The notes under the pieces: model-generated
Database searches by the model: none
The model's input: only the letters and a program-made list of their open reading frames with translations
Told to the model about the DNA's origin: nothing
Shown: positions 1-64,000 of the stretch, piece by piece
How positions within the stretch are numbered: the stretch's first letter is position 1
How the letters are laid out: every line of letters begins with the position of its first letter
Origin: a virus
Strand: one strand, 5' to 3'
DNA length: 64,000 nucleotides
IMG/VR virus record: IMGVR_UViG_3300042924_004713
Span: 32,001-96,000 of that record
Position numbers and translations under genes: made by a program

Positions 1-1334
1 GTTGTCCATTTCCCTGTACCTTTTGCGACTGGGGTAGTTTGACCTATGCCAAGATCAAGAAATTTCCCTTGGAAAAAGTTTTTGCAGAAATAGAGTGGTC
101 AGGACGTAACCAAATTGAGTTTATTAGTCTAGCTGATGCTAACTTTGGCGTGTTTCCTGAGCGTGATCAAGCCATTGCCGAATGTTTTATTGAAACCAAG
201 AAAAAATATGGGTATCCACAGCAGATCAGTTGTACATGGTACAAAAACTCCAATGAAGTAATTTTAAACATAGCCGAGGATCTTACACGTCATGGCCTAA
301 ACCGTGGACTCACACTAAGTGTACAAAGCATGCACGAGCCCACGCTCACTGCTATCAAACGCAAGAACATGAAGATCAATGATCAGAGTCTGCTGTTTCA
401 AGAATGCAATCGTAGACACATACCTTTTTATACCGAGCTGATTCTAGGCATGCCCGAAGAAACACTGGCCAGCTGGCGTCAAGGCCATTTGGATCTAATT
501 GAAATGGGCCAGCATGGTTGTGTGTACATGGCTCCCATTGAGCTGCTGCGCAACGCAGAAATGACCAAACAGATTGATCAGTACAAGATCAAAAGCACAG
601 TGATATCTGACTATTGGACCTGTGCTCGCAGCGGTATCAGCGAGTGCCAACACATAGCCACGGAAACCAATACCATGTCCACTGATGACATGATAGATGC
701 TACTATTTTTTCCTGGATGATAATTTCATTTCATCATCACGGCTGGACAGAGCTATATTCAAGATATCTACACAAGCGTGGCTGGAGCTACAAACAGATC
801 TACGATAATCTTGAAACATGGTTAATGAGCCACCCTTACTACAGCCAACAAATAGCAAAGTTTAGAAGCACAGTGAGTGATTTTTACCATCACAGTAGAA
901 GCATTGAATACTATGCTCTCTGGGAAGGCGTAAAAAACATGTATGTGGATAGACAACAACATCTTGACAACATAGCAGCATGGTTTCAAACTCTTTGTCA
1001 AGATGACTGCTGCGATGAAATAATTGAACTACAAAGGCATTGGATAATTGATCCATATGGAACCAGTAAGAACACAGTGGAACTGCCCAGTAACTTGATC
1101 TATTGGATATTAGATCTAGAACCCGTGGTAACCAAATCCCCCATACAGTGTGAATTTTCCACTAGCCAAACCGAGTCATGGGCTAACCTAGAGGAGTTCC
1201 TGAGTTTTGTTGTGCTACGCAGAAAAGAAAGTTTTGGCAAAGCCATTGTTAATATTTTGCCGCAACAAACACCAGCTGATTTTGAACTAAATATGGAATG
1301 TCCAATGACATTGTCAAACTTGTCTGTAAGCTAG
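1..1334 (+). CDS. Radical SAM protein (B12-binding/methylthiotransferase-like), 5' truncated by the window edge
   Basis: Frame is open from position 3, reading CPFPCTFCDWGS (CxxxCxxC); later ADANFG, SVQS and ELILGMPEET motifs. Confidence 0.85.
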   Translation, partial: CPFPCTFCDWGSLTYAKIKKFPLEKVFAEIEWSGRNQIEFISLADANFGVFPERDQAIAECFIETKKKYGYPQQISCTWYKNSNEVILNIAEDLTRHGLNRGLTLSVQSMHEPTLTAIKRKNMKINDQSLLFQECNRRHIPFYTELILGMPEETLASWRQGHLDLIEMGQHGCVYMAPIELLRNAEMTKQIDQYKIKSTVISDYWTCARSGISECQHIATETNTMSTDDMIDATIFSWMIISFHHHGWTELYSRYLHKRGWSYKQIYDNLETWLMSHPYYSQQIAKFRSTVSDFYHHSRSIEYYALWEGVKNMYVDRQQHLDNIAAWFQTLCQDDCCDEIIELQRHWIIDPYGTSKNTVELPSNLIYWILDLEPVVTKSPIQCEFSTSQTESWANLEEFLSFVVLRRKESFGKAIVNILPQQTPADFELNMECPMTLSNLSVS

Positions 1335-1585
1335 ATTGCCGCTGGGAAGGGCTTGCCCCAACCTATCGCGCCTGGGTCAACAATGAGCTGTTTACCGAAC
1401 GCACTTGGATTTGGACTGAAAACTATATTGAAGAAATATTTCAAGTCAAGGCCATACCCGGAAAATACCGTATTAGATTTGAGTTGGTACAGCCCTGTCT
1501 AGCGGACTTGATTTTTCTAGAAATGCGAGCATTGCACGGTCCAGTGCGTGTAAAAAGTGGTGGCATATTTTTGATTGATTCTTAA
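1298..1585 (+). CDS. Hypothetical protein
   Basis: 95-aa ORF with TAAATA immediately upstream. Confidence 0.6.
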   Translation: MSNDIVKLVCKLDCRWEGLAPTYRAWVNNELFTERTWIWTENYIEEIFQVKAIPGKYRIRFELVQPCLADLIFLEMRALHGPVRVKSGGIFLIDS

Positions 1586-1586
1586 C

Positions 1587-1763
1587 ATGAGAGCAAGAGA
1601 ATTCATAGGCGAAGATGTATCAACTACCAGCGCCAGTATTGCCCCGGTTGCACAGAGCCTGGGACACATGCCAATGATCAGTCGCATGGGCCGAGTGCCT
1701 ACTGTGCATAAATATCAGACTAGAAAACCTAAACGGACTAAAAATGCTGGCAGAATCGCTTAA
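1587..1763 (+). CDS. Small protein with MRAREFIGE N-terminus (possible internal head protein)
   Basis: ATG at 1587; short N-terminal peptide ending in E; basic C-terminus. Confidence 0.55.
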   Translation: MRAREFIGEDVSTTSASIAPVAQSLGHMPMISRMGRVPTVHKYQTRKPKRTKNAGRIA

Positions 1764-2187
1764 AACTATATTGGCTTCAAGCTACGCTTATGTGATCAAA
1801 GCGCAGTTTTTTCATTGGAACGTAGAAGGGCCTGACTTTGCTCAACTGCATGATTTCTTTGGCAAGATCTACGAAGAAGTCTATGACAATTCCATTGATC
1901 GCTGTGCTGAATTCATCAGAGTACTTGATGACTACGCTCCGGGTAGTTTTGAACGATTCGCGGAACTGTCTATTATATCTGGACAAATCAAAGTACCTCG
2001 TGCTCGACTCATGCTGGAAGAACTATTACAAGATACAAATAATATGTTGGCATTGTTAAACACTGCGTTTCAAGAAGCAGATGCAGATCAACAGCAAGGT
2101 ATTGCTGACTTTCTGGCCGAACGAATTGACGCCATGGGCAAACATCGTTGGATGTTGAGATCGTTTCTCAAGGAAGCACGAGCATGA
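1744..2187 (+). CDS. dps: Dps/ferritin-like DNA protection protein
   Basis: FHWNVEGPDFAQLHDFF and KHRWML motifs, 147 aa. Confidence 0.9.
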   Translation: MLAESLKTILASSYAYVIKAQFFHWNVEGPDFAQLHDFFGKIYEEVYDNSIDRCAEFIRVLDDYAPGSFERFAELSIISGQIKVPRARLMLEELLQDTNNMLALLNTAFQEADADQQQGIADFLAERIDAMGKHRWMLRSFLKEARA

Positions 2188-3065
2188 ACGATATCTACAC
2201 CATCCTAGCCAGACTGGAAGCCATACAAGAAGGCAGTACCACGCCAACTAAACTGTCAAAAGATCTCAACCCGCAACAAAAAGCAGTGCCTCAATTGCCT
2301 GCTCTGTTCAAGCCTAATAAGATTTCAGTTCTGGGTGCCAAAACTGATCCAGATCATCCCATGCGTGGTTACGCAGTGGGTGCAAGTGAAAGTGCTGAAA
2401 CCGAAGTAGAAGAAGACTGGCGCAGTGCCGCAGCAGCAGGTGCATTGGCCGCTGCTAACCTTCTGGGTACACCGGCTCAAGCAACAGAACCTGTGAAACC
2501 AATCACAGTAGCGCATGTGACCATAGATGGTGAAACACGCACATACAATCTTGGTGATAGATTTAAAAGTTCCAAAGAAGCAGAAAAGTTTATCAGCGAT
2601 GTACTAGATCGTCAAGGGCTGTCAGGTTACAGTCTTGACATCAAGACCGGCGTGCCAAAGAACACAGACAGCACAGCAATGAAAGAACAAATAATCGCAG
2701 CCGAAGACATGCTGGGCAAAATACGTCGTGACTTAGCAGATTACCTCCGCAGCGTAGAAGATGAACTAGTGGGACGAGATAGATCACTGATACGCAAGGC
2801 CAAGCAAGAACTCGCCAAACCTGACATTGAAAAGTTTCTACCAGTCAAAGTTATCAGCACCGACGATGGTAAAGAACTCAGAATACATGGCAACGAAGAC
2901 GATGGATTTAGAATCAGTGTGCATGAAAAAATGCTACCCACTGCATTTGAAAGCCTTGAAGAAGCCAGCATGGCCTGCGAAATGTACTGTGCTCGTAGGC
3001 GTGGCCAGCCCATGGAAGCCAATCCAGACTACGTGGATGAGCGCGACAGCACAGCAAAGCATTAG
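2184..3065 (+). CDS. Hypothetical protein (possible virion/core protein)
   Basis: ATG overlaps the dps stop; ~293 aa. Confidence 0.65.
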   Translation: MNDIYTILARLEAIQEGSTTPTKLSKDLNPQQKAVPQLPALFKPNKISVLGAKTDPDHPMRGYAVGASESAETEVEEDWRSAAAAGALAAANLLGTPAQATEPVKPITVAHVTIDGETRTYNLGDRFKSSKEAEKFISDVLDRQGLSGYSLDIKTGVPKNTDSTAMKEQIIAAEDMLGKIRRDLADYLRSVEDELVGRDRSLIRKAKQELAKPDIEKFLPVKVISTDDGKELRIHGNEDDGFRISVHEKMLPTAFESLEEASMACEMYCARRRGQPMEANPDYVDERDSTAKH

Positions 3066-3067
3066 AT

Positions 3068-3150
3068 GACCACCTTAGGACCGTAAGTGTTGGTCGTAGG
3101 CGGCTGCTGCCTGTGAACTAGAACCGCTACCTCTCGTTCCAAAGTGAGCT
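3068..3150 (+). ncRNA. Candidate compact structured RNA
   Basis: GC-rich intergenic segment with three hairpins (GACCA/TGGTC, AGGC/GCCT, GAAC/GTTC). Confidence 0.4.
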
Positions 3151-3168
3151 TTTATAATAACAATAATA

Positions 3169-3372
3169 ATGATCTACACCAGATGGATCGACGACGAAGA
3201 ATGGTACCATGTGTGCAATGATCATGGCGACTGTTTGATCCACACACGCAACCGACAACTGGCCTATTTTGTAGAACAACACAGTCGTGGTCTACCCCGT
3301 GGTTTATATCTGAGCATTGGCGGAGATCGACGTAGAGATAAAAAGCGTCCGTTGTTTAGGCGTCAACGCTGA
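3169..3372 (+). CDS. Hypothetical protein
   Basis: 67-aa ORF. Confidence 0.5.
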   Translation: MIYTRWIDDEEWYHVCNDHGDCLIHTRNRQLAYFVEQHSRGLPRGLYLSIGGDRRRDKKRPLFRRQR

Positions 3373-4109
3373 CGCTGCCAAACATACCTTGCACCACGAT
3401 TTAGCGTTTGATCCTGAGTTTCACCAATGAATCCTTGATAGGCTGACATCACAGGCGTTTGTCCTAGAGCTTCGCTGATCATGGGCACAACACTGAGATG
3501 ATCTATACGAATGTCCATGCACAGCCTGCCTCCAATTCGCAAACTTTGCAACACCTGTGGCCAGTACATTTCAAACGGTAGATGCCAACACCAGCACCAT
3601 GTGCTGATCACAAGATCTAGATCCTGTGGCCAAGGGCTATCTGGTGGTTGGAGCACGAAACGCTGCCTAGCCAACTGGTTCGCTGTTAACAATTCTTCAA
3701 CCACGGGCCAAGAATTATAATAGGGATGATCTGATCCATGTCTGACATAGTATGCAGGATCATAGGTAAAGTCGTTTTGATCAACCAGCCAAAATCTAGA
3801 TTCTGGAAGTATCTTGGCAGCTATGATGTCCAGTATGCCTAATCCAGAACCAAGGTCCAATATCCTAGCATCAGCAGCTAGATCAAACGCACCTAGACGT
3901 TCGCATCTTTGCCAGTGCCATGTATAATATTCTGACAGTTTACCGGAAAGATCAGGAGCTGCACTGTTGATAAAATTACCGGTTTGAATTTTAACTAGAT
4001 TCTCACAGAGAGGATCTATAGGAAACTGTAGATCAACATTTTGGAATTTAGTTACAACAGAAAAATCTATCTGTGGAAATGTGGGTTTGAAAGTCAAAAC
4101 AGTTGACAC
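3363..4109 (-). CDS. Class I SAM-dependent methyltransferase
   Basis: ILDLGSGLG motif I; DLVIS; LRIGGRL. Confidence 0.8.
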   Translation of the reverse strand: MSTVLTFKPTFPQIDFSVVTKFQNVDLQFPIDPLCENLVKIQTGNFINSAAPDLSGKLSEYYTWHWQRCERLGAFDLAADARILDLGSGLGILDIIAAKILPESRFWLVDQNDFTYDPAYYVRHGSDHPYYNSWPVVEELLTANQLARQRFVLQPPDSPWPQDLDLVISTWCWCWHLPFEMYWPQVLQSLRIGGRLCMDIRIDHLSVVPMISEALGQTPVMSAYQGFIGETQDQTLNRGARYVWQRQR

Positions 4110-4131
4110 CTATTGAAGTAGAAGCTAAAAT
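4103..4131 (+). promoter_or_regulatory. Sigma70-type promoter
   Basis: TTGACA-N17-TAAAAT. Confidence 0.7.
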
Positions 4132-4149
4132 ACTTATCTAGGAGGATTT

Positions 4150-4407
4150 ATGAACCGAACATTCAGTGCAGAACAAAAAGCCAAACTCACGCAATTGATC
4201 AACGAAGGCATGCAGGTCATGCACGAAGTTGAAACACTCAATGGTGGTTTGAGCGACACTATCAAGGCAGTTGCAGAAGAATTGGAAATCAAACCCAATG
4301 TTTTGAAAAAAGCCATTAGACTCGCTCACAAAGCTGAATTTGGCAAAGAACAGCAGGATCATGCACTACTAGAAGAGATTCTTACCACAGTAGGCAAGAC
4401 TTTGTGA
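4150..4407 (+). CDS. Small dsDNA-binding protein (T4 DsbA/GapR-like)
   Basis: 85-aa helical protein with IKAVAEELEIKPNVLKKAIRL; strong AGGAGG SD. Confidence 0.6.
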   Translation: MNRTFSAEQKAKLTQLINEGMQVMHEVETLNGGLSDTIKAVAEELEIKPNVLKKAIRLAHKAEFGKEQQDHALLEEILTTVGKTL

Positions 4408-5450
4408 CCCGTAGAATCATTTTATTTGATTCAAAAAACTATCAAAACCAGGTCTGTCTAAGTCCGTTTGTCAGTGTTGAAATAGATGTACAAGGTAATG
4501 TGCGAATGTGTGGCTGTCAGGCCTGGATGCCCACCATCGTAGGAAATCTGTTTGAACAGAGTTTGCCAGAGATGTTGTCGTCGCCTTTGGCTCGTGCTAT
4601 TAGAACCAGTATAGCCGATGGAACCTATAGATACTGCAATGAAAAAACCTGTGGTATTATTGCCAGTGGAGCACTGAACAGTGTTCACACAGTTCCACCA
4701 GAAGTCGCACTGCAACTCAAAGACAACACCAGATGGAGCTTGCCACATGAAATTTTCTTGGCAGGTGACTTGACCTGTAATCTAAGCTGTCCAAGCTGTA
4801 GGAACAGTGTGATCACAGTGCCTGATCACGAAGTAGAGCAACAGATGCGGCTTGGTGAAATTCTCAGAGCTAATCTTTTTCCTGAACCCACTGATCAGTC
4901 AATAAAAATACATGTCAGCACCAGTGGTGAGGTGTTTGCAAGCCCAAGACTACTGTCTTTTATCAACAGCCTGGATGTTGATCAGTTTCCTAATCTTAGA
5001 CTACATCTGCAGACCAATGGACTACTGATGCCTGCAAGATGGCATCGTTTGGGCAACATGGCTCAACGAGTTGACAAGGTCACAGTCACAGTTGATGCTG
5101 CCCAAGCTAATACATATGAGCTCCTAAGACGCGGCGGTCGTTGGGCCGACATTGTCAAAGCTCTGGAGTGGAGTTCAGATCACTGTGTGGCCAACAACAT
5201 TGACCTGCATCTTCGTATGGTGGTTCAACGTGACAATTGGCAGCAGATGCAAGAGTTCTATGACATGGCCATGCTATATAAAGCAACCCTGGTTGAGTTT
5301 ACTCGCATCAGCAACTGGGGGACTTTTGATGCTGTGGCCTTTGCTGAGGTTGACGTTTTTGATCCACAACATGATCAATATGTTCCAGCACAAAACCTGC
5401 TACAACAAATAAGAATTTTGCCAAATGTGTTTGTTTCTGGCGGATTATAA
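4404..5450 (+). CDS. Radical SAM protein with SPASM/Twitch-like Cys cluster
   Basis: CNLSCPSC motif; N-terminal C..GNVRMC..C region; GEVF and QTNG. Confidence 0.85.
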   Translation: MTRRIILFDSKNYQNQVCLSPFVSVEIDVQGNVRMCGCQAWMPTIVGNLFEQSLPEMLSSPLARAIRTSIADGTYRYCNEKTCGIIASGALNSVHTVPPEVALQLKDNTRWSLPHEIFLAGDLTCNLSCPSCRNSVITVPDHEVEQQMRLGEILRANLFPEPTDQSIKIHVSTSGEVFASPRLLSFINSLDVDQFPNLRLHLQTNGLLMPARWHRLGNMAQRVDKVTVTVDAAQANTYELLRRGGRWADIVKALEWSSDHCVANNIDLHLRMVVQRDNWQQMQEFYDMAMLYKATLVEFTRISNWGTFDAVAFAEVDVFDPQHDQYVPAQNLLQQIRILPNVFVSGGL

Positions 5451-5459
5451 GATTGTTTG

Positions 5460-5488
5460 TTGACATTCTTTGCTTTTTTATATACAAT
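5460..5488 (+). promoter_or_regulatory. Sigma70-type promoter; predicts a leaderless polymerase mRNA
   Basis: TTGACA-N17-TACAAT, ATG 6 nt after the -10 box, no SD. Confidence 0.7.
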
Positions 5489-5494
5489 AACTAG

Positions 5495-8161
5495 ATGAGT
5501 TATGTTGACGCCCTTTTTGATCGTGACCACGATCGCATACATGTAGTAGAACGCAGAAACGGCGAACGCCGTTATCAAGAATATCCTGCCAACTATGTTT
5601 TCTATTATGATGATCCTCGCGGTAAGTTTCAGAGCATATATGGAACTCCCGTGTCTAGATTCTCTACACGGAGTAACAAGGAGTTTCGTAAGGAACTGCG
5701 TATTCAAAGTGGAAAACAATGTTATGAGTCGGACATCAATCCGGTATTTCGTTGTCTAGAGGACAACTACAAAGGCCAGGATGCACCCAAACTCAACGCA
5801 GCATTTTTTGACATTGAAGTAGACTTTGATCCTGAACGTGGTTACAGCAGACCCGACGATCCTTTCAACGCAATCACAGCCATCTCGGTATATCTTGGTT
5901 GGTTGGATCAACTAGTGACCATGGCAGTGCCACCGCGCAGTGTGAGCATGGAGACTGCACAGGATCTTGTGAAAGATTTCCCCAACACTTTTTTGTTTGG
6001 CACAGAAGCAGAGATGTTGGCTATGTTTTTGGATCTCATAGACGATGCTGACGTGCTGTCGGGTTGGAACTCAGAAGGCTATGATATTCCCTACACAGTT
6101 CAACGTATCACTAGAGTTCTCAGCAAAGATGACACACGCAAATTCTGTTTATGGGGACAGTTTCCAAAACAACGAACGTTTGAACGCTTTGGTGCAGAAG
6201 CCCTGACATTTGACCTTGTGGGTCGAGTGCATATGGACTATATGCAACTTTATAGGAAATACACTTATGAAGAACGTCACAGCTACAGCCTTGATTCAAT
6301 CCTTGAATACGAAGAACTTGAGGGCAAGACCAAATACGAAGGTACGTTGGATCAACTCTACAATCAAGACTTCCGCAAGTTCATCGAGTATAACAGACAA
6401 GACGTTAATGGACTGGCCTCGCTCGACAAAAAGCTCAAGTTCTTGGATCTAGCCAACACACTAGCACATGAAAACACAGTGCTGCTGCCTACCACAATGG
6501 GTGCAGTGGCTGTGACAGAACAGGCTATTATTAACGAAGCCCACGAACGTGGTATGGTTGTGCCCAACAGACAGGAGAGACACAGTGATGACGACACACA
6601 AGCGGCAGGTGCCTATGTTGCTTATCCCAAAAAAGGGCTCCACGAATGGATTGGCTCCATTGACATCAACAGCCTCTATCCCTCAGCGATCCGCGCTCTT
6701 AACATGGCACCGGAGACCATTGTTGGCCAACTCCGGCCGCACATGACCAATCGGTATATACAAGAAAGGCAACAGCAAGGCATGAGCTTTGCTGCTTCAT
6801 GGGAAGGATTGTTTGGCACACTAGAATATACCGCTGTTATGGAACAACAGCGGGGCACTGAAATCATTATTGATTGGCAATCAGGCGAAGAGTCAGTTCA
6901 CAGTGCAGCAGAAGTATGGCGCATGATTTTTGACAGTCGTCAACCTTGGATGCTCAGTGCCAATGGTACTATTTTTACTTACGAACGCGAAGGCGTGGTT
7001 CCTGGCTTGCTGAAACGTTGGTATGCTGAACGTAAGGACATGCAGAAAAAAGCCAGAGAATACGAAGGAGTAGATGATGCACAATTTGAATACTGGGACA
7101 AACGCCAACTCGTCAAGAAGATTAATCTTAATAGTTTGTATGGCGCTATTCTTAACCCCGGTTGTAGGTTTTTTGATAAGCGCATTGGTCAGTCTACTAC
7201 TCTTACTGGACGGGCGATTGCGAAGCACATGGACGCACACGTCAACGAATGCCTCACAGGACGATACGACCACGTCGGAGAAACCATAATCTATGGCGAC
7301 ACAGACTCATGTTACTTTTCTGCTTGGCCTGTGCTCAAGAAAGAAGTAGAGTCTGGGCGAATGGAATGGAACAGCGATATCTGTATTCAACTCTACAATG
7401 GCATTGCAGATCAAGTCAACGAAAGCTTCCCTGCTTTCATGGAAACAGCTTTTCATGTGCCAAGAGAAATGGGTTCAGTGATACGCGGCGGGCGTGAACT
7501 TGTGGCCACCAAGGGTCTGTTTATCACCAAGAAACGCTATGCTGTGATGTACATAGACAAAGAAAACAAACGTGTTGACATCAACGGCAAGCCGGGCAAG
7601 GTCAAGGCCATGGGGCTTGATCTCAAACGTTCAGACACTCCCAAGGTAATTCAAGACTTCTTGAGTGAAGTTCTCAATGATGTGCTACAAGGCGCCAATC
7701 GTGAACAGATAGTGGAAAAGATACGTCAGTTTAAATTTGATTTTAAAGAGCGCCCAGGTTGGGAAAAAGGTTCACCCAAGCGTGTGAACAACTTGACCAA
7801 GTTTGTGAAAGCCGAAGAACGCGAAGGTAGAGCCAATATGCCAGGACATGTACGTGCTGCCATGAACTGGAATGTTATGCGTAAAATGATGGGCGATAAC
7901 TATTCAATGCAGATCATGGATGGCGCCAAGGTAATTGTTTGTAAACTCAAAAACAATCCATTGAACTGGACATCAATTGCCTATCCCACAGATGAGCTGC
8001 ACTTGCCTCAATGGTTTAGAGAACTGCCATTCGATGACAATGGCATGGAATCAACTGTGATTGATGGCAAAGTAGATAATCTACTGGGTGTGTTGGACTG
8101 GGATCTGGAAGGCTCAACCAATACTACCAACACTTTTCAAAGTCTATTTGATTTTTCATGA
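5495..8161 (+). CDS. Family B DNA polymerase (gp43-like)
   Basis: Exonuclease FFDIEV and GWNSEGYD; polymerase DINSLYPS, KINLNSLYG, YGDTDS, KKRY. Confidence 0.97.
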   Translation: MSYVDALFDRDHDRIHVVERRNGERRYQEYPANYVFYYDDPRGKFQSIYGTPVSRFSTRSNKEFRKELRIQSGKQCYESDINPVFRCLEDNYKGQDAPKLNAAFFDIEVDFDPERGYSRPDDPFNAITAISVYLGWLDQLVTMAVPPRSVSMETAQDLVKDFPNTFLFGTEAEMLAMFLDLIDDADVLSGWNSEGYDIPYTVQRITRVLSKDDTRKFCLWGQFPKQRTFERFGAEALTFDLVGRVHMDYMQLYRKYTYEERHSYSLDSILEYEELEGKTKYEGTLDQLYNQDFRKFIEYNRQDVNGLASLDKKLKFLDLANTLAHENTVLLPTTMGAVAVTEQAIINEAHERGMVVPNRQERHSDDDTQAAGAYVAYPKKGLHEWIGSIDINSLYPSAIRALNMAPETIVGQLRPHMTNRYIQERQQQGMSFAASWEGLFGTLEYTAVMEQQRGTEIIIDWQSGEESVHSAAEVWRMIFDSRQPWMLSANGTIFTYEREGVVPGLLKRWYAERKDMQKKAREYEGVDDAQFEYWDKRQLVKKINLNSLYGAILNPGCRFFDKRIGQSTTLTGRAIAKHMDAHVNECLTGRYDHVGETIIYGDTDSCYFSAWPVLKKEVESGRMEWNSDICIQLYNGIADQVNESFPAFMETAFHVPREMGSVIRGGRELVATKGLFITKKRYAVMYIDKENKRVDINGKPGKVKAMGLDLKRSDTPKVIQDFLSEVLNDVLQGANREQIVEKIRQFKFDFKERPGWEKGSPKRVNNLTKFVKAEEREGRANMPGHVRAAMNWNVMRKMMGDNYSMQIMDGAKVIVCKLKNNPLNWTSIAYPTDELHLPQWFRELPFDDNGMESTVIDGKVDNLLGVLDWDLEGSTNTTNTFQSLFDFS

Positions 8162-9102
8162 AACTAAGTGATTTGGTTCACTACAGAAACATACTACTGG
8201 CCAATCGCAGCCAGGAATGGCGCTGGCCTTTGCAAAACTATCTTGATCTGCAACAACGCAGTATGAGACAAAATGTTGATACCCGTAATAAGTTTGAAAC
8301 ACAATTGGAACACAACATTGGTCAAGTGGCCACGGCACTGGGAAATCTAGAAGACTGTATCACTGACATCATTGCCAATGTAAACAAGATGATATCAGAA
8401 ATAGAACCACAGTACTTTGCTAAAAGCTACAATTGGTATCAACAAGAATCCAGTTTTGAAACAGTGGATTACATATTGAATCGTAGACTACGGGTGCCTG
8501 CGGAAGACTTTGAACCTTTGCAATATCGTGTTAAAAATCTTACCGACTGGCGTTATCCATTGCTGTGCATACGCCCCGGACGTGAAGATCATATACGCTG
8601 GTTGGTGCCAGCGCATCCGTTGTATATTGCAGATACCGAACATGAACTGTTAAAACCTGCCATTGAACTGTTCAATCCTAAATATCAAAGACATCTACGT
8701 CCTTATAAGATTCGCGAGGATCACAGTCAGATGTTTGACTTTATTCCAGACGAACAGTTGGGGTTGATCTATTCCTATTACTTTTTTAATTTTAGACCGT
8801 TTGAAGTAATCAAACGATATCTGTCTGAACTGTATCACAAACTCAGACCAGGTGGATCAATCATCTTTACCTTTAACAACTGCGACTACTCAGGCGGTGT
8901 GCGTTTAACTGAAAATCAGTTTTGTTGTTACACTCCTGGTAAGATGTTGCAACGCTTGGTTGAAAGTCTGGGTTTTATCCACATGGAAACCTGCAACACC
9001 GACAACGGACTATACTGGATGCACCTACAACGTCCGGGCAATCTTGAAACTTTACGTGCTGGGCAGAACCTTGCAAAAATCATTCCTAAAACAGTTGAAT
9101 GA
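8158..9102 (+). CDS. Methyltransferase-fold protein
   Basis: C-terminal LYHKLRPGGSIIFTF; coiled-coil N-terminus. Confidence 0.5.
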   Translation: MKLSDLVHYRNILLANRSQEWRWPLQNYLDLQQRSMRQNVDTRNKFETQLEHNIGQVATALGNLEDCITDIIANVNKMISEIEPQYFAKSYNWYQQESSFETVDYILNRRLRVPAEDFEPLQYRVKNLTDWRYPLLCIRPGREDHIRWLVPAHPLYIADTEHELLKPAIELFNPKYQRHLRPYKIREDHSQMFDFIPDEQLGLIYSYYFFNFRPFEVIKRYLSELYHKLRPGGSIIFTFNNCDYSGGVRLTENQFCCYTPGKMLQRLVESLGFIHMETCNTDNGLYWMHLQRPGNLETLRAGQNLAKIIPKTVE

Positions 9103-9140
9103 TCTAAATATCTCTGTTATCATATACAAAAGGAGAACAC

Positions 9141-9863
9141 ATGAGAGACCAATTACTTGATCTAGTTGAACACACCTATGACCTTGGCTGCATTGATCTA
9201 ATCAAGATCGATGGCACGGACAAAGAAACCACAATTTTTGGCTACGCCGAAAACAAAAACGTAGTACTAGAAGGCAAATTTCATACACCAGTGGCCGAAT
9301 TCATTGGACACTTTGGTATGCCCAATCTCAGCAAGTTGAAAATTCTGCTGAACTTGCCTGAGTATCGAGAAAACGCCAAGCTCAGTATCACCAAGAAAAC
9401 CAACGGTGATCCTGATGGCGTATACTTTGAAAATCAAACAGGTGACTTTCACAACACCTATAGATTCATGTCAGCTGACATCGTGAGTCAACAAGTGAAA
9501 GATGTCAAGTTCAAAGGAGTGAACTGGGACGTGGAGTTTGAACCCACTGTGGCGTCAATTCAAAGACTTCGCATGCAGGCACAGGCCAACTCAGATGAAC
9601 CTTTGTTGCAGGTACAGGTTGACAAACAGAATCTCAAGTTCTTGTTTGGTGATCACAGCACACATGCTGGCAACTTTGTGTTTCATGCAGGAGTATCCGG
9701 TGTTCTAAAACGTCCATGGGCATATCCAGTGGCAGTGGTACAATCAATTTTGAATCTCAATGGTGACAAGAAAGTTCGTTTTTCAGATGGTGGAGCTGCT
9801 GAAATCGTGGTTGATTCTGGATTGGCTACCTACAGCTACATTATGCCCGCACATCAGAAATGA
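9141..9863 (+). CDS. Sliding clamp (gp45-like)
   Basis: 240 aa near the polymerase; two-domain beta-rich pattern ending YSYIMPA. Confidence 0.65.
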   Translation: MRDQLLDLVEHTYDLGCIDLIKIDGTDKETTIFGYAENKNVVLEGKFHTPVAEFIGHFGMPNLSKLKILLNLPEYRENAKLSITKKTNGDPDGVYFENQTGDFHNTYRFMSADIVSQQVKDVKFKGVNWDVEFEPTVASIQRLRMQAQANSDEPLLQVQVDKQNLKFLFGDHSTHAGNFVFHAGVSGVLKRPWAYPVAVVQSILNLNGDKKVRFSDGGAAEIVVDSGLATYSYIMPAHQK

Positions 9864-10228
9864 TAAAAACTATTTCGTCTTCTAGCGCCTTTGTTCAAGT
9901 CACTGGTGGTTTTCCATCAAGCGGACCATACCTACAGACTCCCGCAGTGGCAGGACCTCCTCCTGCTGTTGGAGCTGTGAAATTTGATTCTGCCTCACAA
10001 AACCTACAGGTATGGGATGGCTTCAACTGGTTGAATATGTACACTAGTCATGCCATGGTTGGTTTAAACCCAGCCGCTGAAGACGCAATTAAGTGGGCTC
10101 AACAAAAACAAAAAGAAGAACAAGAACTTGAAGAACTTATGCAACGATCTCCTGCGCTGCGTGATGCCTATGAAAAATTCCAAATAGTAAAGACACTAGC
10201 CACTAATGAAAACAGACAACCAGCATGA
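9860..10228 (+). CDS. Hypothetical protein
   Basis: 122-aa translationally coupled ORF. Confidence 0.6.
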   Translation: MIKTISSSSAFVQVTGGFPSSGPYLQTPAVAGPPPAVGAVKFDSASQNLQVWDGFNWLNMYTSHAMVGLNPAAEDAIKWAQQKQKEEQELEELMQRSPALRDAYEKFQIVKTLATNENRQPA

Positions 10229-11744
10229 TCTAACTGCTGCACAAAACGACTATGCTGTGTTTCTTCCAGCAGTGAGTAGTTTTTACAGTACCTATATAGG
10301 ACGTCAACGCTATGAACAGTATGTAGAAGCCACACGCATGCCTGCAGGCATTCCTGACATGGAAATGATGAACTTCTTTAATGATCAAAAGGCATTGTTT
10401 CCTTATCGTTGGGCACTGTATTCTGCAGGACATGCCAATCTGGATCTTACCAAACCAGATCCACGTGAAGACATGATGCGTAATCGAGGTAGTCACACAA
10501 CTCTACTCTGTGACTCTGGTGGATTTCAGATTGCCAAGGGTGTATGGGAGGGAGACTGGCGAGATCCTAAATGTCCGCGAGCTCAAAAGAAACGCGAAGC
10601 AGCACTGAAGTGGCTTGATGGCATGGCTGACTATGGCATGACCTTGGATATTCCCACATGGACTGCCAATGTACCTGGCGCTACAGAAAAAACAGGCATT
10701 AGAGACTACAACGATGCTGTTGCGGCTACACACTATAACAATGAATATTTCATTAAACATCGTCGTGGTGTTGCAGAAGGTGGCACACGTTTCTTGAACG
10801 TTTTGCAAGGAGCCAATCATACCGAAGCAGACGCATGGTATGATCTAATGAAACAGTATTGTGATCCCAAAAAATATCCTGGGCGCCATTTCAACGGCTG
10901 GGGCATGGGAGGACAAAACATGTGTGATGTGCATCTGGTTCTCAAAAGAATAATCACATTGATACATGACGGCTTGTTAGAAAAGGGTGTACATGACTGG
11001 ATGCACTTTTTAGGTACCTCCAAACTTGAGTGGGCAGTATTGCTTACAATCATACAACGCTCAGTACGGCGATACCACAACTCCGACTTCACCATTTCAT
11101 TTGACTGTGCTAGTCCATTTTTGGCCACAGCCAATGGACAACTATATCACACCATTACCACAAAAGATCGAGATAAATGGAGTTATCAAATGAGTCCCAC
11201 AGCAGACAACAAAAAGTTTGCCACTGACTCTAGATCATTCCGTGATGCTGTGATGCAAGAAGGTATTCATCCTGCGTTTGAAGATTCTCCAATATCTGCT
11301 AGACTAAAAATATCCGACGTGTGTGTATACAAGCCTGGCGACCTAAACAAAATTGGCAAGGAAGGACGCACATCATGGGATAGTTTCAGTTATGCCTTGC
11401 TCATGGGACACAATGTGTGGATGCATATCGAAGCCGTACAACGTGCCAACCGAGAGTTTGACACAGGAACATCTCCAGACATGCTGGTGCATCCTCTCAA
11501 TTCAGACTATGATGTGGCAAAAATTATTGATCAAATATTTGCCGCACGTGATCGACAACGCAGTCTACAGATCATAGATGATCATGCTCGTGTGTGGGAA
11601 CGAGTGATTGGGACTCGCGGTTTCACTGGTAAACGAGCAGTCAATGCCAACTCAATGTTCAACAGTCTGTTTGAAACAGTTGAAGACATCGAAACCACAG
11701 ATGAATTGGATCAGGCCAAACTGGATGCATTGGAAGCTGAGTAA
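10206..11744 (+). CDS. dpdA: DpdA-like DNA-guanine transglycosylase (TGT family)
   Basis: DSGGFQI, MTLDIP, LNVLQG, HFLG, SFDCASP TGT-fold motifs; folE/queD/queE nearby. Confidence 0.8.
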   Translation: MKTDNQHDLTAAQNDYAVFLPAVSSFYSTYIGRQRYEQYVEATRMPAGIPDMEMMNFFNDQKALFPYRWALYSAGHANLDLTKPDPREDMMRNRGSHTTLLCDSGGFQIAKGVWEGDWRDPKCPRAQKKREAALKWLDGMADYGMTLDIPTWTANVPGATEKTGIRDYNDAVAATHYNNEYFIKHRRGVAEGGTRFLNVLQGANHTEADAWYDLMKQYCDPKKYPGRHFNGWGMGGQNMCDVHLVLKRIITLIHDGLLEKGVHDWMHFLGTSKLEWAVLLTIIQRSVRRYHNSDFTISFDCASPFLATANGQLYHTITTKDRDKWSYQMSPTADNKKFATDSRSFRDAVMQEGIHPAFEDSPISARLKISDVCVYKPGDLNKIGKEGRTSWDSFSYALLMGHNVWMHIEAVQRANREFDTGTSPDMLVHPLNSDYDVAKIIDQIFAARDRQRSLQIIDDHARVWERVIGTRGFTGKRAVNANSMFNSLFETVEDIETTDELDQAKLDALEAE

Positions 11745-11810
11745 ACTGAGTTTGACATAATTTGTGTTGTGTTATAAAATTGCAATAGATTATTTGTGAC
11801 AGGAAAAAGA

Positions 11811-12020
11811 ATGTACCAAGATCAAATACGCCAACTAGAAGTTCAACATCGAGACCTAGACAACAAGATTGACACACTGGAAAAAACCGGCATCTATGAA
11901 GACCTGCGTTTGCAAGAGCTCAAAAAACGCAGACTCATGGTACGAGATCAACTCAGTGAACTAAGACGCAGACAGTTTGAACACGATCACGAACGAGTTA
12001 ATTACGACGATTATGAATAG
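11811..12020 (+). CDS. DUF465/YdcH-like small coiled-coil protein
   Basis: LEVQHRDLDNKI...LKKRRLMVRDQL; promoter TTGACA-N17-TAAAAT at 11752-11780. Confidence 0.7.
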   Translation: MYQDQIRQLEVQHRDLDNKIDTLEKTGIYEDLRLQELKKRRLMVRDQLSELRRRQFEHDHERVNYDDYE

Positions 12021-12543
12021 ATTAGGACATCACAACGCCAACTTCTTTATTGGTAATGAAGTTGAGCATACACCCGCACACGGCAAGCGAACTCTGTTTG
12101 TGGTTGGGTATCAACCCGTGGAAGATATACAGGCAGTGTTAGATGAACACAACAGTTGGACAGACCCTGCTCTACATATCAAGCATATCTTTTTTGGTGC
12201 CAATGACAGCTATCATCCATTGACCAACCCAGATATCGTGGGCTGGGAAAACATCATACACAGTTTTTTGATGCGAGGATACTGGTGTAGTCTTGACATT
12301 CCTTTCAAGTACGTGGCTGAATTCAACGAAAGTGGGCTGTGCGAACACAATCGCTTTATTCCTATAATCAAGGTTCCTGTGCCTTATATCAGATTGTGGA
12401 ACTATAATACCTGTGTGAAAATTGATGACAAAGATTTCGCTGATACCAATCCAGGTGTCTGGGTACACAGACTGCATGACCTCATGCACACAGATTGCTT
12501 TACTGATTGGAGCATGTACAACGACGACAAGGTGACAACATGA
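12013..12543 (+). CDS. Hypothetical protein in the deazaguanine region
   Basis: 176-aa ORF. Confidence 0.65.
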   Translation: MNRLGHHNANFFIGNEVEHTPAHGKRTLFVVGYQPVEDIQAVLDEHNSWTDPALHIKHIFFGANDSYHPLTNPDIVGWENIIHSFLMRGYWCSLDIPFKYVAEFNESGLCEHNRFIPIIKVPVPYIRLWNYNTCVKIDDKDFADTNPGVWVHRLHDLMHTDCFTDWSMYNDDKVTT

Positions 12544-12851
12544 AATGGTTTGATCAATGGTTTATACGTAAATCTAAATGGGCCTGGGAAAACAAACATT
12601 TGGTGCGTGATGCATACGAAAGCGAGGGTAAATTGGTGAGTTCACAAGCAGTGGAAACTGACCTACATGACTTTAACGATGGTTTGAGAATAGCTGTGAA
12701 AAAAGTTATAGGTGGGTCTGTGGTTACATTCAAAACCTACGATAGAAAAATTGATCGTAGCACAGACAGAACCTATATAATCACTAACGAACAAGATTTC
12801 AATACCGAACTTGGTAAGATTATTACCATGGAAAGTATGCGTCAACATTAA
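12540..12851 (+). CDS. Hypothetical protein
   Basis: Coupled ORF. Confidence 0.6.
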   Translation: MKWFDQWFIRKSKWAWENKHLVRDAYESEGKLVSSQAVETDLHDFNDGLRIAVKKVIGGSVVTFKTYDRKIDRSTDRTYIITNEQDFNTELGKIITMESMRQH

Positions 12852-13306
12852 TGCAACAACCTCCAAAAATCCTTTATCGCGTAACCAGTCTCGCTGACAG
12901 ATCGGTTAGAGTTCATCATGTTTTACAGCGTCTGAGTAGGGACCAGGTTGTGCGCATTGACCAGTGGTATATGTGGGGGCAAGGCTTTGTTGCCGAGCAC
13001 ACAGATCTCGCCAGATATACCAAGTTTATTGAATGTGATCCCGAGCTAGGTTACCAGGTAGAAAACGAAGTTGCATCAAACTTTCAGTGGGAAGGACCAG
13101 ACTGGAATGAAAAAGCTCAACATCGCATGCAAAAAGATCTTGCCAAAGGTGGAGTACAAAGAATAGTGGAACAACAAAGCAGTTGGAAGCTGCTTGAAAC
13201 AAAAATATGGATCAATGCACCGTTTAGAGTTGACGAAGTTGACTTTTTAAACAATAATATAGTACTCAAGATTGATGTACCTTACAAAGGACAGATTAGA
13301 GCATGA
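12851..13306 (+). CDS. Hypothetical protein
   Basis: 151-aa coupled ORF. Confidence 0.6.
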   Translation: MQQPPKILYRVTSLADRSVRVHHVLQRLSRDQVVRIDQWYMWGQGFVAEHTDLARYTKFIECDPELGYQVENEVASNFQWEGPDWNEKAQHRMQKDLAKGGVQRIVEQQSSWKLLETKIWINAPFRVDEVDFLNNNIVLKIDVPYKGQIRA

Positions 13307-13788
13307 ACTCACAAGAATACATTGACGTTTTAGAATCACACCTACAGGCCTCATTGGACACTAGGAATCGTATTGTGCAACAGGCCAAAAGACAGATTTG
13401 GGTTACGTTCCGCAAAGAAGGCATTCACAAGTATCCAGCGGCTGCTACTGATCCTAATCTAGCCACAGGAGATGCATATGACGTTTCGTTTTTGGCCAAT
13501 GCACATCGCCATATATTTCATTTTAGGGTGTCAATCGACGTATGGCACAATGACCGTGATATCGAGTTCATCCAATTCAAACGATGGCTGGAATCACTGT
13601 ATTCAGGGCAAGAAAATTGTTTGCGATTGGACTACAAAAGCTGCGAAATGATCGCAGATGACTTATACAATCAGATTGCTCAACGTTACCCAGATCGAGA
13701 TATCTGTATTGAAGTAAGTGAAGATGGTGAAAACGGTTGCTGTGTTTACTACAACACACATCAACCTTCTATGAAAGTAAAAATCTAA
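13303..13788 (+). CDS. QueD-paralog T-fold protein, DpdL-like (putative CDG decarboxylase)
   Basis: LANAHRHIF matches the LxxxHRHxF signature; SCEMIA; VSEDGENG. Confidence 0.7.
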   Translation: MNSQEYIDVLESHLQASLDTRNRIVQQAKRQIWVTFRKEGIHKYPAAATDPNLATGDAYDVSFLANAHRHIFHFRVSIDVWHNDRDIEFIQFKRWLESLYSGQENCLRLDYKSCEMIADDLYNQIAQRYPDRDICIEVSEDGENGCCVYYNTHQPSMKVKI

Positions 13789-13797
13789 AGGACTACT

Positions 13798-13989
13798 ATG
13801 CCTAATCTAAATAAACTAAACAAGGTTAATGAAACAGTATCAATCTATCGCTATGACAACGGTTGGATGGTTGAAGTTGGTGGCCGTGATGACGACGATG
13901 AGTGGGTAACTGCTAAAGTGATTTGCAACACAGAAGTAGAAGTACTTGATTTAATTAAACAATACAATACACTACCATTGGTGAACTAA
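13798..13989 (+). CDS. Hypothetical protein
   Basis: 63 aa, AAGGA SD. Confidence 0.6.
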   Translation: MPNLNKLNKVNETVSIYRYDNGWMVEVGGRDDDDEWVTAKVICNTEVEVLDLIKQYNTLPLVN

Positions 13990-13999
13990 GGAGATTGAA

Positions 14000-14218
14000 A
14001 TGGCCAAGCCTGTAATCAAGCCAAACCCTCGTGTAACTCAAGTGTTTGATGACCTCGAACGTTATCTTGAATTCTGTCAAGAGTTTGGTTACCGTTACAA
14101 TGAAGCAGAACTTTACAACTGGAAGAGCTATGCTTATCAACAGTTTATGAAGTTCTCTCAAGGCAAACCAGTAAAAGACATGTGGTTTCAAGACCAGCGT
14201 AGGCCTGGGAGACCATAA
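14000..14218 (+). CDS. Hypothetical protein
   Basis: 72 aa, AAGGAG SD. Confidence 0.65.
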   Translation: MAKPVIKPNPRVTQVFDDLERYLEFCQEFGYRYNEAELYNWKSYAYQQFMKFSQGKPVKDMWFQDQRRPGRP

Positions 14219-14220
14219 TA

Positions 14221-15423
14221 ATGAAAAAACTTTACTACATGGGGCTTGAAAGTTATCAAGCTCGTTACACTCTACAACTAACTGAATGGAATCGACGTGT
14301 GTTTGAACGTCGTGGGTTAGATGTGGTATATGTTCCAGGCACTGCTATAGACAACTCACAGGCCATATCTGTGGGACAGGTTCTAGACGCACATGGTAGA
14401 AGTTACTTTGGCATGAGCCAAATGATGAATCTCGTGCAAATGCATAAGAACGGAGAGATTAGGCATGATGATGTTATCTACTTTGAGGACATGTTTCAAC
14501 CCGGTATCGAGAGCCTACCTTACATATTTGATCAGGTCCCTCGTGATCAGCGTCCCCGTGTTTTTGTTAGGTGTCTTGCTCAGTCCATTGATCCTGATGA
14601 CTTTGTTCATGTATGGGGTCTTGAAAAGTGGATGGCGCATTACGAACGCATGGTCAATGAGTTCGCTACCGGAATTCTCGCCACAAATGAGGAGATGGTT
14701 GCTCATATGCGTATTGCTGGATGGCGTGCTCCTATCTATAATATTTCTGGCCTAGCATTTGGCAAACAAGAAGTGCTGGAACGCATTGGTGGTTCTGACA
14801 ACATCACTCCATTCAACCAACGTCCCATGAGAGTGGGCTTTGCTGCTCGATTTGATCAAGAAAAGCAGCCAGGCTTTTACATGGACTTGATTGATATGTG
14901 GAACAACCAAGCTGATTTCCCAGTGGAGTTTTGCTTGTTCTCTGGTGGGCCACTGCGTTCGAACAATCCAGAGTATATCGCTCGAGCTCGTGATCTTGAA
15001 GCACAAGGTCTCCTGACCATTCATGAGAATCTAACCAAGAATGATTACTATGATCTGCTCAATAACACGCGAGTTCTTTTCAATTGCGCACTACAAGATT
15101 GGGTGTCAAACACTGTTAGTGAAGCTGATACCCTGGGTTGCAATGTATTATACCCTGCTTATCGTAGCTTCCCAGAAACTTTTGCAAATGATCCCAACCG
15201 TCTTTATGTTCCTTGGAGCATTGATGATGCATTCCACAAGCTGGAGAATCTACTGAAAGCACCACATCACAACATGGGCTTGATTTCAGATTGGAACGAT
15301 GGCACAGTGGATCGTGTGGTCGATATCATACTAGGACATGGTGAACAATGGAATCGCAGCGGCAATCGCTACAGAGATCATTTGCCCGGTGACAAATATC
15401 ATGTTAGAAAAATAGGTGAGTAA
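14221..15423 (+). CDS. GT-B fold glycosyltransferase
   Basis: ARFDQEKQP; NCALQDWVSNTVSEADTLGC (GT4-like C-terminal motif). Confidence 0.75.
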   Translation: MKKLYYMGLESYQARYTLQLTEWNRRVFERRGLDVVYVPGTAIDNSQAISVGQVLDAHGRSYFGMSQMMNLVQMHKNGEIRHDDVIYFEDMFQPGIESLPYIFDQVPRDQRPRVFVRCLAQSIDPDDFVHVWGLEKWMAHYERMVNEFATGILATNEEMVAHMRIAGWRAPIYNISGLAFGKQEVLERIGGSDNITPFNQRPMRVGFAARFDQEKQPGFYMDLIDMWNNQADFPVEFCLFSGGPLRSNNPEYIARARDLEAQGLLTIHENLTKNDYYDLLNNTRVLFNCALQDWVSNTVSEADTLGCNVLYPAYRSFPETFANDPNRLYVPWSIDDAFHKLENLLKAPHHNMGLISDWNDGTVDRVVDIILGHGEQWNRSGNRYRDHLPGDKYHVRKIGE

Positions 15424-15462
15424 CTTGCTGGCTAAATACTGGCTCTACTCAATAACTCCCCC

Positions 15463-16383
15463 ATGAAAATATTCATTACCGGCAGTAACGGCTTTATCGG
15501 CCAACATCTTTTGCCTTTGTTACAACAACGTCATACTGTGGTTGAGCTTGTTAGCGACCTTAGAGATCATGCCAAGGTTGTAGCTGAACTGCAAGCAGCT
15601 AACCCAGATATAGTAGTACATCTGGCTGCTCGCACCGAAGTTGAAAAAAGTTTTTATGAGCAAGTTACTTTTAGTGACATCAACTACGTGGGCAGTGTTA
15701 ATCTCATCGACGCAGCCAGCAAGTTAAGTAATCTCAAAAACTTTGTGTTTGCTAGTACCATGGAAGTCTATGGCTGGCAACCTATCAGCGATGAAGTCCG
15801 TGATCATGGCAAACCACTTGTGTCATTGGCTTTTGACGAAAACACTGTGCCCAATCCCAATGCTCCTTATGCAGTGGCAAAGCTAGCAGTGGAAAAATAC
15901 TTGGAATATGCTCATCGTGCTCTAGGTCTACCTTTCACAGCATTACGACAAACCAACAGCTATGGTCGTGGTGACAATGACTTCTTTGTAACAGAACAAA
16001 TTGTCACACAGATGTTGCAAGGTCTTGATGTAGTGAAGTTAGGCTATGCCGAACCCTATAGAAACTTTATCTGGATTGAAGATTTGTTGCAAGCCTGGAT
16101 GCAAGTGATTGAAAATCCTGAGCAATGCAATCAAGGCAAGATCTACACCGTGGGTCCTGACAATCCAATCAAGATAAGAGATTATGCAGAAAAGATTGCA
16201 GGCATGATTGGCTGGCAAGGCGAAATAAAATGGAATACCAAGCCGCATCGTCCCGGAGAAATCTACTGGTTAAATTCGGGTACCACAGCTATTACTCGTG
16301 ATCTTGGATGGCGCCCTGTGATTGATATGGACACAGGTTTAGAAAAGACTATAAAAATATGGCGCCAGAAATTCAACAAATAA
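15463..16383 (+). CDS. NAD-dependent epimerase/dehydratase
   Basis: TGSNGFIG, HLAA, YAVAK. Confidence 0.92.
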   Translation: MKIFITGSNGFIGQHLLPLLQQRHTVVELVSDLRDHAKVVAELQAANPDIVVHLAARTEVEKSFYEQVTFSDINYVGSVNLIDAASKLSNLKNFVFASTMEVYGWQPISDEVRDHGKPLVSLAFDENTVPNPNAPYAVAKLAVEKYLEYAHRALGLPFTALRQTNSYGRGDNDFFVTEQIVTQMLQGLDVVKLGYAEPYRNFIWIEDLLQAWMQVIENPEQCNQGKIYTVGPDNPIKIRDYAEKIAGMIGWQGEIKWNTKPHRPGEIYWLNSGTTAITRDLGWRPVIDMDTGLEKTIKIWRQKFNK

Positions 16384-16913
16384 AACAAGGACACATTGAC
16401 CTATCACGGTTTGGTGATTGGCACGAGAACTGTGATTTTGTTACACACCCAGATCCATGGAGTGGATTTAGTCCTGTGTATGCAGTTGATCGAGAACGTT
16501 ATTTTAATATCACTGAGATAGCCATTGCTCGCAACATACCCGAGAGTCTTGAACACTATCTCTCGCAGCAATTTGCTTTTTTGTCCGATAAAGTTTATGC
16601 AGCACATCTAATTCCAGCAGGCAAGATATTACCATGGCATCAAGATGCATATCGAATCTACTGTGAAAAACGAGCAATCACAGATTTATCATTGATCACT
16701 AGAGTAATCATCTTTGTACAGGACTGGAAGGTTGGACACGGTCTACAAGTGGGTGATAGATCCATTGGCACCTGGCAGCGAGGAGATTGGGTGTCATGGC
16801 AAGGCGATACTCCGCATCTAGTGTATAACCTAGGTCAAGATCCAAGATATACCCTGCAGATTACTGGCACAAAAATGTCAAACAATCTTGACCACGACCT
16901 AAATATTCTGTAA
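16359..16913 (+). CDS. Cupin/2OG-Fe(II) oxygenase-like protein
   Basis: PWHQD...PHLVYN...RYTLQITG (HxD..H..R). Confidence 0.6.
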   Translation: MAPEIQQIKQGHIDLSRFGDWHENCDFVTHPDPWSGFSPVYAVDRERYFNITEIAIARNIPESLEHYLSQQFAFLSDKVYAAHLIPAGKILPWHQDAYRIYCEKRAITDLSLITRVIIFVQDWKVGHGLQVGDRSIGTWQRGDWVSWQGDTPHLVYNLGQDPRYTLQITGTKMSNNLDHDLNIL

Positions 16914-16947
16914 ACTAGCAACAGTCATCCTCGACTCAAACTCGGAG
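16888..16947 (+). promoter_or_regulatory. folE promoter and pseudoknot-like 5' UTR
   Basis: TTGACC-N17-TAAACT; AGTC/GACT hairpin whose loop TCC can pair with the SD GGA. Confidence 0.5.
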
Positions 16948-16954
16948 AAAAACA

Positions 16955-17779
16955 TTGTCAAACACTTATACCCCTGATCCACTACTCAACACACCTGTAG
17001 ACACAGAGTTTCAGCCACAAACCTATCAAGATCGATATGTGCCTTTGCCCACAAAGGTCTATGTCAAGGCCGGCGAAGTTGGACGACGCCAAGAATATGT
17101 GTCAGATCTAATCAAAGCTCGGATGAAGACTGATAACAAACGTTTTTGGGCCGGTGACAACATCAGTGACTATATCACAGCAGAACAAAAGAGTCAGCTA
17201 ATTGATGAAGCCACCGAAGCCTTTGAGCTTGTGTTGGATCGATTGTTGATTGATCGTGAAAACGATCCTAACTCACAAGGCACAGCCAGGCGCTTGGCCA
17301 AGATGTACTTCAATGAAATAATGGCAGGTAGATACGAACCAAGTCCCAACGCCACAGCTTTTCCAAACGACACAGAAGATCGTTATGAGGGCATGCTGGT
17401 TGTACGCAGTGAGCTTCGTAGTATGTGTAGTCACCATCACCAACCAGTCAGCGGAGTTGCATATATTGGTATCATTGCTGCGGAAAAACTCATTGGTTTG
17501 TCTAAGTACACTCGTATCGCCCAATGGTGCGCTCGTCGTGGCACACTACAGGAAGAGCTGTGCAATGATATCGCCAGAGAAATCATGAAAGCCACAGGCA
17601 GCAAAAACGTAGGTGTATACATTCAAGCCACACACGGTTGCTGTGAAAATCGCGGCATCATGGCACATTCAAGTCTAACACAAACCACTGTATTGACCGG
17701 AGCTTTCAAAGACGATCCCAGCGTCAAGAAAGAGTTCATGGACAATATCAAACTTCAACAAGAATTCGCTCCGAGGTAA
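16955..17779 (+). CDS. folE: GTP cyclohydrolase I
   Basis: SMCSHHHQP, IGLSKYTR, LQEEL, HGCCENRG. Confidence 0.95.
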   Translation: MSNTYTPDPLLNTPVDTEFQPQTYQDRYVPLPTKVYVKAGEVGRRQEYVSDLIKARMKTDNKRFWAGDNISDYITAEQKSQLIDEATEAFELVLDRLLIDRENDPNSQGTARRLAKMYFNEIMAGRYEPSPNATAFPNDTEDRYEGMLVVRSELRSMCSHHHQPVSGVAYIGIIAAEKLIGLSKYTRIAQWCARRGTLQEELCNDIAREIMKATGSKNVGVYIQATHGCCENRGIMAHSSLTQTTVLTGAFKDDPSVKKEFMDNIKLQQEFAPR

Positions 17780-17781
17780 TC

Positions 17782-17949
17782 ATGGAAATACAACCCAAAG
17801 ACACAAGCAAAGGACATTTTTATGTTAGTCTTGCCAAAAGCGGCATTAGGATATTTGCTGGAGGCGTGTTGATGGTAGGAAACTTTTGGCTAGCAGGAGT
17901 ATGCATCGTACTGGCTGAAGTATTAGGCGTAGTGGAGGAAATAGTATGA
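17782..17949 (+). CDS. Small membrane protein (not in the ORF track)
   Basis: 55 aa MEIQPKDTSKGHFYVSLAKSGIRIF...AEVLGVVEEIV; GAGG SD; overlaps the next start. Confidence 0.7.
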   Translation: MEIQPKDTSKGHFYVSLAKSGIRIFAGGVLMVGNFWLAGVCIVLAEVLGVVEEIV

Positions 17950-18314
17950 GTGTGTTTCTAGACCAGATGGCTTTTATGTTGGCTTGCGATCAAACAGTTG
18001 GCAAGTTCAACCAAGAACAATTCAACATGTATCTAAGCTTGATACAAGAAGAAGCAGACGAACTTGCACAAGCTATCCAACAGCATGACAAAGTTGAAAC
18101 CTTGGATGCATTGATTGACATCTTAGTGGTTACCATTGGTGCTATTCACAGCCTTGGAGTAGATGCCGAGGGAGCCTGGAACGAAGTGTTGGTTAGTAAT
18201 TTGGCCAAGATTGACAAAGACACTGGTAAAGTGCGCAAACGCGAAGATGGCAAAGTTCTTAAACCAGAAGGCTGGCAACCTCCTAATCTTGGAAAATACG
18301 TTCGTCCACTGTAA
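17946..18314 (+). CDS. MazG-like/PRA-PH nucleotide pyrophosphohydrolase
   Basis: IQEEADEL...DALIDILVV...SNLAK...REDGKVLKPEGW. Confidence 0.85.
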   Translation: MSVFLDQMAFMLACDQTVGKFNQEQFNMYLSLIQEEADELAQAIQQHDKVETLDALIDILVVTIGAIHSLGVDAEGAWNEVLVSNLAKIDKDTGKVRKREDGKVLKPEGWQPPNLGKYVRPL

Positions 18315-18324
18315 AGGATTCAGC

Positions 18325-18573
18325 ATGAAGAATGAACTACCAAAAGACTTTTACAAAAACCAAGCCAGTGCTGTGATAGATCGAGTTAGAAATCTCAAAA
18401 CCTGGGAAATCACTAGAGTGCTTGACGAGCCGTTGGAATTTAGAGGAGGTCCTGTGCCTTTTGATATCAAGGCCGATCAAAAACGTGCTTGGTTCAAAGT
18501 GATAGCATTGACCAAACAAGAAGCAGAGCAGATGGTCGATGATTGGATGCGAGGAGCAGACCATGATCTCTGA
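18325..18573 (+). CDS. Hypothetical protein
   Basis: 82 aa, AAGGA SD. Confidence 0.55.
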   Translation: MKNELPKDFYKNQASAVIDRVRNLKTWEITRVLDEPLEFRGGPVPFDIKADQKRAWFKVIALTKQEAEQMVDDWMRGADHDL

Positions 18574-18952
18574 TCTTGATCGTGCTATCGCAGACAAAAG
18601 AGCTCCTTGGACTGAGATAGAACGCACCGAATCTTTGTACACAGTGTTCAGAGATGCATTTGCAGTGACTCCTGGACATTTGTTGTTTGTTCCCGCACAA
18701 GAAACCTGGGAATGTGTTGCGGCCTGCTATCAAGCTGCTTACGAAACTGGAGCAGCCGGTGTGACGCAGGGTCAATGGGACGCTTTTAACATCGGACAAA
18801 ATGTTGGTGAGGCTGCTGGACAAACTGTGATGTATCCACATGTTCACATGATACCACGTAGACAAGGTGATTGTGCTGATCCCACGGGTGGAGTACGTGG
18901 AGTGATTTCCAGTCAACAAAACTACAAACGACCTGGATATATCAAACCATGA
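18563..18952 (+). CDS. HIT family hydrolase
   Basis: AGQTVMYPHVHMIPR. Confidence 0.92.
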   Translation: MISDLDRAIADKRAPWTEIERTESLYTVFRDAFAVTPGHLLFVPAQETWECVAACYQAAYETGAAGVTQGQWDAFNIGQNVGEAAGQTVMYPHVHMIPRRQGDCADPTGGVRGVISSQQNYKRPGYIKP

Positions 18953-19851
18953 AGAAACTTTTGACTATGTTGTTGCTGTTGACTATGTCAGTTTCAGTCA
19001 ACGCTAAAAAATCTACGTCGCATCACCCAGCAGTTTGGGTCTACAACATTACCAAACAAGAGATAGTTACCGCACGGTTTCACAATGAGACCATGCCCAT
19101 TGCCAGTATAACCAAACTCATGACCGCCATGGTATCCTTGGATTATGATCGCGATCTTGAGAGAAAAATCACAATGTTGCCGGGTGGACGACTGCCCGCA
19201 GGTGAACACAGTCGTCGTGATGTAATGACAGCAATGTTGGTGCGCAGTGATAACATAGCAGCCGAAAGCATAGCCAGGGACTATCCTGGAGGTCGTAAAG
19301 ACTTTATCAAGGCCATGAATCGCAAGGCACAGGAGATTGCCATGGTTGGTGCCAGATTCATGGATCCCACAGGACTGAGTTCTAGCAACGAAGCCACTGC
19401 TGGCAGCGTGGGCAACATGGTGCAGATTGCATCACTGTATCCTTTCATTGTGGAAACCAGTGTGAAAAAGCATGTGCTATTTGAGGTCAATAGAAAACGA
19501 AAGATTAGAACAATTTCTATTGACAATACTAACAAGCCCTTGCTTATGGAGTTTGACCAAATACGTGTGAGCAAAACTGGTTTTACAAATTCAGCTGGTT
19601 GGTGTGTGGGCATGTTAGTAGAAAGCAAAGGTCAGGAGTTTGTGATTGTGATTCTTCACAGTGAAAGCAAACAAAAAAGATATGAGCTAGCGAAATCTAC
19701 CATTTACAATAATTTGGTTGATCATGAAGTTGATAATGTGGTCAATGACTCAGATCCCCAACCAGAACCTGCGCCAGAACCAGAAACCATTGACAAAACA
19801 ATTTATAGATGGTATAATAAGTTTTGGCTGTCAATAACCGGCAAATCCTAA
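18949..19851 (+). CDS. D-Ala-D-Ala carboxy/endopeptidase (S11, PBP7-like)
   Basis: Signal peptide; ASITKLM (SxxK), SDN, KTG. Confidence 0.9.
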   Translation: MKKLLTMLLLLTMSVSVNAKKSTSHHPAVWVYNITKQEIVTARFHNETMPIASITKLMTAMVSLDYDRDLERKITMLPGGRLPAGEHSRRDVMTAMLVRSDNIAAESIARDYPGGRKDFIKAMNRKAQEIAMVGARFMDPTGLSSSNEATAGSVGNMVQIASLYPFIVETSVKKHVLFEVNRKRKIRTISIDNTNKPLLMEFDQIRVSKTGFTNSAGWCVGMLVESKGQEFVIVILHSESKQKRYELAKSTIYNNLVDHEVDNVVNDSDPQPEPAPEPETIDKTIYRWYNKFWLSITGKS

Positions 19852-19865
19852 CTGGGAGAAATAAC

Positions 19866-20474
19866 ATGGCTAATTGGAAGGTTTCAACCTACTATAAAAA
19901 GTCCTGCGAAGAACATGAGTACTATTACAAAGATGGTGCTAGTATCATCCGTAAAACAGGTTATCGTTGGAGTAGTTTTTTTATAGAAACAGACGACGAC
20001 AATCCTCCTGAGTTTGAATTTGACTACGTACCAGGGGGCGACGGCAAACTAGACAGCATCAACATGTATGATTGCTGTGTAAACAACATTGTAAATTCAG
20101 AACTTGATTCAATGAGCGATGGCTGTTGGGAAGATATTGAGTTTCCTGAAGACATGGATGAGGAAGAACAAGAACGCTTGCTAGAAGCGTTTGATGAATC
20201 CAGCATCTACGAAGTTCTTGAAGGCGAAGAAGGTTGGAGTCAAAACGATACTGAAGCCTGGGTATGGGGACCAATTCTTATTGAAGACGAACAAGGTAAT
20301 CGTGTGAAAATCATCTGCGCTGACAAACAAGGTCGTGCTGTGGAATTCAAAGAGGATGATGAAGAAGAAATTACCTTTGACGAACTGGCCCAAATCAATC
20401 CCGAAGAACAAGCTGTTCGAGATAGTATGCCTGTATGGCCTTTCCCCACTGGTACTAGCGAGGAATCAAAATGA
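19866..20474 (+). CDS. Highly acidic hypothetical protein
   Basis: D/E-rich 202-aa ORF. Confidence 0.7.
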   Translation: MANWKVSTYYKKSCEEHEYYYKDGASIIRKTGYRWSSFFIETDDDNPPEFEFDYVPGGDGKLDSINMYDCCVNNIVNSELDSMSDGCWEDIEFPEDMDEEEQERLLEAFDESSIYEVLEGEEGWSQNDTEAWVWGPILIEDEQGNRVKIICADKQGRAVEFKEDDEEEITFDELAQINPEEQAVRDSMPVWPFPTGTSEESK

Positions 20475-20788
20475 CTCTAGAAGAAGCAGTTGAACTAATA
20501 GAAAATCTCAACGAAGAAGCACATCAACTGGCATGGGATGCGTGGACCGAAGCAGATGAACTAGGAGACTCCGAAGACGAGGATGACTGGATCGCTGCTG
20601 AAGAAAAACGTGAAGAAGCCAGTGAGGAACAGTCGCAACACTTCAGAGATCTGTATCATGAGTTGTCAGAAGAAGATCAAGCCGGTATTATTAATTGGCT
20701 TCAACAAGACGAAGACTTTAGAGAGCAGTTTTCTTCGTGGTTTGGTGATGATCAATATCAAATTGAGTTTGATTTTTTAGAAGACTAA
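20471..20788 (+). CDS. Highly acidic hypothetical protein
   Basis: D/E-rich 105-aa ORF. Confidence 0.7.
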   Translation: MTLEEAVELIENLNEEAHQLAWDAWTEADELGDSEDEDDWIAAEEKREEASEEQSQHFRDLYHELSEEDQAGIINWLQQDEDFREQFSSWFGDDQYQIEFDFLED

Positions 20789-20869
20789 ATATCAATCACA
20801 GCGGCCTTCCTGGCTCTTCATCCCGCTTTACAAATTCTGCAGGCCTATATTAACTTATAGGAGAATTAC
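20786..20869 (+). promoter_or_regulatory. Structured queD 5' UTR (riboswitch-like)
   Basis: TAAATA promoter; AGCGG/CCGCT stem, alternative GGCCT/AGGCC pairing, anti-SD hairpin CCTATA/TATAGG. Confidence 0.5.
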
Positions 20870-21388
20870 GTGCTTTACCTAAATGAAACACAACCCCCAA
20901 GAACTTACAAATATGTAAGCACCAAAGAGTATCATGATGCTTTTCCCTGTGCGTATCGCCAATGGCGTGCGGATAGTCATTGTAACTTGATTCATGGTTA
21001 CAGTTTTAGCATGAAGTTCTACTTTGGCACAGATCTACTTGATGTGCGCAACTGGGCAGCTGACTATGGCGGCCTTAAAGAGCTTAAAAAGATTCTAGAA
21101 GATCAATTTGATCATACCTTGCTAGTAGCCATGGATGACCCAGAACTAGAAACATTCAAATTACTGCAAGAAAAGAAGTTAGCCAAACTTACTATTCTTC
21201 CTAGACTAGGCTGCGAAGGCCTAGCCGATATGCTGTACAAGTATGTGAATGGCGTGTATATTCCTGATATGTGGGGGCCTGGAGAGTCTGAAAGACTTTG
21301 GTGCTTCCGTGTGGAAGTACGCGAAACACAAAGCAACATGGCGTTCCGTGAGGGTCACCGTGAATGGGATGAAGATCTGTTTGCGTAA
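20870..21388 (+). CDS. queD: 6-carboxy-5,6,7,8-tetrahydropterin synthase
   Basis: SHCNLIHGYS, DYGGLK, FDHTLL, VEVRET. Confidence 0.88.
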   Translation: MLYLNETQPPRTYKYVSTKEYHDAFPCAYRQWRADSHCNLIHGYSFSMKFYFGTDLLDVRNWAADYGGLKELKKILEDQFDHTLLVAMDDPELETFKLLQEKKLAKLTILPRLGCEGLADMLYKYVNGVYIPDMWGPGESERLWCFRVEVRETQSNMAFREGHREWDEDLFA

Positions 21389-21539
21389 TTTTTGGAGACT
21401 ATGGGCCAAAGCCCTAGGAGAAAAAGCCACTCAATCTGATTCTGAATCTGACAAAGTGGCTTTGATTCGCTCTGGTATTGTACTGATCTACATTGTCACA
21501 AATTTTTTTATCATAGCAGGTATTATTAGGCACTGGTAG
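21381..21539 (+). CDS. Small membrane protein
   Basis: WRLWAKALGEKA plus a hydrophobic C-terminal helix. Confidence 0.6.
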   Translation: MRNFWRLWAKALGEKATQSDSESDKVALIRSGIVLIYIVTNFFIIAGIIRHW

Positions 21540-21557
21540 TGTGCTAGGAGTAAACAT

Positions 21558-21773
21558 ATGAGTCAACGTATTCAAGAACTTGCCGATCAAGCCAAAGAGT
21601 CAGTGCCAAAAAATATACTGGCTCCTGATCTATGGATAAAAGAATACAATCGAATATTTGCGGAATTGATCATCAAAGAATGTGCTGGTCAGTTTAATCT
21701 TGTGTATACTGACGAGCAGTATCAACGTAGAATAGACAAAACTATACTCAAACATTTTGGCTTGTACGCATGA
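21558..21773 (+). CDS. Hypothetical protein
   Basis: 71 aa, AGGAG SD. Confidence 0.65.
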   Translation: MSQRIQELADQAKESVPKNILAPDLWIKEYNRIFAELIIKECAGQFNLVYTDEQYQRRIDKTILKHFGLYA

Positions 21774-22009
21774 GATACTGGACCATATGTTATCCTGATC
21801 GTCATCCCACACAAGACTTTGATATTGATCGCTGGGAGACTCTGTCAGATCAGGAGATACTGGATTCCTATTGGGATTATTGGTCAGGTAAAATGCTTGA
21901 AAAAGGTCCTAATGATTCTTGCACCTATGAGAACTGCATTACTGATTGGTGTATTGTACACTGGGCAGCTCGCAATCGTTGGCGTGAAATCAAGGAGTAC
22001 TATGAATGA
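21770..22009 (+). CDS. Hypothetical protein
   Basis: Coupled ORF. Confidence 0.6.
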   Translation: MRYWTICYPDRHPTQDFDIDRWETLSDQEILDSYWDYWSGKMLEKGPNDSCTYENCITDWCIVHWAARNRWREIKEYYE

Positions 22010-22263
22010 AACCCTTGATCTATAAGTTTCATCATTGGGCCAAGATTTGGGAACGAATCAAACAAGATAATCCTCCCAGTGTATATCTCATACGCAGCAA
22101 CATGCGGAAGACGCTGGGATTCACAGTGCGTGAGCATTTACACTTTGACAGAGAAAGTCATAGCTATCGGCCTGAGGTACATCTAGATTTTTATGGTGAA
22201 AAGTACCTTAGTCATTTTTTACTCAAGTACGGAAATATCAAACATCATGACGAGACCAAGTGA
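22006..22263 (+). CDS. Hypothetical protein
   Basis: Coupled ORF. Confidence 0.6.
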   Translation: MKPLIYKFHHWAKIWERIKQDNPPSVYLIRSNMRKTLGFTVREHLHFDRESHSYRPEVHLDFYGEKYLSHFLLKYGNIKHHDETK

Positions 22264-22579
22264 TTTCCCTGACTTTGATCGAGCCTACAAGTCGGTGCTG
22301 TTACCAGACAATCCTGACAGGTTTGACCATATAGCGGCACAGGCTAATTTTAATATCTATCACAACGATCTTTGGCGCGGCACAGCGCGACGATTCGCTG
22401 AGTACATCGTGGAAGAGTGTGCGCAGTGCTGTGGAAGCCAGGCAGACAAAAAGGCCATACGAAAAAGATTTGGTTTGCCTATTGAAGATCCAGTGAAATA
22501 TCCGGGACCGGATCCCTTGGGCAGTGTACAATCTCAATATGCCCGAGAGTATAATCTTCCAAAAACAGATGAAACCTAG
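22247..22579 (+). CDS. Hypothetical protein
   Basis: 110-aa ORF. Confidence 0.55.
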   Translation: MTRPSDFPDFDRAYKSVLLPDNPDRFDHIAAQANFNIYHNDLWRGTARRFAEYIVEECAQCCGSQADKKAIRKRFGLPIEDPVKYPGPDPLGSVQSQYAREYNLPKTDET

Positions 22580-23684
22580 CCATTTTTATTTTGACAATCG
22601 CATTCTAGAAAAAGAACAACTGCTGTTCAATCATGCTCGTTATGTGGGACATGAACTGTTGGTTCCTGGCCTGGGTAACTATGCTGTGATCCCACAGGAA
22701 GGCGATGGTAGAATGTTGATCAACAACAGTGATGGCGTGCAACTCATGAGCAATGTGTGCAGACATCGACAAGCAACTATCTTGCAGGGATCAGGACATC
22801 ATGCACAAATTGTTTGCCCACTGCATGGTTGGACCTATGACAATCACGGCAAGCTCATTGGTGCGCCTTTTTTTGATCCATGCCCAGATCGACATTTACA
22901 AAAGTTTACCACTCAATCCTGGCATGGATTGATATTTGAACAAGGTCATTTTGATCTGGTAAAAGCACTAGATCAAATCACTCACAAGTCTTATTTTAAC
23001 TTTAACAACTATGCGTTTCACAGCCGCCAGCAGCATTGGTGCAACTATAATTGGAAGACCTTTGTTGAAGTATACTTAGAAGACTATCATGTGGATGCAT
23101 TTCATCCAGGACTAGGTAACTTTGTAGATTGCAAACAGCTTACTTGGCAATTCAATGATCACTACAGTGTGCAGAGTGTGGGGATCAAACAGCGTTTACA
23201 GACTCCGGGCACACCTGTGTATCGTACCTGGCACAAAGCAGTAACTGACAGATGCCGTCCAAATCTACCAGACTATGGAGCCATTTGGTTGTTGATATAT
23301 CCCAACGTCATGGTAGAGTGGTATCCAGAGGTCTTGGTAATCAGCAGTGTATGGCCAGAGTCACCACAACGAACTTTGAACATAGTGGACTTTTACTATC
23401 CCGAAGAAATCGCACACTTTGAAGCAGATTTCGTAGAAGCACATCAAGCTGCCTACATGGAGACCTGCTACGAAGATGATGAAATAGCTGAACGCATGGA
23501 TCGCGGTCGTAGGCATCTTGACAGTCGAGGAGCCAATGACACAGGTCCTGTACAAGATCCTATGGAAACAGGACTAAAGAAATTTCATGATTACTACGAC
23601 CAATGGATTTTTACAGAACAACATAGAGCGTATGTCGCGCCGCGCATTGAAGATCCAGGCAGCGAAGGCGGAACATTGGATTGA
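22569..23684 (+). CDS. Rieske non-heme iron oxygenase, alpha subunit
   Basis: NVCRHR...CPLHGWTY Rieske motif; NWK...EDYHVDAFH; ED iron site. Confidence 0.92.
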   Translation: MKPSHFYFDNRILEKEQLLFNHARYVGHELLVPGLGNYAVIPQEGDGRMLINNSDGVQLMSNVCRHRQATILQGSGHHAQIVCPLHGWTYDNHGKLIGAPFFDPCPDRHLQKFTTQSWHGLIFEQGHFDLVKALDQITHKSYFNFNNYAFHSRQQHWCNYNWKTFVEVYLEDYHVDAFHPGLGNFVDCKQLTWQFNDHYSVQSVGIKQRLQTPGTPVYRTWHKAVTDRCRPNLPDYGAIWLLIYPNVMVEWYPEVLVISSVWPESPQRTLNIVDFYYPEEIAHFEADFVEAHQAAYMETCYEDDEIAERMDRGRRHLDSRGANDTGPVQDPMETGLKKFHDYYDQWIFTEQHRAYVAPRIEDPGSEGGTLD

Positions 23685-23691
23685 TCAGATC

Positions 23692-23976
23692 ATGCCCATA
23701 GCTCGAATACCCAACTCATTGCTGCAAGAAGTAGGACAATGGAGTTTGATACGCTCGGAGATCAACAAAACCATTGCAGAGCAAAACAATCACGCTAATT
23801 ATCAGCAGCAGCAACGTATTGATCAACTGCATGAGGCACGTAGAATTCTACGTAACTACCACTATCAGAAAGACACTGAATGGATACGCAATTACGAATT
23901 CTATGAGTCGATCAAAGAACAACGCCTACTAGCAAGACACACCGTGAGAGGTATTTTTGTCGATCGTTACGTTTAA
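23692..23976 (+). CDS. Hypothetical protein
   Basis: 94-aa ORF. Confidence 0.55.
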   Translation: MPIARIPNSLLQEVGQWSLIRSEINKTIAEQNNHANYQQQQRIDQLHEARRILRNYHYQKDTEWIRNYEFYESIKEQRLLARHTVRGIFVDRYV

Positions 23977-23996
23977 ATTACAAGCAAGGAAACAGA

Positions 23997-24833
23997 ATGG
24001 AAAATTCCAAAAATCACAAATTTGATATAGCAGTGTTGCTGCCTACTAGAGGTCGTACCACTGCACTGATGCGCAGCATCATGAGTCTAGTTAATAGAAC
24101 AAGAAATCTTGATCGTATTCAATTCTTTATTGGGCTTGATGAAGATGACACAGTGGGTATAAACTATTGGCAGACCGAAGTAGAACCATTGCTGCGTCAA
24201 CGCTCTGCTAACTTTACTGCCATGGTATTTGAGCCTTTGGGATATATCAGACTCAACGAATATGTAACCGAACTAGCCAAACATTCGGATAGCAAGTGGT
24301 TGATGTTCTGGAATGACGATGCAATCATGGAGAGTCAGAACTGGGACGAGGAAATAATGAAATATCAAGGACAGTTCAAGGTGCTAGCAGTACACACGCA
24401 TCGTGAACATCCTTATAGCATTTTCCCCATAGTGCCAAGAGATTGGCTGGATCTTTTTGGTTACATGAGTCCACATCAACTCAGCGATGCTTGGATCAGT
24501 CAGATAGGATATTTGGTTGATATCTGGGAACGCATACCAGTTTGGGTCACACATGATCGTTTTGACCTCACCGGCAACAACAACGATGACACGTACAATA
24601 ATCGTCCTCAATTAGAAAATCAACCTGACAATCCAGAAGATTTTCACAGCAACAAATGGCACACTCGCAGAGTCAATGATGCTGAACGTTTGAGTCAACT
24701 GTTGGCTTCTAGAGGCATTGATCAAACTTGGTGGGAAAATTGCAAATCAGGCAAACAAGATCCCTGGGTCAAACTCAGTGCTAACGACATAAACAAACAA
24801 ATGACACAAACGAGAACAGTTAATGGCCAATAA
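23997..24833 (+). CDS. GT-A (GT2-like) glycosyltransferase
   Basis: IAVLLPTRGR; WNDD DxD-type motif. Confidence 0.8.
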   Translation: MENSKNHKFDIAVLLPTRGRTTALMRSIMSLVNRTRNLDRIQFFIGLDEDDTVGINYWQTEVEPLLRQRSANFTAMVFEPLGYIRLNEYVTELAKHSDSKWLMFWNDDAIMESQNWDEEIMKYQGQFKVLAVHTHREHPYSIFPIVPRDWLDLFGYMSPHQLSDAWISQIGYLVDIWERIPVWVTHDRFDLTGNNNDDTYNNRPQLENQPDNPEDFHSNKWHTRRVNDAERLSQLLASRGIDQTWWENCKSGKQDPWVKLSANDINKQMTQTRTVNGQ

Positions 24834-25605
24834 CAGTGAACTGGTAGAAAAAATTCAAGCCTATTGGGACAGGCAACCCTGTAACATTAGGCATAGTCAA
24901 AAACCTCTAGGCAGCGTAGAATACTTTGAAGAAGTCACAGCTCGTCGCTATAGAGTTGAGCCTCATATCTTGGACTTTGCGCAGTTTCATCGCTGGCAGG
25001 GCAAGAGAGTATTAGAAATTGGCTGTGGTATTGGCACTGATGCCGAGCAGTTTGTGCGTCATGGTGCAGAATATGTGGGCATTGACATATCAGATGCCAG
25101 TCTACAAATCTGTCGTGAAAGATTCAAGGTCATGGATCTTCATGGAGAATTCCACAATGTAAACCTATTGGATCCAGATCACATGGATCTTGGTCAGTTT
25201 GATCTTGTGTACAGTTATGGAGTCATACATCATAGTCCAGACATTGATCATCACATCACTGAGATACACAAGCTTTTGCGACCAAACGGTGAGTTTAGAT
25301 TCATGGTCTATGCCAAGAATTCATGGAAATATGCCATGATTCAAAAAGGACTTGATCAGTTTGAAGCACAAGCAGAATGTCCTTATGCTGAGGCCTTTAC
25401 TAGAGATGAAATTGAGGACATGTTAGATGGAATTTTTGACATCGAACGTATTAGACAAGCGCACTGTTTCATGTATAATGTAGCTGCATATCGCGAAGGT
25501 AGATATGAACTTGAACCCTGGTTTGCAGCAATGAGTGACACTATGCGTGATGCTGTGAGAGAATATCTGGGTTGGCATCTTTTGGTCAAGGCACGTAAAA
25601 AATGA
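24823..25605 (+). CDS. Class I SAM-dependent methyltransferase
   Basis: VLEIGCGIG, FDLVYSYGVIHH, LRPNG. Confidence 0.9.
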   Translation: MANNSELVEKIQAYWDRQPCNIRHSQKPLGSVEYFEEVTARRYRVEPHILDFAQFHRWQGKRVLEIGCGIGTDAEQFVRHGAEYVGIDISDASLQICRERFKVMDLHGEFHNVNLLDPDHMDLGQFDLVYSYGVIHHSPDIDHHITEIHKLLRPNGEFRFMVYAKNSWKYAMIQKGLDQFEAQAECPYAEAFTRDEIEDMLDGIFDIERIRQAHCFMYNVAAYREGRYELEPWFAAMSDTMRDAVREYLGWHLLVKARKK

Positions 25606-26168
25606 AAAAAATTCATATTTCTGACAAAGAAGTACGAGGCATGGTATTGGATATCCTGCGTCAAATGACTCAAGATCGTTGGCTTCCGGACTATGTGGTT
25701 GGACTCACTCGTGGTGGACTTGTACCTGCTAACATGATAAGCCAGTACTTGAAAGTGCCCATGGAGACTCTCAAGGTCAGCCTGCGTGACCAAAATTCTG
25801 AACCCGAAAGTAATCTGTGGATGGCCGAGGATGCATTTGGTTACATACCTCAAGAACAGCGAGGTGCGTCAGGAACAGTGACTGATCCTGCACTGCGCAA
25901 AAAAATCTTGATTGTGGACGATATCAACGACAGCGGCGCTACATTCAACTGGATTACCAAAGATTGGCCATCTGGCTGTATGCCAAATGAAACACATGTT
26001 TGGCGAGCTATTTGGAATCATTCGGTGAGATTTGCTGTGTTGGTAGACAACGCCAGCAGCAAGTCTGAGGTTTCTATGAACTATAGTGCTCGTACAATCA
26101 ACAAGTTCGAAGATCCTAGTTGGATTGTTTTTCCCTGGGAGCAATGGTGGCATCCAACAAAAATTTGA
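25602..26168 (+). CDS. Purine-type phosphoribosyltransferase
   Basis: VVGLTRGG; ILIVDDINDSGAT PRPP loop; WIVFPWE. Confidence 0.9.
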   Translation: MKKIHISDKEVRGMVLDILRQMTQDRWLPDYVVGLTRGGLVPANMISQYLKVPMETLKVSLRDQNSEPESNLWMAEDAFGYIPQEQRGASGTVTDPALRKKILIVDDINDSGATFNWITKDWPSGCMPNETHVWRAIWNHSVRFAVLVDNASSKSEVSMNYSARTINKFEDPSWIVFPWEQWWHPTKI

Positions 26169-26193
26169 CACAACACACTAACTCAAGTATAAT
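26165..26193 (+). promoter_or_regulatory. Sigma70 promoter; predicts a leaderless queE mRNA
   Basis: Perfect TTGACA-N17-TATAAT, ATG 6 nt downstream. Confidence 0.8.
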
Positions 26194-26199
26194 CTACAC

Positions 26200-27066
26200 A
26201 TGGAAAAGATAACCTATACTGAAATTTTCTACAGCCTACAAGGCGAAGGAATGTATGCTGGCGTGCCCAGCATTTTCTTTCGTACCTATGGTTGTAACTT
26301 TAGATGCCGTAAATTTGGTAGATCACAAGATGAACAGATTGACGGACATAATCCTGAAGTGGTTGAAATCATCAAAAACATTGCACAGTACAATAAATTT
26401 GAAGACCTACCTCTGGTGACCACAGGATGCGATACCTATGCGTCAATCTATCCCGAGTTCAAGCGTTTCAATCAACAAGAAACAGTGTCAACCATTGCTG
26501 ATCAAATCCATGCACTATTGCCTGGTAACGTATGGCAAGATTCACATTTGATCATCACAGGTGGTGAGCCCTTGCTGGCCTATCAACAACTGTATCCGGA
26601 ACTCTTAGAACTGTGTAGAGCCAAGGGACTGCGACATCTTACATTTGAAACCAACGGTACTCAAAAGATCTATCCTGAAGTAGAAGAATATCTGTTTCAA
26701 GAGTTCACAAGACATGGACGCGACTTTGAGAACTTGACATTCAGTGTGAGTCCTAAACTGCCGTGTTCTGGTGAACCGTTTGAACGAGCCATACAACCTG
26801 AAGTTGTGCATCAATACGCATTGTATGGTCGAGTATACTTGAAATTTGTAGTGGCTACTCAGCAAGACGTAGAAGACGCAGAACGTGCTGTGGCCGAGTA
26901 TCGCAAACACAACGTGAACTGTCCAGTGTATCTCATGCCTGTGGGTGGTGTACCACAGGTGTATAACTTGAATACTCAACAGGTTGCACAGCTAGCACTG
27001 GAGAGAGGATGGCGTTACAGTCCAAGGCTACAAGTTGATATTTGGCGCAACGCATGGGGAACGTAA
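26200..27066 (+). CDS. queE: 7-carboxy-7-deazaguanine synthase (radical SAM)
   Basis: EIFYSLQGEG, GCNFRC...GCDT, ITGGEP, ETNG, SPKL, SPRLQ. Confidence 0.92.
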   Translation: MEKITYTEIFYSLQGEGMYAGVPSIFFRTYGCNFRCRKFGRSQDEQIDGHNPEVVEIIKNIAQYNKFEDLPLVTTGCDTYASIYPEFKRFNQQETVSTIADQIHALLPGNVWQDSHLIITGGEPLLAYQQLYPELLELCRAKGLRHLTFETNGTQKIYPEVEEYLFQEFTRHGRDFENLTFSVSPKLPCSGEPFERAIQPEVVHQYALYGRVYLKFVVATQQDVEDAERAVAEYRKHNVNCPVYLMPVGGVPQVYNLNTQQVAQLALERGWRYSPRLQVDIWRNAWGT

Positions 27067-27205
27067 GCAGTCCTTGTGTGAATATCTGTCGCATGCAAAA
27101 CAACATCTGTATAGGCTGCTTGAGAACATTAGAAGAAATAGCCAATTGGCTTTATTATAGTGATCAAGAGAAACAGGAAATATTACAACAACTGGAGACA
27201 AGAAA

Positions 27206-27433
27206 ATGACAGAAACCAAACAACGTACCATTGCTAGAATGGTAAGCTATCGCATCACAGCCTGGCTGTTTACTATCTTCTGGACTTGGTTGTTCACAGA
27301 AGATGTAGCATCTGCCACAACGTTTGCCACTGCCTTGCATATCTTGCTCAGTATTGATTATTACATTCACGAACGTGTATGGCTAAAGATCAAATGGGGC
27401 AAAATAACGGACAAAGATCATGGGACTGTTTGA
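27206..27433 (+). CDS. DUF2061-like membrane protein
   Basis: ETKQRTIAR..SYRI..YYIHERVW.KIKWG. Confidence 0.75.
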   Translation: MTETKQRTIARMVSYRITAWLFTIFWTWLFTEDVASATTFATALHILLSIDYYIHERVWLKIKWGKITDKDHGTV

Positions 27434-27827
27434 TAAATTTTTTAAATCTAAACCAGAAAAGTCAGTGCAACCACGCACTAGCGAGACTGAGCATAGACCA
27501 CCTCCAGCACGTAAAAAAACTGCCAAGGAACTGGCCACTGAACGTGGAGAAGCCTATGTTGGTATTGTGAGTTTTGATCTTAATGCTGACGACATCAACT
27601 CAGGCAGTTTTGAACTAGAGTGGAATGACAAATTTATCACAAATCTTGTGCGTGCTGGATATCAAATGAAGCCAAACGAGCCCGAAGACGTGATTGTGGA
27701 TCGTTGGTTTCAAAACATCTGCCGAAATGTTGTAATGGAAACCTGGGAACAGGAACAAGCAATGCGTGCCTCGGGTATCTATGTGCGTACCACTGACATA
27801 GGCAATGGTCGCAGCGAGGTTTCATGA
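27420..27827 (+). CDS. Hypothetical protein
   Basis: 135-aa ORF. Confidence 0.65.
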   Translation: MGLFDKFFKSKPEKSVQPRTSETEHRPPPARKKTAKELATERGEAYVGIVSFDLNADDINSGSFELEWNDKFITNLVRAGYQMKPNEPEDVIVDRWFQNICRNVVMETWEQEQAMRASGIYVRTTDIGNGRSEVS

Positions 27828-28015
27828 TTGAACGTGAACGCATAAACTATCTACTACTGAGTGCGCTGGGCAGTGCAGAACTAGTTTACCAATGGTGGCA
27901 TTCCAGAAATGCGGCTTTTGAATACGCTACACCTGAAGAGATCTGGCAGGAAGCACCTGAACGTGTGGCCAATTATGTGATACGAGCAGTAAACGTGGGA
28001 GGAGATTACTTTTGA
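27824..28015 (+). CDS. Hypothetical protein (weak MbcA/ParS C-terminal resemblance)
   Basis: QWWHSRNAAFEYATPEE. Confidence 0.5.
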   Translation: MIERERINYLLLSALGSAELVYQWWHSRNAAFEYATPEEIWQEAPERVANYVIRAVNVGGDYF

Positions 28016-28485
28016 TTTTTAATCATATCAAAACTCTCAAAGAACAAGGCAAGCGTATAGGCATAACTTTTAGCACGTTTGATCTGTTGCATGCAGGGCA
28101 TGTGGCCATGTTGGCCGAAGCTAAGAATCACTGTGACTATTTGATTGCAGGTCTACAAACTGATCCAACCATTGATAGACCTGATACTAAAAATGCTCCA
28201 ATACAAAGCATTGTTGAGCGGCAGATTCAACTAGCTGCCTGTAGATATGTTGACGAAGTCGTGGTGTATCAAACCGAACAGGATCTAATTGATCTGCTGC
28301 TGATCTTGCCCTTGGATGTTAGAATACTGGGTGTAGAATACAAAGAACGTTCGTTCACTGGTGACAACGAATGTTATAATCGTGGTATCGAACTGGTTTT
28401 CAATTCTAGAGATCATAGTTTTTCCAGTTCCAGTCTTCGCAAACGTGTGATACATGCCGAAACACAACGTGCTCTGCAGTCATGA
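28012..28485 (+). CDS. Cytidylyltransferase (TagD-like)
   Basis: FDLLHAGH; SSSSLR. Confidence 0.9.
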   Translation: MIFNHIKTLKEQGKRIGITFSTFDLLHAGHVAMLAEAKNHCDYLIAGLQTDPTIDRPDTKNAPIQSIVERQIQLAACRYVDEVVVYQTEQDLIDLLLILPLDVRILGVEYKERSFTGDNECYNRGIELVFNSRDHSFSSSSLRKRVIHAETQRALQS

Positions 28486-28691
28486 GACGATACTTCGCTA
28501 GCACATTCAATATCACTGACACTGATATGGATATCATGGAGCACATACGTTGGTGCAGAAATAATCTAGGTGAACGTGGCCGTGACTGGGACTTCAGCGG
28601 CAATAACCGACGAGTACAGGTCTGGGTCAGAGAAGGGTCGCCTCAATTTACTTTTTACGAACTAAAATATGGTAGTCTACGTCAACGGTGA
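28482..28691 (+). CDS. Hypothetical protein
   Basis: Coupled ORF. Confidence 0.55.
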   Translation: MRRYFASTFNITDTDMDIMEHIRWCRNNLGERGRDWDFSGNNRRVQVWVREGSPQFTFYELKYGSLRQR

Positions 28692-29367
28692 TAGTCATGC
28701 TGCTGCGGCCGAAGCAGCGGTGCCATTTGGTTGGGCCGAAGACGATCCCTTTTATTATGGCATGGGCAAAAGACCACACCCTGAAAATGAACGTGTGAGT
28801 TTTGGTTGTGAGATAGCCAATCGTCTACATGCTATCTTGGACATAGATGCACAGTCCGGAGCCAGTAATGCCAGAATCATGCGCACCACTAGGCAATGGT
28901 TGGATCATGCACAACCCAGTGCCAAAGACCTTGTGATAATTCAATGGAGTACCTGGGAACGCGAAGAGTGGTTGATTGATGGTGAATACTACCAAGTGGG
29001 CGCATCAGGCACTGATTCAGTTCCCGAATCACACCAAGACCAATACAAAGAATTTGTTCAAAAGGTGGATTGGGTGGCCTGTAGAAATCATTGGCACCGA
29101 GCTATATGGAATCTACACTGTGAACTAGCCGAGCAAAAAGTTCCACATTTATTCTTCAACGGTAATAACCATTTCCTAGGCGAAACTGAGTTGTTGGACT
29201 GGCAACACAGTTTTATTGGGCCCTATGATCCAAACAGCACCTACGATGCCCTACTGCGCCTAAATGGTTACAAACCTGTTAACAGTCACAGCTGGCATTT
29301 TGGAGCAGATGCCCATTGCTTTTGGGCGGATTATGTGCTACAATATGTTCACGATCATATACTCTAG
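28669..29367 (+). CDS. SGNH-hydrolase-like protein
   Basis: VNGDSH, GASN, HFGADAH. Confidence 0.6.
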   Translation: MVVYVNGDSHAAAAEAAVPFGWAEDDPFYYGMGKRPHPENERVSFGCEIANRLHAILDIDAQSGASNARIMRTTRQWLDHAQPSAKDLVIIQWSTWEREEWLIDGEYYQVGASGTDSVPESHQDQYKEFVQKVDWVACRNHWHRAIWNLHCELAEQKVPHLFFNGNNHFLGETELLDWQHSFIGPYDPNSTYDALLRLNGYKPVNSHSWHFGADAHCFWADYVLQYVHDHIL

Positions 29368-29374
29368 GTGACCT

Positions 29375-30397
29375 ATGCATTACTTGCTGATTGACACTGC
29401 CAACATGTTTTTCCGAGCTCGACATGTGGCACACAGAGCCAGTTCCACTGAAGAAAAAGTTGGTTATGCTCTACACATCACCCTGGCTGCTATCAATAAG
29501 GTAGCCAAGAAATTCAATGCTGATCACGTGGTGTTTGCATTGGAGGGACGGTCGTGGCGCAAAGACTTCTACGCTCCCTACAAGAAAAACCGTGCTGTGG
29601 CTCGTGCTGCGCTCACAGAAGCAGAAGCCGAAGAAGATCGAGTGTTTTGGGAAACCTATGATCACTTTACTAAATACCTAGAGCAGGGCACAAACTGTTC
29701 GGTCATACGTCACCCTGAAGCAGAAGCTGACGATATCATTGCTAGATGGATACATCTGCATCCCCAGGATCATCACACTATTGTCAGCAGTGACACTGAT
29801 TTTGTGCAACTCATCGCCCCTAATGTAAATCAATTCAATGGTATTCAAGACGAGTTGATCACACTAGAAGGTGTGTTTGATGCACGTGGTCGTGAAGTCG
29901 TAGATAAAAAAACCAAACAACCTAAACGTATCCCCGACCCAGAGTGGTTATTGTTTGAAAAATGCATGCGAGGCGATGCATCTGACAATGTGTTCTCTGC
30001 ATATCCAGGTGTTCGTGTCAAGGGCACAAAAAACAAAGTAGGATTAATGGAAGCATTTGAAGATCGCCATGCACGTGGTTATGCATGGAACAATCTGATG
30101 TTGCAAAGGTGGACAGATCATGATGGTCAAGAACATCGTGTGTTAGATGACTACATTCGCAACAAACAACTTATTGACCTCACAGCTCAGCCTGACGAAG
30201 TCAAGTATAAAGTTGACTCAGCTATTCGTGAACAGGTTTCGCACAAAGACATTGGACAAGTAGGTGTGCGATTCATGAAGTTCTGTGGTAAGTTTGATTT
30301 GCAAAAAATCAGCGAACAGGCAGAACAGTATGCACAATGGTTGAATACAATATACCAAGGAGTATTGAATGATAATAGCCAAGCCCGTAGTACCTGA
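29375..30397 (+). CDS. rnh: RNase H / 5'-3' exonuclease (T4 rnh-like)
   Basis: LIDTAN, SWRK..Y..YK.NR, EADDII, SSDTDFVQL, GDASDN. Confidence 0.92.
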   Translation: MHYLLIDTANMFFRARHVAHRASSTEEKVGYALHITLAAINKVAKKFNADHVVFALEGRSWRKDFYAPYKKNRAVARAALTEAEAEEDRVFWETYDHFTKYLEQGTNCSVIRHPEAEADDIIARWIHLHPQDHHTIVSSDTDFVQLIAPNVNQFNGIQDELITLEGVFDARGREVVDKKTKQPKRIPDPEWLLFEKCMRGDASDNVFSAYPGVRVKGTKNKVGLMEAFEDRHARGYAWNNLMLQRWTDHDGQEHRVLDDYIRNKQLIDLTAQPDEVKYKVDSAIREQVSHKDIGQVGVRFMKFCGKFDLQKISEQAEQYAQWLNTIYQGVLNDNSQARST

Positions 30398-30803
30398 TCG
30401 TTTTTGGATACTAAAACAAAACGACGAAAAGGTCGGAAACATTCAGGCCACTGCTAATGGATACACAGTTAAAATTCTAGATCAAGTTGAGATCTACAAA
30501 AGTGTTCGCACAATCAAACAACGTGTGGGCATTGACTTTGAACCAGCTGTTAAGACCAACAAAAAGCCTCAGAATCAAGTACATGGATTTGAAACTGGTT
30601 GTAATGCATACAACGGCATCTATGAAGTGCGTAGGCAGTTACCACTGTTTACCAAAACTCGCAAGAGCAAGAGTTGGTATGCAGCTGGATGGTATAAGGT
30701 AATGCAGAATCGCACATGGCGTGTGGTACGCAATCCAAAACTGATCACACTGCAACGCTATCCCTATCATGGCCCTTTTCACAGTGAACAGGAAGCACAA
30801 TGA
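30369..30803 (+). CDS. Hypothetical protein
   Basis: 144 aa, AAGGAG SD. Confidence 0.65.
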   Translation: MIIAKPVVPDRFWILKQNDEKVGNIQATANGYTVKILDQVEIYKSVRTIKQRVGIDFEPAVKTNKKPQNQVHGFETGCNAYNGIYEVRRQLPLFTKTRKSKSWYAAGWYKVMQNRTWRVVRNPKLITLQRYPYHGPFHSEQEAQ

Positions 30804-31006
30804 GCATGCACATCAATCGCTTTGTGGACAGGATCAAAGCACATGAAAGTCGTGCGGCCAAGGACTTTGTTATGACCATGCAGGATGCAAGGGATCTGCA
30901 TGCTGACATTACCAAGCTCTTGATGCAGCTACAAGCCGCTGCTGAACAAAAGAATTCTCAAAGCGAAGTCATAAACATCGAAGTCACTGGTGGTGGCTTT
31001 AAATAA
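30800..31006 (+). CDS. Hypothetical protein
   Basis: 68-aa coupled ORF. Confidence 0.6.
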   Translation: MSMHINRFVDRIKAHESRAAKDFVMTMQDARDLHADITKLLMQLQAAAEQKNSQSEVINIEVTGGGFK

Positions 31007-31055
31007 AAACTACATGGTTTTTGGCATAAATATTGAATTGAAGTAAGGAGATGCT

Positions 31056-31376
31056 GTGTCTAGACCCAAGCCAAAAATCCTAGTAGAACTCACAGATAAA
31101 AATACCTATCGTACAGAACAAGTGCTGGCCAGCGAGGGTATCTGGGCTGTGTTTTTTGATGGCGCTCCTATCAATCTCAAAACTGCCAACATGTTGCAGC
31201 AGTTTCCTGGTCCCAAATACAAAAAGGTCAGCTTTAGCAATCCCGGACATGCAATCAACTTGGCCAAAAAGCTGAATAGCCAATTTCGTACCAACAAATT
31301 CACCGTGGTGTTGCTACGTGCTGGAGATCAAGTGTATCCTCCGGTCACTGGAACCTCCAGTGAATCGCAAAGCTGA
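31056..31376 (+). CDS. Hypothetical protein
   Basis: GTG start, GGAG SD, CATAAATA upstream. Confidence 0.65.
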   Translation: MSRPKPKILVELTDKNTYRTEQVLASEGIWAVFFDGAPINLKTANMLQQFPGPKYKKVSFSNPGHAINLAKKLNSQFRTNKFTVVLLRAGDQVYPPVTGTSSESQS

Positions 31377-31722
31377 AATCACTCGTAGAGTATTAGATCT
31401 GCTGCCTGAGCCAGATCGTGTGCCTTTTGAAGTTGCCATGAACACCTGGTGGCGTAATCTTAGAAACAAAGGTGGTTTGTCGCTGACCGATCTAGGACTA
31501 CGTGTGTTCAAAGAGCAAGCAGAATTGGAGTGTCATGAATTTGTGATACCACGAGATCAGCCCATATCGCAAGGTAGCCTGTTGAGATTGGATCGTGGAC
31601 AACAGTGGCCATATCACTTGGATAAAAAGAGACGTATTACCTTTTTTGGCAGCAGAGAAGCCATGATGATGGCGCTGTACGGTAATTTTTCTAACTACGT
31701 ATACAGATTATCAGAACGTTAG
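31360..31722 (+). CDS. Hypothetical protein
   Basis: ~120-aa ORF. Confidence 0.6.
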   Translation: MNRKAEITRRVLDLLPEPDRVPFEVAMNTWWRNLRNKGGLSLTDLGLRVFKEQAELECHEFVIPRDQPISQGSLLRLDRGQQWPYHLDKKRRITFFGSREAMMMALYGNFSNYVYRLSER

Positions 31723-31792
31723 CAAAACAACAACTCTTGCATCTTTGTTAAGAAATTTGGCGAAATGTCTGTTGTTTTTTTCAAAAACTAGG

Positions 31793-31821
31793 TTGACCTG
31801 GTATAAATAAAAATGTAAAAT
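31793..31821 (+). promoter_or_regulatory. Sigma70 promoter with an embedded TATAAATA late promoter
   Basis: TTGACC-N17-TAAAAT; TATAAATA at 31802-31809. Confidence 0.75.
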
Positions 31822-31828
31822 AGATGCT

Positions 31829-31954
31829 ATGATGACTTCAATACTTTCATTATCCGCGATGCACAAATGTCCCACACAGAGTGGCCTATCAACATGGCTC
31901 CAGTTTGGGTATACCCGTGCGATCAAGATTAATGATAGTGGGGGGTCCAAGTAG
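31829..31954 (+). CDS. Putative attenuator leader peptide (41 aa, leaderless start)
   Basis: MMTSILSLSAMHKCPTQSGLSTWLQFGYTRAIKINDSGGSK*; ATG at the predicted TSS; stop codon inside the antiterminator arm. Confidence 0.6.
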   Translation: MMTSILSLSAMHKCPTQSGLSTWLQFGYTRAIKINDSGGSK

Positions 31955-31990
31955 ATCAAGCATCAAGCAACATGCGTCTACTAGGGCCCT
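31942..31990 (+). promoter_or_regulatory. Antiterminator hairpin
   Basis: GGGGTCCAAGTAGA pairs with TCTACTAGGGCCCT at 13 of 14 positions; overlaps the terminator 5' arm. Confidence 0.65.
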
Positions 31991-32022
31991 GGAAGTAAAA
32001 ACTCCAGGGCTTTTTGTTTTTT
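31986..32022 (+). terminator. Intrinsic terminator (attenuator)
   Basis: GCCCTGGA/TCCAGGGC stem followed by TTTTTGTTTTTT. Confidence 0.85.
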
Positions 32023-32031
32023 AAGGGAAAA

Positions 32032-32187
32032 ATGAAAGAAAATAACGATGAAAAACTTTTGCATCAGCTCAAGGAGCACGTACTAACAGCAGAACAATTG
32101 GCCGAACTTATTGAAGCCAAGCTGGAACGAGCTAGGCTGATGCAACAAGGCTTTAGACAGTTACAACTCGCAAAAAACGTGTTATAA
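32032..32187 (+). CDS. Small helical protein directly after the attenuator
   Basis: 51 aa MKENNDEKLLHQLKEH...AKNVL; AAGGG SD. Confidence 0.55.
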   Translation: MKENNDEKLLHQLKEHVLTAEQLAELIEAKLERARLMQQGFRQLQLAKNVL

Positions 32188-32194
32188 TTGTTGA

Positions 32195-32313
32195 GTGTTT
32201 AAGGTAACGAGGACCAGTGATTCACTAAAAATCACAAACGGGCGGACAGTACACATGAAAACCCTGGCGGCAACGAGGTGAGTAAGACTACTGGTTGGGG
32301 TGTCGACCCCAAC
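32195..32313 (+). ncRNA. Candidate structured RNA
   Basis: Non-coding; stems GTGATT/AATCAC, CAGTA/TACTG, GTTGGGGT/ACCCCAAC. Confidence 0.4.
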
Positions 32314-32319
32314 ATATGG

Positions 32320-32348
32320 TTGACCAATATTTGGCGTTTGTTTATAAT
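32320..32348 (+). promoter_or_regulatory. Sigma70 promoter
   Basis: TTGACC-N17-TATAAT. Confidence 0.75.
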
Positions 32349-32361
32349 GCTCAATGTTGGG

Positions 32362-32464
32362 ACCATATTGAAGCACACTAAGCCGAAGGGCGCACGACGG
32401 GTGGTAATGCTGTCCGATGCCGACAGTGAGGCGGTTCGAATCCCCTAGTGTGTTTCAATATGGT
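32362..32464 (+). repeat. 19-bp inverted-repeat cassette A enclosing a tRNA T-arm-like segment
   Basis: ACCATATTGAAGCACACTA ... TAGTGTGTTTCAATATGGT; loop contains GGTTCGAATCC. Confidence 0.75.
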
Positions 32465-32469
32465 TTTGA

Positions 32470-32668
32470 ATCCCGCAGTCCCTTCTGCGTTATTAAAGGG
32501 GGTGGTTGGCGTCACCACAATGCCAGGGCTCATACGATGAAAGCCTCAGAACCCGCAGACATGGGTGCCAGAAAAATCGTAGGTGGGTATCACGCCTAGC
32601 CAGAAGTAAGTGTGATGGACAGAGTAACAGCTCAGTCAGGGGCTTGAGGGATCAAGTGGCCTGACACC
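32470..32668 (+). ncRNA. Candidate ~200-nt ncRNA, copy 1
   Basis: 3' module TGGACAGAGTAAC..CTC..GTCAGGGGC..GTGGCCTGAC shared with 33140-33193. Confidence 0.5.
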
Positions 32669-32718
32669 TAACTACAAGGAGAGTCCATTATGGACAGTGA
32701 CAAGAGTGGTAAGATGAA

Positions 32719-32794
32719 GGAGCTATAGTCAAACGGTTAAGACAGCGGACTTTTAATCCGTCAGGTCAGGGTTCGAATCCCTGTGGCTCCACCA
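32719..32794 (+). tRNA. tRNA-Lys(TTT)
   Basis: Cloverleaf, loop CTTTTAA, encoded CCA. Confidence 0.95.
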
Positions 32795-32876
32795 TATAAA
32801 AACACATTCGAACACATATAGGCGGCCGGCGCTAGGGAAATCTTTACGGAGTTCCTGGAATGTGTTTCTATATGGT
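32791..32876 (+). repeat. 19-bp inverted-repeat cassette B beginning at the tRNA-Lys ACCA end
   Basis: ACCATATAAAAACACATTC ... GAATGTGTTTCTATATGGT. Confidence 0.75.
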
Positions 32877-32904
32877 TGACCAATTAAATTCTTTTTGTTA
32901 TACT
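32876..32904 (+). promoter_or_regulatory. Sigma70 promoter
   Basis: TTGACC-N17-TATACT. Confidence 0.75.
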
Positions 32905-32923
32905 AGACAAAATACAATACAGC

Positions 32924-33000
32924 GGCGGAGGGGAGAAACGGTTTACTCGTTGGTCTCATAAGCCAAAGACATCAGGTTCGATTCCTGTTCTCCGCAACCA
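32924..33000 (+). tRNA. tRNA-Met(CAT), initiator-like
   Basis: Loop CTCATAA, 1:72 mismatch, CCA. Confidence 0.85.
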
Positions 33001-33195
33001 GTTCCGGTTACTACTTTCCTGAAAGTAGGGGGCGCCACACCATAGTTAGGCCGGTTGGCTAGGCTACCGTTAGCGCAATGCAGAGCAGAGCACCTAGATA
33101 TGCGGACAAAACCGCTAGCACGAGACGCTGAAACAAATGTGGACAGGGTAACCACTCCAGGATAGGGGCGACTGTGGAAAAGCGTGGCCTAACCA
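33001..33195 (+). ncRNA. Candidate ~200-nt ncRNA, copy 2
   Basis: 3' module TGGACAGGGTAAC..CTC..GATAGGGGC..GTGGCCTAAC. Confidence 0.5.
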
Positions 33196-33313
33196 AGATT
33201 TAAAATAAAACAGAAGTGAGCGATCTGTCTCTGAAAAGAGTTTAGCAAGGGTTGATGCGGTATCACAGCTTCGGCATCTGTAACAGCGATTCCTTGTTAG
33301 TTCTCGATTTTAT

Positions 33314-33388
33314 GCACGGTTCGTCTATCGGTTAGGACACAGCCCTTTCAAGGCTGGAAGACGGGTTCGATTCCCGTACCGTGTACCA
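33314..33388 (+). tRNA. tRNA-Glu(TTC)
   Basis: Cloverleaf, loop CTTTCAA, CCA. Confidence 0.95.
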
Positions 33389-33390
33389 AA

Positions 33391-33587
33391 CGTTCCAGCG
33401 TCACTGGATACTCTGGTCCCGGAGGATGAGAAGTGTGGTGACACACACGGGCGGTACACTTCTAGCCTAAAGTGCGCTGGCAATGCGAGAACGGTCCCGG
33501 TCGTGGAGCGGGTGGAGGCTGTGTGTGATGGTGCTAGGACTACTTGGTGCTTGATGCAGTATAATTACCGCCGCGGGACGCAGAGCA
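33391..33587 (+). ncRNA. Candidate GC-rich structured RNA
   Basis: Non-coding; stems TCCAG/CTGGA, GTGTG/CACAC, GCGGGTGG/TTACCGC-like, closing GTCCCG/CGGGAC. Confidence 0.45.
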
Positions 33588-33597
33588 TTTTTAGATT

Positions 33598-33749
33598 ATA
33601 ACAGCAAGTGCTGATACAGGTAGCGTGACAGGACGCTGTCACTATGCGGGCTCTCCCGGCCGGGGACGGGTCCTGACATAACTGGCCTCGGCTTTGACCT
33701 TGTTAGCGCAAGACGTCTAAATTGGCATTATCTCAGCACTTGCTATTAT
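33598..33749 (+). ncRNA. Long hairpin cassette C with a GC-rich internal domain
   Basis: ATAACAGCAAGTGCTGA ... TCAGCACTTGCTATTAT (16/17 bp); inner GTGACAG/CTGTCAC. Confidence 0.5.
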
Positions 33750-33755
33750 GATCTT

Positions 33756-33830
33756 GGTCTCAAAGTGTTCATGGACGCACGTAGGCCTGTCACGCCTAAA
33801 GAAGGGGATCGTTACCCCTTGGGACCGCCA
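33756..33830 (+). tRNA. tRNA-Asp(GTC)
   Basis: Loop CTGTCAC; atypical T-loop ATCGTTA. Confidence 0.9.
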
Positions 33831-33848
33831 AAAACAGTAAATACAGGC

Positions 33849-34094
33849 ATGAAAGAACTACTGAAAAATCTACCGCAGATTCTCAGTGCCCTGCCTGAAA
33901 TCGTAAAATATTTGAAATATCTGCCTGTGATTATGTTGCTGGCTGGTATTGGGTTTGGTGTTTACTATGCTGTGGAAAATAAAAAAGATCCATATGTGTG
34001 TGTAAACAACCATGTGTTTGAGCAACTGCGTGTGGACAGTGATGTCTATGTATTCAAAGGTGGCACCTGCGTGGATGCCAAAGATCTAAAATAA
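33849..34094 (+). CDS. Small membrane protein
   Basis: TAAATA-N5-ATG start; one transmembrane helix. Confidence 0.65.
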   Translation: MKELLKNLPQILSALPEIVKYLKYLPVIMLLAGIGFGVYYAVENKKDPYVCVNNHVFEQLRVDSDVYVFKGGTCVDAKDLK

Positions 34095-34100
34095 ATTTCA

Positions 34101-34193
34101 GGGTGTCTTGTAGCTATGGCGTGTGCTACACCGGACTGTAAATCCGGTCCCTCGTGGTAAACATTCGCGGTTCGAATCCGTGGACACCCACCA
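34101..34193 (+). tRNA. tRNA-Tyr(GTA)
   Basis: Loop CTGTAAA, long variable arm, CCA. Confidence 0.9.
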
Positions 34194-34200
34194 GTGTTAT

Positions 34201-34276
34201 TCCAGCGTAGCTCAGAGGTAGAAGCAGCGGACTGTTAATCCGTTTGTCGTTGGTTCGATCCCAACCGCTGGAGCCA
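34201..34276 (+). tRNA. tRNA-Asn(GTT)
   Basis: Loop CTGTTAA, GCCA end. Confidence 0.95.
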
Positions 34277-34281
34277 ATCAA

Positions 34282-34356
34282 GGGCTGATAGTGATAGCGA
34301 GAGCACACTCGGTTTGCACCCGAGAGGTCGGGGTTTGACTCCCCGTCGGTCCACCA
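34282..34356 (+). tRNA. tRNA-Ala(TGC)
   Basis: Loop TTTGCAC, G3:U70, CCA. Confidence 0.9.
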
Positions 34357-34371
34357 AACAAGGAGAAAATA

Positions 34372-34626
34372 ATGTTGAGAGATTACACACCCAAGATAGC
34401 CAAGGCTGATCTTGAACATGGTGCATATTACACAGGTAGTTGCCGTAATGCCAGCGTAGCTCGTTGGGATAGTAATAAACAATGCTTTGTGCATTGGCGT
34501 TCGAAGTTTGGCGATAGGTTTCTTGAAGAAATACGTCATCCTGAAGATGACTCTGTGTTTGATGTTTTTGTAGTAGAAAGCAAGATTACTCATCCAGTGG
34601 AAGAAATACCACTAGATAGGATTTAA
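34372..34626 (+). CDS. Hypothetical protein
   Basis: 84 aa, AAGGAG SD. Confidence 0.7.
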   Translation: MLRDYTPKIAKADLEHGAYYTGSCRNASVARWDSNKQCFVHWRSKFGDRFLEEIRHPEDDSVFDVFVVESKITHPVEEIPLDRI

Positions 34627-34627
34627 T

Positions 34628-34703
34628 GGTGTCCGTAGTGTAGTGGTCTGCACGGGTGTCTGTGGAACACTCAGCGTCGGTTCAATCCCGATCGGATACC
34701 CCA
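34628..34703 (+). tRNA. tRNA-His(GTG)
   Basis: Loop CTGTGGA, G-1:C73, CCA. Confidence 0.9.
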
Positions 34704-34705
34704 AT

Positions 34706-34783
34706 GCATCGGTACCAGAGCGGCCTAATGGCGGAGTCTGCAAAACTCTCGATTCGCTGGTTCAAATCCAGCCCGATGCTCCA
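34706..34783 (+). tRNA. tRNA-Cys(GCA)
   Basis: Loop CTGCAAA, U73, CCA. Confidence 0.92.
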
Positions 34784-34790
34784 AACATAT

Positions 34791-34868
34791 ACCGCTTTAG
34801 CTCAGTTGGATTAGAGCATTGGCCTACGAAGCCAAGGGTCGGGGGTTCGAGTCCCTCAGGCGGTACCA
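34791..34868 (+). tRNA. tRNA-Arg(ACG)
   Basis: Loop CTACGAA, CCA. Confidence 0.92.
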
Positions 34869-34877
34869 TAAAGTTAT

Positions 34878-34951
34878 TCCGGTGTGGTGTAATGGCAGCG
34901 CGGCGGTCTCCAAAACCGTTAGTGGGGGTTCGATTCCCTCCACCGGAGCCA
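34878..34951 (+). tRNA. tRNA-Trp(CCA)
   Basis: Loop CTCCAAA, GCCA end. Confidence 0.92.
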
Positions 34952-34955
34952 AATT

Positions 34956-35029
34956 GGTCAGTTAGCTCAAAGGTAGAGCACACGGCTGATAACCGTGAGA
35001 CACTGGATCGTTACCAGTACTGACTACCA
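34956..35029 (+). tRNA. tRNA-Ile(GAT)
   Basis: Loop CTGATAA; atypical T-loop ATCGTTA. Confidence 0.9.
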
Positions 35030-35033
35030 TGAT

Positions 35034-35110
35034 GGCGATGTAGCATAGTTGGTCAATGCAGCCGCTTCATACGCGGAAGATCGGGGGCTCGAATCCCTCC
35101 ATCGCTACCA
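35034..35110 (+). tRNA. tRNA-Met(CAT), elongator (Ile2 not excluded)
   Basis: Loop TTCATAC, CCA. Confidence 0.85.
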
Positions 35111-35111
35111 T

Positions 35112-35187
35112 GCTGATATAGCTCATTAGGTAGAGCACCGCCTTGGTAAGGCGGAGGTGACCAGTTCGATTCTGGTTATCAGCACCA
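35112..35187 (+). tRNA. tRNA-Thr(GGT)
   Basis: Loop TTGGTAA, CCA. Confidence 0.95.
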
Positions 35188-35191
35188 AAAA

Positions 35192-35279
35192 GGAAGTGTG
35201 CCAGAGAGGTCTATTGGAGCAGTCTTGAAAACTGTCGTATCGCAAGGTACCGTGAGTTCGAATCCCACCACTTCCGCCA
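35192..35279 (+). tRNA. tRNA-Ser(TGA)
   Basis: Loop CTTGAAA, long variable arm, GCCA. Confidence 0.93.
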
Positions 35280-35316
35280 AATATTTTCTAAAAGCATAGT
35301 GCATACTAACTAAACA

Positions 35317-35433
35317 ATGCGCCCGCTTTTATTTTTTATCTGTTGTATTCCTTTGGTCTGGTACTGGATGTGGCTAGCTCGACGTGTGCCACCCATGCCA
35401 GATCAAGAAGAAGACGACAACCGGCCCCGTTAG
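35317..35433 (+). CDS. Small membrane peptide whose stop lies inside tRNA-Thr
   Basis: MRPLLFFICCIPLVWYWMWLARRVPPMPDQEEDDNRPR*. Confidence 0.45.
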   Translation: MRPLLFFICCIPLVWYWMWLARRVPPMPDQEEDDNRPR

Positions 35434-35497
35434 TTAAACGGTATAACACTTGATTTGTAATCATGGATCGGCAGTTCGATTCTGTCACGGGGCACCA
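35424..35497 (+). tRNA. tRNA-Thr(TGT)
   Basis: Loop TTTGTAA, CCA. Confidence 0.9.
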
Positions 35498-35542
35498 GTT
35501 TTCACTTGATCTAAAATACTATTTGCAGTATACTACTAACAT

Positions 35543-35634
35543 GGAGCGTTGGCCGAGTGGTCGAAGGCAGCGGTTTGCTAAACCGTCGTATTGAGAAATC
35601 AGTACCATTAGTTCGAATCTAATACGCTCCGCCA
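35543..35634 (+). tRNA. tRNA-Ser(GCT)
   Basis: Loop TTGCTAA, long arm; promoter TTGATC-N17-TATACT at 35506-35534. Confidence 0.93.
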
Positions 35635-35654
35635 TTTTTTTTTTGAGGTCTAAC

Positions 35655-35843
35655 ATGAAAACTTTGAATCTAGTTCTTCCACTGATCGTACTATTGTTTT
35701 GTGTGGCTGGTATGATTACCGGTTACGGTGCCAACAACATGGCAGCAGTGTATGCAAATGTCACTGCGATGTTTGGCTGGGGCATAGTGGCCATGGATGC
35801 ATGGCGTGAATACAAACAACGGGCTGACTCTGGCGACCTTTAA
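35655..35843 (+). CDS. Small two-helix membrane protein
   Basis: 62 aa, GAGG SD. Confidence 0.6.
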   Translation: MKTLNLVLPLIVLLFCVAGMITGYGANNMAAVYANVTAMFGWGIVAMDAWREYKQRADSGDL

Positions 35844-35892
35844 TCCTTCCAACGGATAGAGTAGCAGGTTCAATTCCTGTCAAGGCCCGCCA
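35821..35892 (+). pseudogene. Degenerate tRNA-like element
   Basis: T-arm GCAGGTTCAATTCCTGT and GCCA end intact; D-arm and acceptor stem broken. Confidence 0.5.
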
Positions 35893-35898
35893 TATAAT

Positions 35899-35973
35899 CG
35901 GTCCGTAGCTCAGCGGAAGAGTTCTGGTCTTCGAAACCAGCTGTCGGGAGTTCGAATCTCTCCGGACCGGCCA
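35899..35973 (+). tRNA. tRNA-Arg(TCG)
   Basis: Loop CTTCGAA, GCCA end. Confidence 0.92.
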
Positions 35974-35990
35974 ACTTAAAAGGATTTATT

Positions 35991-36458
35991 GTGCCACGTA
36001 TCGACGTAGATGAAATAAAACAATTTGTAGACAACTGTGGCCCAGGTACTCGTGTATATCTCGGTGCTGATAGTATTAGATATAGAGAAAAAAACATATG
36101 GTACGCTGAATACACTGTTGCGGTTGTGATACACATCAATGGCAACAACGGTTGCAAGATCTTTGGCGAGATCACAAGAGAACGTGACTATGACCACAAG
36201 CTCAGCAAACCTGCCATGCGGTTAATGAATGAAGTATATCGTGTTAGTGAGATGTTTCAGAGGCTAGCACCAGTAATGGGTGACTTTCCAGTTGAAGTAC
36301 ATCTGGATATCAATCCCAATGAAGCACACGGTAGTAGTTGTGTAGTTGGTCAGGCCATTGGCTACATTCGCGGTACTTGTAATGTGATTCCTTTGGTAAA
36401 GCCAAAGGCATTTGCAGCAAGCTATGCAGCAGACAGAATTGCCAATGGAGCATTATAG
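35991..36458 (+). CDS. RNase H-like YkuK (DUF458) family protein
   Basis: VYLGADS, RLMNEV, EVHLDIN, KPKAFAASYAAD. Confidence 0.8.
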   Translation: MPRIDVDEIKQFVDNCGPGTRVYLGADSIRYREKNIWYAEYTVAVVIHINGNNGCKIFGEITRERDYDHKLSKPAMRLMNEVYRVSEMFQRLAPVMGDFPVEVHLDINPNEAHGSSCVVGQAIGYIRGTCNVIPLVKPKAFAASYAADRIANGAL

Positions 36459-36464
36459 ATCTAA

Positions 36465-36539
36465 GCGGCTATGGCGTAGTTGGTAACGCATGTGCTTGCC
36501 AAGCATAAGTCACCGGATCGTACCCGGTTAGCCGCTCCA
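36465..36539 (+). tRNA. tRNA-Gly(GCC)
   Basis: Loop TTGCCAA; atypical T-loop ATCGTAC. Confidence 0.9.
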
Positions 36540-36545
36540 GTAGTT

Positions 36546-36621
36546 GCGGGCGTAGCTCAGTTGGTAGAGCATTTGCCTTCCAAGCAAAATGTCGAGAGTT
36601 CGAACCTCTTCGCCCGCTCCA
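36546..36621 (+). tRNA. tRNA-Gly(TCC)
   Basis: Loop CTTCCAA, TCCA end. Confidence 0.95.
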
Positions 36622-36627
36622 GTATTA

Positions 36628-36702
36628 CCGACCGTCGTTCAATGGATAGGACATGGAGCTTCTACCTCCAGAATGTGGGTTCGATTCCTGCCGGTCGGGC
36701 CA
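36628..36702 (+). tRNA. tRNA-Arg(TCT)
   Basis: Loop CTTCTAC, GCCA end. Confidence 0.92.
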
Positions 36703-36718
36703 GTATAAAGGAAATATT

Positions 36719-36868
36719 ATGCCAATGTATGAAACCACTGTGAAGACTCCGCAGGGAGAAACCAAAGATCGTGTATGGGCAAAAGATTTACAAGAAGCAC
36801 GGCAACTGTTTGAACAGCGTCATGGTCCAAGGAATGTGCCTTATATTCCCAAGATCATACCAAGTTAG
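36719..36868 (+). CDS. Hypothetical protein
   Basis: 49 aa, AAGGA SD. Confidence 0.6.
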   Translation: MPMYETTVKTPQGETKDRVWAKDLQEARQLFEQRHGPRNVPYIPKIIPS

Positions 36869-36874
36869 TACTAT

Positions 36875-36950
36875 TGGGGATTCGCCAAGTTGGTAAGGCA
36901 GCGGATTTTGATTCCGCCATGCGGGGGTTCGAGTCCCTCATCCCCTACCA
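36875..36950 (+). tRNA. tRNA-Gln(TTG)
   Basis: Loop TTTTGAT, CCA. Confidence 0.92.
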
Positions 36951-37032
36951 TATAACCAGGAGACCAATCATGGGGCAATCGTTGTGATAGTTATGATGGT
37001 AGCATTGATTTATGTAATAGACCGGCAGTAAC

Positions 37033-37110
37033 CTCGGTGTAGCGCAGTCTGGGTAGCGCATCTGCTTTGGGAGCAGAGGGTCGGGAGTTCGAATCTCTCC
37101 ACCGAGACCA
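37033..37110 (+). tRNA. tRNA-Pro(TGG)
   Basis: Loop TTTGGGA, CCA. Confidence 0.95.
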
Positions 37111-37123
37111 ATTAAATACAAGC

Positions 37124-37360
37124 ATGTTGGTTGATCGTCATGCTTTTGTGTACACGGCCACTGTGCCGTGGCCCGCTGGAATCGTACCACAGCTGGACTG
37201 GATTCAAGGCGTTGAACTTGTGGAGTCCTGGCTGCAGACTCATGTTGGCAAACACTATGTGACCTGGGCCTGGAATGACAGTAAATCCTCATATCAACTA
37301 GGTGTGGCATTCAAGTGGGATCAAGATAGATCAATTTTTGTATTAACCTGGGCCCGTTAG
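37124..37360 (+). CDS. Hypothetical protein (stop inside tRNA-Val)
   Basis: TAAATA-N5-ATG; 78 aa. Confidence 0.6.
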   Translation: MLVDRHAFVYTATVPWPAGIVPQLDWIQGVELVESWLQTHVGKHYVTWAWNDSKSSYQLGVAFKWDQDRSIFVLTWAR

Positions 37361-37424
37361 TTTAATGGTAGAACTCCGTCTTTACACGGCGGTTACGGCA
37401 GTTCGATTCTGTCACGGGCTACCA
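37351..37424 (+). tRNA. tRNA-Val(TAC)
   Basis: Loop TTTACAC, CCA. Confidence 0.9.
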
Positions 37425-37426
37425 AG

Positions 37427-37502
37427 GCCGACTAAGCTAATCTAGTGAAAGCATGTGTCTGAAGAACACGAGAGCCTGGAGCGTAACCAGGAGTCGGCAC
37501 CA
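37427..37502 (+). tRNA. tRNA-Phe(GAA)
   Basis: Loop CTGAAGA; atypical T-loop AGCGTAA. Confidence 0.85.
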
Positions 37503-37565
37503 TTTCCTTGGCAAAATATAGAATAAATGTTGCAGTGCAATAAATATCCTATATACAAAAAGGAA

Positions 37566-37739
37566 ATGACCATGTCGCAGCTTATAACACATATATTAGA
37601 ACGTTTGAGTGAAATGTTTCCCGAAGAAAGCTATCAGAGTCGTCTGGAAAACTACATCATCAGTAGAGATCCAAAGACTGCTTCGGACATTGAAAAGTTT
37701 GAAAGAGAATTCACCTACGGTTCTAATAGGACTCTTTGA
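37566..37739 (+). CDS. Hypothetical protein (DUF3563-like)
   Basis: LERLSEMF..YQSRLENYI..DIE. Confidence 0.55.
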   Translation: MTMSQLITHILERLSEMFPEESYQSRLENYIISRDPKTASDIEKFEREFTYGSNRTL

Positions 37740-37834
37740 TATGTGGCATCGTATCATAAGCGCAGTTATTGATTATCGTCAACGCCAGGCAGATCTATAT
37801 CTGCGCTGCTTAATTTCAACAATTTAAAAACAAA

Positions 37835-37914
37835 GCCCCGGTGGTGGAATGGTAGACACGCTAGTCTTAGGAACTAGTCTTCGGGTGCGAGTTCGAGTCT
37901 CGCCTGGGGCACCA
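37835..37914 (+). tRNA. tRNA-Leu(TAG)
   Basis: Loop CTTAGGA, short variable arm, CCA. Confidence 0.92.
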
Positions 37915-37921
37915 TAATTCT

Positions 37922-37998
37922 GCGGATGTGACGGAACAGGTATACGTATCGGACTTAAAATCCGAGTTTTGAGGGTTCGAGTCCCTCCATCCGTACCA
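37922..37998 (+). tRNA. tRNA-Leu(TAA)
   Basis: Loop CTTAAAA, no long variable arm, CCA. Confidence 0.9.
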
Positions 37999-38008
37999 AG
38001 GAGTCAAC

Positions 38009-38383
38009 ATGAAAATTCTAGATCAAGATTTTAGATTTGAATGGTTTAGTTCCACTGGTGGCGGTGGACAACATCGCAACAAACATCAGAACTGTTGTCG
38101 TTGTATCCATGTGCCCACTGGCATACAGGCCAATGGCACTTCAAGTCGCAGCAGAGAAGACAATCGCAAGAATGCTCTAGCAGTGTGTCGTGCTAGAGTA
38201 CAACGACATTTTCACAAGGATACCGAACGTTATCGTGCTTCCAATGAACGTGTACGCACATATCATGAAGTAGACAATCGAGTGTATGATCATGCTTCGG
38301 GCTTGACTGACACCTATCAAAATGTCATTGTCAAGGGCAATGTTGACAAACTGATTCAAGCCCGAGCACAAGCTGTAAAATAA
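38009..38383 (+). CDS. Peptidyl-tRNA hydrolase-domain / release-factor-like protein (GGQ)
   Basis: SSTGGGGQHRNK...HVPTGI...SRSREDNR...VRTY; lacks the codon-recognition domains. Confidence 0.85.
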   Translation: MKILDQDFRFEWFSSTGGGGQHRNKHQNCCRCIHVPTGIQANGTSSRSREDNRKNALAVCRARVQRHFHKDTERYRASNERVRTYHEVDNRVYDHASGLTDTYQNVIVKGNVDKLIQARAQAVK

Positions 38384-38384
38384 A

Positions 38385-38463
38385 CTCCCTGTGGCTCAGT
38401 CTGGTCTAGAGTGCTGGTCTGGGGGACCAGAGATCGCTGGTTCGAATCCAGCCAGGGAGACCA
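38385..38463 (+). tRNA. tRNA-Pro(GGG)
   Basis: Loop CTGGGGG, CCA. Confidence 0.92.
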
Positions 38464-38466
38464 AAT

Positions 38467-38545
38467 GCCCCCATGGACAAATTGGCAAAGTCGGCTCTCT
38501 CAAAAGGAGCAGTTGTTCTCCGTTCGAATCGGAGTGGGGGTACCA
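38467..38545 (+). tRNA. tRNA-Leu(CAA)
   Basis: Loop CTCAAAA, short variable region, CCA. Confidence 0.88.
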
Positions 38546-38567
38546 AAGAAAAACCCGCCGAAGCGGG
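38546..38567 (-). terminator. Terminator of pqqA (possibly bidirectional)
   Basis: CCCGC-TTCG-GCGGG plus T-tract on the minus strand. Confidence 0.75.
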
Positions 38568-38589
38568 CTGTCTTGATCACTAACAACTA

Positions 38590-38664
38590 TTAGCGATTAG
38601 CGATATACATGGTGATTTCAAAACCAAAACGCATATCTTGTGCTGAAGGTGTAGTCCATGCCAT
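38590..38664 (-). CDS. pqqA: PQQ precursor peptide PqqA (not in the ORF track)
   Basis: MAWTTPSAQDMRFGFEITMYIANR*, W..P....R.GFE.T.Y pattern with ExxxY; AAGGAG SD; own terminator. Confidence 0.92.
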   Translation of the reverse strand: MAWTTPSAQDMRFGFEITMYIANR

Positions 38665-38796
38665 GTTAGTTCTCCTTTGATAAAATTAACATACTGCATT
38701 AGTATGTAGCTCTATTATATGGCACAGGTCATGCTGAATCTTGCGTAATCTGCACAATTATGTATAGTGATTTTCATTAAACTTTAAGGAACCAGT

Positions 38797-39324
38797 ATGC
38801 CTTGGATTCAAAACATTTCATTGAGTGAAGTAATTAGGGGACACCACTACGATCCAGGTGTAAATTCCATGCTGATACAGATAGTGGATCCCGGTGTAGA
38901 GTTTCCTGAGCCCAAATACACATTCAAGGAGCGGCATCAGTTCTTTTTTCTAGACATTGAAGCTACGGATCGTAGCATAGATGAATCCTGGCGTTGTAGT
39001 CCTGAGCAGGCCAAGCAACTAGTAGAGTGCCTGCAACACGCCTTGGCTAATTCCATGAACGTGGTTGTGCATTGCCATGCTGGAGTGTGTCGTAGCGGTG
39101 CTGTTGCAGAAGTTGGAGTACTCATGGGTTTCCAGGATACCGAAGACTTTCGCAGTCCCAATCTCTTGGTCAAGCATCTAATGATGGAAAGTCTTGGCCT
39201 GGGATATGATCCTGAGGAAAAGCACAGCATCAATGGCGTGGCTTTAGCAGAGGATTGGACCACGGACAATGAAAAGGTTTTTATTTTGGCAGATGCCAAA
39301 AAGCAACGTAGGTTGACCAAATAG
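38797..39324 (+). CDS. Protein tyrosine/dual-specificity phosphatase-like protein
   Basis: VHCHAGVCRS (CX5R). Confidence 0.85.
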   Translation: MPWIQNISLSEVIRGHHYDPGVNSMLIQIVDPGVEFPEPKYTFKERHQFFFLDIEATDRSIDESWRCSPEQAKQLVECLQHALANSMNVVVHCHAGVCRSGAVAEVGVLMGFQDTEDFRSPNLLVKHLMMESLGLGYDPEEKHSINGVALAEDWTTDNEKVFILADAKKQRRLTK

Positions 39325-39366
39325 TCCGTTGCTGTTATACTACACAATTAAAGAAAGGAGGGCCTA

Positions 39367-39930
39367 ATGCCTGCTGTTTGGTTAGTGAGTGACACACATT
39401 TTGGTCACGAAAAAACCTGCACGGTGTTCAAGCGAGCAGATGGCTCGCCACTGAGACCATTTACCAGTGCAGAAGAAATGGACGATGAAATGGTACGCCG
39501 CTGGAACGAACGTGTGAGACCCAACGACAAAGTGTATCACCTGGGTGATGTTGTGATTAATCGCAAGGCTCTTAAGACCATGGCACGCCTTAATGGTGAC
39601 AAGGTTCTTATTCGTGGAAATCATGATATCTTTCGTGATGACGAATACCGTGAATACTTTCGTGAACTACGTGCTTATCATGTGATGAACGGAATGATCC
39701 TTAGCCATATTCCAATTCACGAAGAAAGCCTGGCAAGATTTGGTACCAACATACACGGACACCTGCATGCCAATCGAGTCATGAAGAACAACGAGATTGA
39801 TGCTAGGTATCACTGCGTGTGTGTGGAGCATACAGACTTTGCACCCATACTGTTTGAAGATGTTATCAAGCGCATCACAGCAGAAGGTGGCACTATTGGC
39901 TTTCGTAATGGTAACCACGGCGTGAGTTAA
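39367..39930 (+). CDS. Calcineurin-like metallophosphoesterase
   Basis: SDTHFGH, HLGD, GNHD, HGHLH; promoter at 39313-39341. Confidence 0.9.
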   Translation: MPAVWLVSDTHFGHEKTCTVFKRADGSPLRPFTSAEEMDDEMVRRWNERVRPNDKVYHLGDVVINRKALKTMARLNGDKVLIRGNHDIFRDDEYREYFRELRAYHVMNGMILSHIPIHEESLARFGTNIHGHLHANRVMKNNEIDARYHCVCVEHTDFAPILFEDVIKRITAEGGTIGFRNGNHGVS

Positions 39931-39968
39931 ACACAGCCACAATGGTAAATAGTGTTTTAGGACACTAT

Positions 39969-40268
39969 ATGAGAACCATTGTGGCTTGCATTGCCCTGTT
40001 GACAGCAGTGGTATCTCACGCTGAAACAGTACAATCAATCTTGATCTGCGAGAGCTGGCCAGTGGTCAGAGAAGTTATTAACAACAGTGCTGAACGGCCG
40101 TTGTTACGCGGCGTATCAAATCGTGGAATCAATAACGAACTAGTTCAATTTGAAACCATTATTTTTGTCAACCCAGACTCAGGTAGTTTTACTGTGGTAG
40201 AACGCTGGAACGATGAACTGTTTTGTGTGGTGCAATCGGGCGTGAACATGCACACCTATTCTAAATAA
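39969..40268 (+). CDS. Exported hypothetical protein
   Basis: Signal peptide ...AVVSHA. Confidence 0.6.
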   Translation: MRTIVACIALLTAVVSHAETVQSILICESWPVVREVINNSAERPLLRGVSNRGINNELVQFETIIFVNPDSGSFTVVERWNDELFCVVQSGVNMHTYSK

Positions 40269-40321
40269 CACTTCAAATACCTAGGGTTGACATTAGCCCA
40301 AATTTAGTGTATACTCATTGC

Positions 40322-41323
40322 ATGCATAACCAAGATCTGCTAACTTCCTATGGCATAAACCAATCTATGTATCAACAGGTACTAGATCATATGTTCCCAC
40401 TTGACATCTATGAGTACGCAAGTAGAAAAGCCTATCTAGCAGAACGAACCAATCCCAATCGTGATCCAGGCTACGATATTCGCAATCAACAAGCATGGCA
40501 ACGTAGCTATGAAAACATCAAAGATCCCAGCTGGCCTGACTGCGCGACCCCAGATCACTTTGCAAACCTTCCACTACACATTCAACAGGAATGTATCACC
40601 CAACACGGCTTCAGCGCCGACATCTGGTTAGATCCCAATATACCTTTTGAAAAATTCCAAAGAGACCCAACCTGGCAACTTGATGCATTTGATATAGTGA
40701 GACTCAAGCTCGCATTGGTGGATAACCTTGACTCAATCAAACACAGAAAAATCATAGACTTTGGCACACATATTGGCTTGCTAGGCACTGTGTGTTTGCA
40801 CAATGATGCCGAGCACGTGATAGTCACCAACATCAAAAGTGATTGTCTAAGCATCGCTGATGAAATGCTGGCACTGAACAATCCACTGCGCCATCGTTTT
40901 CGTGCAGTGCTGAGTAACATAAACGATCTAGGAGAAACCGAAGCCTTGTGTTATGATCGCGACACAGTGATATTAGCAGCGATCATGAACATTGTTACTG
41001 ATCACTTTGGTATCATGCGTGCTATCACTCGGTCTAGACCCAAAACAATTATCATACAAAACTGGAATCCTCCTGTGATTGCCGCCCATCCAGTGCCACT
41101 GGTTTATTGGTGGTTGGAAGATGCCACTGTGGCCTGGAAAGGCTTTCATCCCACTGACATGGAAACTCGAGTGGGATGCCCAAACAAAGCTTGGTTTGAT
41201 ACCATACTGGGTGATTTTGGTTATCAGTTAAGCAAGTACACCCTGACCGACATCTCCAGTCCTTTTGCTGCGCTGTCACAGCATCAATTTGAATTCATGA
41301 CCTTGGTGTATGAGCTCAAATAA
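40322..41323 (+). CDS. Methyltransferase-fold protein
   Basis: IIDFGTHIG motif-I-like; promoter TTGACA-N17-TATACT 6 nt before the ATG. Confidence 0.6.
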   Translation: MHNQDLLTSYGINQSMYQQVLDHMFPLDIYEYASRKAYLAERTNPNRDPGYDIRNQQAWQRSYENIKDPSWPDCATPDHFANLPLHIQQECITQHGFSADIWLDPNIPFEKFQRDPTWQLDAFDIVRLKLALVDNLDSIKHRKIIDFGTHIGLLGTVCLHNDAEHVIVTNIKSDCLSIADEMLALNNPLRHRFRAVLSNINDLGETEALCYDRDTVILAAIMNIVTDHFGIMRAITRSRPKTIIIQNWNPPVIAAHPVPLVYWWLEDATVAWKGFHPTDMETRVGCPNKAWFDTILGDFGYQLSKYTLTDISSPFAALSQHQFEFMTLVYELK

Positions 41324-42857
41324 ACGAACCATTGTGATAGCCAGCTTGCCCTATCAAACTCCGGGATGGCCTGCCACGGCTCCTGCGTTGCTCAGTGCCT
41401 GTCTCAACAAAGCAGGAATCAGTGCAGTGCCAGTGGACCTGGCAGCTGAATTTGTGGCTGACTTTGTGGACAAATGCTACTGGCCAGAACTACTGTTCTA
41501 TATTAGTCAGGGTCCTAATCCAGATCGCAAACTGCCAAGACGTGTGTTTATTGATATACTAAAATGGAATAGACGCAAACTCTTGCAGATCAAACGCGAC
41601 TATGATCCAGACATCATGGGTTTGAGTGTGTTCAGTGTGATGAGTGAAACCTATCTTACCTTGATGTGCTACAGTATTAGAAGGTGGTTGCCGGGCGTAA
41701 AAATACTAGCAGGTGGTCGAGGTCTAGAAATTCTCACACAGGGAGAATACACCGGTGATACACATGCCACTGGCAGCAGAGCACGTTGGCTTGTTGAACA
41801 AGGCATGATTGACTGTGCTGTTACTGGAGATGCAGAAAGCTTTATAATCGACGTAATCAAACAAGACTTATATGGAGTTGTAGATTCACCGCCGCAGACA
41901 TCTGCTGATTTAAATCAGGTTCCTATACCAGACTGGGACAATTATGATTTTGATCTATATCAAAGATTTAATCCATCAGATCGTTATCTACTGATCACAG
42001 ACAGCAAAGGTTGTGTGCGTCGATGCACATTCTGTGATGTTGAGCATCTATGGCCCCGGTATATTTTTAAAGATGGCGAGCTCTTGGCAAAAGAAATGAT
42101 TGAAAGTTATCATCGCACTGGTATTGACTTTTTTAGATTCAGTGGTAACTTGATAAACGGTAGTATACCAAACTATCGCAAAATGAATCAGTATCTAGCT
42201 GATCACTTGCCTCGTACTCTACGCTACAGTGGTTACGCTATATTTCGTGGCAGAGAAAATCAGCCACCTAAAGATTTTGAACTAGCAGGACGTGCAGGTT
42301 GCCTTGAATGGATCATTGGTGTTGAAAGTGGCAGTGAACGCATACGATATGACATGCGCAAGAAGTTCAGTAACGCAGACATAGACTACACTGCCAATCA
42401 ACTACACGACAATGGTATCAACCAGGTATGGTTATTCATGGCTGGCTACCCCATGGAAACCGAAGAAGACTTTGAACAAACGCTTAACCTACTGCGCAAA
42501 TATCGCCATTGGGCCCGAGATGGTAGTTTGCGTGTGGCAATTTCATCGCCATTTACGCTGGGTGATCAAGTGCCATTGACCAATGATGACCGACTACGCA
42601 ACTACTATCACTTTGAACGTGAGCAAGTGGTCAAAGGTTGGAGTCATATTTTTTGGCACACACCAACCAATCCAGACAACACATATGAAACACGTTTTCA
42701 CCGTTATAGAAGATTTCTAGAACTGCAACAGGAACTGGGTTTTGGAGACCGTGACGGGCAAGAAGCAGATCGTATGTTAAGAGAACAGCAGGAAGTATAT
42801 GAACAATATCTTGAAGCCAAAAAATCTAAAAAAACTTTCGCTATACGCAAGATCTAA
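41310..42857 (+). CDS. B12-binding radical SAM protein
   Basis: KILAGG, GDAE, SKGCVRRCTFC, GVESGSE, GYPMETEEDF. Confidence 0.88.
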   Translation: MSSNKRTIVIASLPYQTPGWPATAPALLSACLNKAGISAVPVDLAAEFVADFVDKCYWPELLFYISQGPNPDRKLPRRVFIDILKWNRRKLLQIKRDYDPDIMGLSVFSVMSETYLTLMCYSIRRWLPGVKILAGGRGLEILTQGEYTGDTHATGSRARWLVEQGMIDCAVTGDAESFIIDVIKQDLYGVVDSPPQTSADLNQVPIPDWDNYDFDLYQRFNPSDRYLLITDSKGCVRRCTFCDVEHLWPRYIFKDGELLAKEMIESYHRTGIDFFRFSGNLINGSIPNYRKMNQYLADHLPRTLRYSGYAIFRGRENQPPKDFELAGRAGCLEWIIGVESGSERIRYDMRKKFSNADIDYTANQLHDNGINQVWLFMAGYPMETEEDFEQTLNLLRKYRHWARDGSLRVAISSPFTLGDQVPLTNDDRLRNYYHFEREQVVKGWSHIFWHTPTNPDNTYETRFHRYRRFLELQQELGFGDRDGQEADRMLREQQEVYEQYLEAKKSKKTFAIRKI

Positions 42858-43215
42858 AGGCAATCCAGATGCTATTCAATGGCGAGTGCTGGGAGATCCC
42901 ATGCTTTCAGTTGTGATTGAACCCGGCCTAACAAGATTTGACTTTGAACACAATACCCAATCAATATCTAGCATAGGCATAGAAGTCATAGAAAGAACAG
43001 ACACAGAAAGCGCAGTCGTAGTTGAACTGATAGAACTGGGAGGAGAACCACTTAGAGATCTAGATCACTTTTGTGTATACCGATTACGCAAGGGTGGCAT
43101 CAAACGCAGTTATGGGTATCTTGACGAGCCCGGAGTGTGCATGTTCAAAATAAGATTTGACAGTGTTGCACACAACTTTTTGCTGTACAGCATGCAGGAT
43201 GTCAAGTATCAATGA
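42799..43215 (+). CDS. Hypothetical protein
   Basis: ORF downstream of the radical SAM gene; start uncertain. Confidence 0.5.
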   Translation: MNNILKPKNLKKLSLYARSKGNPDAIQWRVLGDPMLSVVIEPGLTRFDFEHNTQSISSIGIEVIERTDTESAVVVELIELGGEPLRDLDHFCVYRLRKGGIKRSYGYLDEPGVCMFKIRFDSVAHNFLLYSMQDVKYQ

Positions 43216-43256
43216 TAGATTTTACTTAAATACACAGCAGTTTACAGGAACAACAT

Positions 43257-43484
43257 ATGAACATGGATCAAGCGGCCTTTTTTCTGGCCTCGAGTATATT
43301 AATTTCAATTACCTCTATTGTGCTTGCAGGGGCTATATTGATAATCAACAACCTAGTTGCAAAATATTGGAAATCATGGGGATGGAAAATAGTCCCATTT
43401 GACGACACAAATGTGCGTTATATAACCAAAGAAGACGCTGAAAAAGTTCGTGCGGCAAAAGAGCAAGAAGCCAAGGCAAAATAA
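43257..43484 (+). CDS. Small membrane protein
   Basis: One transmembrane helix, AGGA SD. Confidence 0.65.
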   Translation: MNMDQAAFFLASSILISITSIVLAGAILIINNLVAKYWKSWGWKIVPFDDTNVRYITKEDAEKVRAAKEQEAKAK

Positions 43485-43487
43485 TGT

Positions 43488-44072
43488 ATGATCGTCTATA
43501 TACACGGGGCTAGTGCCACTGCTGAAAGCTTCACACATATCAGACAGTTTGTAAGAGATCAATTCGAAGAACCAGACATCATGCTGGAATATCGAAGTGA
43601 AGATGGGTTTGATCATAACTTACAGACCATGATGGGCACACTTGATGATGCTGAAAGACTGTTTTTTGTCAGTCATAGCCTTGGTGGTATCTACAGCTTG
43701 TATCTGGCTGATCATTATCGCGAGACCACTCGCGGTGGCGTGAGTCTAAGCACACCTTATGGTGGTAGCGAGCAAGCTGACTTTGCCAAGTATTTTTTGC
43801 CTTTCAGTAGACTTATGAAAGACATTGGAACAATGAGTGCACCAATGATGGATAGCCAAAAAATCGCAGCGCCTCCAAATTGGACTCAAATTGTTACTAC
43901 CAAAGGACAAAGTCCTTGGATCAAAGAGCCCAATGATGGTGTTGTGACTATCAAGAGCATGCGCAGTAGACAGGACTTTGAACTTATTGAGATGCCTCTT
44001 AATCACTACGAAGTGGTGTTGAGTAACCAAGTGGTCAACATCATACTTGACAAGATTGGTCAATCATTGTAA
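43488..44072 (+). CDS. Alpha/beta hydrolase
   Basis: YIHG, SHSLGG, STPYGGS, NDGVV, NH. Confidence 0.85.
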   Translation: MIVYIHGASATAESFTHIRQFVRDQFEEPDIMLEYRSEDGFDHNLQTMMGTLDDAERLFFVSHSLGGIYSLYLADHYRETTRGGVSLSTPYGGSEQADFAKYFLPFSRLMKDIGTMSAPMMDSQKIAAPPNWTQIVTTKGQSPWIKEPNDGVVTIKSMRSRQDFELIEMPLNHYEVVLSNQVVNIILDKIGQSL

Positions 44073-44084
44073 AGTGTATTAAAT

Positions 44085-44234
44085 ATGATAGTCTGTGTAT
44101 GTAGAAATATCCGTGAATCAGATTTTCAAACCAAAGAAGAATTGGTTAAACGCATCATGGAATTGGATCACAACTGTGGACAGTGTCAGCAATACTGCGA
44201 ACAGCTAAAAGAATTGTTGTATGAAGCAAACTGA
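44085..44234 (+). CDS. BFD-like [2Fe-2S] ferredoxin (not in the ORF track)
   Basis: MIVCVCRNI...NCGQC, 49 aa. Confidence 0.65.
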   Translation: MIVCVCRNIRESDFQTKEELVKRIMELDHNCGQCQQYCEQLKELLYEAN

Positions 44235-44557
44235 AAAGGGTTCTGGACGCGGGTTCGACTCCCGCCTGGTCCACCATAAGGAGATTGTATGCCAGTAGAC
44301 ATGTACTACTATACCGAAAGCGAATGGAACAGATTGGGCTGCGGCCCACTGCCTCCAGAACGCAACATACTTAATCGTCAGTCTCTTTATGATGGGCCAG
44401 ACATGGTTTCGACAGGGTCAAGAGTAGGCAAGCAGACAACACGAGAGTCGACTGACGTAATCAGCGAAACATAGTAACTGCAAACGCAGCTAACGACGAG
44501 GTATTCGCTCTCGCAGCGTAACCTCCGGGGCAGTTATGCCTTGTAACCCAAAATAGC
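44212..44557 (+). ncRNA. ssrA: Circularly permuted two-piece tmRNA
   Basis: Acceptor piece ends GGTTCGACTCCCGCCTGGTCCACCA (44276); coding piece starts GGGCCAGACATGGTTTCGAC (44394); G3:U70; tag ANAANDEVFALAA* at 44480-44521; 5' boundary approximate. Confidence 0.92.
44289..44474 (+). CDS. Possible small ORF starting in the tmRNA intervening segment
   Basis: AAGGAG SD; MPVDMYYYTESEWNRLGCGPLPPER... Confidence 0.4.
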   Translation: MPVDMYYYTESEWNRLGCGPLPPERNILNRQSLYDGPDMVSTGSRVGKQTTRESTDVISET

Positions 44558-44580
44558 AAGCCCGCTTCGGCGGGCTTTTT
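44558..44580 (+). terminator. Intrinsic terminator
   Basis: AAGCCCGC-TTCG-GCGGGCTTTTT. Confidence 0.9.
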
Positions 44581-44597
44581 CATGAATAAATATCAGT

Positions 44598-44798
44598 ATG
44601 TGGATATTGATCATCAGCATGTATTTGGCACAACCTTTGGGACAGACCCAAAGCAAAGGCATTATTCAAGCACCACAACCTGACTATGAAAGCTGTATAC
44701 GTGAACGTGACCGTATAAGAGCCACTTGGTATACAGAGGGATACAAGGTTAGCCCTCGCTGCGTCTACGTCAAACACTATAACTCCCGCGGCATGTAA
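44598..44798 (+). CDS. Small exported hypothetical protein
   Basis: TAAATA-N5-ATG; two Cys. Confidence 0.6.
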   Translation: MWILIISMYLAQPLGQTQSKGIIQAPQPDYESCIRERDRIRATWYTEGYKVSPRCVYVKHYNSRGM

Positions 44799-44821
44799 TT
44801 TAATTTCTCCAAACTGCCATT

Positions 44822-44850
44822 TTGTAACACAGTTGTAATACCATTGTGTT
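44822..44850 (+). promoter_or_regulatory. Putative Pho box
   Basis: TTGTAAC-N4-TTGTAAT-N4-TTGTGTT, 11-bp period, upstream of pstS. Confidence 0.6.
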
Positions 44851-44891
44851 TAAATATTCTTTGTGCATTGCACACAAAATGGAGATTACAC

Positions 44892-45917
44892 ATGAAAAAA
44901 CTTTTGTACGCGGCATTGACGGTGCTGTCATTTAATGCCTGGTCTGCTGATCTAACAGGCGCAGGTGCTACTTTTCCTTATCCTATCTATGCCAAATGGG
45001 CTGAAGCATATAAAGCAGCCACAGGTATTGGTCTAAATTATCAATCAATTGGTTCTGGTGGTGGAATTCGTCAAATCAAAGCCAAGACAGTTGACTTTGG
45101 TGCTAGTGACATGCCACTAAAGCCTGAAGAATTAGACAAAGAAGGTCTAATGCAGTTTCCTGCTATAATTGGCGGAGTTGTGCCTGTTGTTAATCTAGAT
45201 GGTATCGCAGCTGGACAGTTAAAACTAACTAGTGATGTAGTAGCTAACATTCACCTAGGCAAAATTACCAAGTGGAACGACAAAGCAATCACTGATTTGA
45301 ATCCCGGTGTAAATCTACCTGCCATTAATATCACTGTAATTCATCGTGCAGATGGCTCTGGTACAACATTCGTGTGGACCAACTACCTTGGCAAGGCCAA
45401 TGCTGACTTCCAAAAGACAGTGGGCGAAGGCACAGCAGTTAAATGGCCAGTTGGTATAGGCGGCAAAGGCAACGAAGGTGTAGCAGCACAAGTACAACGT
45501 ATCAAAGGTGCCTTTGGTTATGTAGAATATGCTTATGCAAAGAAAAACAAAATTGCTCACGCACAATTGAAAAATCGCGATGGTAACTTTGTTCAACCAA
45601 GCGACGACACATTCAAAGCAGCAGCAGCCAATGCAGATTGGGCTAATGCACCAGGAATGTATCTGTTGTTGACATGGCAAACTGGTAAAGAGGCTTGGCC
45701 TGCAACAGGTGCAAGTTTTATTCTAATGCACAAGCAACAAGCTGATCCGCTTACCGGACGTGCTATTCTTAAATTCTTTGACTGGAGCTACAAGAACGGT
45801 GCAAAAATGAGCGAAGAACTAGAATATGTACACATGCCTCAATCAGTTATTAAACTGATTCAAGATAACTGGCGTAAGGATCTCAAAGGTCCTGATGGTA
45901 ACACAATCTGGAAATAA
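44892..45917 (+). CDS. pstS: Phosphate ABC transporter substrate-binding protein
   Basis: GAGATFPYP, YQSIGSGGG, DFGASD, RADGSGTT. Confidence 0.97.
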   Translation: MKKLLYAALTVLSFNAWSADLTGAGATFPYPIYAKWAEAYKAATGIGLNYQSIGSGGGIRQIKAKTVDFGASDMPLKPEELDKEGLMQFPAIIGGVVPVVNLDGIAAGQLKLTSDVVANIHLGKITKWNDKAITDLNPGVNLPAINITVIHRADGSGTTFVWTNYLGKANADFQKTVGEGTAVKWPVGIGGKGNEGVAAQVQRIKGAFGYVEYAYAKKNKIAHAQLKNRDGNFVQPSDDTFKAAAANADWANAPGMYLLLTWQTGKEAWPATGASFILMHKQQADPLTGRAILKFFDWSYKNGAKMSEELEYVHMPQSVIKLIQDNWRKDLKGPDGNTIWK

Positions 45918-45926
45918 GGATCTATT

Positions 45927-47333
45927 ATGAAGACATTTACAAAACTAGCCTTGTCAATAAGTTTGATATTCAGTGTGCCTGCATACGCAGATGAATATTT
46001 GGATACTCTAAATATTCTACGAGACAAAGGCATATTGACACAAAAGGAATATGATGCCAAGGTCAAAGCCTACGAAGACAAAGCGGAAAACAAAAAGTTT
46101 GCAGAACAGCGAATTGACAAAGATGTTAGTGACTCAGTCAAATACAGACAAGCCAGAGCCAACGACGGATCAGTCACAGAAAATGGAATCGGACTCAAAA
46201 GCAAAGATGGAAACAATACCATCCAACTTACAGGTCGATTACACATGGACTATAGACAATACTCACCAGATTACGGTGCAGGTCAAACCACGGATTCGTA
46301 TCAGGACCTAGCTGAAGTTCGTCGTGCTCGATTTGGTGTGCGTGGCCAATTCCAGAAGGATTTCAAATATGAGATCGTGGGGAATCTAGGCAATGACATA
46401 GGTGCAGCAAGTTCCAGTACCACTATGGATGTAGCCTGGGTCAACTACGCTGCTAATCCAGAGGCTCAGTTTCAATTTGGTTTATTCAAGATGCCTTTCA
46501 GCTTAGAGCAACTTACCAGCTCCAACAACATTGATATGATGGAGCGTAGTTTGATTGGTCAAACCGAAGGCGAATTCATTCCTGCCAAAGAAACAGGATT
46601 TATGTTGCATGGTGTGCCAAAGACTGGTCTTACCTATGCTGTGGCAGTAAGTCGTGGCCGTGCCAACAAAGATGCAGTGAATGACGGACTTGATTATATT
46701 GGTCGAGTGACTACTAACATTGCAGACCTGCAAGGCAGCAAGGCCTATGTAGCACACCTAGGCGCGGCATATAGCACAGGTGAGATCAAAGGTGGTGTCG
46801 CACCTGCCAGTGGTCGTACCGAAGCACGCAGTGCAAATGCCTGGTTCACTGGCCCAGCATTAGGAGGTATAACTTCAAGAACACGTCAAGGACTTGAAGC
46901 AGCGTTTGCCTATAATGCCTTGAAAGTACAAGCGGAGCAATTTAACTTCAAGTATGATCCTACCACTGGTAATGATCAAGACATTCGGGGTTATTATGTG
47001 TTGGCAGTGTATAATCTTACCGGTGAAAGCTATAACTACCGTGACGGTGTCTTTGGTTCAATCAAACCAAACAATCCAGTAGACAAAGGTGGCCGTGGTG
47101 CTTGGCAAGTGGGCGTGCGTTTAAGCGAGTTTGATGCCAGTGATATCGCTGTGGCCACAGGTAAATCAAATCGTGCAACAGCCATGACCTATGGTCTAAC
47201 CTGGTTTACCACCGAAAACCTACGCTTTATGATAAACTACGTAGACACTAAGTTTGACAGTCTAGTTGGCAGCTCAGGAAGTCGTGTAAATGGCGATCGT
47301 GCTTTGATGTTTAGAAGTCAATTCAACTTTTAA
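45927..47333 (+). CDS. Phosphate-selective porin (OprO/OprP family)
   Basis: Signal peptide, RRARFG, G.FK.PFSLE.LTSS, C-terminal F; follows pstS. Confidence 0.88.
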   Translation: MKTFTKLALSISLIFSVPAYADEYLDTLNILRDKGILTQKEYDAKVKAYEDKAENKKFAEQRIDKDVSDSVKYRQARANDGSVTENGIGLKSKDGNNTIQLTGRLHMDYRQYSPDYGAGQTTDSYQDLAEVRRARFGVRGQFQKDFKYEIVGNLGNDIGAASSSTTMDVAWVNYAANPEAQFQFGLFKMPFSLEQLTSSNNIDMMERSLIGQTEGEFIPAKETGFMLHGVPKTGLTYAVAVSRGRANKDAVNDGLDYIGRVTTNIADLQGSKAYVAHLGAAYSTGEIKGGVAPASGRTEARSANAWFTGPALGGITSRTRQGLEAAFAYNALKVQAEQFNFKYDPTTGNDQDIRGYYVLAVYNLTGESYNYRDGVFGSIKPNNPVDKGGRGAWQVGVRLSEFDASDIAVATGKSNRATAMTYGLTWFTTENLRFMINYVDTKFDSLVGSSGSRVNGDRALMFRSQFNF

Positions 47334-47348
47334 GTCAGCAGAATGGAG

Positions 47349-47373
47349 AAACTCCCTTTAAGGGAGTTTTTTT
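47349..47373 (+). terminator. Intrinsic terminator
   Basis: AAACTCCCT/AGGGAGTTT plus T run. Confidence 0.85.
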
Positions 47374-47407
47374 GTTCAAAATTCTTAACAATCTTCAATT
47401 TTTATGT

Positions 47408-47447
47408 TATAAATAACCTTTGCACAGTGCTCAGGTGAGACTGTGCA
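47408..47447 (+). promoter_or_regulatory. TATAAATA late promoter and groES leader hairpin
   Basis: TATAAATA; TGCACAGT...ACTGTGCA. Confidence 0.6.
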
Positions 47448-47483
47448 TACTTTCTTGCTTAAATTTAAAGGAGAAGGCAAATC

Positions 47484-47768
47484 ATGAAATTGAAACCTCT
47501 ACATGATCGCGTGATAGTAAGAGTGCAAGACTCCGAAACACGCACCCAAAGTGGCATTGTTATTCCCGACAACGCTAAAGAAAAACCAACCACAGGCGAA
47601 GTTCTTGCTGTTGGCCCTGGTCGCTATGACAACGGTGCTTTTGTTGCTACCACAGTAACCGAAGGTGCACGTATTTTGTTTGGTCAGTTCGCTGGACAAA
47701 AAGTCAAAGTGGAGAACGAGGAATACACTATTCTTCGTGAAGAAGACATTCTTGCAATCTTAGCTTAA
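47484..47768 (+). CDS. groES: Co-chaperonin GroES
   Basis: [28 protein letters not shown]. Confidence 0.97.
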
Positions 47769-49403
<1,635 letters not shown>

Positions 49404-49406
49404 AAC

Positions 49407-49433
49407 AAAGCCCGCCCTAGGCGGGTTTTGTTT
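49407..49433 (+). terminator. Intrinsic terminator
   Basis: GCCCGCC/GGCGGGT plus TTTTGTTT. Confidence 0.85.
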
Positions 49434-49497
49434 ATCAGTTGAGTTGTGAAATCTGTGTTTTGCTGCTACAATTGATAACTATGAAATTGGAGGTCAT

Positions 49498-49755
49498 ATG
49501 CAGCACAAACACACCAGAGACGAAATCAGTCTTAGCAGCCAAGATACTGCTGCTAAAATTGGCAACCTATTTGACACTGTTTTAGTTTTAAGCCAGCGTA
49601 TTAGAGAAATCAAGTGCGGACATGCTGCCATGGTAAATCAAGGCACGTCGCCCTTGAGCACTGCTATGCATGAAATAGCCGCAGGCAAAGTCACAAGATC
49701 GTGGTTAAACCGCGAACCTCCCGAAAACAACTCCAGAAGGAAATACCACAAATGA
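49498..49755 (+). CDS. RNA polymerase omega subunit-like protein
   Basis: KIGNLFDTVLVLSQRIREI...PLSTAMHEIAAGKV resembles RpoZ. Confidence 0.65.
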   Translation: MQHKHTRDEISLSSQDTAAKIGNLFDTVLVLSQRIREIKCGHAAMVNQGTSPLSTAMHEIAAGKVTRSWLNREPPENNSRRKYHK

Positions 49756-49925
49756 AAGCCAACAAACATTTCAAACTCAGCAAGAGCAGTAAAATGATGG
49801 CAGCAACTATTCTAAATGCCGAGCGTCGCAATCACTTCCTACGCTCAATGGTGCAAGCAGAAATTGTCAGCAGAATGGCACCACCTAGGATGAACAAAAA
49901 TGAACGTAAGGAATCACACTCATGA
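49752..49925 (+). CDS. Small basic hypothetical protein
   Basis: Coupled ORF. Confidence 0.55.
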
Positions 49926-51217
49926 CAGACTATAAAGTAGCCGATATCAGTCTAGCAGACTGGGGCAGAGCAGAGATTGAAATTGCCGAGCACGAGATGC
50001 CAGGTTTGATGTCTATACGAGAAAAATATCGCGACAGCAAGCCACTGACAGGCGCTAGAATTGCTGGTAGTCTACACATGACTATTCAAACTGCTGTACT
50101 GGTTGAAACCTTGGTAGACCTAGGCGCAGAGGTACGCTGGAGTAGCTGTAATATTTTCAGCACACAAGATCATGCTGCGGCTGCTTTAGCAGCTCGAGGT
50201 ATTCCTGTGTTTGCCTGGAAAGGTGAGACCGAAGAAGAATATTGGTGGTGCATAGAGCAGACTCTTACAGGACCCAATGATTGGCGACCCAACATGCTGT
50301 TGGATGATGGGCATGACCTTACTGGATTCGTACACGATCACAGACCAGACTTACTTGACGGCATTGTGGGCGTCAGCGAGGAGACCACCACAGGTATTCA
50401 CAAACTAGTGGAACGTGTGCGAGCTGGCACTCTGCGTTTGCCTGCTATCAATGTAAATGATAGTGTGACCAAGGCAAAATTTGACAATCTTTATGGTTGT
50501 CGTGAAAGCCTGGTTGATGCCATCAAGCGTGCCACTGATGTAATGATTGCTGGTAAAACCGCTGTGGTCTGTGGCTATGGTGATGTAGGCAAAGGATCAG
50601 CACAGGCACTGCGAGCTCTGGGTGCTATTGTATGGGTCACTGAAATAGATCCAATCTGCGCTCTCCAAGCTGCCATGGAAGGCTACAAAGTTACCACAAT
50701 GAAGTATGCAGCTGACAAAGCTGATATCTATGTAACTGCCACAGGCAATATTAATGTGATCACCCGCGAACACATGGAACGCATGAAGAACAATGCTATT
50801 GTGTGCAACATTGGTCATTTTGACAGTGAAATAGACATCGCTGGCATACAAGATCTTGAATGGCGCGAGATCAAGCCCTTGGTTGATCATGTGATCTTCC
50901 CCAATGGCAAACGACTGATTGTATTGGCCAAGGGACGCTTGGTGAATCTTGGTTGTGCCACGGGTCATCCCAGTTATGTAATGAGCAACAGTTTTACCAA
51001 TCAGGTGTTAGCACAGATTGAACTATGGCAGCATCGCGATGACAAAAAGTATGCAGCTGGAGAAATCTATCTACTGCCCAAACACATAGACGAAGAAGTT
51101 GCCAGACTTCATCTTGCTCATGTTGGTGCCAAACTAACCGAACTCAGCGCAGACCAGGCCGCCTATATTGGTGTGCCAGTGCAAGGGCCATTCAAGCCTG
51201 ACACATATCGTTATTAA
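49922..51217 (+). CDS. ahcY: S-adenosylhomocysteine hydrolase
   Basis: [43 protein letters not shown]. Confidence 0.97.
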
Positions 51218-51235
51218 ATCAGCAACTTCCCACGG

Positions 51236-51264
51236 TTGACCATTAAATCCAAAAAGTCTACAAT
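51236..51264 (+). promoter_or_regulatory. Early promoter
   Basis: TTGACC-N17-TACAAT. Confidence 0.75.
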
Positions 51265-51294
51265 CACGATATTGAGACTTTTTGGAGGTTAACT

Positions 51295-51576
51295 ATGTCG
51301 CAACTCACAATCCAAGATATCAATGCTGCCATTATTGGCGGTTCATTCACTAACGAGCAGCTGAACAGCATTGTTGACGCTGTGAAATATGCTCGTGCTA
51401 ATCTTGTAAAACAAGCTCGTTACTCTATCAAGCCCGGCACGGATGTGCAATTCTATAGCGAAAAACGCAACAGCACTATTCGTGGAAAAGTTGCTAAAAT
51501 TGCACTAAAATATGCCACAGTGACTACCCCGCAGGGCACTTGGAAAGTTCCTATGAATATGTTAACAGTTGCATAA
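51295..51576 (+). CDS. Hypothetical early protein
   Basis: 93 aa, GGAGG SD. Confidence 0.7.
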   Translation: MSQLTIQDINAAIIGGSFTNEQLNSIVDAVKYARANLVKQARYSIKPGTDVQFYSEKRNSTIRGKVAKIALKYATVTTPQGTWKVPMNMLTVA

Positions 51577-51591
51577 CAACCAACTTTTTGG

Positions 51592-51620
51592 TTGACCAAT
51601 ATTTTCCATTTCTGTACAAT
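51592..51620 (+). promoter_or_regulatory. Early promoter
   Basis: TTGACC-N17-TACAAT. Confidence 0.75.
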
Positions 51621-51650
51621 AGTGGTACATTAACTAAGAAGGAGTTGTAA

Positions 51651-52028
51651 ATGTCAAAACTTTTTGCTTATGCGGGTACTTGTGTTGTTAATGGTGCAAC
51701 TGTTTACAAATTTGCTAACGACGAGGGTCGTGCAGCGGTGCTAGCCAAACTGGGTGCGACCGACGTAAACATGCTCAAGCTGCCGTTTACCATGGGCAAA
51801 GAAGCTGCTGTTGAATGGCTTGCTGCGCAGGGCATCACCGCTGGCAAGGCACCGCGTGTTGCAAAAGTTGCAAAGCCAGCAAAAGTTGCAAAAACCACAA
51901 CGGTTGCTGTTCCTGTAACCAAGAGCCGTCGTGTGGGCGACAAACCGCGCAAGGGTCAAGATCCCGCGGAGTTTGTAGAAGAATGGTTTGCTGACAAGGC
52001 AGCAAAACTTGCTAAAAAAGCAGCATAA
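51651..52028 (+). CDS. Lys/Ala-rich early protein
   Basis: AKVAKPAKVAK repeats; AAGGAG SD. Confidence 0.7.
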   Translation: MSKLFAYAGTCVVNGATVYKFANDEGRAAVLAKLGATDVNMLKLPFTMGKEAAVEWLAAQGITAGKAPRVAKVAKPAKVAKTTTVAVPVTKSRRVGDKPRKGQDPAEFVEEWFADKAAKLAKKAA

Positions 52029-52030
52029 AC

Positions 52031-52056
52031 AAGCGGCCCCAGGGCCGCTTTTTTCT
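52031..52056 (+). terminator. Intrinsic terminator
   Basis: AAGCGGCCC/GGGCCGCTT plus T run. Confidence 0.85.
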
Positions 52057-52084
52057 TGACCAAAAATATCCATTTTCGTATAAT
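52056..52084 (+). promoter_or_regulatory. Early promoter
   Basis: TTGACC-N17-TATAAT. Confidence 0.8.
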
Positions 52085-52114
52085 AATAGAATAGTAAACA
52101 ACACGGAGCATAGC

Positions 52115-52435
52115 ATGAAATTAGTAATAATTACCCAAGTTTACGAAAACTACGCCTGGATGGAAGATGGTTCTATAGGTACCGGCGATGCGGCCTACTG
52201 GAAAGCCAAGGGCGGCGATGATTATGTTATTCGTAATTTTGATCCTACCCGTTATGCTCCAGGTATCATTGTAGAACAAGTGCGTGGTCGCATTGAATCC
52301 GATAATGATTACATGCGTGAACACATTGTGGATTGGGCTGTAGTTGAAGATGACTACCTTACTGAGCATGAACAAAACCAACTTGCGTTTGACGGTAAGA
52401 TAACTTACCCAGCGAAAGAACTTGAACTAGCATAA
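52115..52435 (+). CDS. Hypothetical early protein
   Basis: 106 aa, GGAG SD. Confidence 0.7.
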   Translation: MKLVIITQVYENYAWMEDGSIGTGDAAYWKAKGGDDYVIRNFDPTRYAPGIIVEQVRGRIESDNDYMREHIVDWAVVEDDYLTEHEQNQLAFDGKITYPAKELELA

Positions 52436-52445
52436 AGAGGAGATC

Positions 52446-52631
52446 ATGCGTATTTGGAGAAAAGGTGAACATGTTTGGTTTAAAACAAAAACTCATGGCA
52501 ACTTAGTCGGTGAAGTGCTTCGTAAGAGATTGAACTATGTCAAAGTTGGTGTATTAGGACTGGGTTGGTATGTCTGGGTTCACGCCGATAAATTGAACAA
52601 AATGGAGTACCAAAGTCAGAGCACAGGCTGA
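52446..52631 (+). CDS. Hypothetical protein
   Basis: 61 aa, GAGGAG SD. Confidence 0.6.
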   Translation: MRIWRKGEHVWFKTKTHGNLVGEVLRKRLNYVKVGVLGLGWYVWVHADKLNKMEYQSQSTG

Positions 52632-52811
52632 CTCTATAGTGCCCTGTGACACTAGCGACAGTGAGCAGTGGTAGCAAGCAAGCCACCAGCGAGAATGAGC
52701 CGTAGCTTGACCATGGCATCCCGGCAAGAAAAGCGCAGGATGGGAATGGCGGACCCTAAACTCAACTAACGACGGTCCTTGTTAGTTTTTAAATATTGTA
52801 ATGGAGGTAGC

Positions 52812-53033
52812 ATGAGAGTAGCACATGATTTTGGTCTAGTACGTATCGTACACGATGGTTCGCCATTTGATACAGCCTATGATATAAAAGTGGAATGGGT
52901 GGTAAACGGTAAATGGGAACTGTATCACGGCTTTAATAGTCTTAGTGATGATTGGGCTCATACCAATGCCAAAGAAGCCGCAGGTCGTGCTATAGCAAAA
53001 ATAGCAGCAGAAGCCGCAAAGGCAATGTCATGA
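52812..53033 (+). CDS. Hypothetical protein
   Basis: GGAGG SD. Confidence 0.65.
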   Translation: MRVAHDFGLVRIVHDGSPFDTAYDIKVEWVVNGKWELYHGFNSLSDDWAHTNAKEAAGRAIAKIAAEAAKAMS

Positions 53034-53254
53034 AACTTGAAATTTCAGGTCTTACTGCCAAGCAGGCAGCACTGTGTGATATTATGTGGGCAATAGAAAC
53101 GCAAGAAGGTGTTGAAAGTTTTATCAGTACCTTGCCTACGCAGGATCAACGTGACTGCCGTAGCCTTATTGAAATGATGAAGCTGGCTTTTATTGACGAA
53201 ATTAACAGTACTGACCTTGCTCAAGAGGTTCTGATCAAATGGACAAAATCTTGA
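53030..53254 (+). CDS. Hypothetical protein
   Basis: Coupled ORF. Confidence 0.6.
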   Translation: MKLEISGLTAKQAALCDIMWAIETQEGVESFISTLPTQDQRDCRSLIEMMKLAFIDEINSTDLAQEVLIKWTKS

Positions 53255-53904
53255 CCGACGGATGGACAGCGGATCAGGTCTGGGCTGCCGCAGTTAGAGC
53301 CAGCCGTATAAACAATGACGAGTATCTACGCAACGACGAATGGGTACCAGATCCTCAGAATCCTGAAGAAGCCAAACTAGGGCGCAAGGCCAATAGATAC
53401 TGGATTAACGAAAGTCTAACTAATCTTGATCTGCTGGAAGCGCAAGATTACGAAGACGGTAGACAGGCTCGAGCGTTTTTTCAAAAGCAATACACGTTTC
53501 GTGTGCTGCGGCAAGATCTGAATGGCTTTGAACAACGCATGGCAAAGACCCTAGGCATAGAACAATTTTATCCTAGTATGTCCACTGAGTATTCAGTAAT
53601 TGCAAGTCAAATTCCTAGATGGCGTGCGAGTTGCATCGAACAGGAAATTCTCAAAGACGCTGTGGCCACGCCCTTGGCCACAGTGGGAGAACGTATCCAA
53701 AGACAGGTAACCGTGGCTCGAGCTGTGTATAGCGAAAAATACAATATGAATTTTCTAACTGGGCGTACCAATTGCGGTCACCGAGTGATGTTTGGATACA
53801 AGACCAAATTGGAATTGGGGCGAACCTACAGCATACTGGGCACAGTAAAAGAACACAGATCGGACTGTACCCAATTGAATCGTGTGAAAGTGATTGACCA
53901 TTAA
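53239..53904 (+). CDS. Hypothetical protein with a C-terminal OB-fold-like region
   Basis: ...ILGTVKEH...TQLNRVK. Confidence 0.6.
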   Translation: MDKILTDGWTADQVWAAAVRASRINNDEYLRNDEWVPDPQNPEEAKLGRKANRYWINESLTNLDLLEAQDYEDGRQARAFFQKQYTFRVLRQDLNGFEQRMAKTLGIEQFYPSMSTEYSVIASQIPRWRASCIEQEILKDAVATPLATVGERIQRQVTVARAVYSEKYNMNFLTGRTNCGHRVMFGYKTKLELGRTYSILGTVKEHRSDCTQLNRVKVIDH

Positions 53905-53951
53905 AACACTTTTTTATATAATACTAGATGTAATGTTAACTAGGAGCCAAA

Positions 53952-55043
53952 ATGTCTGAGACACGTACCGTAACAATCAAGCAAGCACGCCGCAGCATCA
54001 ACAAAGCCTTTGCTGTGAAACGTCCGATCTTTCTGTGGGGGCCTCCAGGTATCGGCAAGAGTGAGTTAGTTGAAGGTATCACCAAGGAGCTTGGTGGTTT
54101 TATGATCGACCTGCGATTGGGTCAAATGGAACCCACTGACATTCGTGGTATCCCGTTTTACAACAAAGAGCTTGGCAAGATGGATTGGGCTCCACCTATT
54201 GATTTGCCTGATGAGGAATTGGCCAGTCAGTATCCTGTGGTTGTGTTGTTCTTGGACGAACTTAACTCTGCGGCACCAGCTGTACAAAGTGCAGCGTATC
54301 AGCTGATTTTGAATAGACGTGTAGGAAAGTATCGCTTGCCTGATAATGTTGTAATGATTGCAGCAGGCAACCGTGAGTCGGACAAAGGCGTTACATACCG
54401 TATGCCTACTCCTTTGGCTAACCGGTTTATTCACCAAGAACTCAAGCAGGACTTTGCATGTTGGCACGAGTGGGCTGTTGAAAACAAGATTCATCAAGAT
54501 GTTGTTGGTTATCTGAGCTTTGCCAAGCAAGACCTATATGACTTTGATGCAAAGAGTGCTAGCCGAGCTTTTGCAACACCGCGTTCCTGGACCTTTGTCA
54601 GCGAGATTCTTGTGGACGAAGATCTTGATGAGGACACTGCTACAAATCTTATTGCTGGTACCGTTGGTGAAGGTCTGGCAGTAAAGTTTGCAGCACATCG
54701 CAAGGTCGCAGCCAAGATGCCCAAGCCAGAAGACATTCTTGCTGGCAAGGTCAAAGAGCTCAAGGTCAAAGAAGTTTCAGCGATGTACTCCTTGGTGACT
54801 TCTATGTGTTATGAACTCAAGGACGCACATGAAAATGGCGCAGACGAAAAAGTGTTCAATGGCATGGCAGACAACTTCTTCCGTTTCATGATGGACAATT
54901 TTGAAACTGAGATTGTTGTGATGGGTGCTCGTGTTGCGCTGACCACATATGATCTACCGTTCCAGCCCAGCAAGCTCAAGAACTTTGATGAGTTCCACGA
55001 GCGTTATGGCAAGTACATTCTGAGTGCTAGTTCGAATTCCTAA
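53952..55043 (+). CDS. MoxR-like AAA+ ATPase
   Basis: GPPGIGKS, LFLDE, AAGN, LANRF; promoter at 53894-53922. Confidence 0.9.
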   Translation: MSETRTVTIKQARRSINKAFAVKRPIFLWGPPGIGKSELVEGITKELGGFMIDLRLGQMEPTDIRGIPFYNKELGKMDWAPPIDLPDEELASQYPVVVLFLDELNSAAPAVQSAAYQLILNRRVGKYRLPDNVVMIAAGNRESDKGVTYRMPTPLANRFIHQELKQDFACWHEWAVENKIHQDVVGYLSFAKQDLYDFDAKSASRAFATPRSWTFVSEILVDEDLDEDTATNLIAGTVGEGLAVKFAAHRKVAAKMPKPEDILAGKVKELKVKEVSAMYSLVTSMCYELKDAHENGADEKVFNGMADNFFRFMMDNFETEIVVMGARVALTTYDLPFQPSKLKNFDEFHERYGKYILSASSNS

Positions 55044-55968
55044 TTCTAGCTAGATCTGCGGTGGCACAGTGTATGCCCAGATCCCAGAATGTTTGATGAC
55101 GCAGGGGTGCTACTAGAAGGTGGCACCCTTTTTGTTTCAATAGGTCTCTGAGTTCAGGATGATCTTGACCTGTAATCACCAGAGTATGATCAATGATCAA
55201 GATATTGATTTCAAACACAGTTTCAGCGGCGCAGCCTACCCAAGAAGGTATCGTGGCATTGACCCACTGTGCGAATTCACTGTGAGGCGGATGTTGGTCA
55301 CTATGCCATTTTCTATCCAGAGTACCTGCAAAGGTTTCATTGAGATATAGCACCGTATGATCCGGAAAATGCTGTTTGAAGAAAAATTTCTGAAGAGCAT
55401 GCTGCGCATGATCTCTACTGGCAGCGATTACACCAGGTGTGGGTATGCACCACCAACCATCAAGGTGCCCGGTGTTATAGTATCTGCGTCTGGGCTTGGC
55501 TACGTATTGCTCAAACCAGTGTTCGGCTTGGGGGAGATCTTCTATATGGTCAACGCTGTAGTACACACAGTCTGGAAGATCAAGAACGTTGGCACCATGT
55601 ATGTCCGGTGCACTGGGTCTGGTTATAATCACATCCTGACCACGTGCAAGGTCCACAATGTGCTGATATCCAGGAGCTCGTGAATTGGACTGTACACACA
55701 AACGATTGTGCAAGAGTATTAGATCGTCTCGTGGTGCCACAGGTGGCAACACTGAGTTTGGAACACAGTCCAGATTGGGTCTAAGAACCTGTACACCAAG
55801 TGTGACCAAAAGTGATGCTAGAGCATCTAGATCTTCCTGTGTTTCTTGTGCTATAATTTCAAGATGCTGACGTACATGATAGTCAACCCAGTCAAATCTT
55901 GATGGACTCCAACATGAGCCAACAACTGCTGTGGTTAGTCTATCCCATGGCGAGTCTACTGAAAACAT
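55027..55968 (-). CDS. Amidinotransferase-family (pentein) protein
   Basis: SPWDRL..AVVG, APRDD, HLDG, GIHCAT; TAAATA-N5-ATG start at 55968. Confidence 0.8.
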   Translation of the reverse strand: MFSVDSPWDRLTTAVVGSCWSPSRFDWVDYHVRQHLEIIAQETQEDLDALASLLVTLGVQVLRPNLDCVPNSVLPPVAPRDDLILLHNRLCVQSNSRAPGYQHIVDLARGQDVIITRPSAPDIHGANVLDLPDCVYYSVDHIEDLPQAEHWFEQYVAKPRRRYYNTGHLDGWWCIPTPGVIAASRDHAQHALQKFFFKQHFPDHTVLYLNETFAGTLDRKWHSDQHPPHSEFAQWVNATIPSWVGCAAETVFEINILIIDHTLVITGQDHPELRDLLKQKGCHLLVAPLRHQTFWDLGIHCATADLARIRNSN

Positions 55969-55991
55969 GATGTTATTTAGAGTCAACAAAC

Positions 55992-56234
55992 ATGAACGCA
56001 GAATTTCCCATAACCATTCGTAGACAATTCGTACCTTACAGTCATCATCAAGTATCCGATCTGTTGAAAGCCATGCGTAAGACTTTTGGACCACCTGGCC
56101 CTACTAGACGTTGGATATTCAAAGTTCCATTGGATGAACATGGCGCCAACGCATGGCAAATTGACTTGTTTTTTAGAGATAGGAACGATAGTTTGATCTT
56201 TTGTCTTAAATATCTTGGTGAAACAAATGAATAA
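55992..56234 (+). CDS. Hypothetical protein
   Basis: 80-aa ORF. Confidence 0.55.
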   Translation: MNAEFPITIRRQFVPYSHHQVSDLLKAMRKTFGPPGPTRRWIFKVPLDEHGANAWQIDLFFRDRNDSLIFCLKYLGETNE

Positions 56235-56616
56235 ATCAAAATGGAAATGTACCAAGCTAGATGCTAGATACAATTACAAAAAATACTTTGGATACATGAT
56301 TGAGGTTCAAGGTATAGGTAACTCAGCGTTGAAAGCAGTGGAATTTAATCGAGTAAAACAATGGTTTGAACAAACCTATGGACACAGTGCCGAGGTTAGA
56401 GATTGGGTCAACATTGTTGGTTACTTTAATTTTACACAGGCCGCTAGTACTCTTTGGCGTAAAAAACTACCAGTACAACAGGAAGAAATGCCATTGGACA
56501 TAATCAGCGAACACTGGAGTTGGACCAACGGACGTGATGGCGAGGATCATAGAATCTACTGTGCCAGCGAAAAGGAAGTGGCGTTTTTCCGCTTGGCGCA
56601 CAAGCTTGACCAATAA
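56227..56616 (+). CDS. Hypothetical protein
   Basis: 129-aa ORF. Confidence 0.6.
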   Translation: MNKSKWKCTKLDARYNYKKYFGYMIEVQGIGNSALKAVEFNRVKQWFEQTYGHSAEVRDWVNIVGYFNFTQAASTLWRKKLPVQQEEMPLDIISEHWSWTNGRDGEDHRIYCASEKEVAFFRLAHKLDQ

Positions 56617-56659
56617 TTCATTATTTGCTATAATGTGTGCATAGTTACTAGGAGAGAAC

Positions 56660-57928
56660 ATGGCACAGACCACAGAAAACACCAAAGAAATTGCTAAGAA
56701 GTTCCAGAATCTTATCGGCCCCAGCCCTGCTGGACGCGAGCTTGAAAGTGTTGTTGAATTGCTAAGAACTGCTCGTATTGGCCTGTTGTTGAAAAGTAGC
56801 TTTTTCGGCAACCTTGCTACTCGACTAAAGTTGGTACCTGCTGATGAATGGTGCTCCACTGCTGCCACTGACGGTCGCAACTTTTATTTCAACTCTAAGT
56901 TTATCAAGATGCTGCAACCGCGTGAGCTAGAGTTTTTGTTTGGTCACGAAGTATTGCATGTGGTTTATGATCACTTTGGACGTCGCGGTTCTCGCAATCC
57001 ACAGTTGTGGAACGTGGCCAATGACTATTGTGTAAACTCCGACTTGAAAAAACATCATGTTGGGCAGTTCATTACCACTGTGCCCTGTTTGTATGACAGC
57101 AAATATGACGGCATGAGTTCAGAAGAGGTGTATGACCTTTTGTATGAAAACGCTGAAAAGATTGATATCGAAACCTTGGTAGATCGTTTGTTAGACGATC
57201 ACATGGAAGACCAAGGTGATGGTAATGAAGACAGTGAAGGTAAAGGACGCCCCAAGATCAGTGACGAGGAACGTGCAAAGATACGCGACGAAATCAAAGA
57301 AGCAATTCTAAACGCAGCCAGTACGTCCGAAGCAGGCAACATTCCGCTAGGAGTAAGACGCCTGATCAAGGATCTCACTGAGCCTGCACTGAACTGGCGT
57401 GAACTGTTGAGGTTAAATCTAGAAAGCACTATCAAGAGCGACTTTAGTTGGATGCGAGCCAGCCGCAGAGGTTGGCACATGGATGCTATCATGCCTGGCA
57501 TGCGCAACGACGAACAAATTGATATCGCAATTGCTATTGATGCATCTGGATCTATCAGTGAACTCATGCTGCGCGACTTCCTAAGTGAGGTACAAGGTAT
57601 CATGGATCAGTTCCAAACGTTCCGCATTCACTTGGTAACCTTTGACACCGAAGCCTACAATCCTGTTACATACAATTCGGACAATCTGGATACTATTTGT
57701 GACTATGAAATTGAAGGCGGTGGCGGCACTGATTTTGATTGTGTGTTTGAGTACCTAAAGAAAGAGCACATTGAGCCCAAACGTTTGATTGTGTTTACAG
57801 ACGGTTATCCGTTTGGTTCGTGGGGCGATGAGAACTACGCCGACACACTGTGGATCTTACACGGTACCAAAGAAATTGTGCCTCCCTGGGGACAATACGC
57901 TTACTACGAACAGCCCGGCAAAAGCTGA
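56660..57928 (+). CDS. Metallopeptidase-VWA protein (DUF2201-like), MoxR partner
   Basis: TAATDG, HEVLH, DASGSI MIDAS, GGGTDF, FTDG; promoter at 56606-56634. Confidence 0.88.
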   Translation: MAQTTENTKEIAKKFQNLIGPSPAGRELESVVELLRTARIGLLLKSSFFGNLATRLKLVPADEWCSTAATDGRNFYFNSKFIKMLQPRELEFLFGHEVLHVVYDHFGRRGSRNPQLWNVANDYCVNSDLKKHHVGQFITTVPCLYDSKYDGMSSEEVYDLLYENAEKIDIETLVDRLLDDHMEDQGDGNEDSEGKGRPKISDEERAKIRDEIKEAILNAASTSEAGNIPLGVRRLIKDLTEPALNWRELLRLNLESTIKSDFSWMRASRRGWHMDAIMPGMRNDEQIDIAIAIDASGSISELMLRDFLSEVQGIMDQFQTFRIHLVTFDTEAYNPVTYNSDNLDTICDYEIEGGGGTDFDCVFEYLKKEHIEPKRLIVFTDGYPFGSWGDENYADTLWILHGTKEIVPPWGQYAYYEQPGKS

Positions 57929-57945
57929 TCAGTTTTGCCAAAAAC

Positions 57946-57973
57946 ACCGCAGATTTTACATCTGCGGTTTTTT
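57946..57973 (+). terminator. Intrinsic terminator
   Basis: ACCGCAGAT/ATCTGCGGT plus T run. Confidence 0.8.
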
Positions 57974-58002
57974 CTTGGTTAAATATCTACAGGGAGATAA
58001 AC

Positions 58003-58266
58003 ATGGAACAAACAACTATTGAAGCAACAAATGACACCACAGTTCAAGAACACCAAGAACCACCATCAGTAAACGTACAGGACTTACAAGTACTAAGATC
58101 GTGCATTCAAATAGCTTGCACACGAGGTGCTTATCGAGCAGAAGAAATGCTCACAGTAGGTACTGCCTTTAACCGGTTGGATTCATTTTTGAAACACGTG
58201 GAAAACGCACAACCATCAGAAGCACAGGCGCCGGCCAGTACCACTGAACCCACACAAGGAGAATAA
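58003..58266 (+). CDS. Hypothetical protein
   Basis: GGAG SD; 87 aa. Confidence 0.65.
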   Translation: MEQTTIEATNDTTVQEHQEPPSVNVQDLQVLRSCIQIACTRGAYRAEEMLTVGTAFNRLDSFLKHVENAQPSEAQAPASTTEPTQGE

Positions 58267-58267
58267 C

Positions 58268-58978
58268 ATGTTTGTTAAACATATTGGAAAACACAACGAC
58301 CGTAAGGTTGCTGTGGTATTCCGCACTATTCCAGGCATGGATCATATGTGCTTGGTTATCTACCCAGAGACGCTTCCAGCTCATTGGCATGATGCTATTA
58401 TGAAAGTGCTTGAAAGCGATGTTGGGCAACAGGCTGAGGAATTCGCAGATGCGCTGCATCGTAATCTACTGCCCGATGGTCGCAACATTCTTGAAACTCT
58501 ACATCGAGAAGGTATGTTGAAAAAAGTCAATACTGAGCAAATCATTATGACACCAAGTACCACTAGCACTGTTAGACTAGATGAACTAAACAAGATATTG
58601 ACTGAAATGAAAACAGGCGAAGAGGCTAGAAAAAAACTAGCTGCCACCGACGCTAATCGCGGCCTAGTAGATGCGCCAACCAAACGTGCTGCTGAAGCGG
58701 ACTACAAAGCCAGTCGTGCTGCCTCTCAGCCACCTATGCAAGCCACTGCTAGCTCTGCTTTGTCAGATCAAGATCTGGCCAATAACATGTTAGCTCAGGC
58801 CAAACGCATGGAGGTGGAAGCACAGTCAATGATCCAAGAAGCCAAGCGCATGAAAAAAGAAGCTGAAAATCTTTATCCAAATGCTTTCCCCAAGGAGATC
58901 GTGCAAGACACCGTTACCAAACCACGTCCAGTAGGACGCCCTAAAAAACAGGTAGCAGTGGCACATGAATCTCAGTGA
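58268..58978 (+). CDS. Hypothetical protein
   Basis: 236 aa; C-terminal GRPKK. Confidence 0.7.
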   Translation: MFVKHIGKHNDRKVAVVFRTIPGMDHMCLVIYPETLPAHWHDAIMKVLESDVGQQAEEFADALHRNLLPDGRNILETLHREGMLKKVNTEQIIMTPSTTSTVRLDELNKILTEMKTGEEARKKLAATDANRGLVDAPTKRAAEADYKASRAASQPPMQATASSALSDQDLANNMLAQAKRMEVEAQSMIQEAKRMKKEAENLYPNAFPKEIVQDTVTKPRPVGRPKKQVAVAHESQ

Positions 58979-59273
58979 TGACTTTTTTGAAAGGTGGGAA
59001 CACATCATATCTGGTATTGACGAAAAAACAGCAATACCACTTGAATGTATCAAGAAGGTCATCATTAGACTTGATGGACGTCGCCGAAAAACCATAAACT
59101 TTCAGACCTTGAAAAAACAGGGTCTGGCTTTGGAAGAAATAGAAATACTGATCACAAGGCAACTGGCTGAACTGTCAGATGAAGTACATGATGTAGAATT
59201 TGTACTTGACATTCCAGCAGTTGCCGAAATGGTTCAACCTCATACCAACAAAATCCTTAACGGACTAAAATGA
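58965..59273 (+). CDS. Hypothetical protein
   Basis: 102-aa ORF. Confidence 0.65.
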   Translation: MNLSDDFFERWEHIISGIDEKTAIPLECIKKVIIRLDGRRRKTINFQTLKKQGLALEEIEILITRQLAELSDEVHDVEFVLDIPAVAEMVQPHTNKILNGLK

Positions 59274-59923
59274 AAGTAAAATTGATCAGCTATAGCCAGC
59301 CGGTAGAAATACCGGGTGTGCTAGATGCTCAGGAACTCATTGCCTTTTGTGCTCGTGTTAGTAATCCTAGCAACCAGACCAACAGTGAGACCAGTGAAAA
59401 ATTGATTGGTTACTTGATCAAGCACCAACACTGGAGTCCATTGGAAATGGTTTCTGCTTGCCTTGAGATTACAACCACCCGAGACATAGCCCGACAAATT
59501 CTACGACATCGCAGTTTTAGCTTTCAAGAGTTCAGTCAACGTTATGCTGATCCCACAAAGGATCTAAACTTTGTGACCAGAGAAGCCCGATTACAGGATC
59601 CCAAGAATCGCCAAAACTCTATTGAAACTGACAACACTGACTTACAAGAACACTGGGCAGCACGCCAACGTTTCGTAATTGAAGCAGCACGTCAGGCCTA
59701 TACCTGGGCTATTGAAAATGGCATTGCTAAAGAACAAGCTAGAGCAGTGTTGCCCGAAGGCCTAACAGAAAGTAGATTGTACATGAATGGTACTCTAAGA
59801 TCTTGGGTACACTACATTGATCTACGCAGAGCGCATGGCACACAAAAAGAACATCAAGAAATCGCACTGGCCTGTGCAGAAGTCATTGCCAAGATATTTC
59901 CTTTGATTCAACAAACAACCTAA
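59270..59923 (+). CDS. thyX: Flavin-dependent thymidylate synthase
   Basis: HWSPLE, RHRSFSFQEFSQRY, ARAVLP. Confidence 0.95.
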   Translation: MKVKLISYSQPVEIPGVLDAQELIAFCARVSNPSNQTNSETSEKLIGYLIKHQHWSPLEMVSACLEITTTRDIARQILRHRSFSFQEFSQRYADPTKDLNFVTREARLQDPKNRQNSIETDNTDLQEHWAARQRFVIEAARQAYTWAIENGIAKEQARAVLPEGLTESRLYMNGTLRSWVHYIDLRRAHGTQKEHQEIALACAEVIAKIFPLIQQTT

Positions 59924-59932
59924 GGTGTACAC

Positions 59933-60586
59933 ATGCCAAACCCCGACTTTGGTATGTGGAAAGACTATCAACAGCTGGCCAAGATCAAGTCTGGCGGCGC
60001 AAGAGTAGCGGATAGGCAGTTCTGGGCTGTTGGTTGTAGTATCACACATGGCGTGGGTGTGGCTACCGAACAAACCTGGAAACACTTGGTCAGTAACACA
60101 CTTGCCCTGCCCTATACAGATCTAAGTGCTTCTGGTAGCAGCGTATTATGGCAAAGCGATCAAATCTGTCAGAGTCAAATACAATCTGGCGATTTGGTTC
60201 TTTGGGCTATCACAGTTCCTCCGAGACTGCCTGTGATTCGCAATCAAGATCTATTTCATCTTACGCCCGGTGAATATCATCATGATCCACAGATAAATCA
60301 GGAGTTTCCAATTGACTTGCTCACCCATCCCACTCTAGTGTATCATAACATACAAGCAGTTCGCCGTGCAGAAAATATTTGTAAACTGGTTGGTGCAAGG
60401 TTGATTGTGCAAAGTGTGTTGTATGATTTTGATAATGCTCGCGATCTATATGGTGTGCGTGATTACTGTGCATCCTGTTCTAGCCCAGACCAATGGCAAG
60501 ATCTTGGAACCGATAGCATGCATCCAGGTCCCAAACAACATGAAATTTTTGCCAAGACTTTTTTAACTTTAATAGATCCAAATTGA
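59933..60586 (+). CDS. SGNH-hydrolase-like protein
   Basis: GCSITHG; DSMHPG. Confidence 0.6.
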   Translation: MPNPDFGMWKDYQQLAKIKSGGARVADRQFWAVGCSITHGVGVATEQTWKHLVSNTLALPYTDLSASGSSVLWQSDQICQSQIQSGDLVLWAITVPPRLPVIRNQDLFHLTPGEYHHDPQINQEFPIDLLTHPTLVYHNIQAVRRAENICKLVGARLIVQSVLYDFDNARDLYGVRDYCASCSSPDQWQDLGTDSMHPGPKQHEIFAKTFLTLIDPN

Positions 60587-60828
60587 AACTGACTTTCCAT
60601 ACATTTACACTAGGCGATGTATCAGACGTAGAAATCTATGCTGGTGCGGCCATACATGAATGGCAGAATACTGCCCATGGACAATGGGTCATGGAAAACG
60701 CACAAGATCTTGTATGGACCACTCTACACGATCCTCAATCATTTGGACACAAAGTTCGTATCCTTGGTAAACTAAACGATCCTCGTAAAGTAACTGAATA
60801 CTATCTAAAATGGCCCGAAAAATCATAG
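60583..60828 (+). CDS. Hypothetical protein
   Basis: 81-aa ORF. Confidence 0.55.
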   Translation: MKLTFHTFTLGDVSDVEIYAGAAIHEWQNTAHGQWVMENAQDLVWTTLHDPQSFGHKVRILGKLNDPRKVTEYYLKWPEKS

Positions 60829-61436
60829 TTGTATCAGCCCACCCGGATGACCTTGAAATAGGCTGCGCAGGTTCTCTGCGTCGCTGGCAGCAGGAAGGCG
60901 CAGAAATTGTCAGTATTATCACAGTGCGCCCCAGTGTTGAAGACAATCGTCGACGTACAAAAGAAATGGTATGGCGTGAACTCAATGCCAGTTACGACAT
61001 CAGTGGTTGGCAGTGTTTGGTTATGAACACTGACTTGCATGCCAATGGGCGTCCTAATCTTGTATGTGACAATGTCACAATGACTGCACTTGGAAATTTT
61101 ATATCAACATGTGATCTTGCTATCTTACCAAGTCCAGAAGACAGTCATCAAGATCATAGAAACACCTACCACTTGGCGTTGCCTTTGTTACGCAACCGAG
61201 CCAAGGAAATCTGGACCATGAGTCATTGGCCTTACAATGCTTGGCATGATTCTAGACCGCGTATCACTGTAGGAATAAGTCAACAATGGGACTTTAAGCA
61301 GACTCTGCTGGAGTGTTATAGCAGTTACCTAGATACAGACGATATTGAAAGTATTCGCAGAGACAACATGGCAGCTGGTGTCAAACATGGATTTAGATAC
61401 GCAGAAACATTTGACCTAGTGAGCCGGCATGAATAA
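60810..61436 (+). CDS. PIG-L/LmbE family deacetylase
   Basis: AHPDDLE; DSHQDH. Confidence 0.88.
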   Translation: MARKIIVVSAHPDDLEIGCAGSLRRWQQEGAEIVSIITVRPSVEDNRRRTKEMVWRELNASYDISGWQCLVMNTDLHANGRPNLVCDNVTMTALGNFISTCDLAILPSPEDSHQDHRNTYHLALPLLRNRAKEIWTMSHWPYNAWHDSRPRITVGISQQWDFKQTLLECYSSYLDTDDIESIRRDNMAAGVKHGFRYAETFDLVSRHE

Positions 61437-62472
61437 AATCACACTGTTTCAAAATCAACGTAATTGGCAACAAATACGCAATCAGGTATTTGATCTAGTG
61501 GATCAAGACAGTGCTACCGGCCAGGCACAGAATACAAAATTAGTGATCAAACTTGAACAGCGTCTAGCAGAACAGTATGATAGAAGATATTGTGTTACCA
61601 CTGCTAGTTGCACAGACGCATTGATAATTGCATTGACATGTCTGAACCTGCCTCCTCGCAGTGTGGTAGCGGTTTCTAACTATACATTTGTGGCCACTGC
61701 TCATGCAATCTCCCGAGCAGGATACACAGTCAAACCAGTGGATGTTATGTCAAACTATTGTATTGATGCCGACCAAATACCACAAGAAGCCAAGGCTGTG
61801 GTTGTTGCGGACATGTTTGGCAACATGAGCGATTGGAGCCGGCTGCAAAAACTCAACATTCCTATCATCAATGACGCGGCTCAGAGCATGGAAAGTTGGC
61901 ATGGTGCATACAGTGCCAGCTTTGGCGATATCAGTTGTGTGAGTTTTAGTCCTAGTAAACCCATATCCAGTTGGGGTAGCGGTGGTGCGCTATTCACTGA
62001 TGACATTGATGTGGCTATCAAAGCCAAATCACTTAGACTGCACGGTAGATACAACAAACAACACACTTCGCATCACGCAGGTATGAATTCGATGTTGAGT
62101 GGATTTGAAGCAGCCTGCATCTGGGCTGCATTAGACAGATCAGAGCAGTGGCGTGATAGGCGTCAACAGATTGCCGAGCAGTTGATTAGCAGTGCAAAAC
62201 TACCCACAGCCACTGACCCAGCTATCATGAAACATGGTTATCAAAAACTTGTGTTTCAAAGTTTTGATCGCGACGGCTATCTACAGCATCTAAGTGATCA
62301 TGGTATCGCTACTGCCATACACTATAACAATTTAGTAAACGACGAACCGTTGTATCATAGTAGTATGATGTTGCCACAGAGTTCACAGTTAAAAGAAATA
62401 TCTTTTACAGTTCCCAATCAACATTCATTAACTGATGAAGAAGTTGAGCAAATTGCAAAGGCATTAAAATGA
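61429..62472 (+). CDS. DegT/DnrJ/EryC1/StrS sugar aminotransferase
   Basis: SCTDAL, TFVATA, DAAQS, SFSPSK. Confidence 0.9.
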   Translation: MNKITLFQNQRNWQQIRNQVFDLVDQDSATGQAQNTKLVIKLEQRLAEQYDRRYCVTTASCTDALIIALTCLNLPPRSVVAVSNYTFVATAHAISRAGYTVKPVDVMSNYCIDADQIPQEAKAVVVADMFGNMSDWSRLQKLNIPIINDAAQSMESWHGAYSASFGDISCVSFSPSKPISSWGSGGALFTDDIDVAIKAKSLRLHGRYNKQHTSHHAGMNSMLSGFEAACIWAALDRSEQWRDRRQQIAEQLISSAKLPTATDPAIMKHGYQKLVFQSFDRDGYLQHLSDHGIATAIHYNNLVNDEPLYHSSMMLPQSSQLKEISFTVPNQHSLTDEEVEQIAKALK

Positions 62473-63434
62473 AAATACTTGTACTTGGGGGTCATGGTTT
62501 CATAGGACACCATATCACAAAAATGTTAATTAATCAAGGACATGACGTACATGTTGTTGATTGTCATCATGACTATGGTGAATATCCCAAGTGGGAATTT
62601 GATTCTGTAATGAATCAACGAGTAGATTTCATAGGTGATCATGCTATATGGTTTGGTGATGTAACCAATGCAGATTTCATGAATCGTGTGTTCATGGAAG
62701 TGCAGCCCGAACGTGTGATAGACTTGGCTACCTATCCCAATGCCAAGATGGTCAAGAAGAATGTAGTTGATGCCACAGTGAACATGATTGCTGCTACTGC
62801 TCTTGCTCTTGAACTTTGTGTGCGTTACAAAGTCAACAGATTCGTTTTGGCCAGCAGTTCCATGGTGTACGGAGATTTCAACAAGTTTGATGGACAGCCC
62901 AACGAAGAGTCCTTCTGTGATCCTCTCACACTCTATGGCAGTTATAAACTTCAAACAGAACGCATGTGCAAAATATGGCACAAAGAATATGGCTTGAATT
63001 ACACTATTCTCAGGCCCAGCGCATTGTACGGACCACGAGACATGGTAGTGCGAGTGATATCAAAAATGACCGTGTCAGCAATGACTGATCGTGTAATTGA
63101 AGTTCACGGTGCAGACAACCGCCTGGATTTTAGTTATGTTACTGATGTGGCTGCTGCGTTTGTCACAGCAGCTCTACACGATGATGCTGTGAATCAGATC
63201 TATAATTGTACTCGCGGACGTGGACGTACTATAGGTGAAGCCGCAGAAATCATTCAAAGCAGAATTCTAAGTCGTATTGAATACAAACCAGCCGACGACT
63301 TTTATCCTAACCGGGACACTCTAGATAGTTCCAAACTTACCAAGCTAGGCTGGCAACCAAAGGTTGACATCGAGCAAGGTATTGAAAACTATCTTGATTG
63401 GTTTCTTGAGCAAAAATACATATCAAGATTCTAA
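62469..63434 (+). CDS. NAD-dependent epimerase/dehydratase
   Basis: GGHGFIG, SSSMVYG, YGSYK. Confidence 0.92.
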   Translation: MKILVLGGHGFIGHHITKMLINQGHDVHVVDCHHDYGEYPKWEFDSVMNQRVDFIGDHAIWFGDVTNADFMNRVFMEVQPERVIDLATYPNAKMVKKNVVDATVNMIAATALALELCVRYKVNRFVLASSSMVYGDFNKFDGQPNEESFCDPLTLYGSYKLQTERMCKIWHKEYGLNYTILRPSALYGPRDMVVRVISKMTVSAMTDRVIEVHGADNRLDFSYVTDVAAAFVTAALHDDAVNQIYNCTRGRGRTIGEAAEIIQSRILSRIEYKPADDFYPNRDTLDSSKLTKLGWQPKVDIEQGIENYLDWFLEQKYISRF

Positions 63435-64000
63435 CCAGAGCTCGCGGCCATATTTGGCACGATAGTAATCTTGACACCATTGCCAATCAAAGCTGAGCTT
63501 GAGCATTTCTAGATCGCCATTCACGCTTTGATAATAGTCAACACCGTCTTGGGCACCTTGTAAACAGTATTCTGCGTTTTGTCCTTGAGCCTTGGTGCAC
63601 CATACTTCTAGTCTGTGTTCAATTTCAATGTCTGCTCCAAGATCCACTTCACGTCTGAGTTTCATGGTTTCTCTAAAAGCACTACGCCAAGTGATCCACG
63701 GATCAGTGTTAAAGCGAGATATACTGGCAACAATTGGCACCACTGTGTGAGCAGCACTAAGTGTAAAATCTAGTCCAGGCACAGTGTCCAACACCAACTG
63801 ACGATTGTACAAATTAATGTTCATGGCACCGTATTCAAGGCCATTGAGAGGATTACGACTATGAAAGATGTAGTGCTTGGGCTGTTGCATTCTATCAGGT
63901 TGAAAGTCAAAGGCAAATTCAGGCAACACTTCTGTCTTGGCAAACACTGCAAAGAACCAAGGAGTTGTGCTTGACCTAGCTGCTGCTTTGTATGCAGCTT
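63423..64000 (-). CDS. Glycosyltransferase-like protein, 5' end beyond the window
   Basis: Frame open to the window edge (AAYKAAARSSTTPWFFAVFAK...NPLNGLEYG...WRSAFRE). Confidence 0.55.
   Translation of the reverse strand, partial: AAYKAAARSSTTPWFFAVFAKTEVLPEFAFDFQPDRMQQPKHYIFHSRNPLNGLEYGAMNINLYNRQLVLDTVPGLDFTLSAAHTVVPIVASISRFNTDPWITWRSAFRETMKLRREVDLGADIEIEHRLEVWCTKAQGQNAEYCLQGAQDGVDYYQSVNGDLEMLKLSFDWQWCQDYYRAKYGRELWLES

Follow-up and report, generated by a model that had tools for sequence, protein, structure and literature searches.

In mycobacteria, stalling within the whiB7 upstream open reading frame (uORF) gives antitermination, and whiB7 is activated when any of many genes is knocked down, whether for amino-acid biosynthesis, tRNAs, or tRNA synthetases (PMC10274678). 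The coding sequence of this uORF sets which amino acids are sensed, and it varies between species (PMC10274678). Mycobacterial polycysteine leaderless short ORFs sense cysteine through codon runs (10.1101/834739). The whiB7 uORF and the leaderless cysteine-sensing short ORFs appear to be the described systems closest in logic to the phage element presented here. Antibiotic-responsive attenuators known from Term-seq, such as those of Listeria lmo0919 and Bacillus vmlR and bmrCD, reportedly switch between terminator and antiterminator upon any stall in a uORF; they are said to respond to ribosome-targeting drugs and to control resistance genes. A review covers this class (PMC8079631). T-box riboswitches work without translation, by direct binding of one specific uncharged tRNA. 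Why phages carry large sets of tRNA genes, and how these sets are regulated, is a long-standing question. Current ideas are codon compensation and escape from tRNA-targeting defences (PMC10264068, PMC11464382). Neither an attenuator placed before phage tRNA genes nor an all-amino-acid leader was found in the published literature searched.

The window analyzed here is a 64,000-nt stretch of a 166-kb IMG/VR virus record from lake water, with a completeness estimate of ~48%. It encodes a family-B DNA polymerase, GroEL, 29 tRNA genes, and a permuted tmRNA. Upstream of the tRNA array we examined a compact element composed of a promoter, a short leader ORF, and two overlapping hairpins, followed by a small protein gene and a structured RNA (Table 1). 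This anatomy is real and strongly conserved. We consider it probable, at roughly 0.58, that the element is a ribosome-mediated leader-peptide attenuator that gauges overall decoding speed.

Table 1. Features of the leader element and of the stretch downstream of it, in window coordinates.
Feature	Position	Strand	Basis
Early-type sigma-70-like promoter, TTGACC-N17-TAAAAT	31793..31821	+	Motif family in window; kept in 62/62 variants
Leaderless 41-codon leader ORF, no Shine-Dalgarno, TAG stop at 31952-54 (predicted)	31829..31954	+	Open in all relatives
Antiterminator 5' arm, last four codons plus stop	31942..31956	+	Folding
Antiterminator 3' arm; outer 7 nt (31984-90) double as terminator 5' arm	31976..31990	+	Folding, covariation
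Intrinsic terminator: stem-loop 31983-32013, T-run 32011-32022	31983..32022	+	Folding, invariant core
Shine-Dalgarno AAGGGA and 51-aa ORF (ATG 32032), putative first read-through cargo	32023..32187	+	Homologues, dN/dS
Structured ncRNA, putative second cargo, without conserved promoter of its own	32188..32319	+	Covariation
Next conserved promoter, TTGACC-N17-TATAAT, end of the stretch predicted to depend on read-through	32320..32348	+	Conserved in relatives

The initial annotation of the window had proposed a leader-peptide attenuator at this site, and the parts that it named are present in the sequence. TTGACC (31793-98) and TAAAAT (31816-21) are separated by a 17-nt spacer, and the ATG at 31829, which has no Shine-Dalgarno, opens a frame of 41 codons that uses 18 amino acids and is devoid of Glu and Val. 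Positions 31942-55 pair with 31977-90 at 13 of 14 positions, two of these being G-U, as revealed by both sequence and folding. The terminator described there also exists, and the proposed mutual exclusion of the two hairpins was confirmed, as they have 7 nt in common (GGGCCCT). The two folds have similar energies. A further motif embedded in the promoter, TATAAATA, occurs at chance level (2 in the window versus 1.8 expected) and carries no weight for the reading; its interpretation as a T4-type late promoter was dropped for want of enrichment.

By itself, the window offers modest support for an attenuator, and the case is strong only together with its relatives. The presence of 18 of the 20 amino acids in a 41-residue leader is ordinary (P 0.34-0.49). 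Pairing the terminator 5' arm with upstream sequence gains -10.5 kcal/mol versus -5.8 +/- 3.0 in shuffles, a gain that 27 of 400 shuffles equal (P ~0.07).

Relatives of the element were collected through three routes. The upstream gene in combination with the promoter pattern led to six lineages, homologues of the 51-aa protein added five more, some of them in a different gene neighbourhood, and the invariant terminator core, used as a DNA pattern, retrieved 75 viral contigs. The total amounted to 104 cassettes in freshwater phage contigs, representing 62 distinct leaders that fall into 28 clusters when grouped at 55% peptide identity. A comparison of positions 31300-32700 with INPHARED phages (megablast, blastn) gave no match, and the 41-aa leader peptide had no homologue among 5.8 billion proteins and no hit in PHROG or Pfam. 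DNA probes of 16 and 20 nt matched mostly unrelated contigs. Two distant relatives of the upstream gene (L049 and L050, 33% identity) do not carry the cassette, and a locus search with the 51-aa alignment returned, among the matches listed, only loci that were already known.

The promoter belongs to a family, TTGACC-N17-TAnnnT, with 11 sites in the window, all on the + strand, compared with 0.7 expected. All 62 variants possess a TTGAYN-N16-18-TAnnnT promoter and an ATG that lies 6-10 nt after the -10 element and has no Shine-Dalgarno; in the window, this distance is 7 nt. Transcription is predicted to start at or beside ATG 31829, and the resulting RNA would be a leaderless message for the 41-codon leader.

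On its own, the terminator reaches about -19.5 kcal/mol and is accompanied by a 12-nt T-rich run. A consensus terminator scan missed it solely through its 9-nt loop. All 14 of the 14 relatives aligned have the same terminator core, CCCTGGA..TCCAGGG, and in each of the 62 variants 3 nt or more of this CCCUGGA core are sequestered by the antiterminator 3' arm. Across relatives, the arms of the two hairpins overlap by 7-10 nt. The leader stop codon, whose position the initial annotation had singled out for comparison, falls within the 5' arm of the long hairpin in 55 of the 62 variants and follows that arm by 1-4 nt in the other 7. Together, the open frame, the promoter-adjacent start, and the stop in the antiterminator arm were kept in 62 distinct variants, which supports the claimed resemblance to the geometry of the trp, his, and ilv attenuators. 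When the antiterminator state was compared with the state holding the terminator plus the base hairpin, the energies differed by 5 kcal/mol or less in 53/62 variants (median -1.8, the antiterminator being slightly favoured).

We then considered which fold would prevail under different circumstances. In untranslated RNA that is cut before the terminator 3' arm, the core is paired upstream with P ~1.0 in 12/12 lineages. The complete RNA at equilibrium is split between the two folds in proportions ranging from 0 to 1 by lineage (12 lineages). Masking the RNA as a ribosome would, up to 10 nt past the stop, leaves the terminator in 62/62 variants by computed folding, a result that concerns geometry only. 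In the window, the terminator state is more stable by 3.9 kcal/mol, and a toehold on the loop side of the terminator stays free; strand displacement could thus terminate transcription whatever the ribosome does. The lineages folded gave no conserved hairpin, of either the pause or the anti-antiterminator kind, by which ribosome and polymerase would be synchronised. For such a 1:2 hairpin there is one candidate, a 4-bp GACU/GGUC pairing that is invariant in six lineages; L058 and L062 lack the GACU on its 5' side. With an anti-antiterminator lacking, RNA that carries no ribosome should allow read-through, and a ribosome at the end of the ORF would be needed for termination.

Covariation had been suggested by the initial annotation as a check on both hairpins. 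The antiterminator helix does covary; the terminator core is invariant. In a set of 14 sequences aligned via a covariance model, an alignment which leans towards the modelled structure, the antiterminator cells are paired in 92.6% of cases versus 82.6 +/- 1.5% in shuffles (0/500). In the same set, 7 of 14 antiterminator pairs have changed on both sides (a number reached by 3/500 shuffles), the cells changed on both sides total 18 (0/500), and the covariation score is 0.352 versus 0.170 in shuffles (reached by 0/500). Controls in which the partner strand was slid were 27-48% paired, and independent minimum-energy folds of every sequence yielded the same antiterminator helix. In seven close sequences aligned with MAFFT, both helices were ~95% paired and covariation was not significant, the variation being too low.

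Individual lineages illustrate how the helix is retained. A U-A pair in L005 corresponds to C-G in L060, and the base helices of L058 and L062, although wholly different, remain paired and continue to include the stop. In L051, the outer helix carries an extra base on each side, and the two are paired; the 5' insertion shifts the reading frame, and the ORF is closed within the same arm by a new TGA located 4 nt further along.

The leader ORF measures 29-50 codons in 62/62 variants, with a mode of 41, and ends in TAG, TAA, or TGA. The chance of finding such a frame open is 0.09-0.18 per lineage. Indels in the leader are multiples of three or are compensated. The encoded peptide, on the other hand, drifts: identity among the five main groups is 19-40%, dN between groups is 0.7-1.1 versus 0.08-0.25 for the adjacent 51-aa ORF, and the leader outpaces that ORF in divergence in most between-group comparisons. 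A comparison of L005 with L006 is instructive, as their upstream sequences are at least 95% identical except in one 40-nt window (87%) and their downstream sequences are 72-97% identical in most windows. The stretch from leader to terminator is only 27-60% identical, with the design kept in both. A frame that is kept while its peptide drifts would be the signature of translation mattering and not its product. In close lineages, the C-terminal half of the leader is conserved at synonymous sites too, suggesting that RNA-level constraints also act there. The leader ORF was called by no gene caller. None of the RNA-library contigs lies on 31793-32187, which has no bearing on leader translation either way.

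The amino-acid content of the leaders was the next property compared. As the initial annotation had remarked for the window, there is no single control-codon run, the leaders holding 18-20 different residues in 39-42 codons; of the 12 leaders collected first, 8 are complete for the 20 amino acids within 39-42 residues, and the others have 18-19. All 20 amino acids are present in 19/62 leaders and in 11/28 clusters, compared with ~1% expected. Diversity has a mean z of +1.42 over the 28 clusters and is positive in 27 of them (P 6e-10). Completeness is not universal, and some leaders hold only 15-16 amino acids. As a baseline, real 41-residue windows taken from the proteins of this phage contain all 20 with a frequency of 0.011; composition predicts 0.01-0.018, and shuffled open frames give 0.001-0.07.

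The 8 complete leaders of those first 12 fit all 20 amino acids into their first 33-37 codons (P 0.0009-0.004 each), before the position at which a ribosome would start melting the antiterminator. The earlier suggestion that a stall at almost any codon could be sensed gains support from this diversity in the relatives, many of which place all 20 amino acids upstream of the hairpin arm. Residues present as single copies (Cys, His, Tyr, Val, Glu, Ile, and Gln) differ in position between groups, which argues that completeness is maintained and not inherited via fixed positions. Were 50-70% of the residues of a pangram ancestor replaced, completeness would survive only ~1% of the time. In terms of decoding, the leaders require 22-25 of the 28 phage tRNA species, versus 18.3 +/- 1.9 in real gene windows.

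These features are consistent with the following mechanism. In ribosome-free RNA, positions 31942-56 would pair with 31976-90, the terminator 5' arm would be sequestered, and the polymerase would read through. A ribosome located at the last codons or at the stop while the terminator is being synthesised would hold the antiterminator 5' arm; the terminator (31983-32022) would then form, and the transcript would end at ~32022. Slow, stalled, or absent translation of approximately the first 36 codons would result in read-through, which would reach the 51-aa ORF, the ncRNA at 32188-32319, and onward the tRNA array. We infer both the translation of the leader and the direction and size of this effect from sequence and computed folds. 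Because there is no control-codon run and diversity is kept, the physiological signal is most likely overall decoding speed, equivalent to the supply of any charged tRNA. In its fullest form, the leader could be a pan-tRNA gauge in which any decoding shortfall would cause read-through, a proposal that is well motivated and, in our estimate, somewhat short of even odds. Such a shortfall might arise from starvation, from the codon-usage mismatch of early infection, or from tRNA cleavage by host anticodon nucleases, and the ensuing read-through would express the small protein, the structured RNA, and extra transcripts of the tRNA array.

No promoter was found between the terminator and the 51-aa ORF, whose Shine-Dalgarno directly follows the T-run. 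A -10-like TATAAT at 32183-88 is confined to the window and L006 and is not conserved. The 51-aa protein has homologues in 18 clusters with 73-98% identity, and its dN/dS is 0.13-0.3 for most pairs. It matched no Pfam or PHROG family, and its best score in the protein atlas, 0.85, gave no usable lead. The ncRNA at 32188-32319 comprises 38 pairs, 8 of them changed on both sides, and has no Rfam match; in many family members it adjoins the terminator directly, the small ORF being absent. RNA-library contigs from two studies run upstream from ncRNA1 (start 32203), and one of these contigs continues into sequence matching the end of the L005 51-aa ORF. This is at most a weak hint that the 51-aa ORF and the ncRNA are co-transcribed.

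Wherever enough DNA is available, tRNA arrays (Lys, Met, Glu, Asp, and so on) are located downstream on the same strand. Strong conserved promoters also serve the tRNA genes themselves, and the contribution of read-through to tRNA output may therefore be small. The initial annotation had cautioned that additional promoters could restrict what the switch gates, and this caveat proved correct: conserved promoters lie at 32320 and beyond, and only the 51-aa ORF and the ncRNA would depend on read-through. These two are the probable direct cargo, and the tRNAs may be gated only partly, by read-through added to the output of their own promoters. When a leader lacks an amino acid, the 9 kb downstream tend to contain no tRNA gene for it (249/50 versus 9/12, Fisher P 7e-5), in a comparison that may be confounded by arrays cut by contig ends, by generally rare amino acids, and by amino-acid identity. 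In addition, ARAGORN misses some tRNA genes, for example the tRNA-Phe of the window. A relationship between leader amino acids and tRNA genes is suggestive only, and the window itself is a counter-example, its leader having no Glu or Val while tRNA-Glu and tRNA-Val are both in the array. Taken together, the claims of the initial annotation that lend themselves to sequence comparison are supported.

Other explanations account for parts of this evidence. An unlikely one is that the switch reads whether the leader is translated at all and not the supply of tRNA. Only transcripts from the element's own promoter would then have a 5'-terminal AUG, be translated, and terminate; transcripts arriving from upstream genes, in which the AUG would be buried and has no Shine-Dalgarno, would form the antiterminator and continue past the terminator. 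In another version, the switch could follow the cell's capacity for leaderless initiation during infection. This explanation agrees with the antiterminator fold of naked RNA in all lineages and the absent anti-antiterminator, with the missing Shine-Dalgarno and the fixed ATG position in every variant, and with the result of a terminator scan of the window sequence, in which no convincing terminator was detected between the upstream gene and the promoter. It leaves unexplained, however, why amino-acid and tRNA diversity is kept amid peptide drift and why the missing amino acids track missing tRNA genes. Less probable still, the leader could simply encode a small protein, expressed from a promoter of its own and followed by a terminator that is partly leaky. 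The long hairpin would then stabilise or process the 3' end, and neither the terminator overlap nor the diversity would have regulatory meaning. Leaky terminators are common inside phage operons. In favour of this reading, the ORF is conserved as an open frame, its dN/dS is below 1 for most pairs, and a Trp around position 22-24 and an Asp or Asn around 33-37 keep their place. Against this stand a peptide reduced to 19-40% identity that mostly evolves faster than the neighbouring small protein, the covariation of the very part of the helix that overlaps the terminator, folds that are nearly isoenergetic in 53/62 variants, a stop that tracks the arm even after frameshifting indels, and the ~1% chance per leader of holding all 20 amino acids.

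The reading in which the open frame is incidental to an untranslated structured RNA is very improbable. The RNA could be an sRNA of ~195 nt ending at the terminator, or an antiterminator controlled by a ligand or protein. The leader RNA of the window does fold better than shuffles (z -3.3), a repeat in the hairpin loop is conserved in four lineages, and the differences between leaders are spread evenly across the three codon positions. Yet all 62 variants, across 28 clusters, have an open frame, with indels that keep or restore it, and the helices predicted inside the ORF display almost no covariation (covariation term -0.69). Moreover, the loop is not conserved in L005, L032, L058, and L062, and as an sRNA seed it has no complementary site in the window beyond chance. 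A cmscan of positions 30000-46000 against Rfam leader or T-box models, with E up to 1, gave nothing at 31793-32320, and the same scan listed tRNA, tmRNA, and chance matches only. The T-box, sRNA, and plain small-gene readings are all rated low.

Should the element prove to be an attenuator that gauges decoding speed, it would be the first regulatory logic tied to phage tRNA genes and a control principle not described for tRNA genes. It would provide a feedback loop or a counter-defence trigger for phage translation capacity, and would extend classical attenuation from one amino acid to the whole decoding apparatus. The analysis would further point to the 51-aa protein family and the covarying ncRNA as likely effectors, and to a 41-codon leaderless ORF, predicted to be functional, that is missed by every gene caller behind public protein collections.

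Comparison with the E. coli trpL, hisL, pheL, leuL, thrL, and ilv leaders disclosed a shared plan, with a promoter-proximal short ORF, a terminator before the first cargo, and an antiterminator that shares nucleotides with the terminator 5' arm. In these amino-acid operon leaders, termination is favoured once a ribosome has reached the end of the ORF, and read-through when it stalls upstream; the phage element is predicted to behave likewise. The distance from its stop to the end of the T-run, 68 nt, is close to that of trpL. Unlike the classical leaders, the phage element has no codon run and instead maximises diversity, its message is leaderless, and it is devoid of a 1:2 pause or anti-antiterminator hairpin. 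Untranslated RNA would consequently read through, whereas classical leaders terminate. In place of biosynthetic enzymes, its cargo in the phage would comprise a small protein, an ncRNA, and a tRNA array.

The drug-responsive attenuators resemble the phage element in having a short uORF without a codon run, but they are said to show no selection for amino-acid diversity. With T-box riboswitches the element may have in common a terminator/antiterminator decision that reports tRNA charging; unlike them, it has no specifier or T-box bulge, and its conserved feature is an ORF. The leaderless cysteine-sensing short ORFs seem close in logic and sense one amino acid, unlike the phage leader. The whiB7 uORF shares a broad translation-stress sensing logic with the proposed phage switch. 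That uORF is specifically enriched in alanine and controls a bacterial transcription factor, whereas the phage leader is enriched in diversity and heads a tRNA island.

The leader module was compared between L005 and L006, two related phage loci whose backbones are otherwise near-identical. From offset +45 to +215 relative to the promoter, the stretch comprising leader, hairpin and terminator is only 27-60% identical, and judging from these two sequences the module resembles a cassette that has been exchanged or is evolving rapidly. Throughout the family (75 viral contigs), the terminator core CCCTGGA..TCCAGGG (window 31983-32013) is invariant and the sequence surrounding it diverges. Terminator hairpins do not usually show such invariance, which the needs of pairing alone are insufficient to explain.

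The features examined downstream of the module are collected in the table below. The small protein encoded after the terminator is a member of a wider family of 50-57 residues sharing the common core ..LT.EQ..LI..K.ERA.., in which no known domain was recognised. The RNA following this 51-aa ORF lies directly 3' of the terminator in many relatives. Compensatory changes occur in three helices (8 of 38 pairs). RNA-library contigs from three studies map onto it, and an Rfam search with this RNA gave no match.

Features of the window and the basis or context of each
Feature	Window coordinates	Basis or context
Small protein after the terminator	32032-32187	also at loci L079, L084, L088, L117, L131, L139
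Conserved structured RNA	32188-32319	directly 3' of the 51-aa ORF
Long stem, arms conserved (start ACCATATTGAA)	32350-32470	window and relatives; 3' of the 32320 promoter
Structured RNA, ~200 nt	32478-32713	metatranscriptome contig coverage
tRNA-Phe, anticodon GAA	37427-37499	Rfam model
Permuted (two-piece) tmRNA, betaproteobacterial type, tag ANAANDEVFALAA	44163-44612	

Beyond the next conserved promoter, the cargo enclosed by the long stem varies from relative to relative; in the window it is a tRNA-like piece with the T-loop GGTTCGAATCC. Coverage of the ~200-nt RNA by metatranscriptome contigs is very deep, at 85-99% identity; in two runs the depth climbs as high as several hundred. An Rfam search with it disclosed no matching family.

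Once tRNA-Phe is counted, a gene that ARAGORN did not detect although the Rfam model finds it, the phage tRNA set serves all 20 amino acids. In L050, whose homologue of the upstream gene (window 31318-31722) is distant at 33% identity, an apparent permuted tmRNA (3380-3636) follows that homologue in place of the leader cassette. Like the window, the relative L007 carries a permuted tmRNA. Because the tmRNA of the window is of the betaproteobacterial type, it hints at a betaproteobacterial host.
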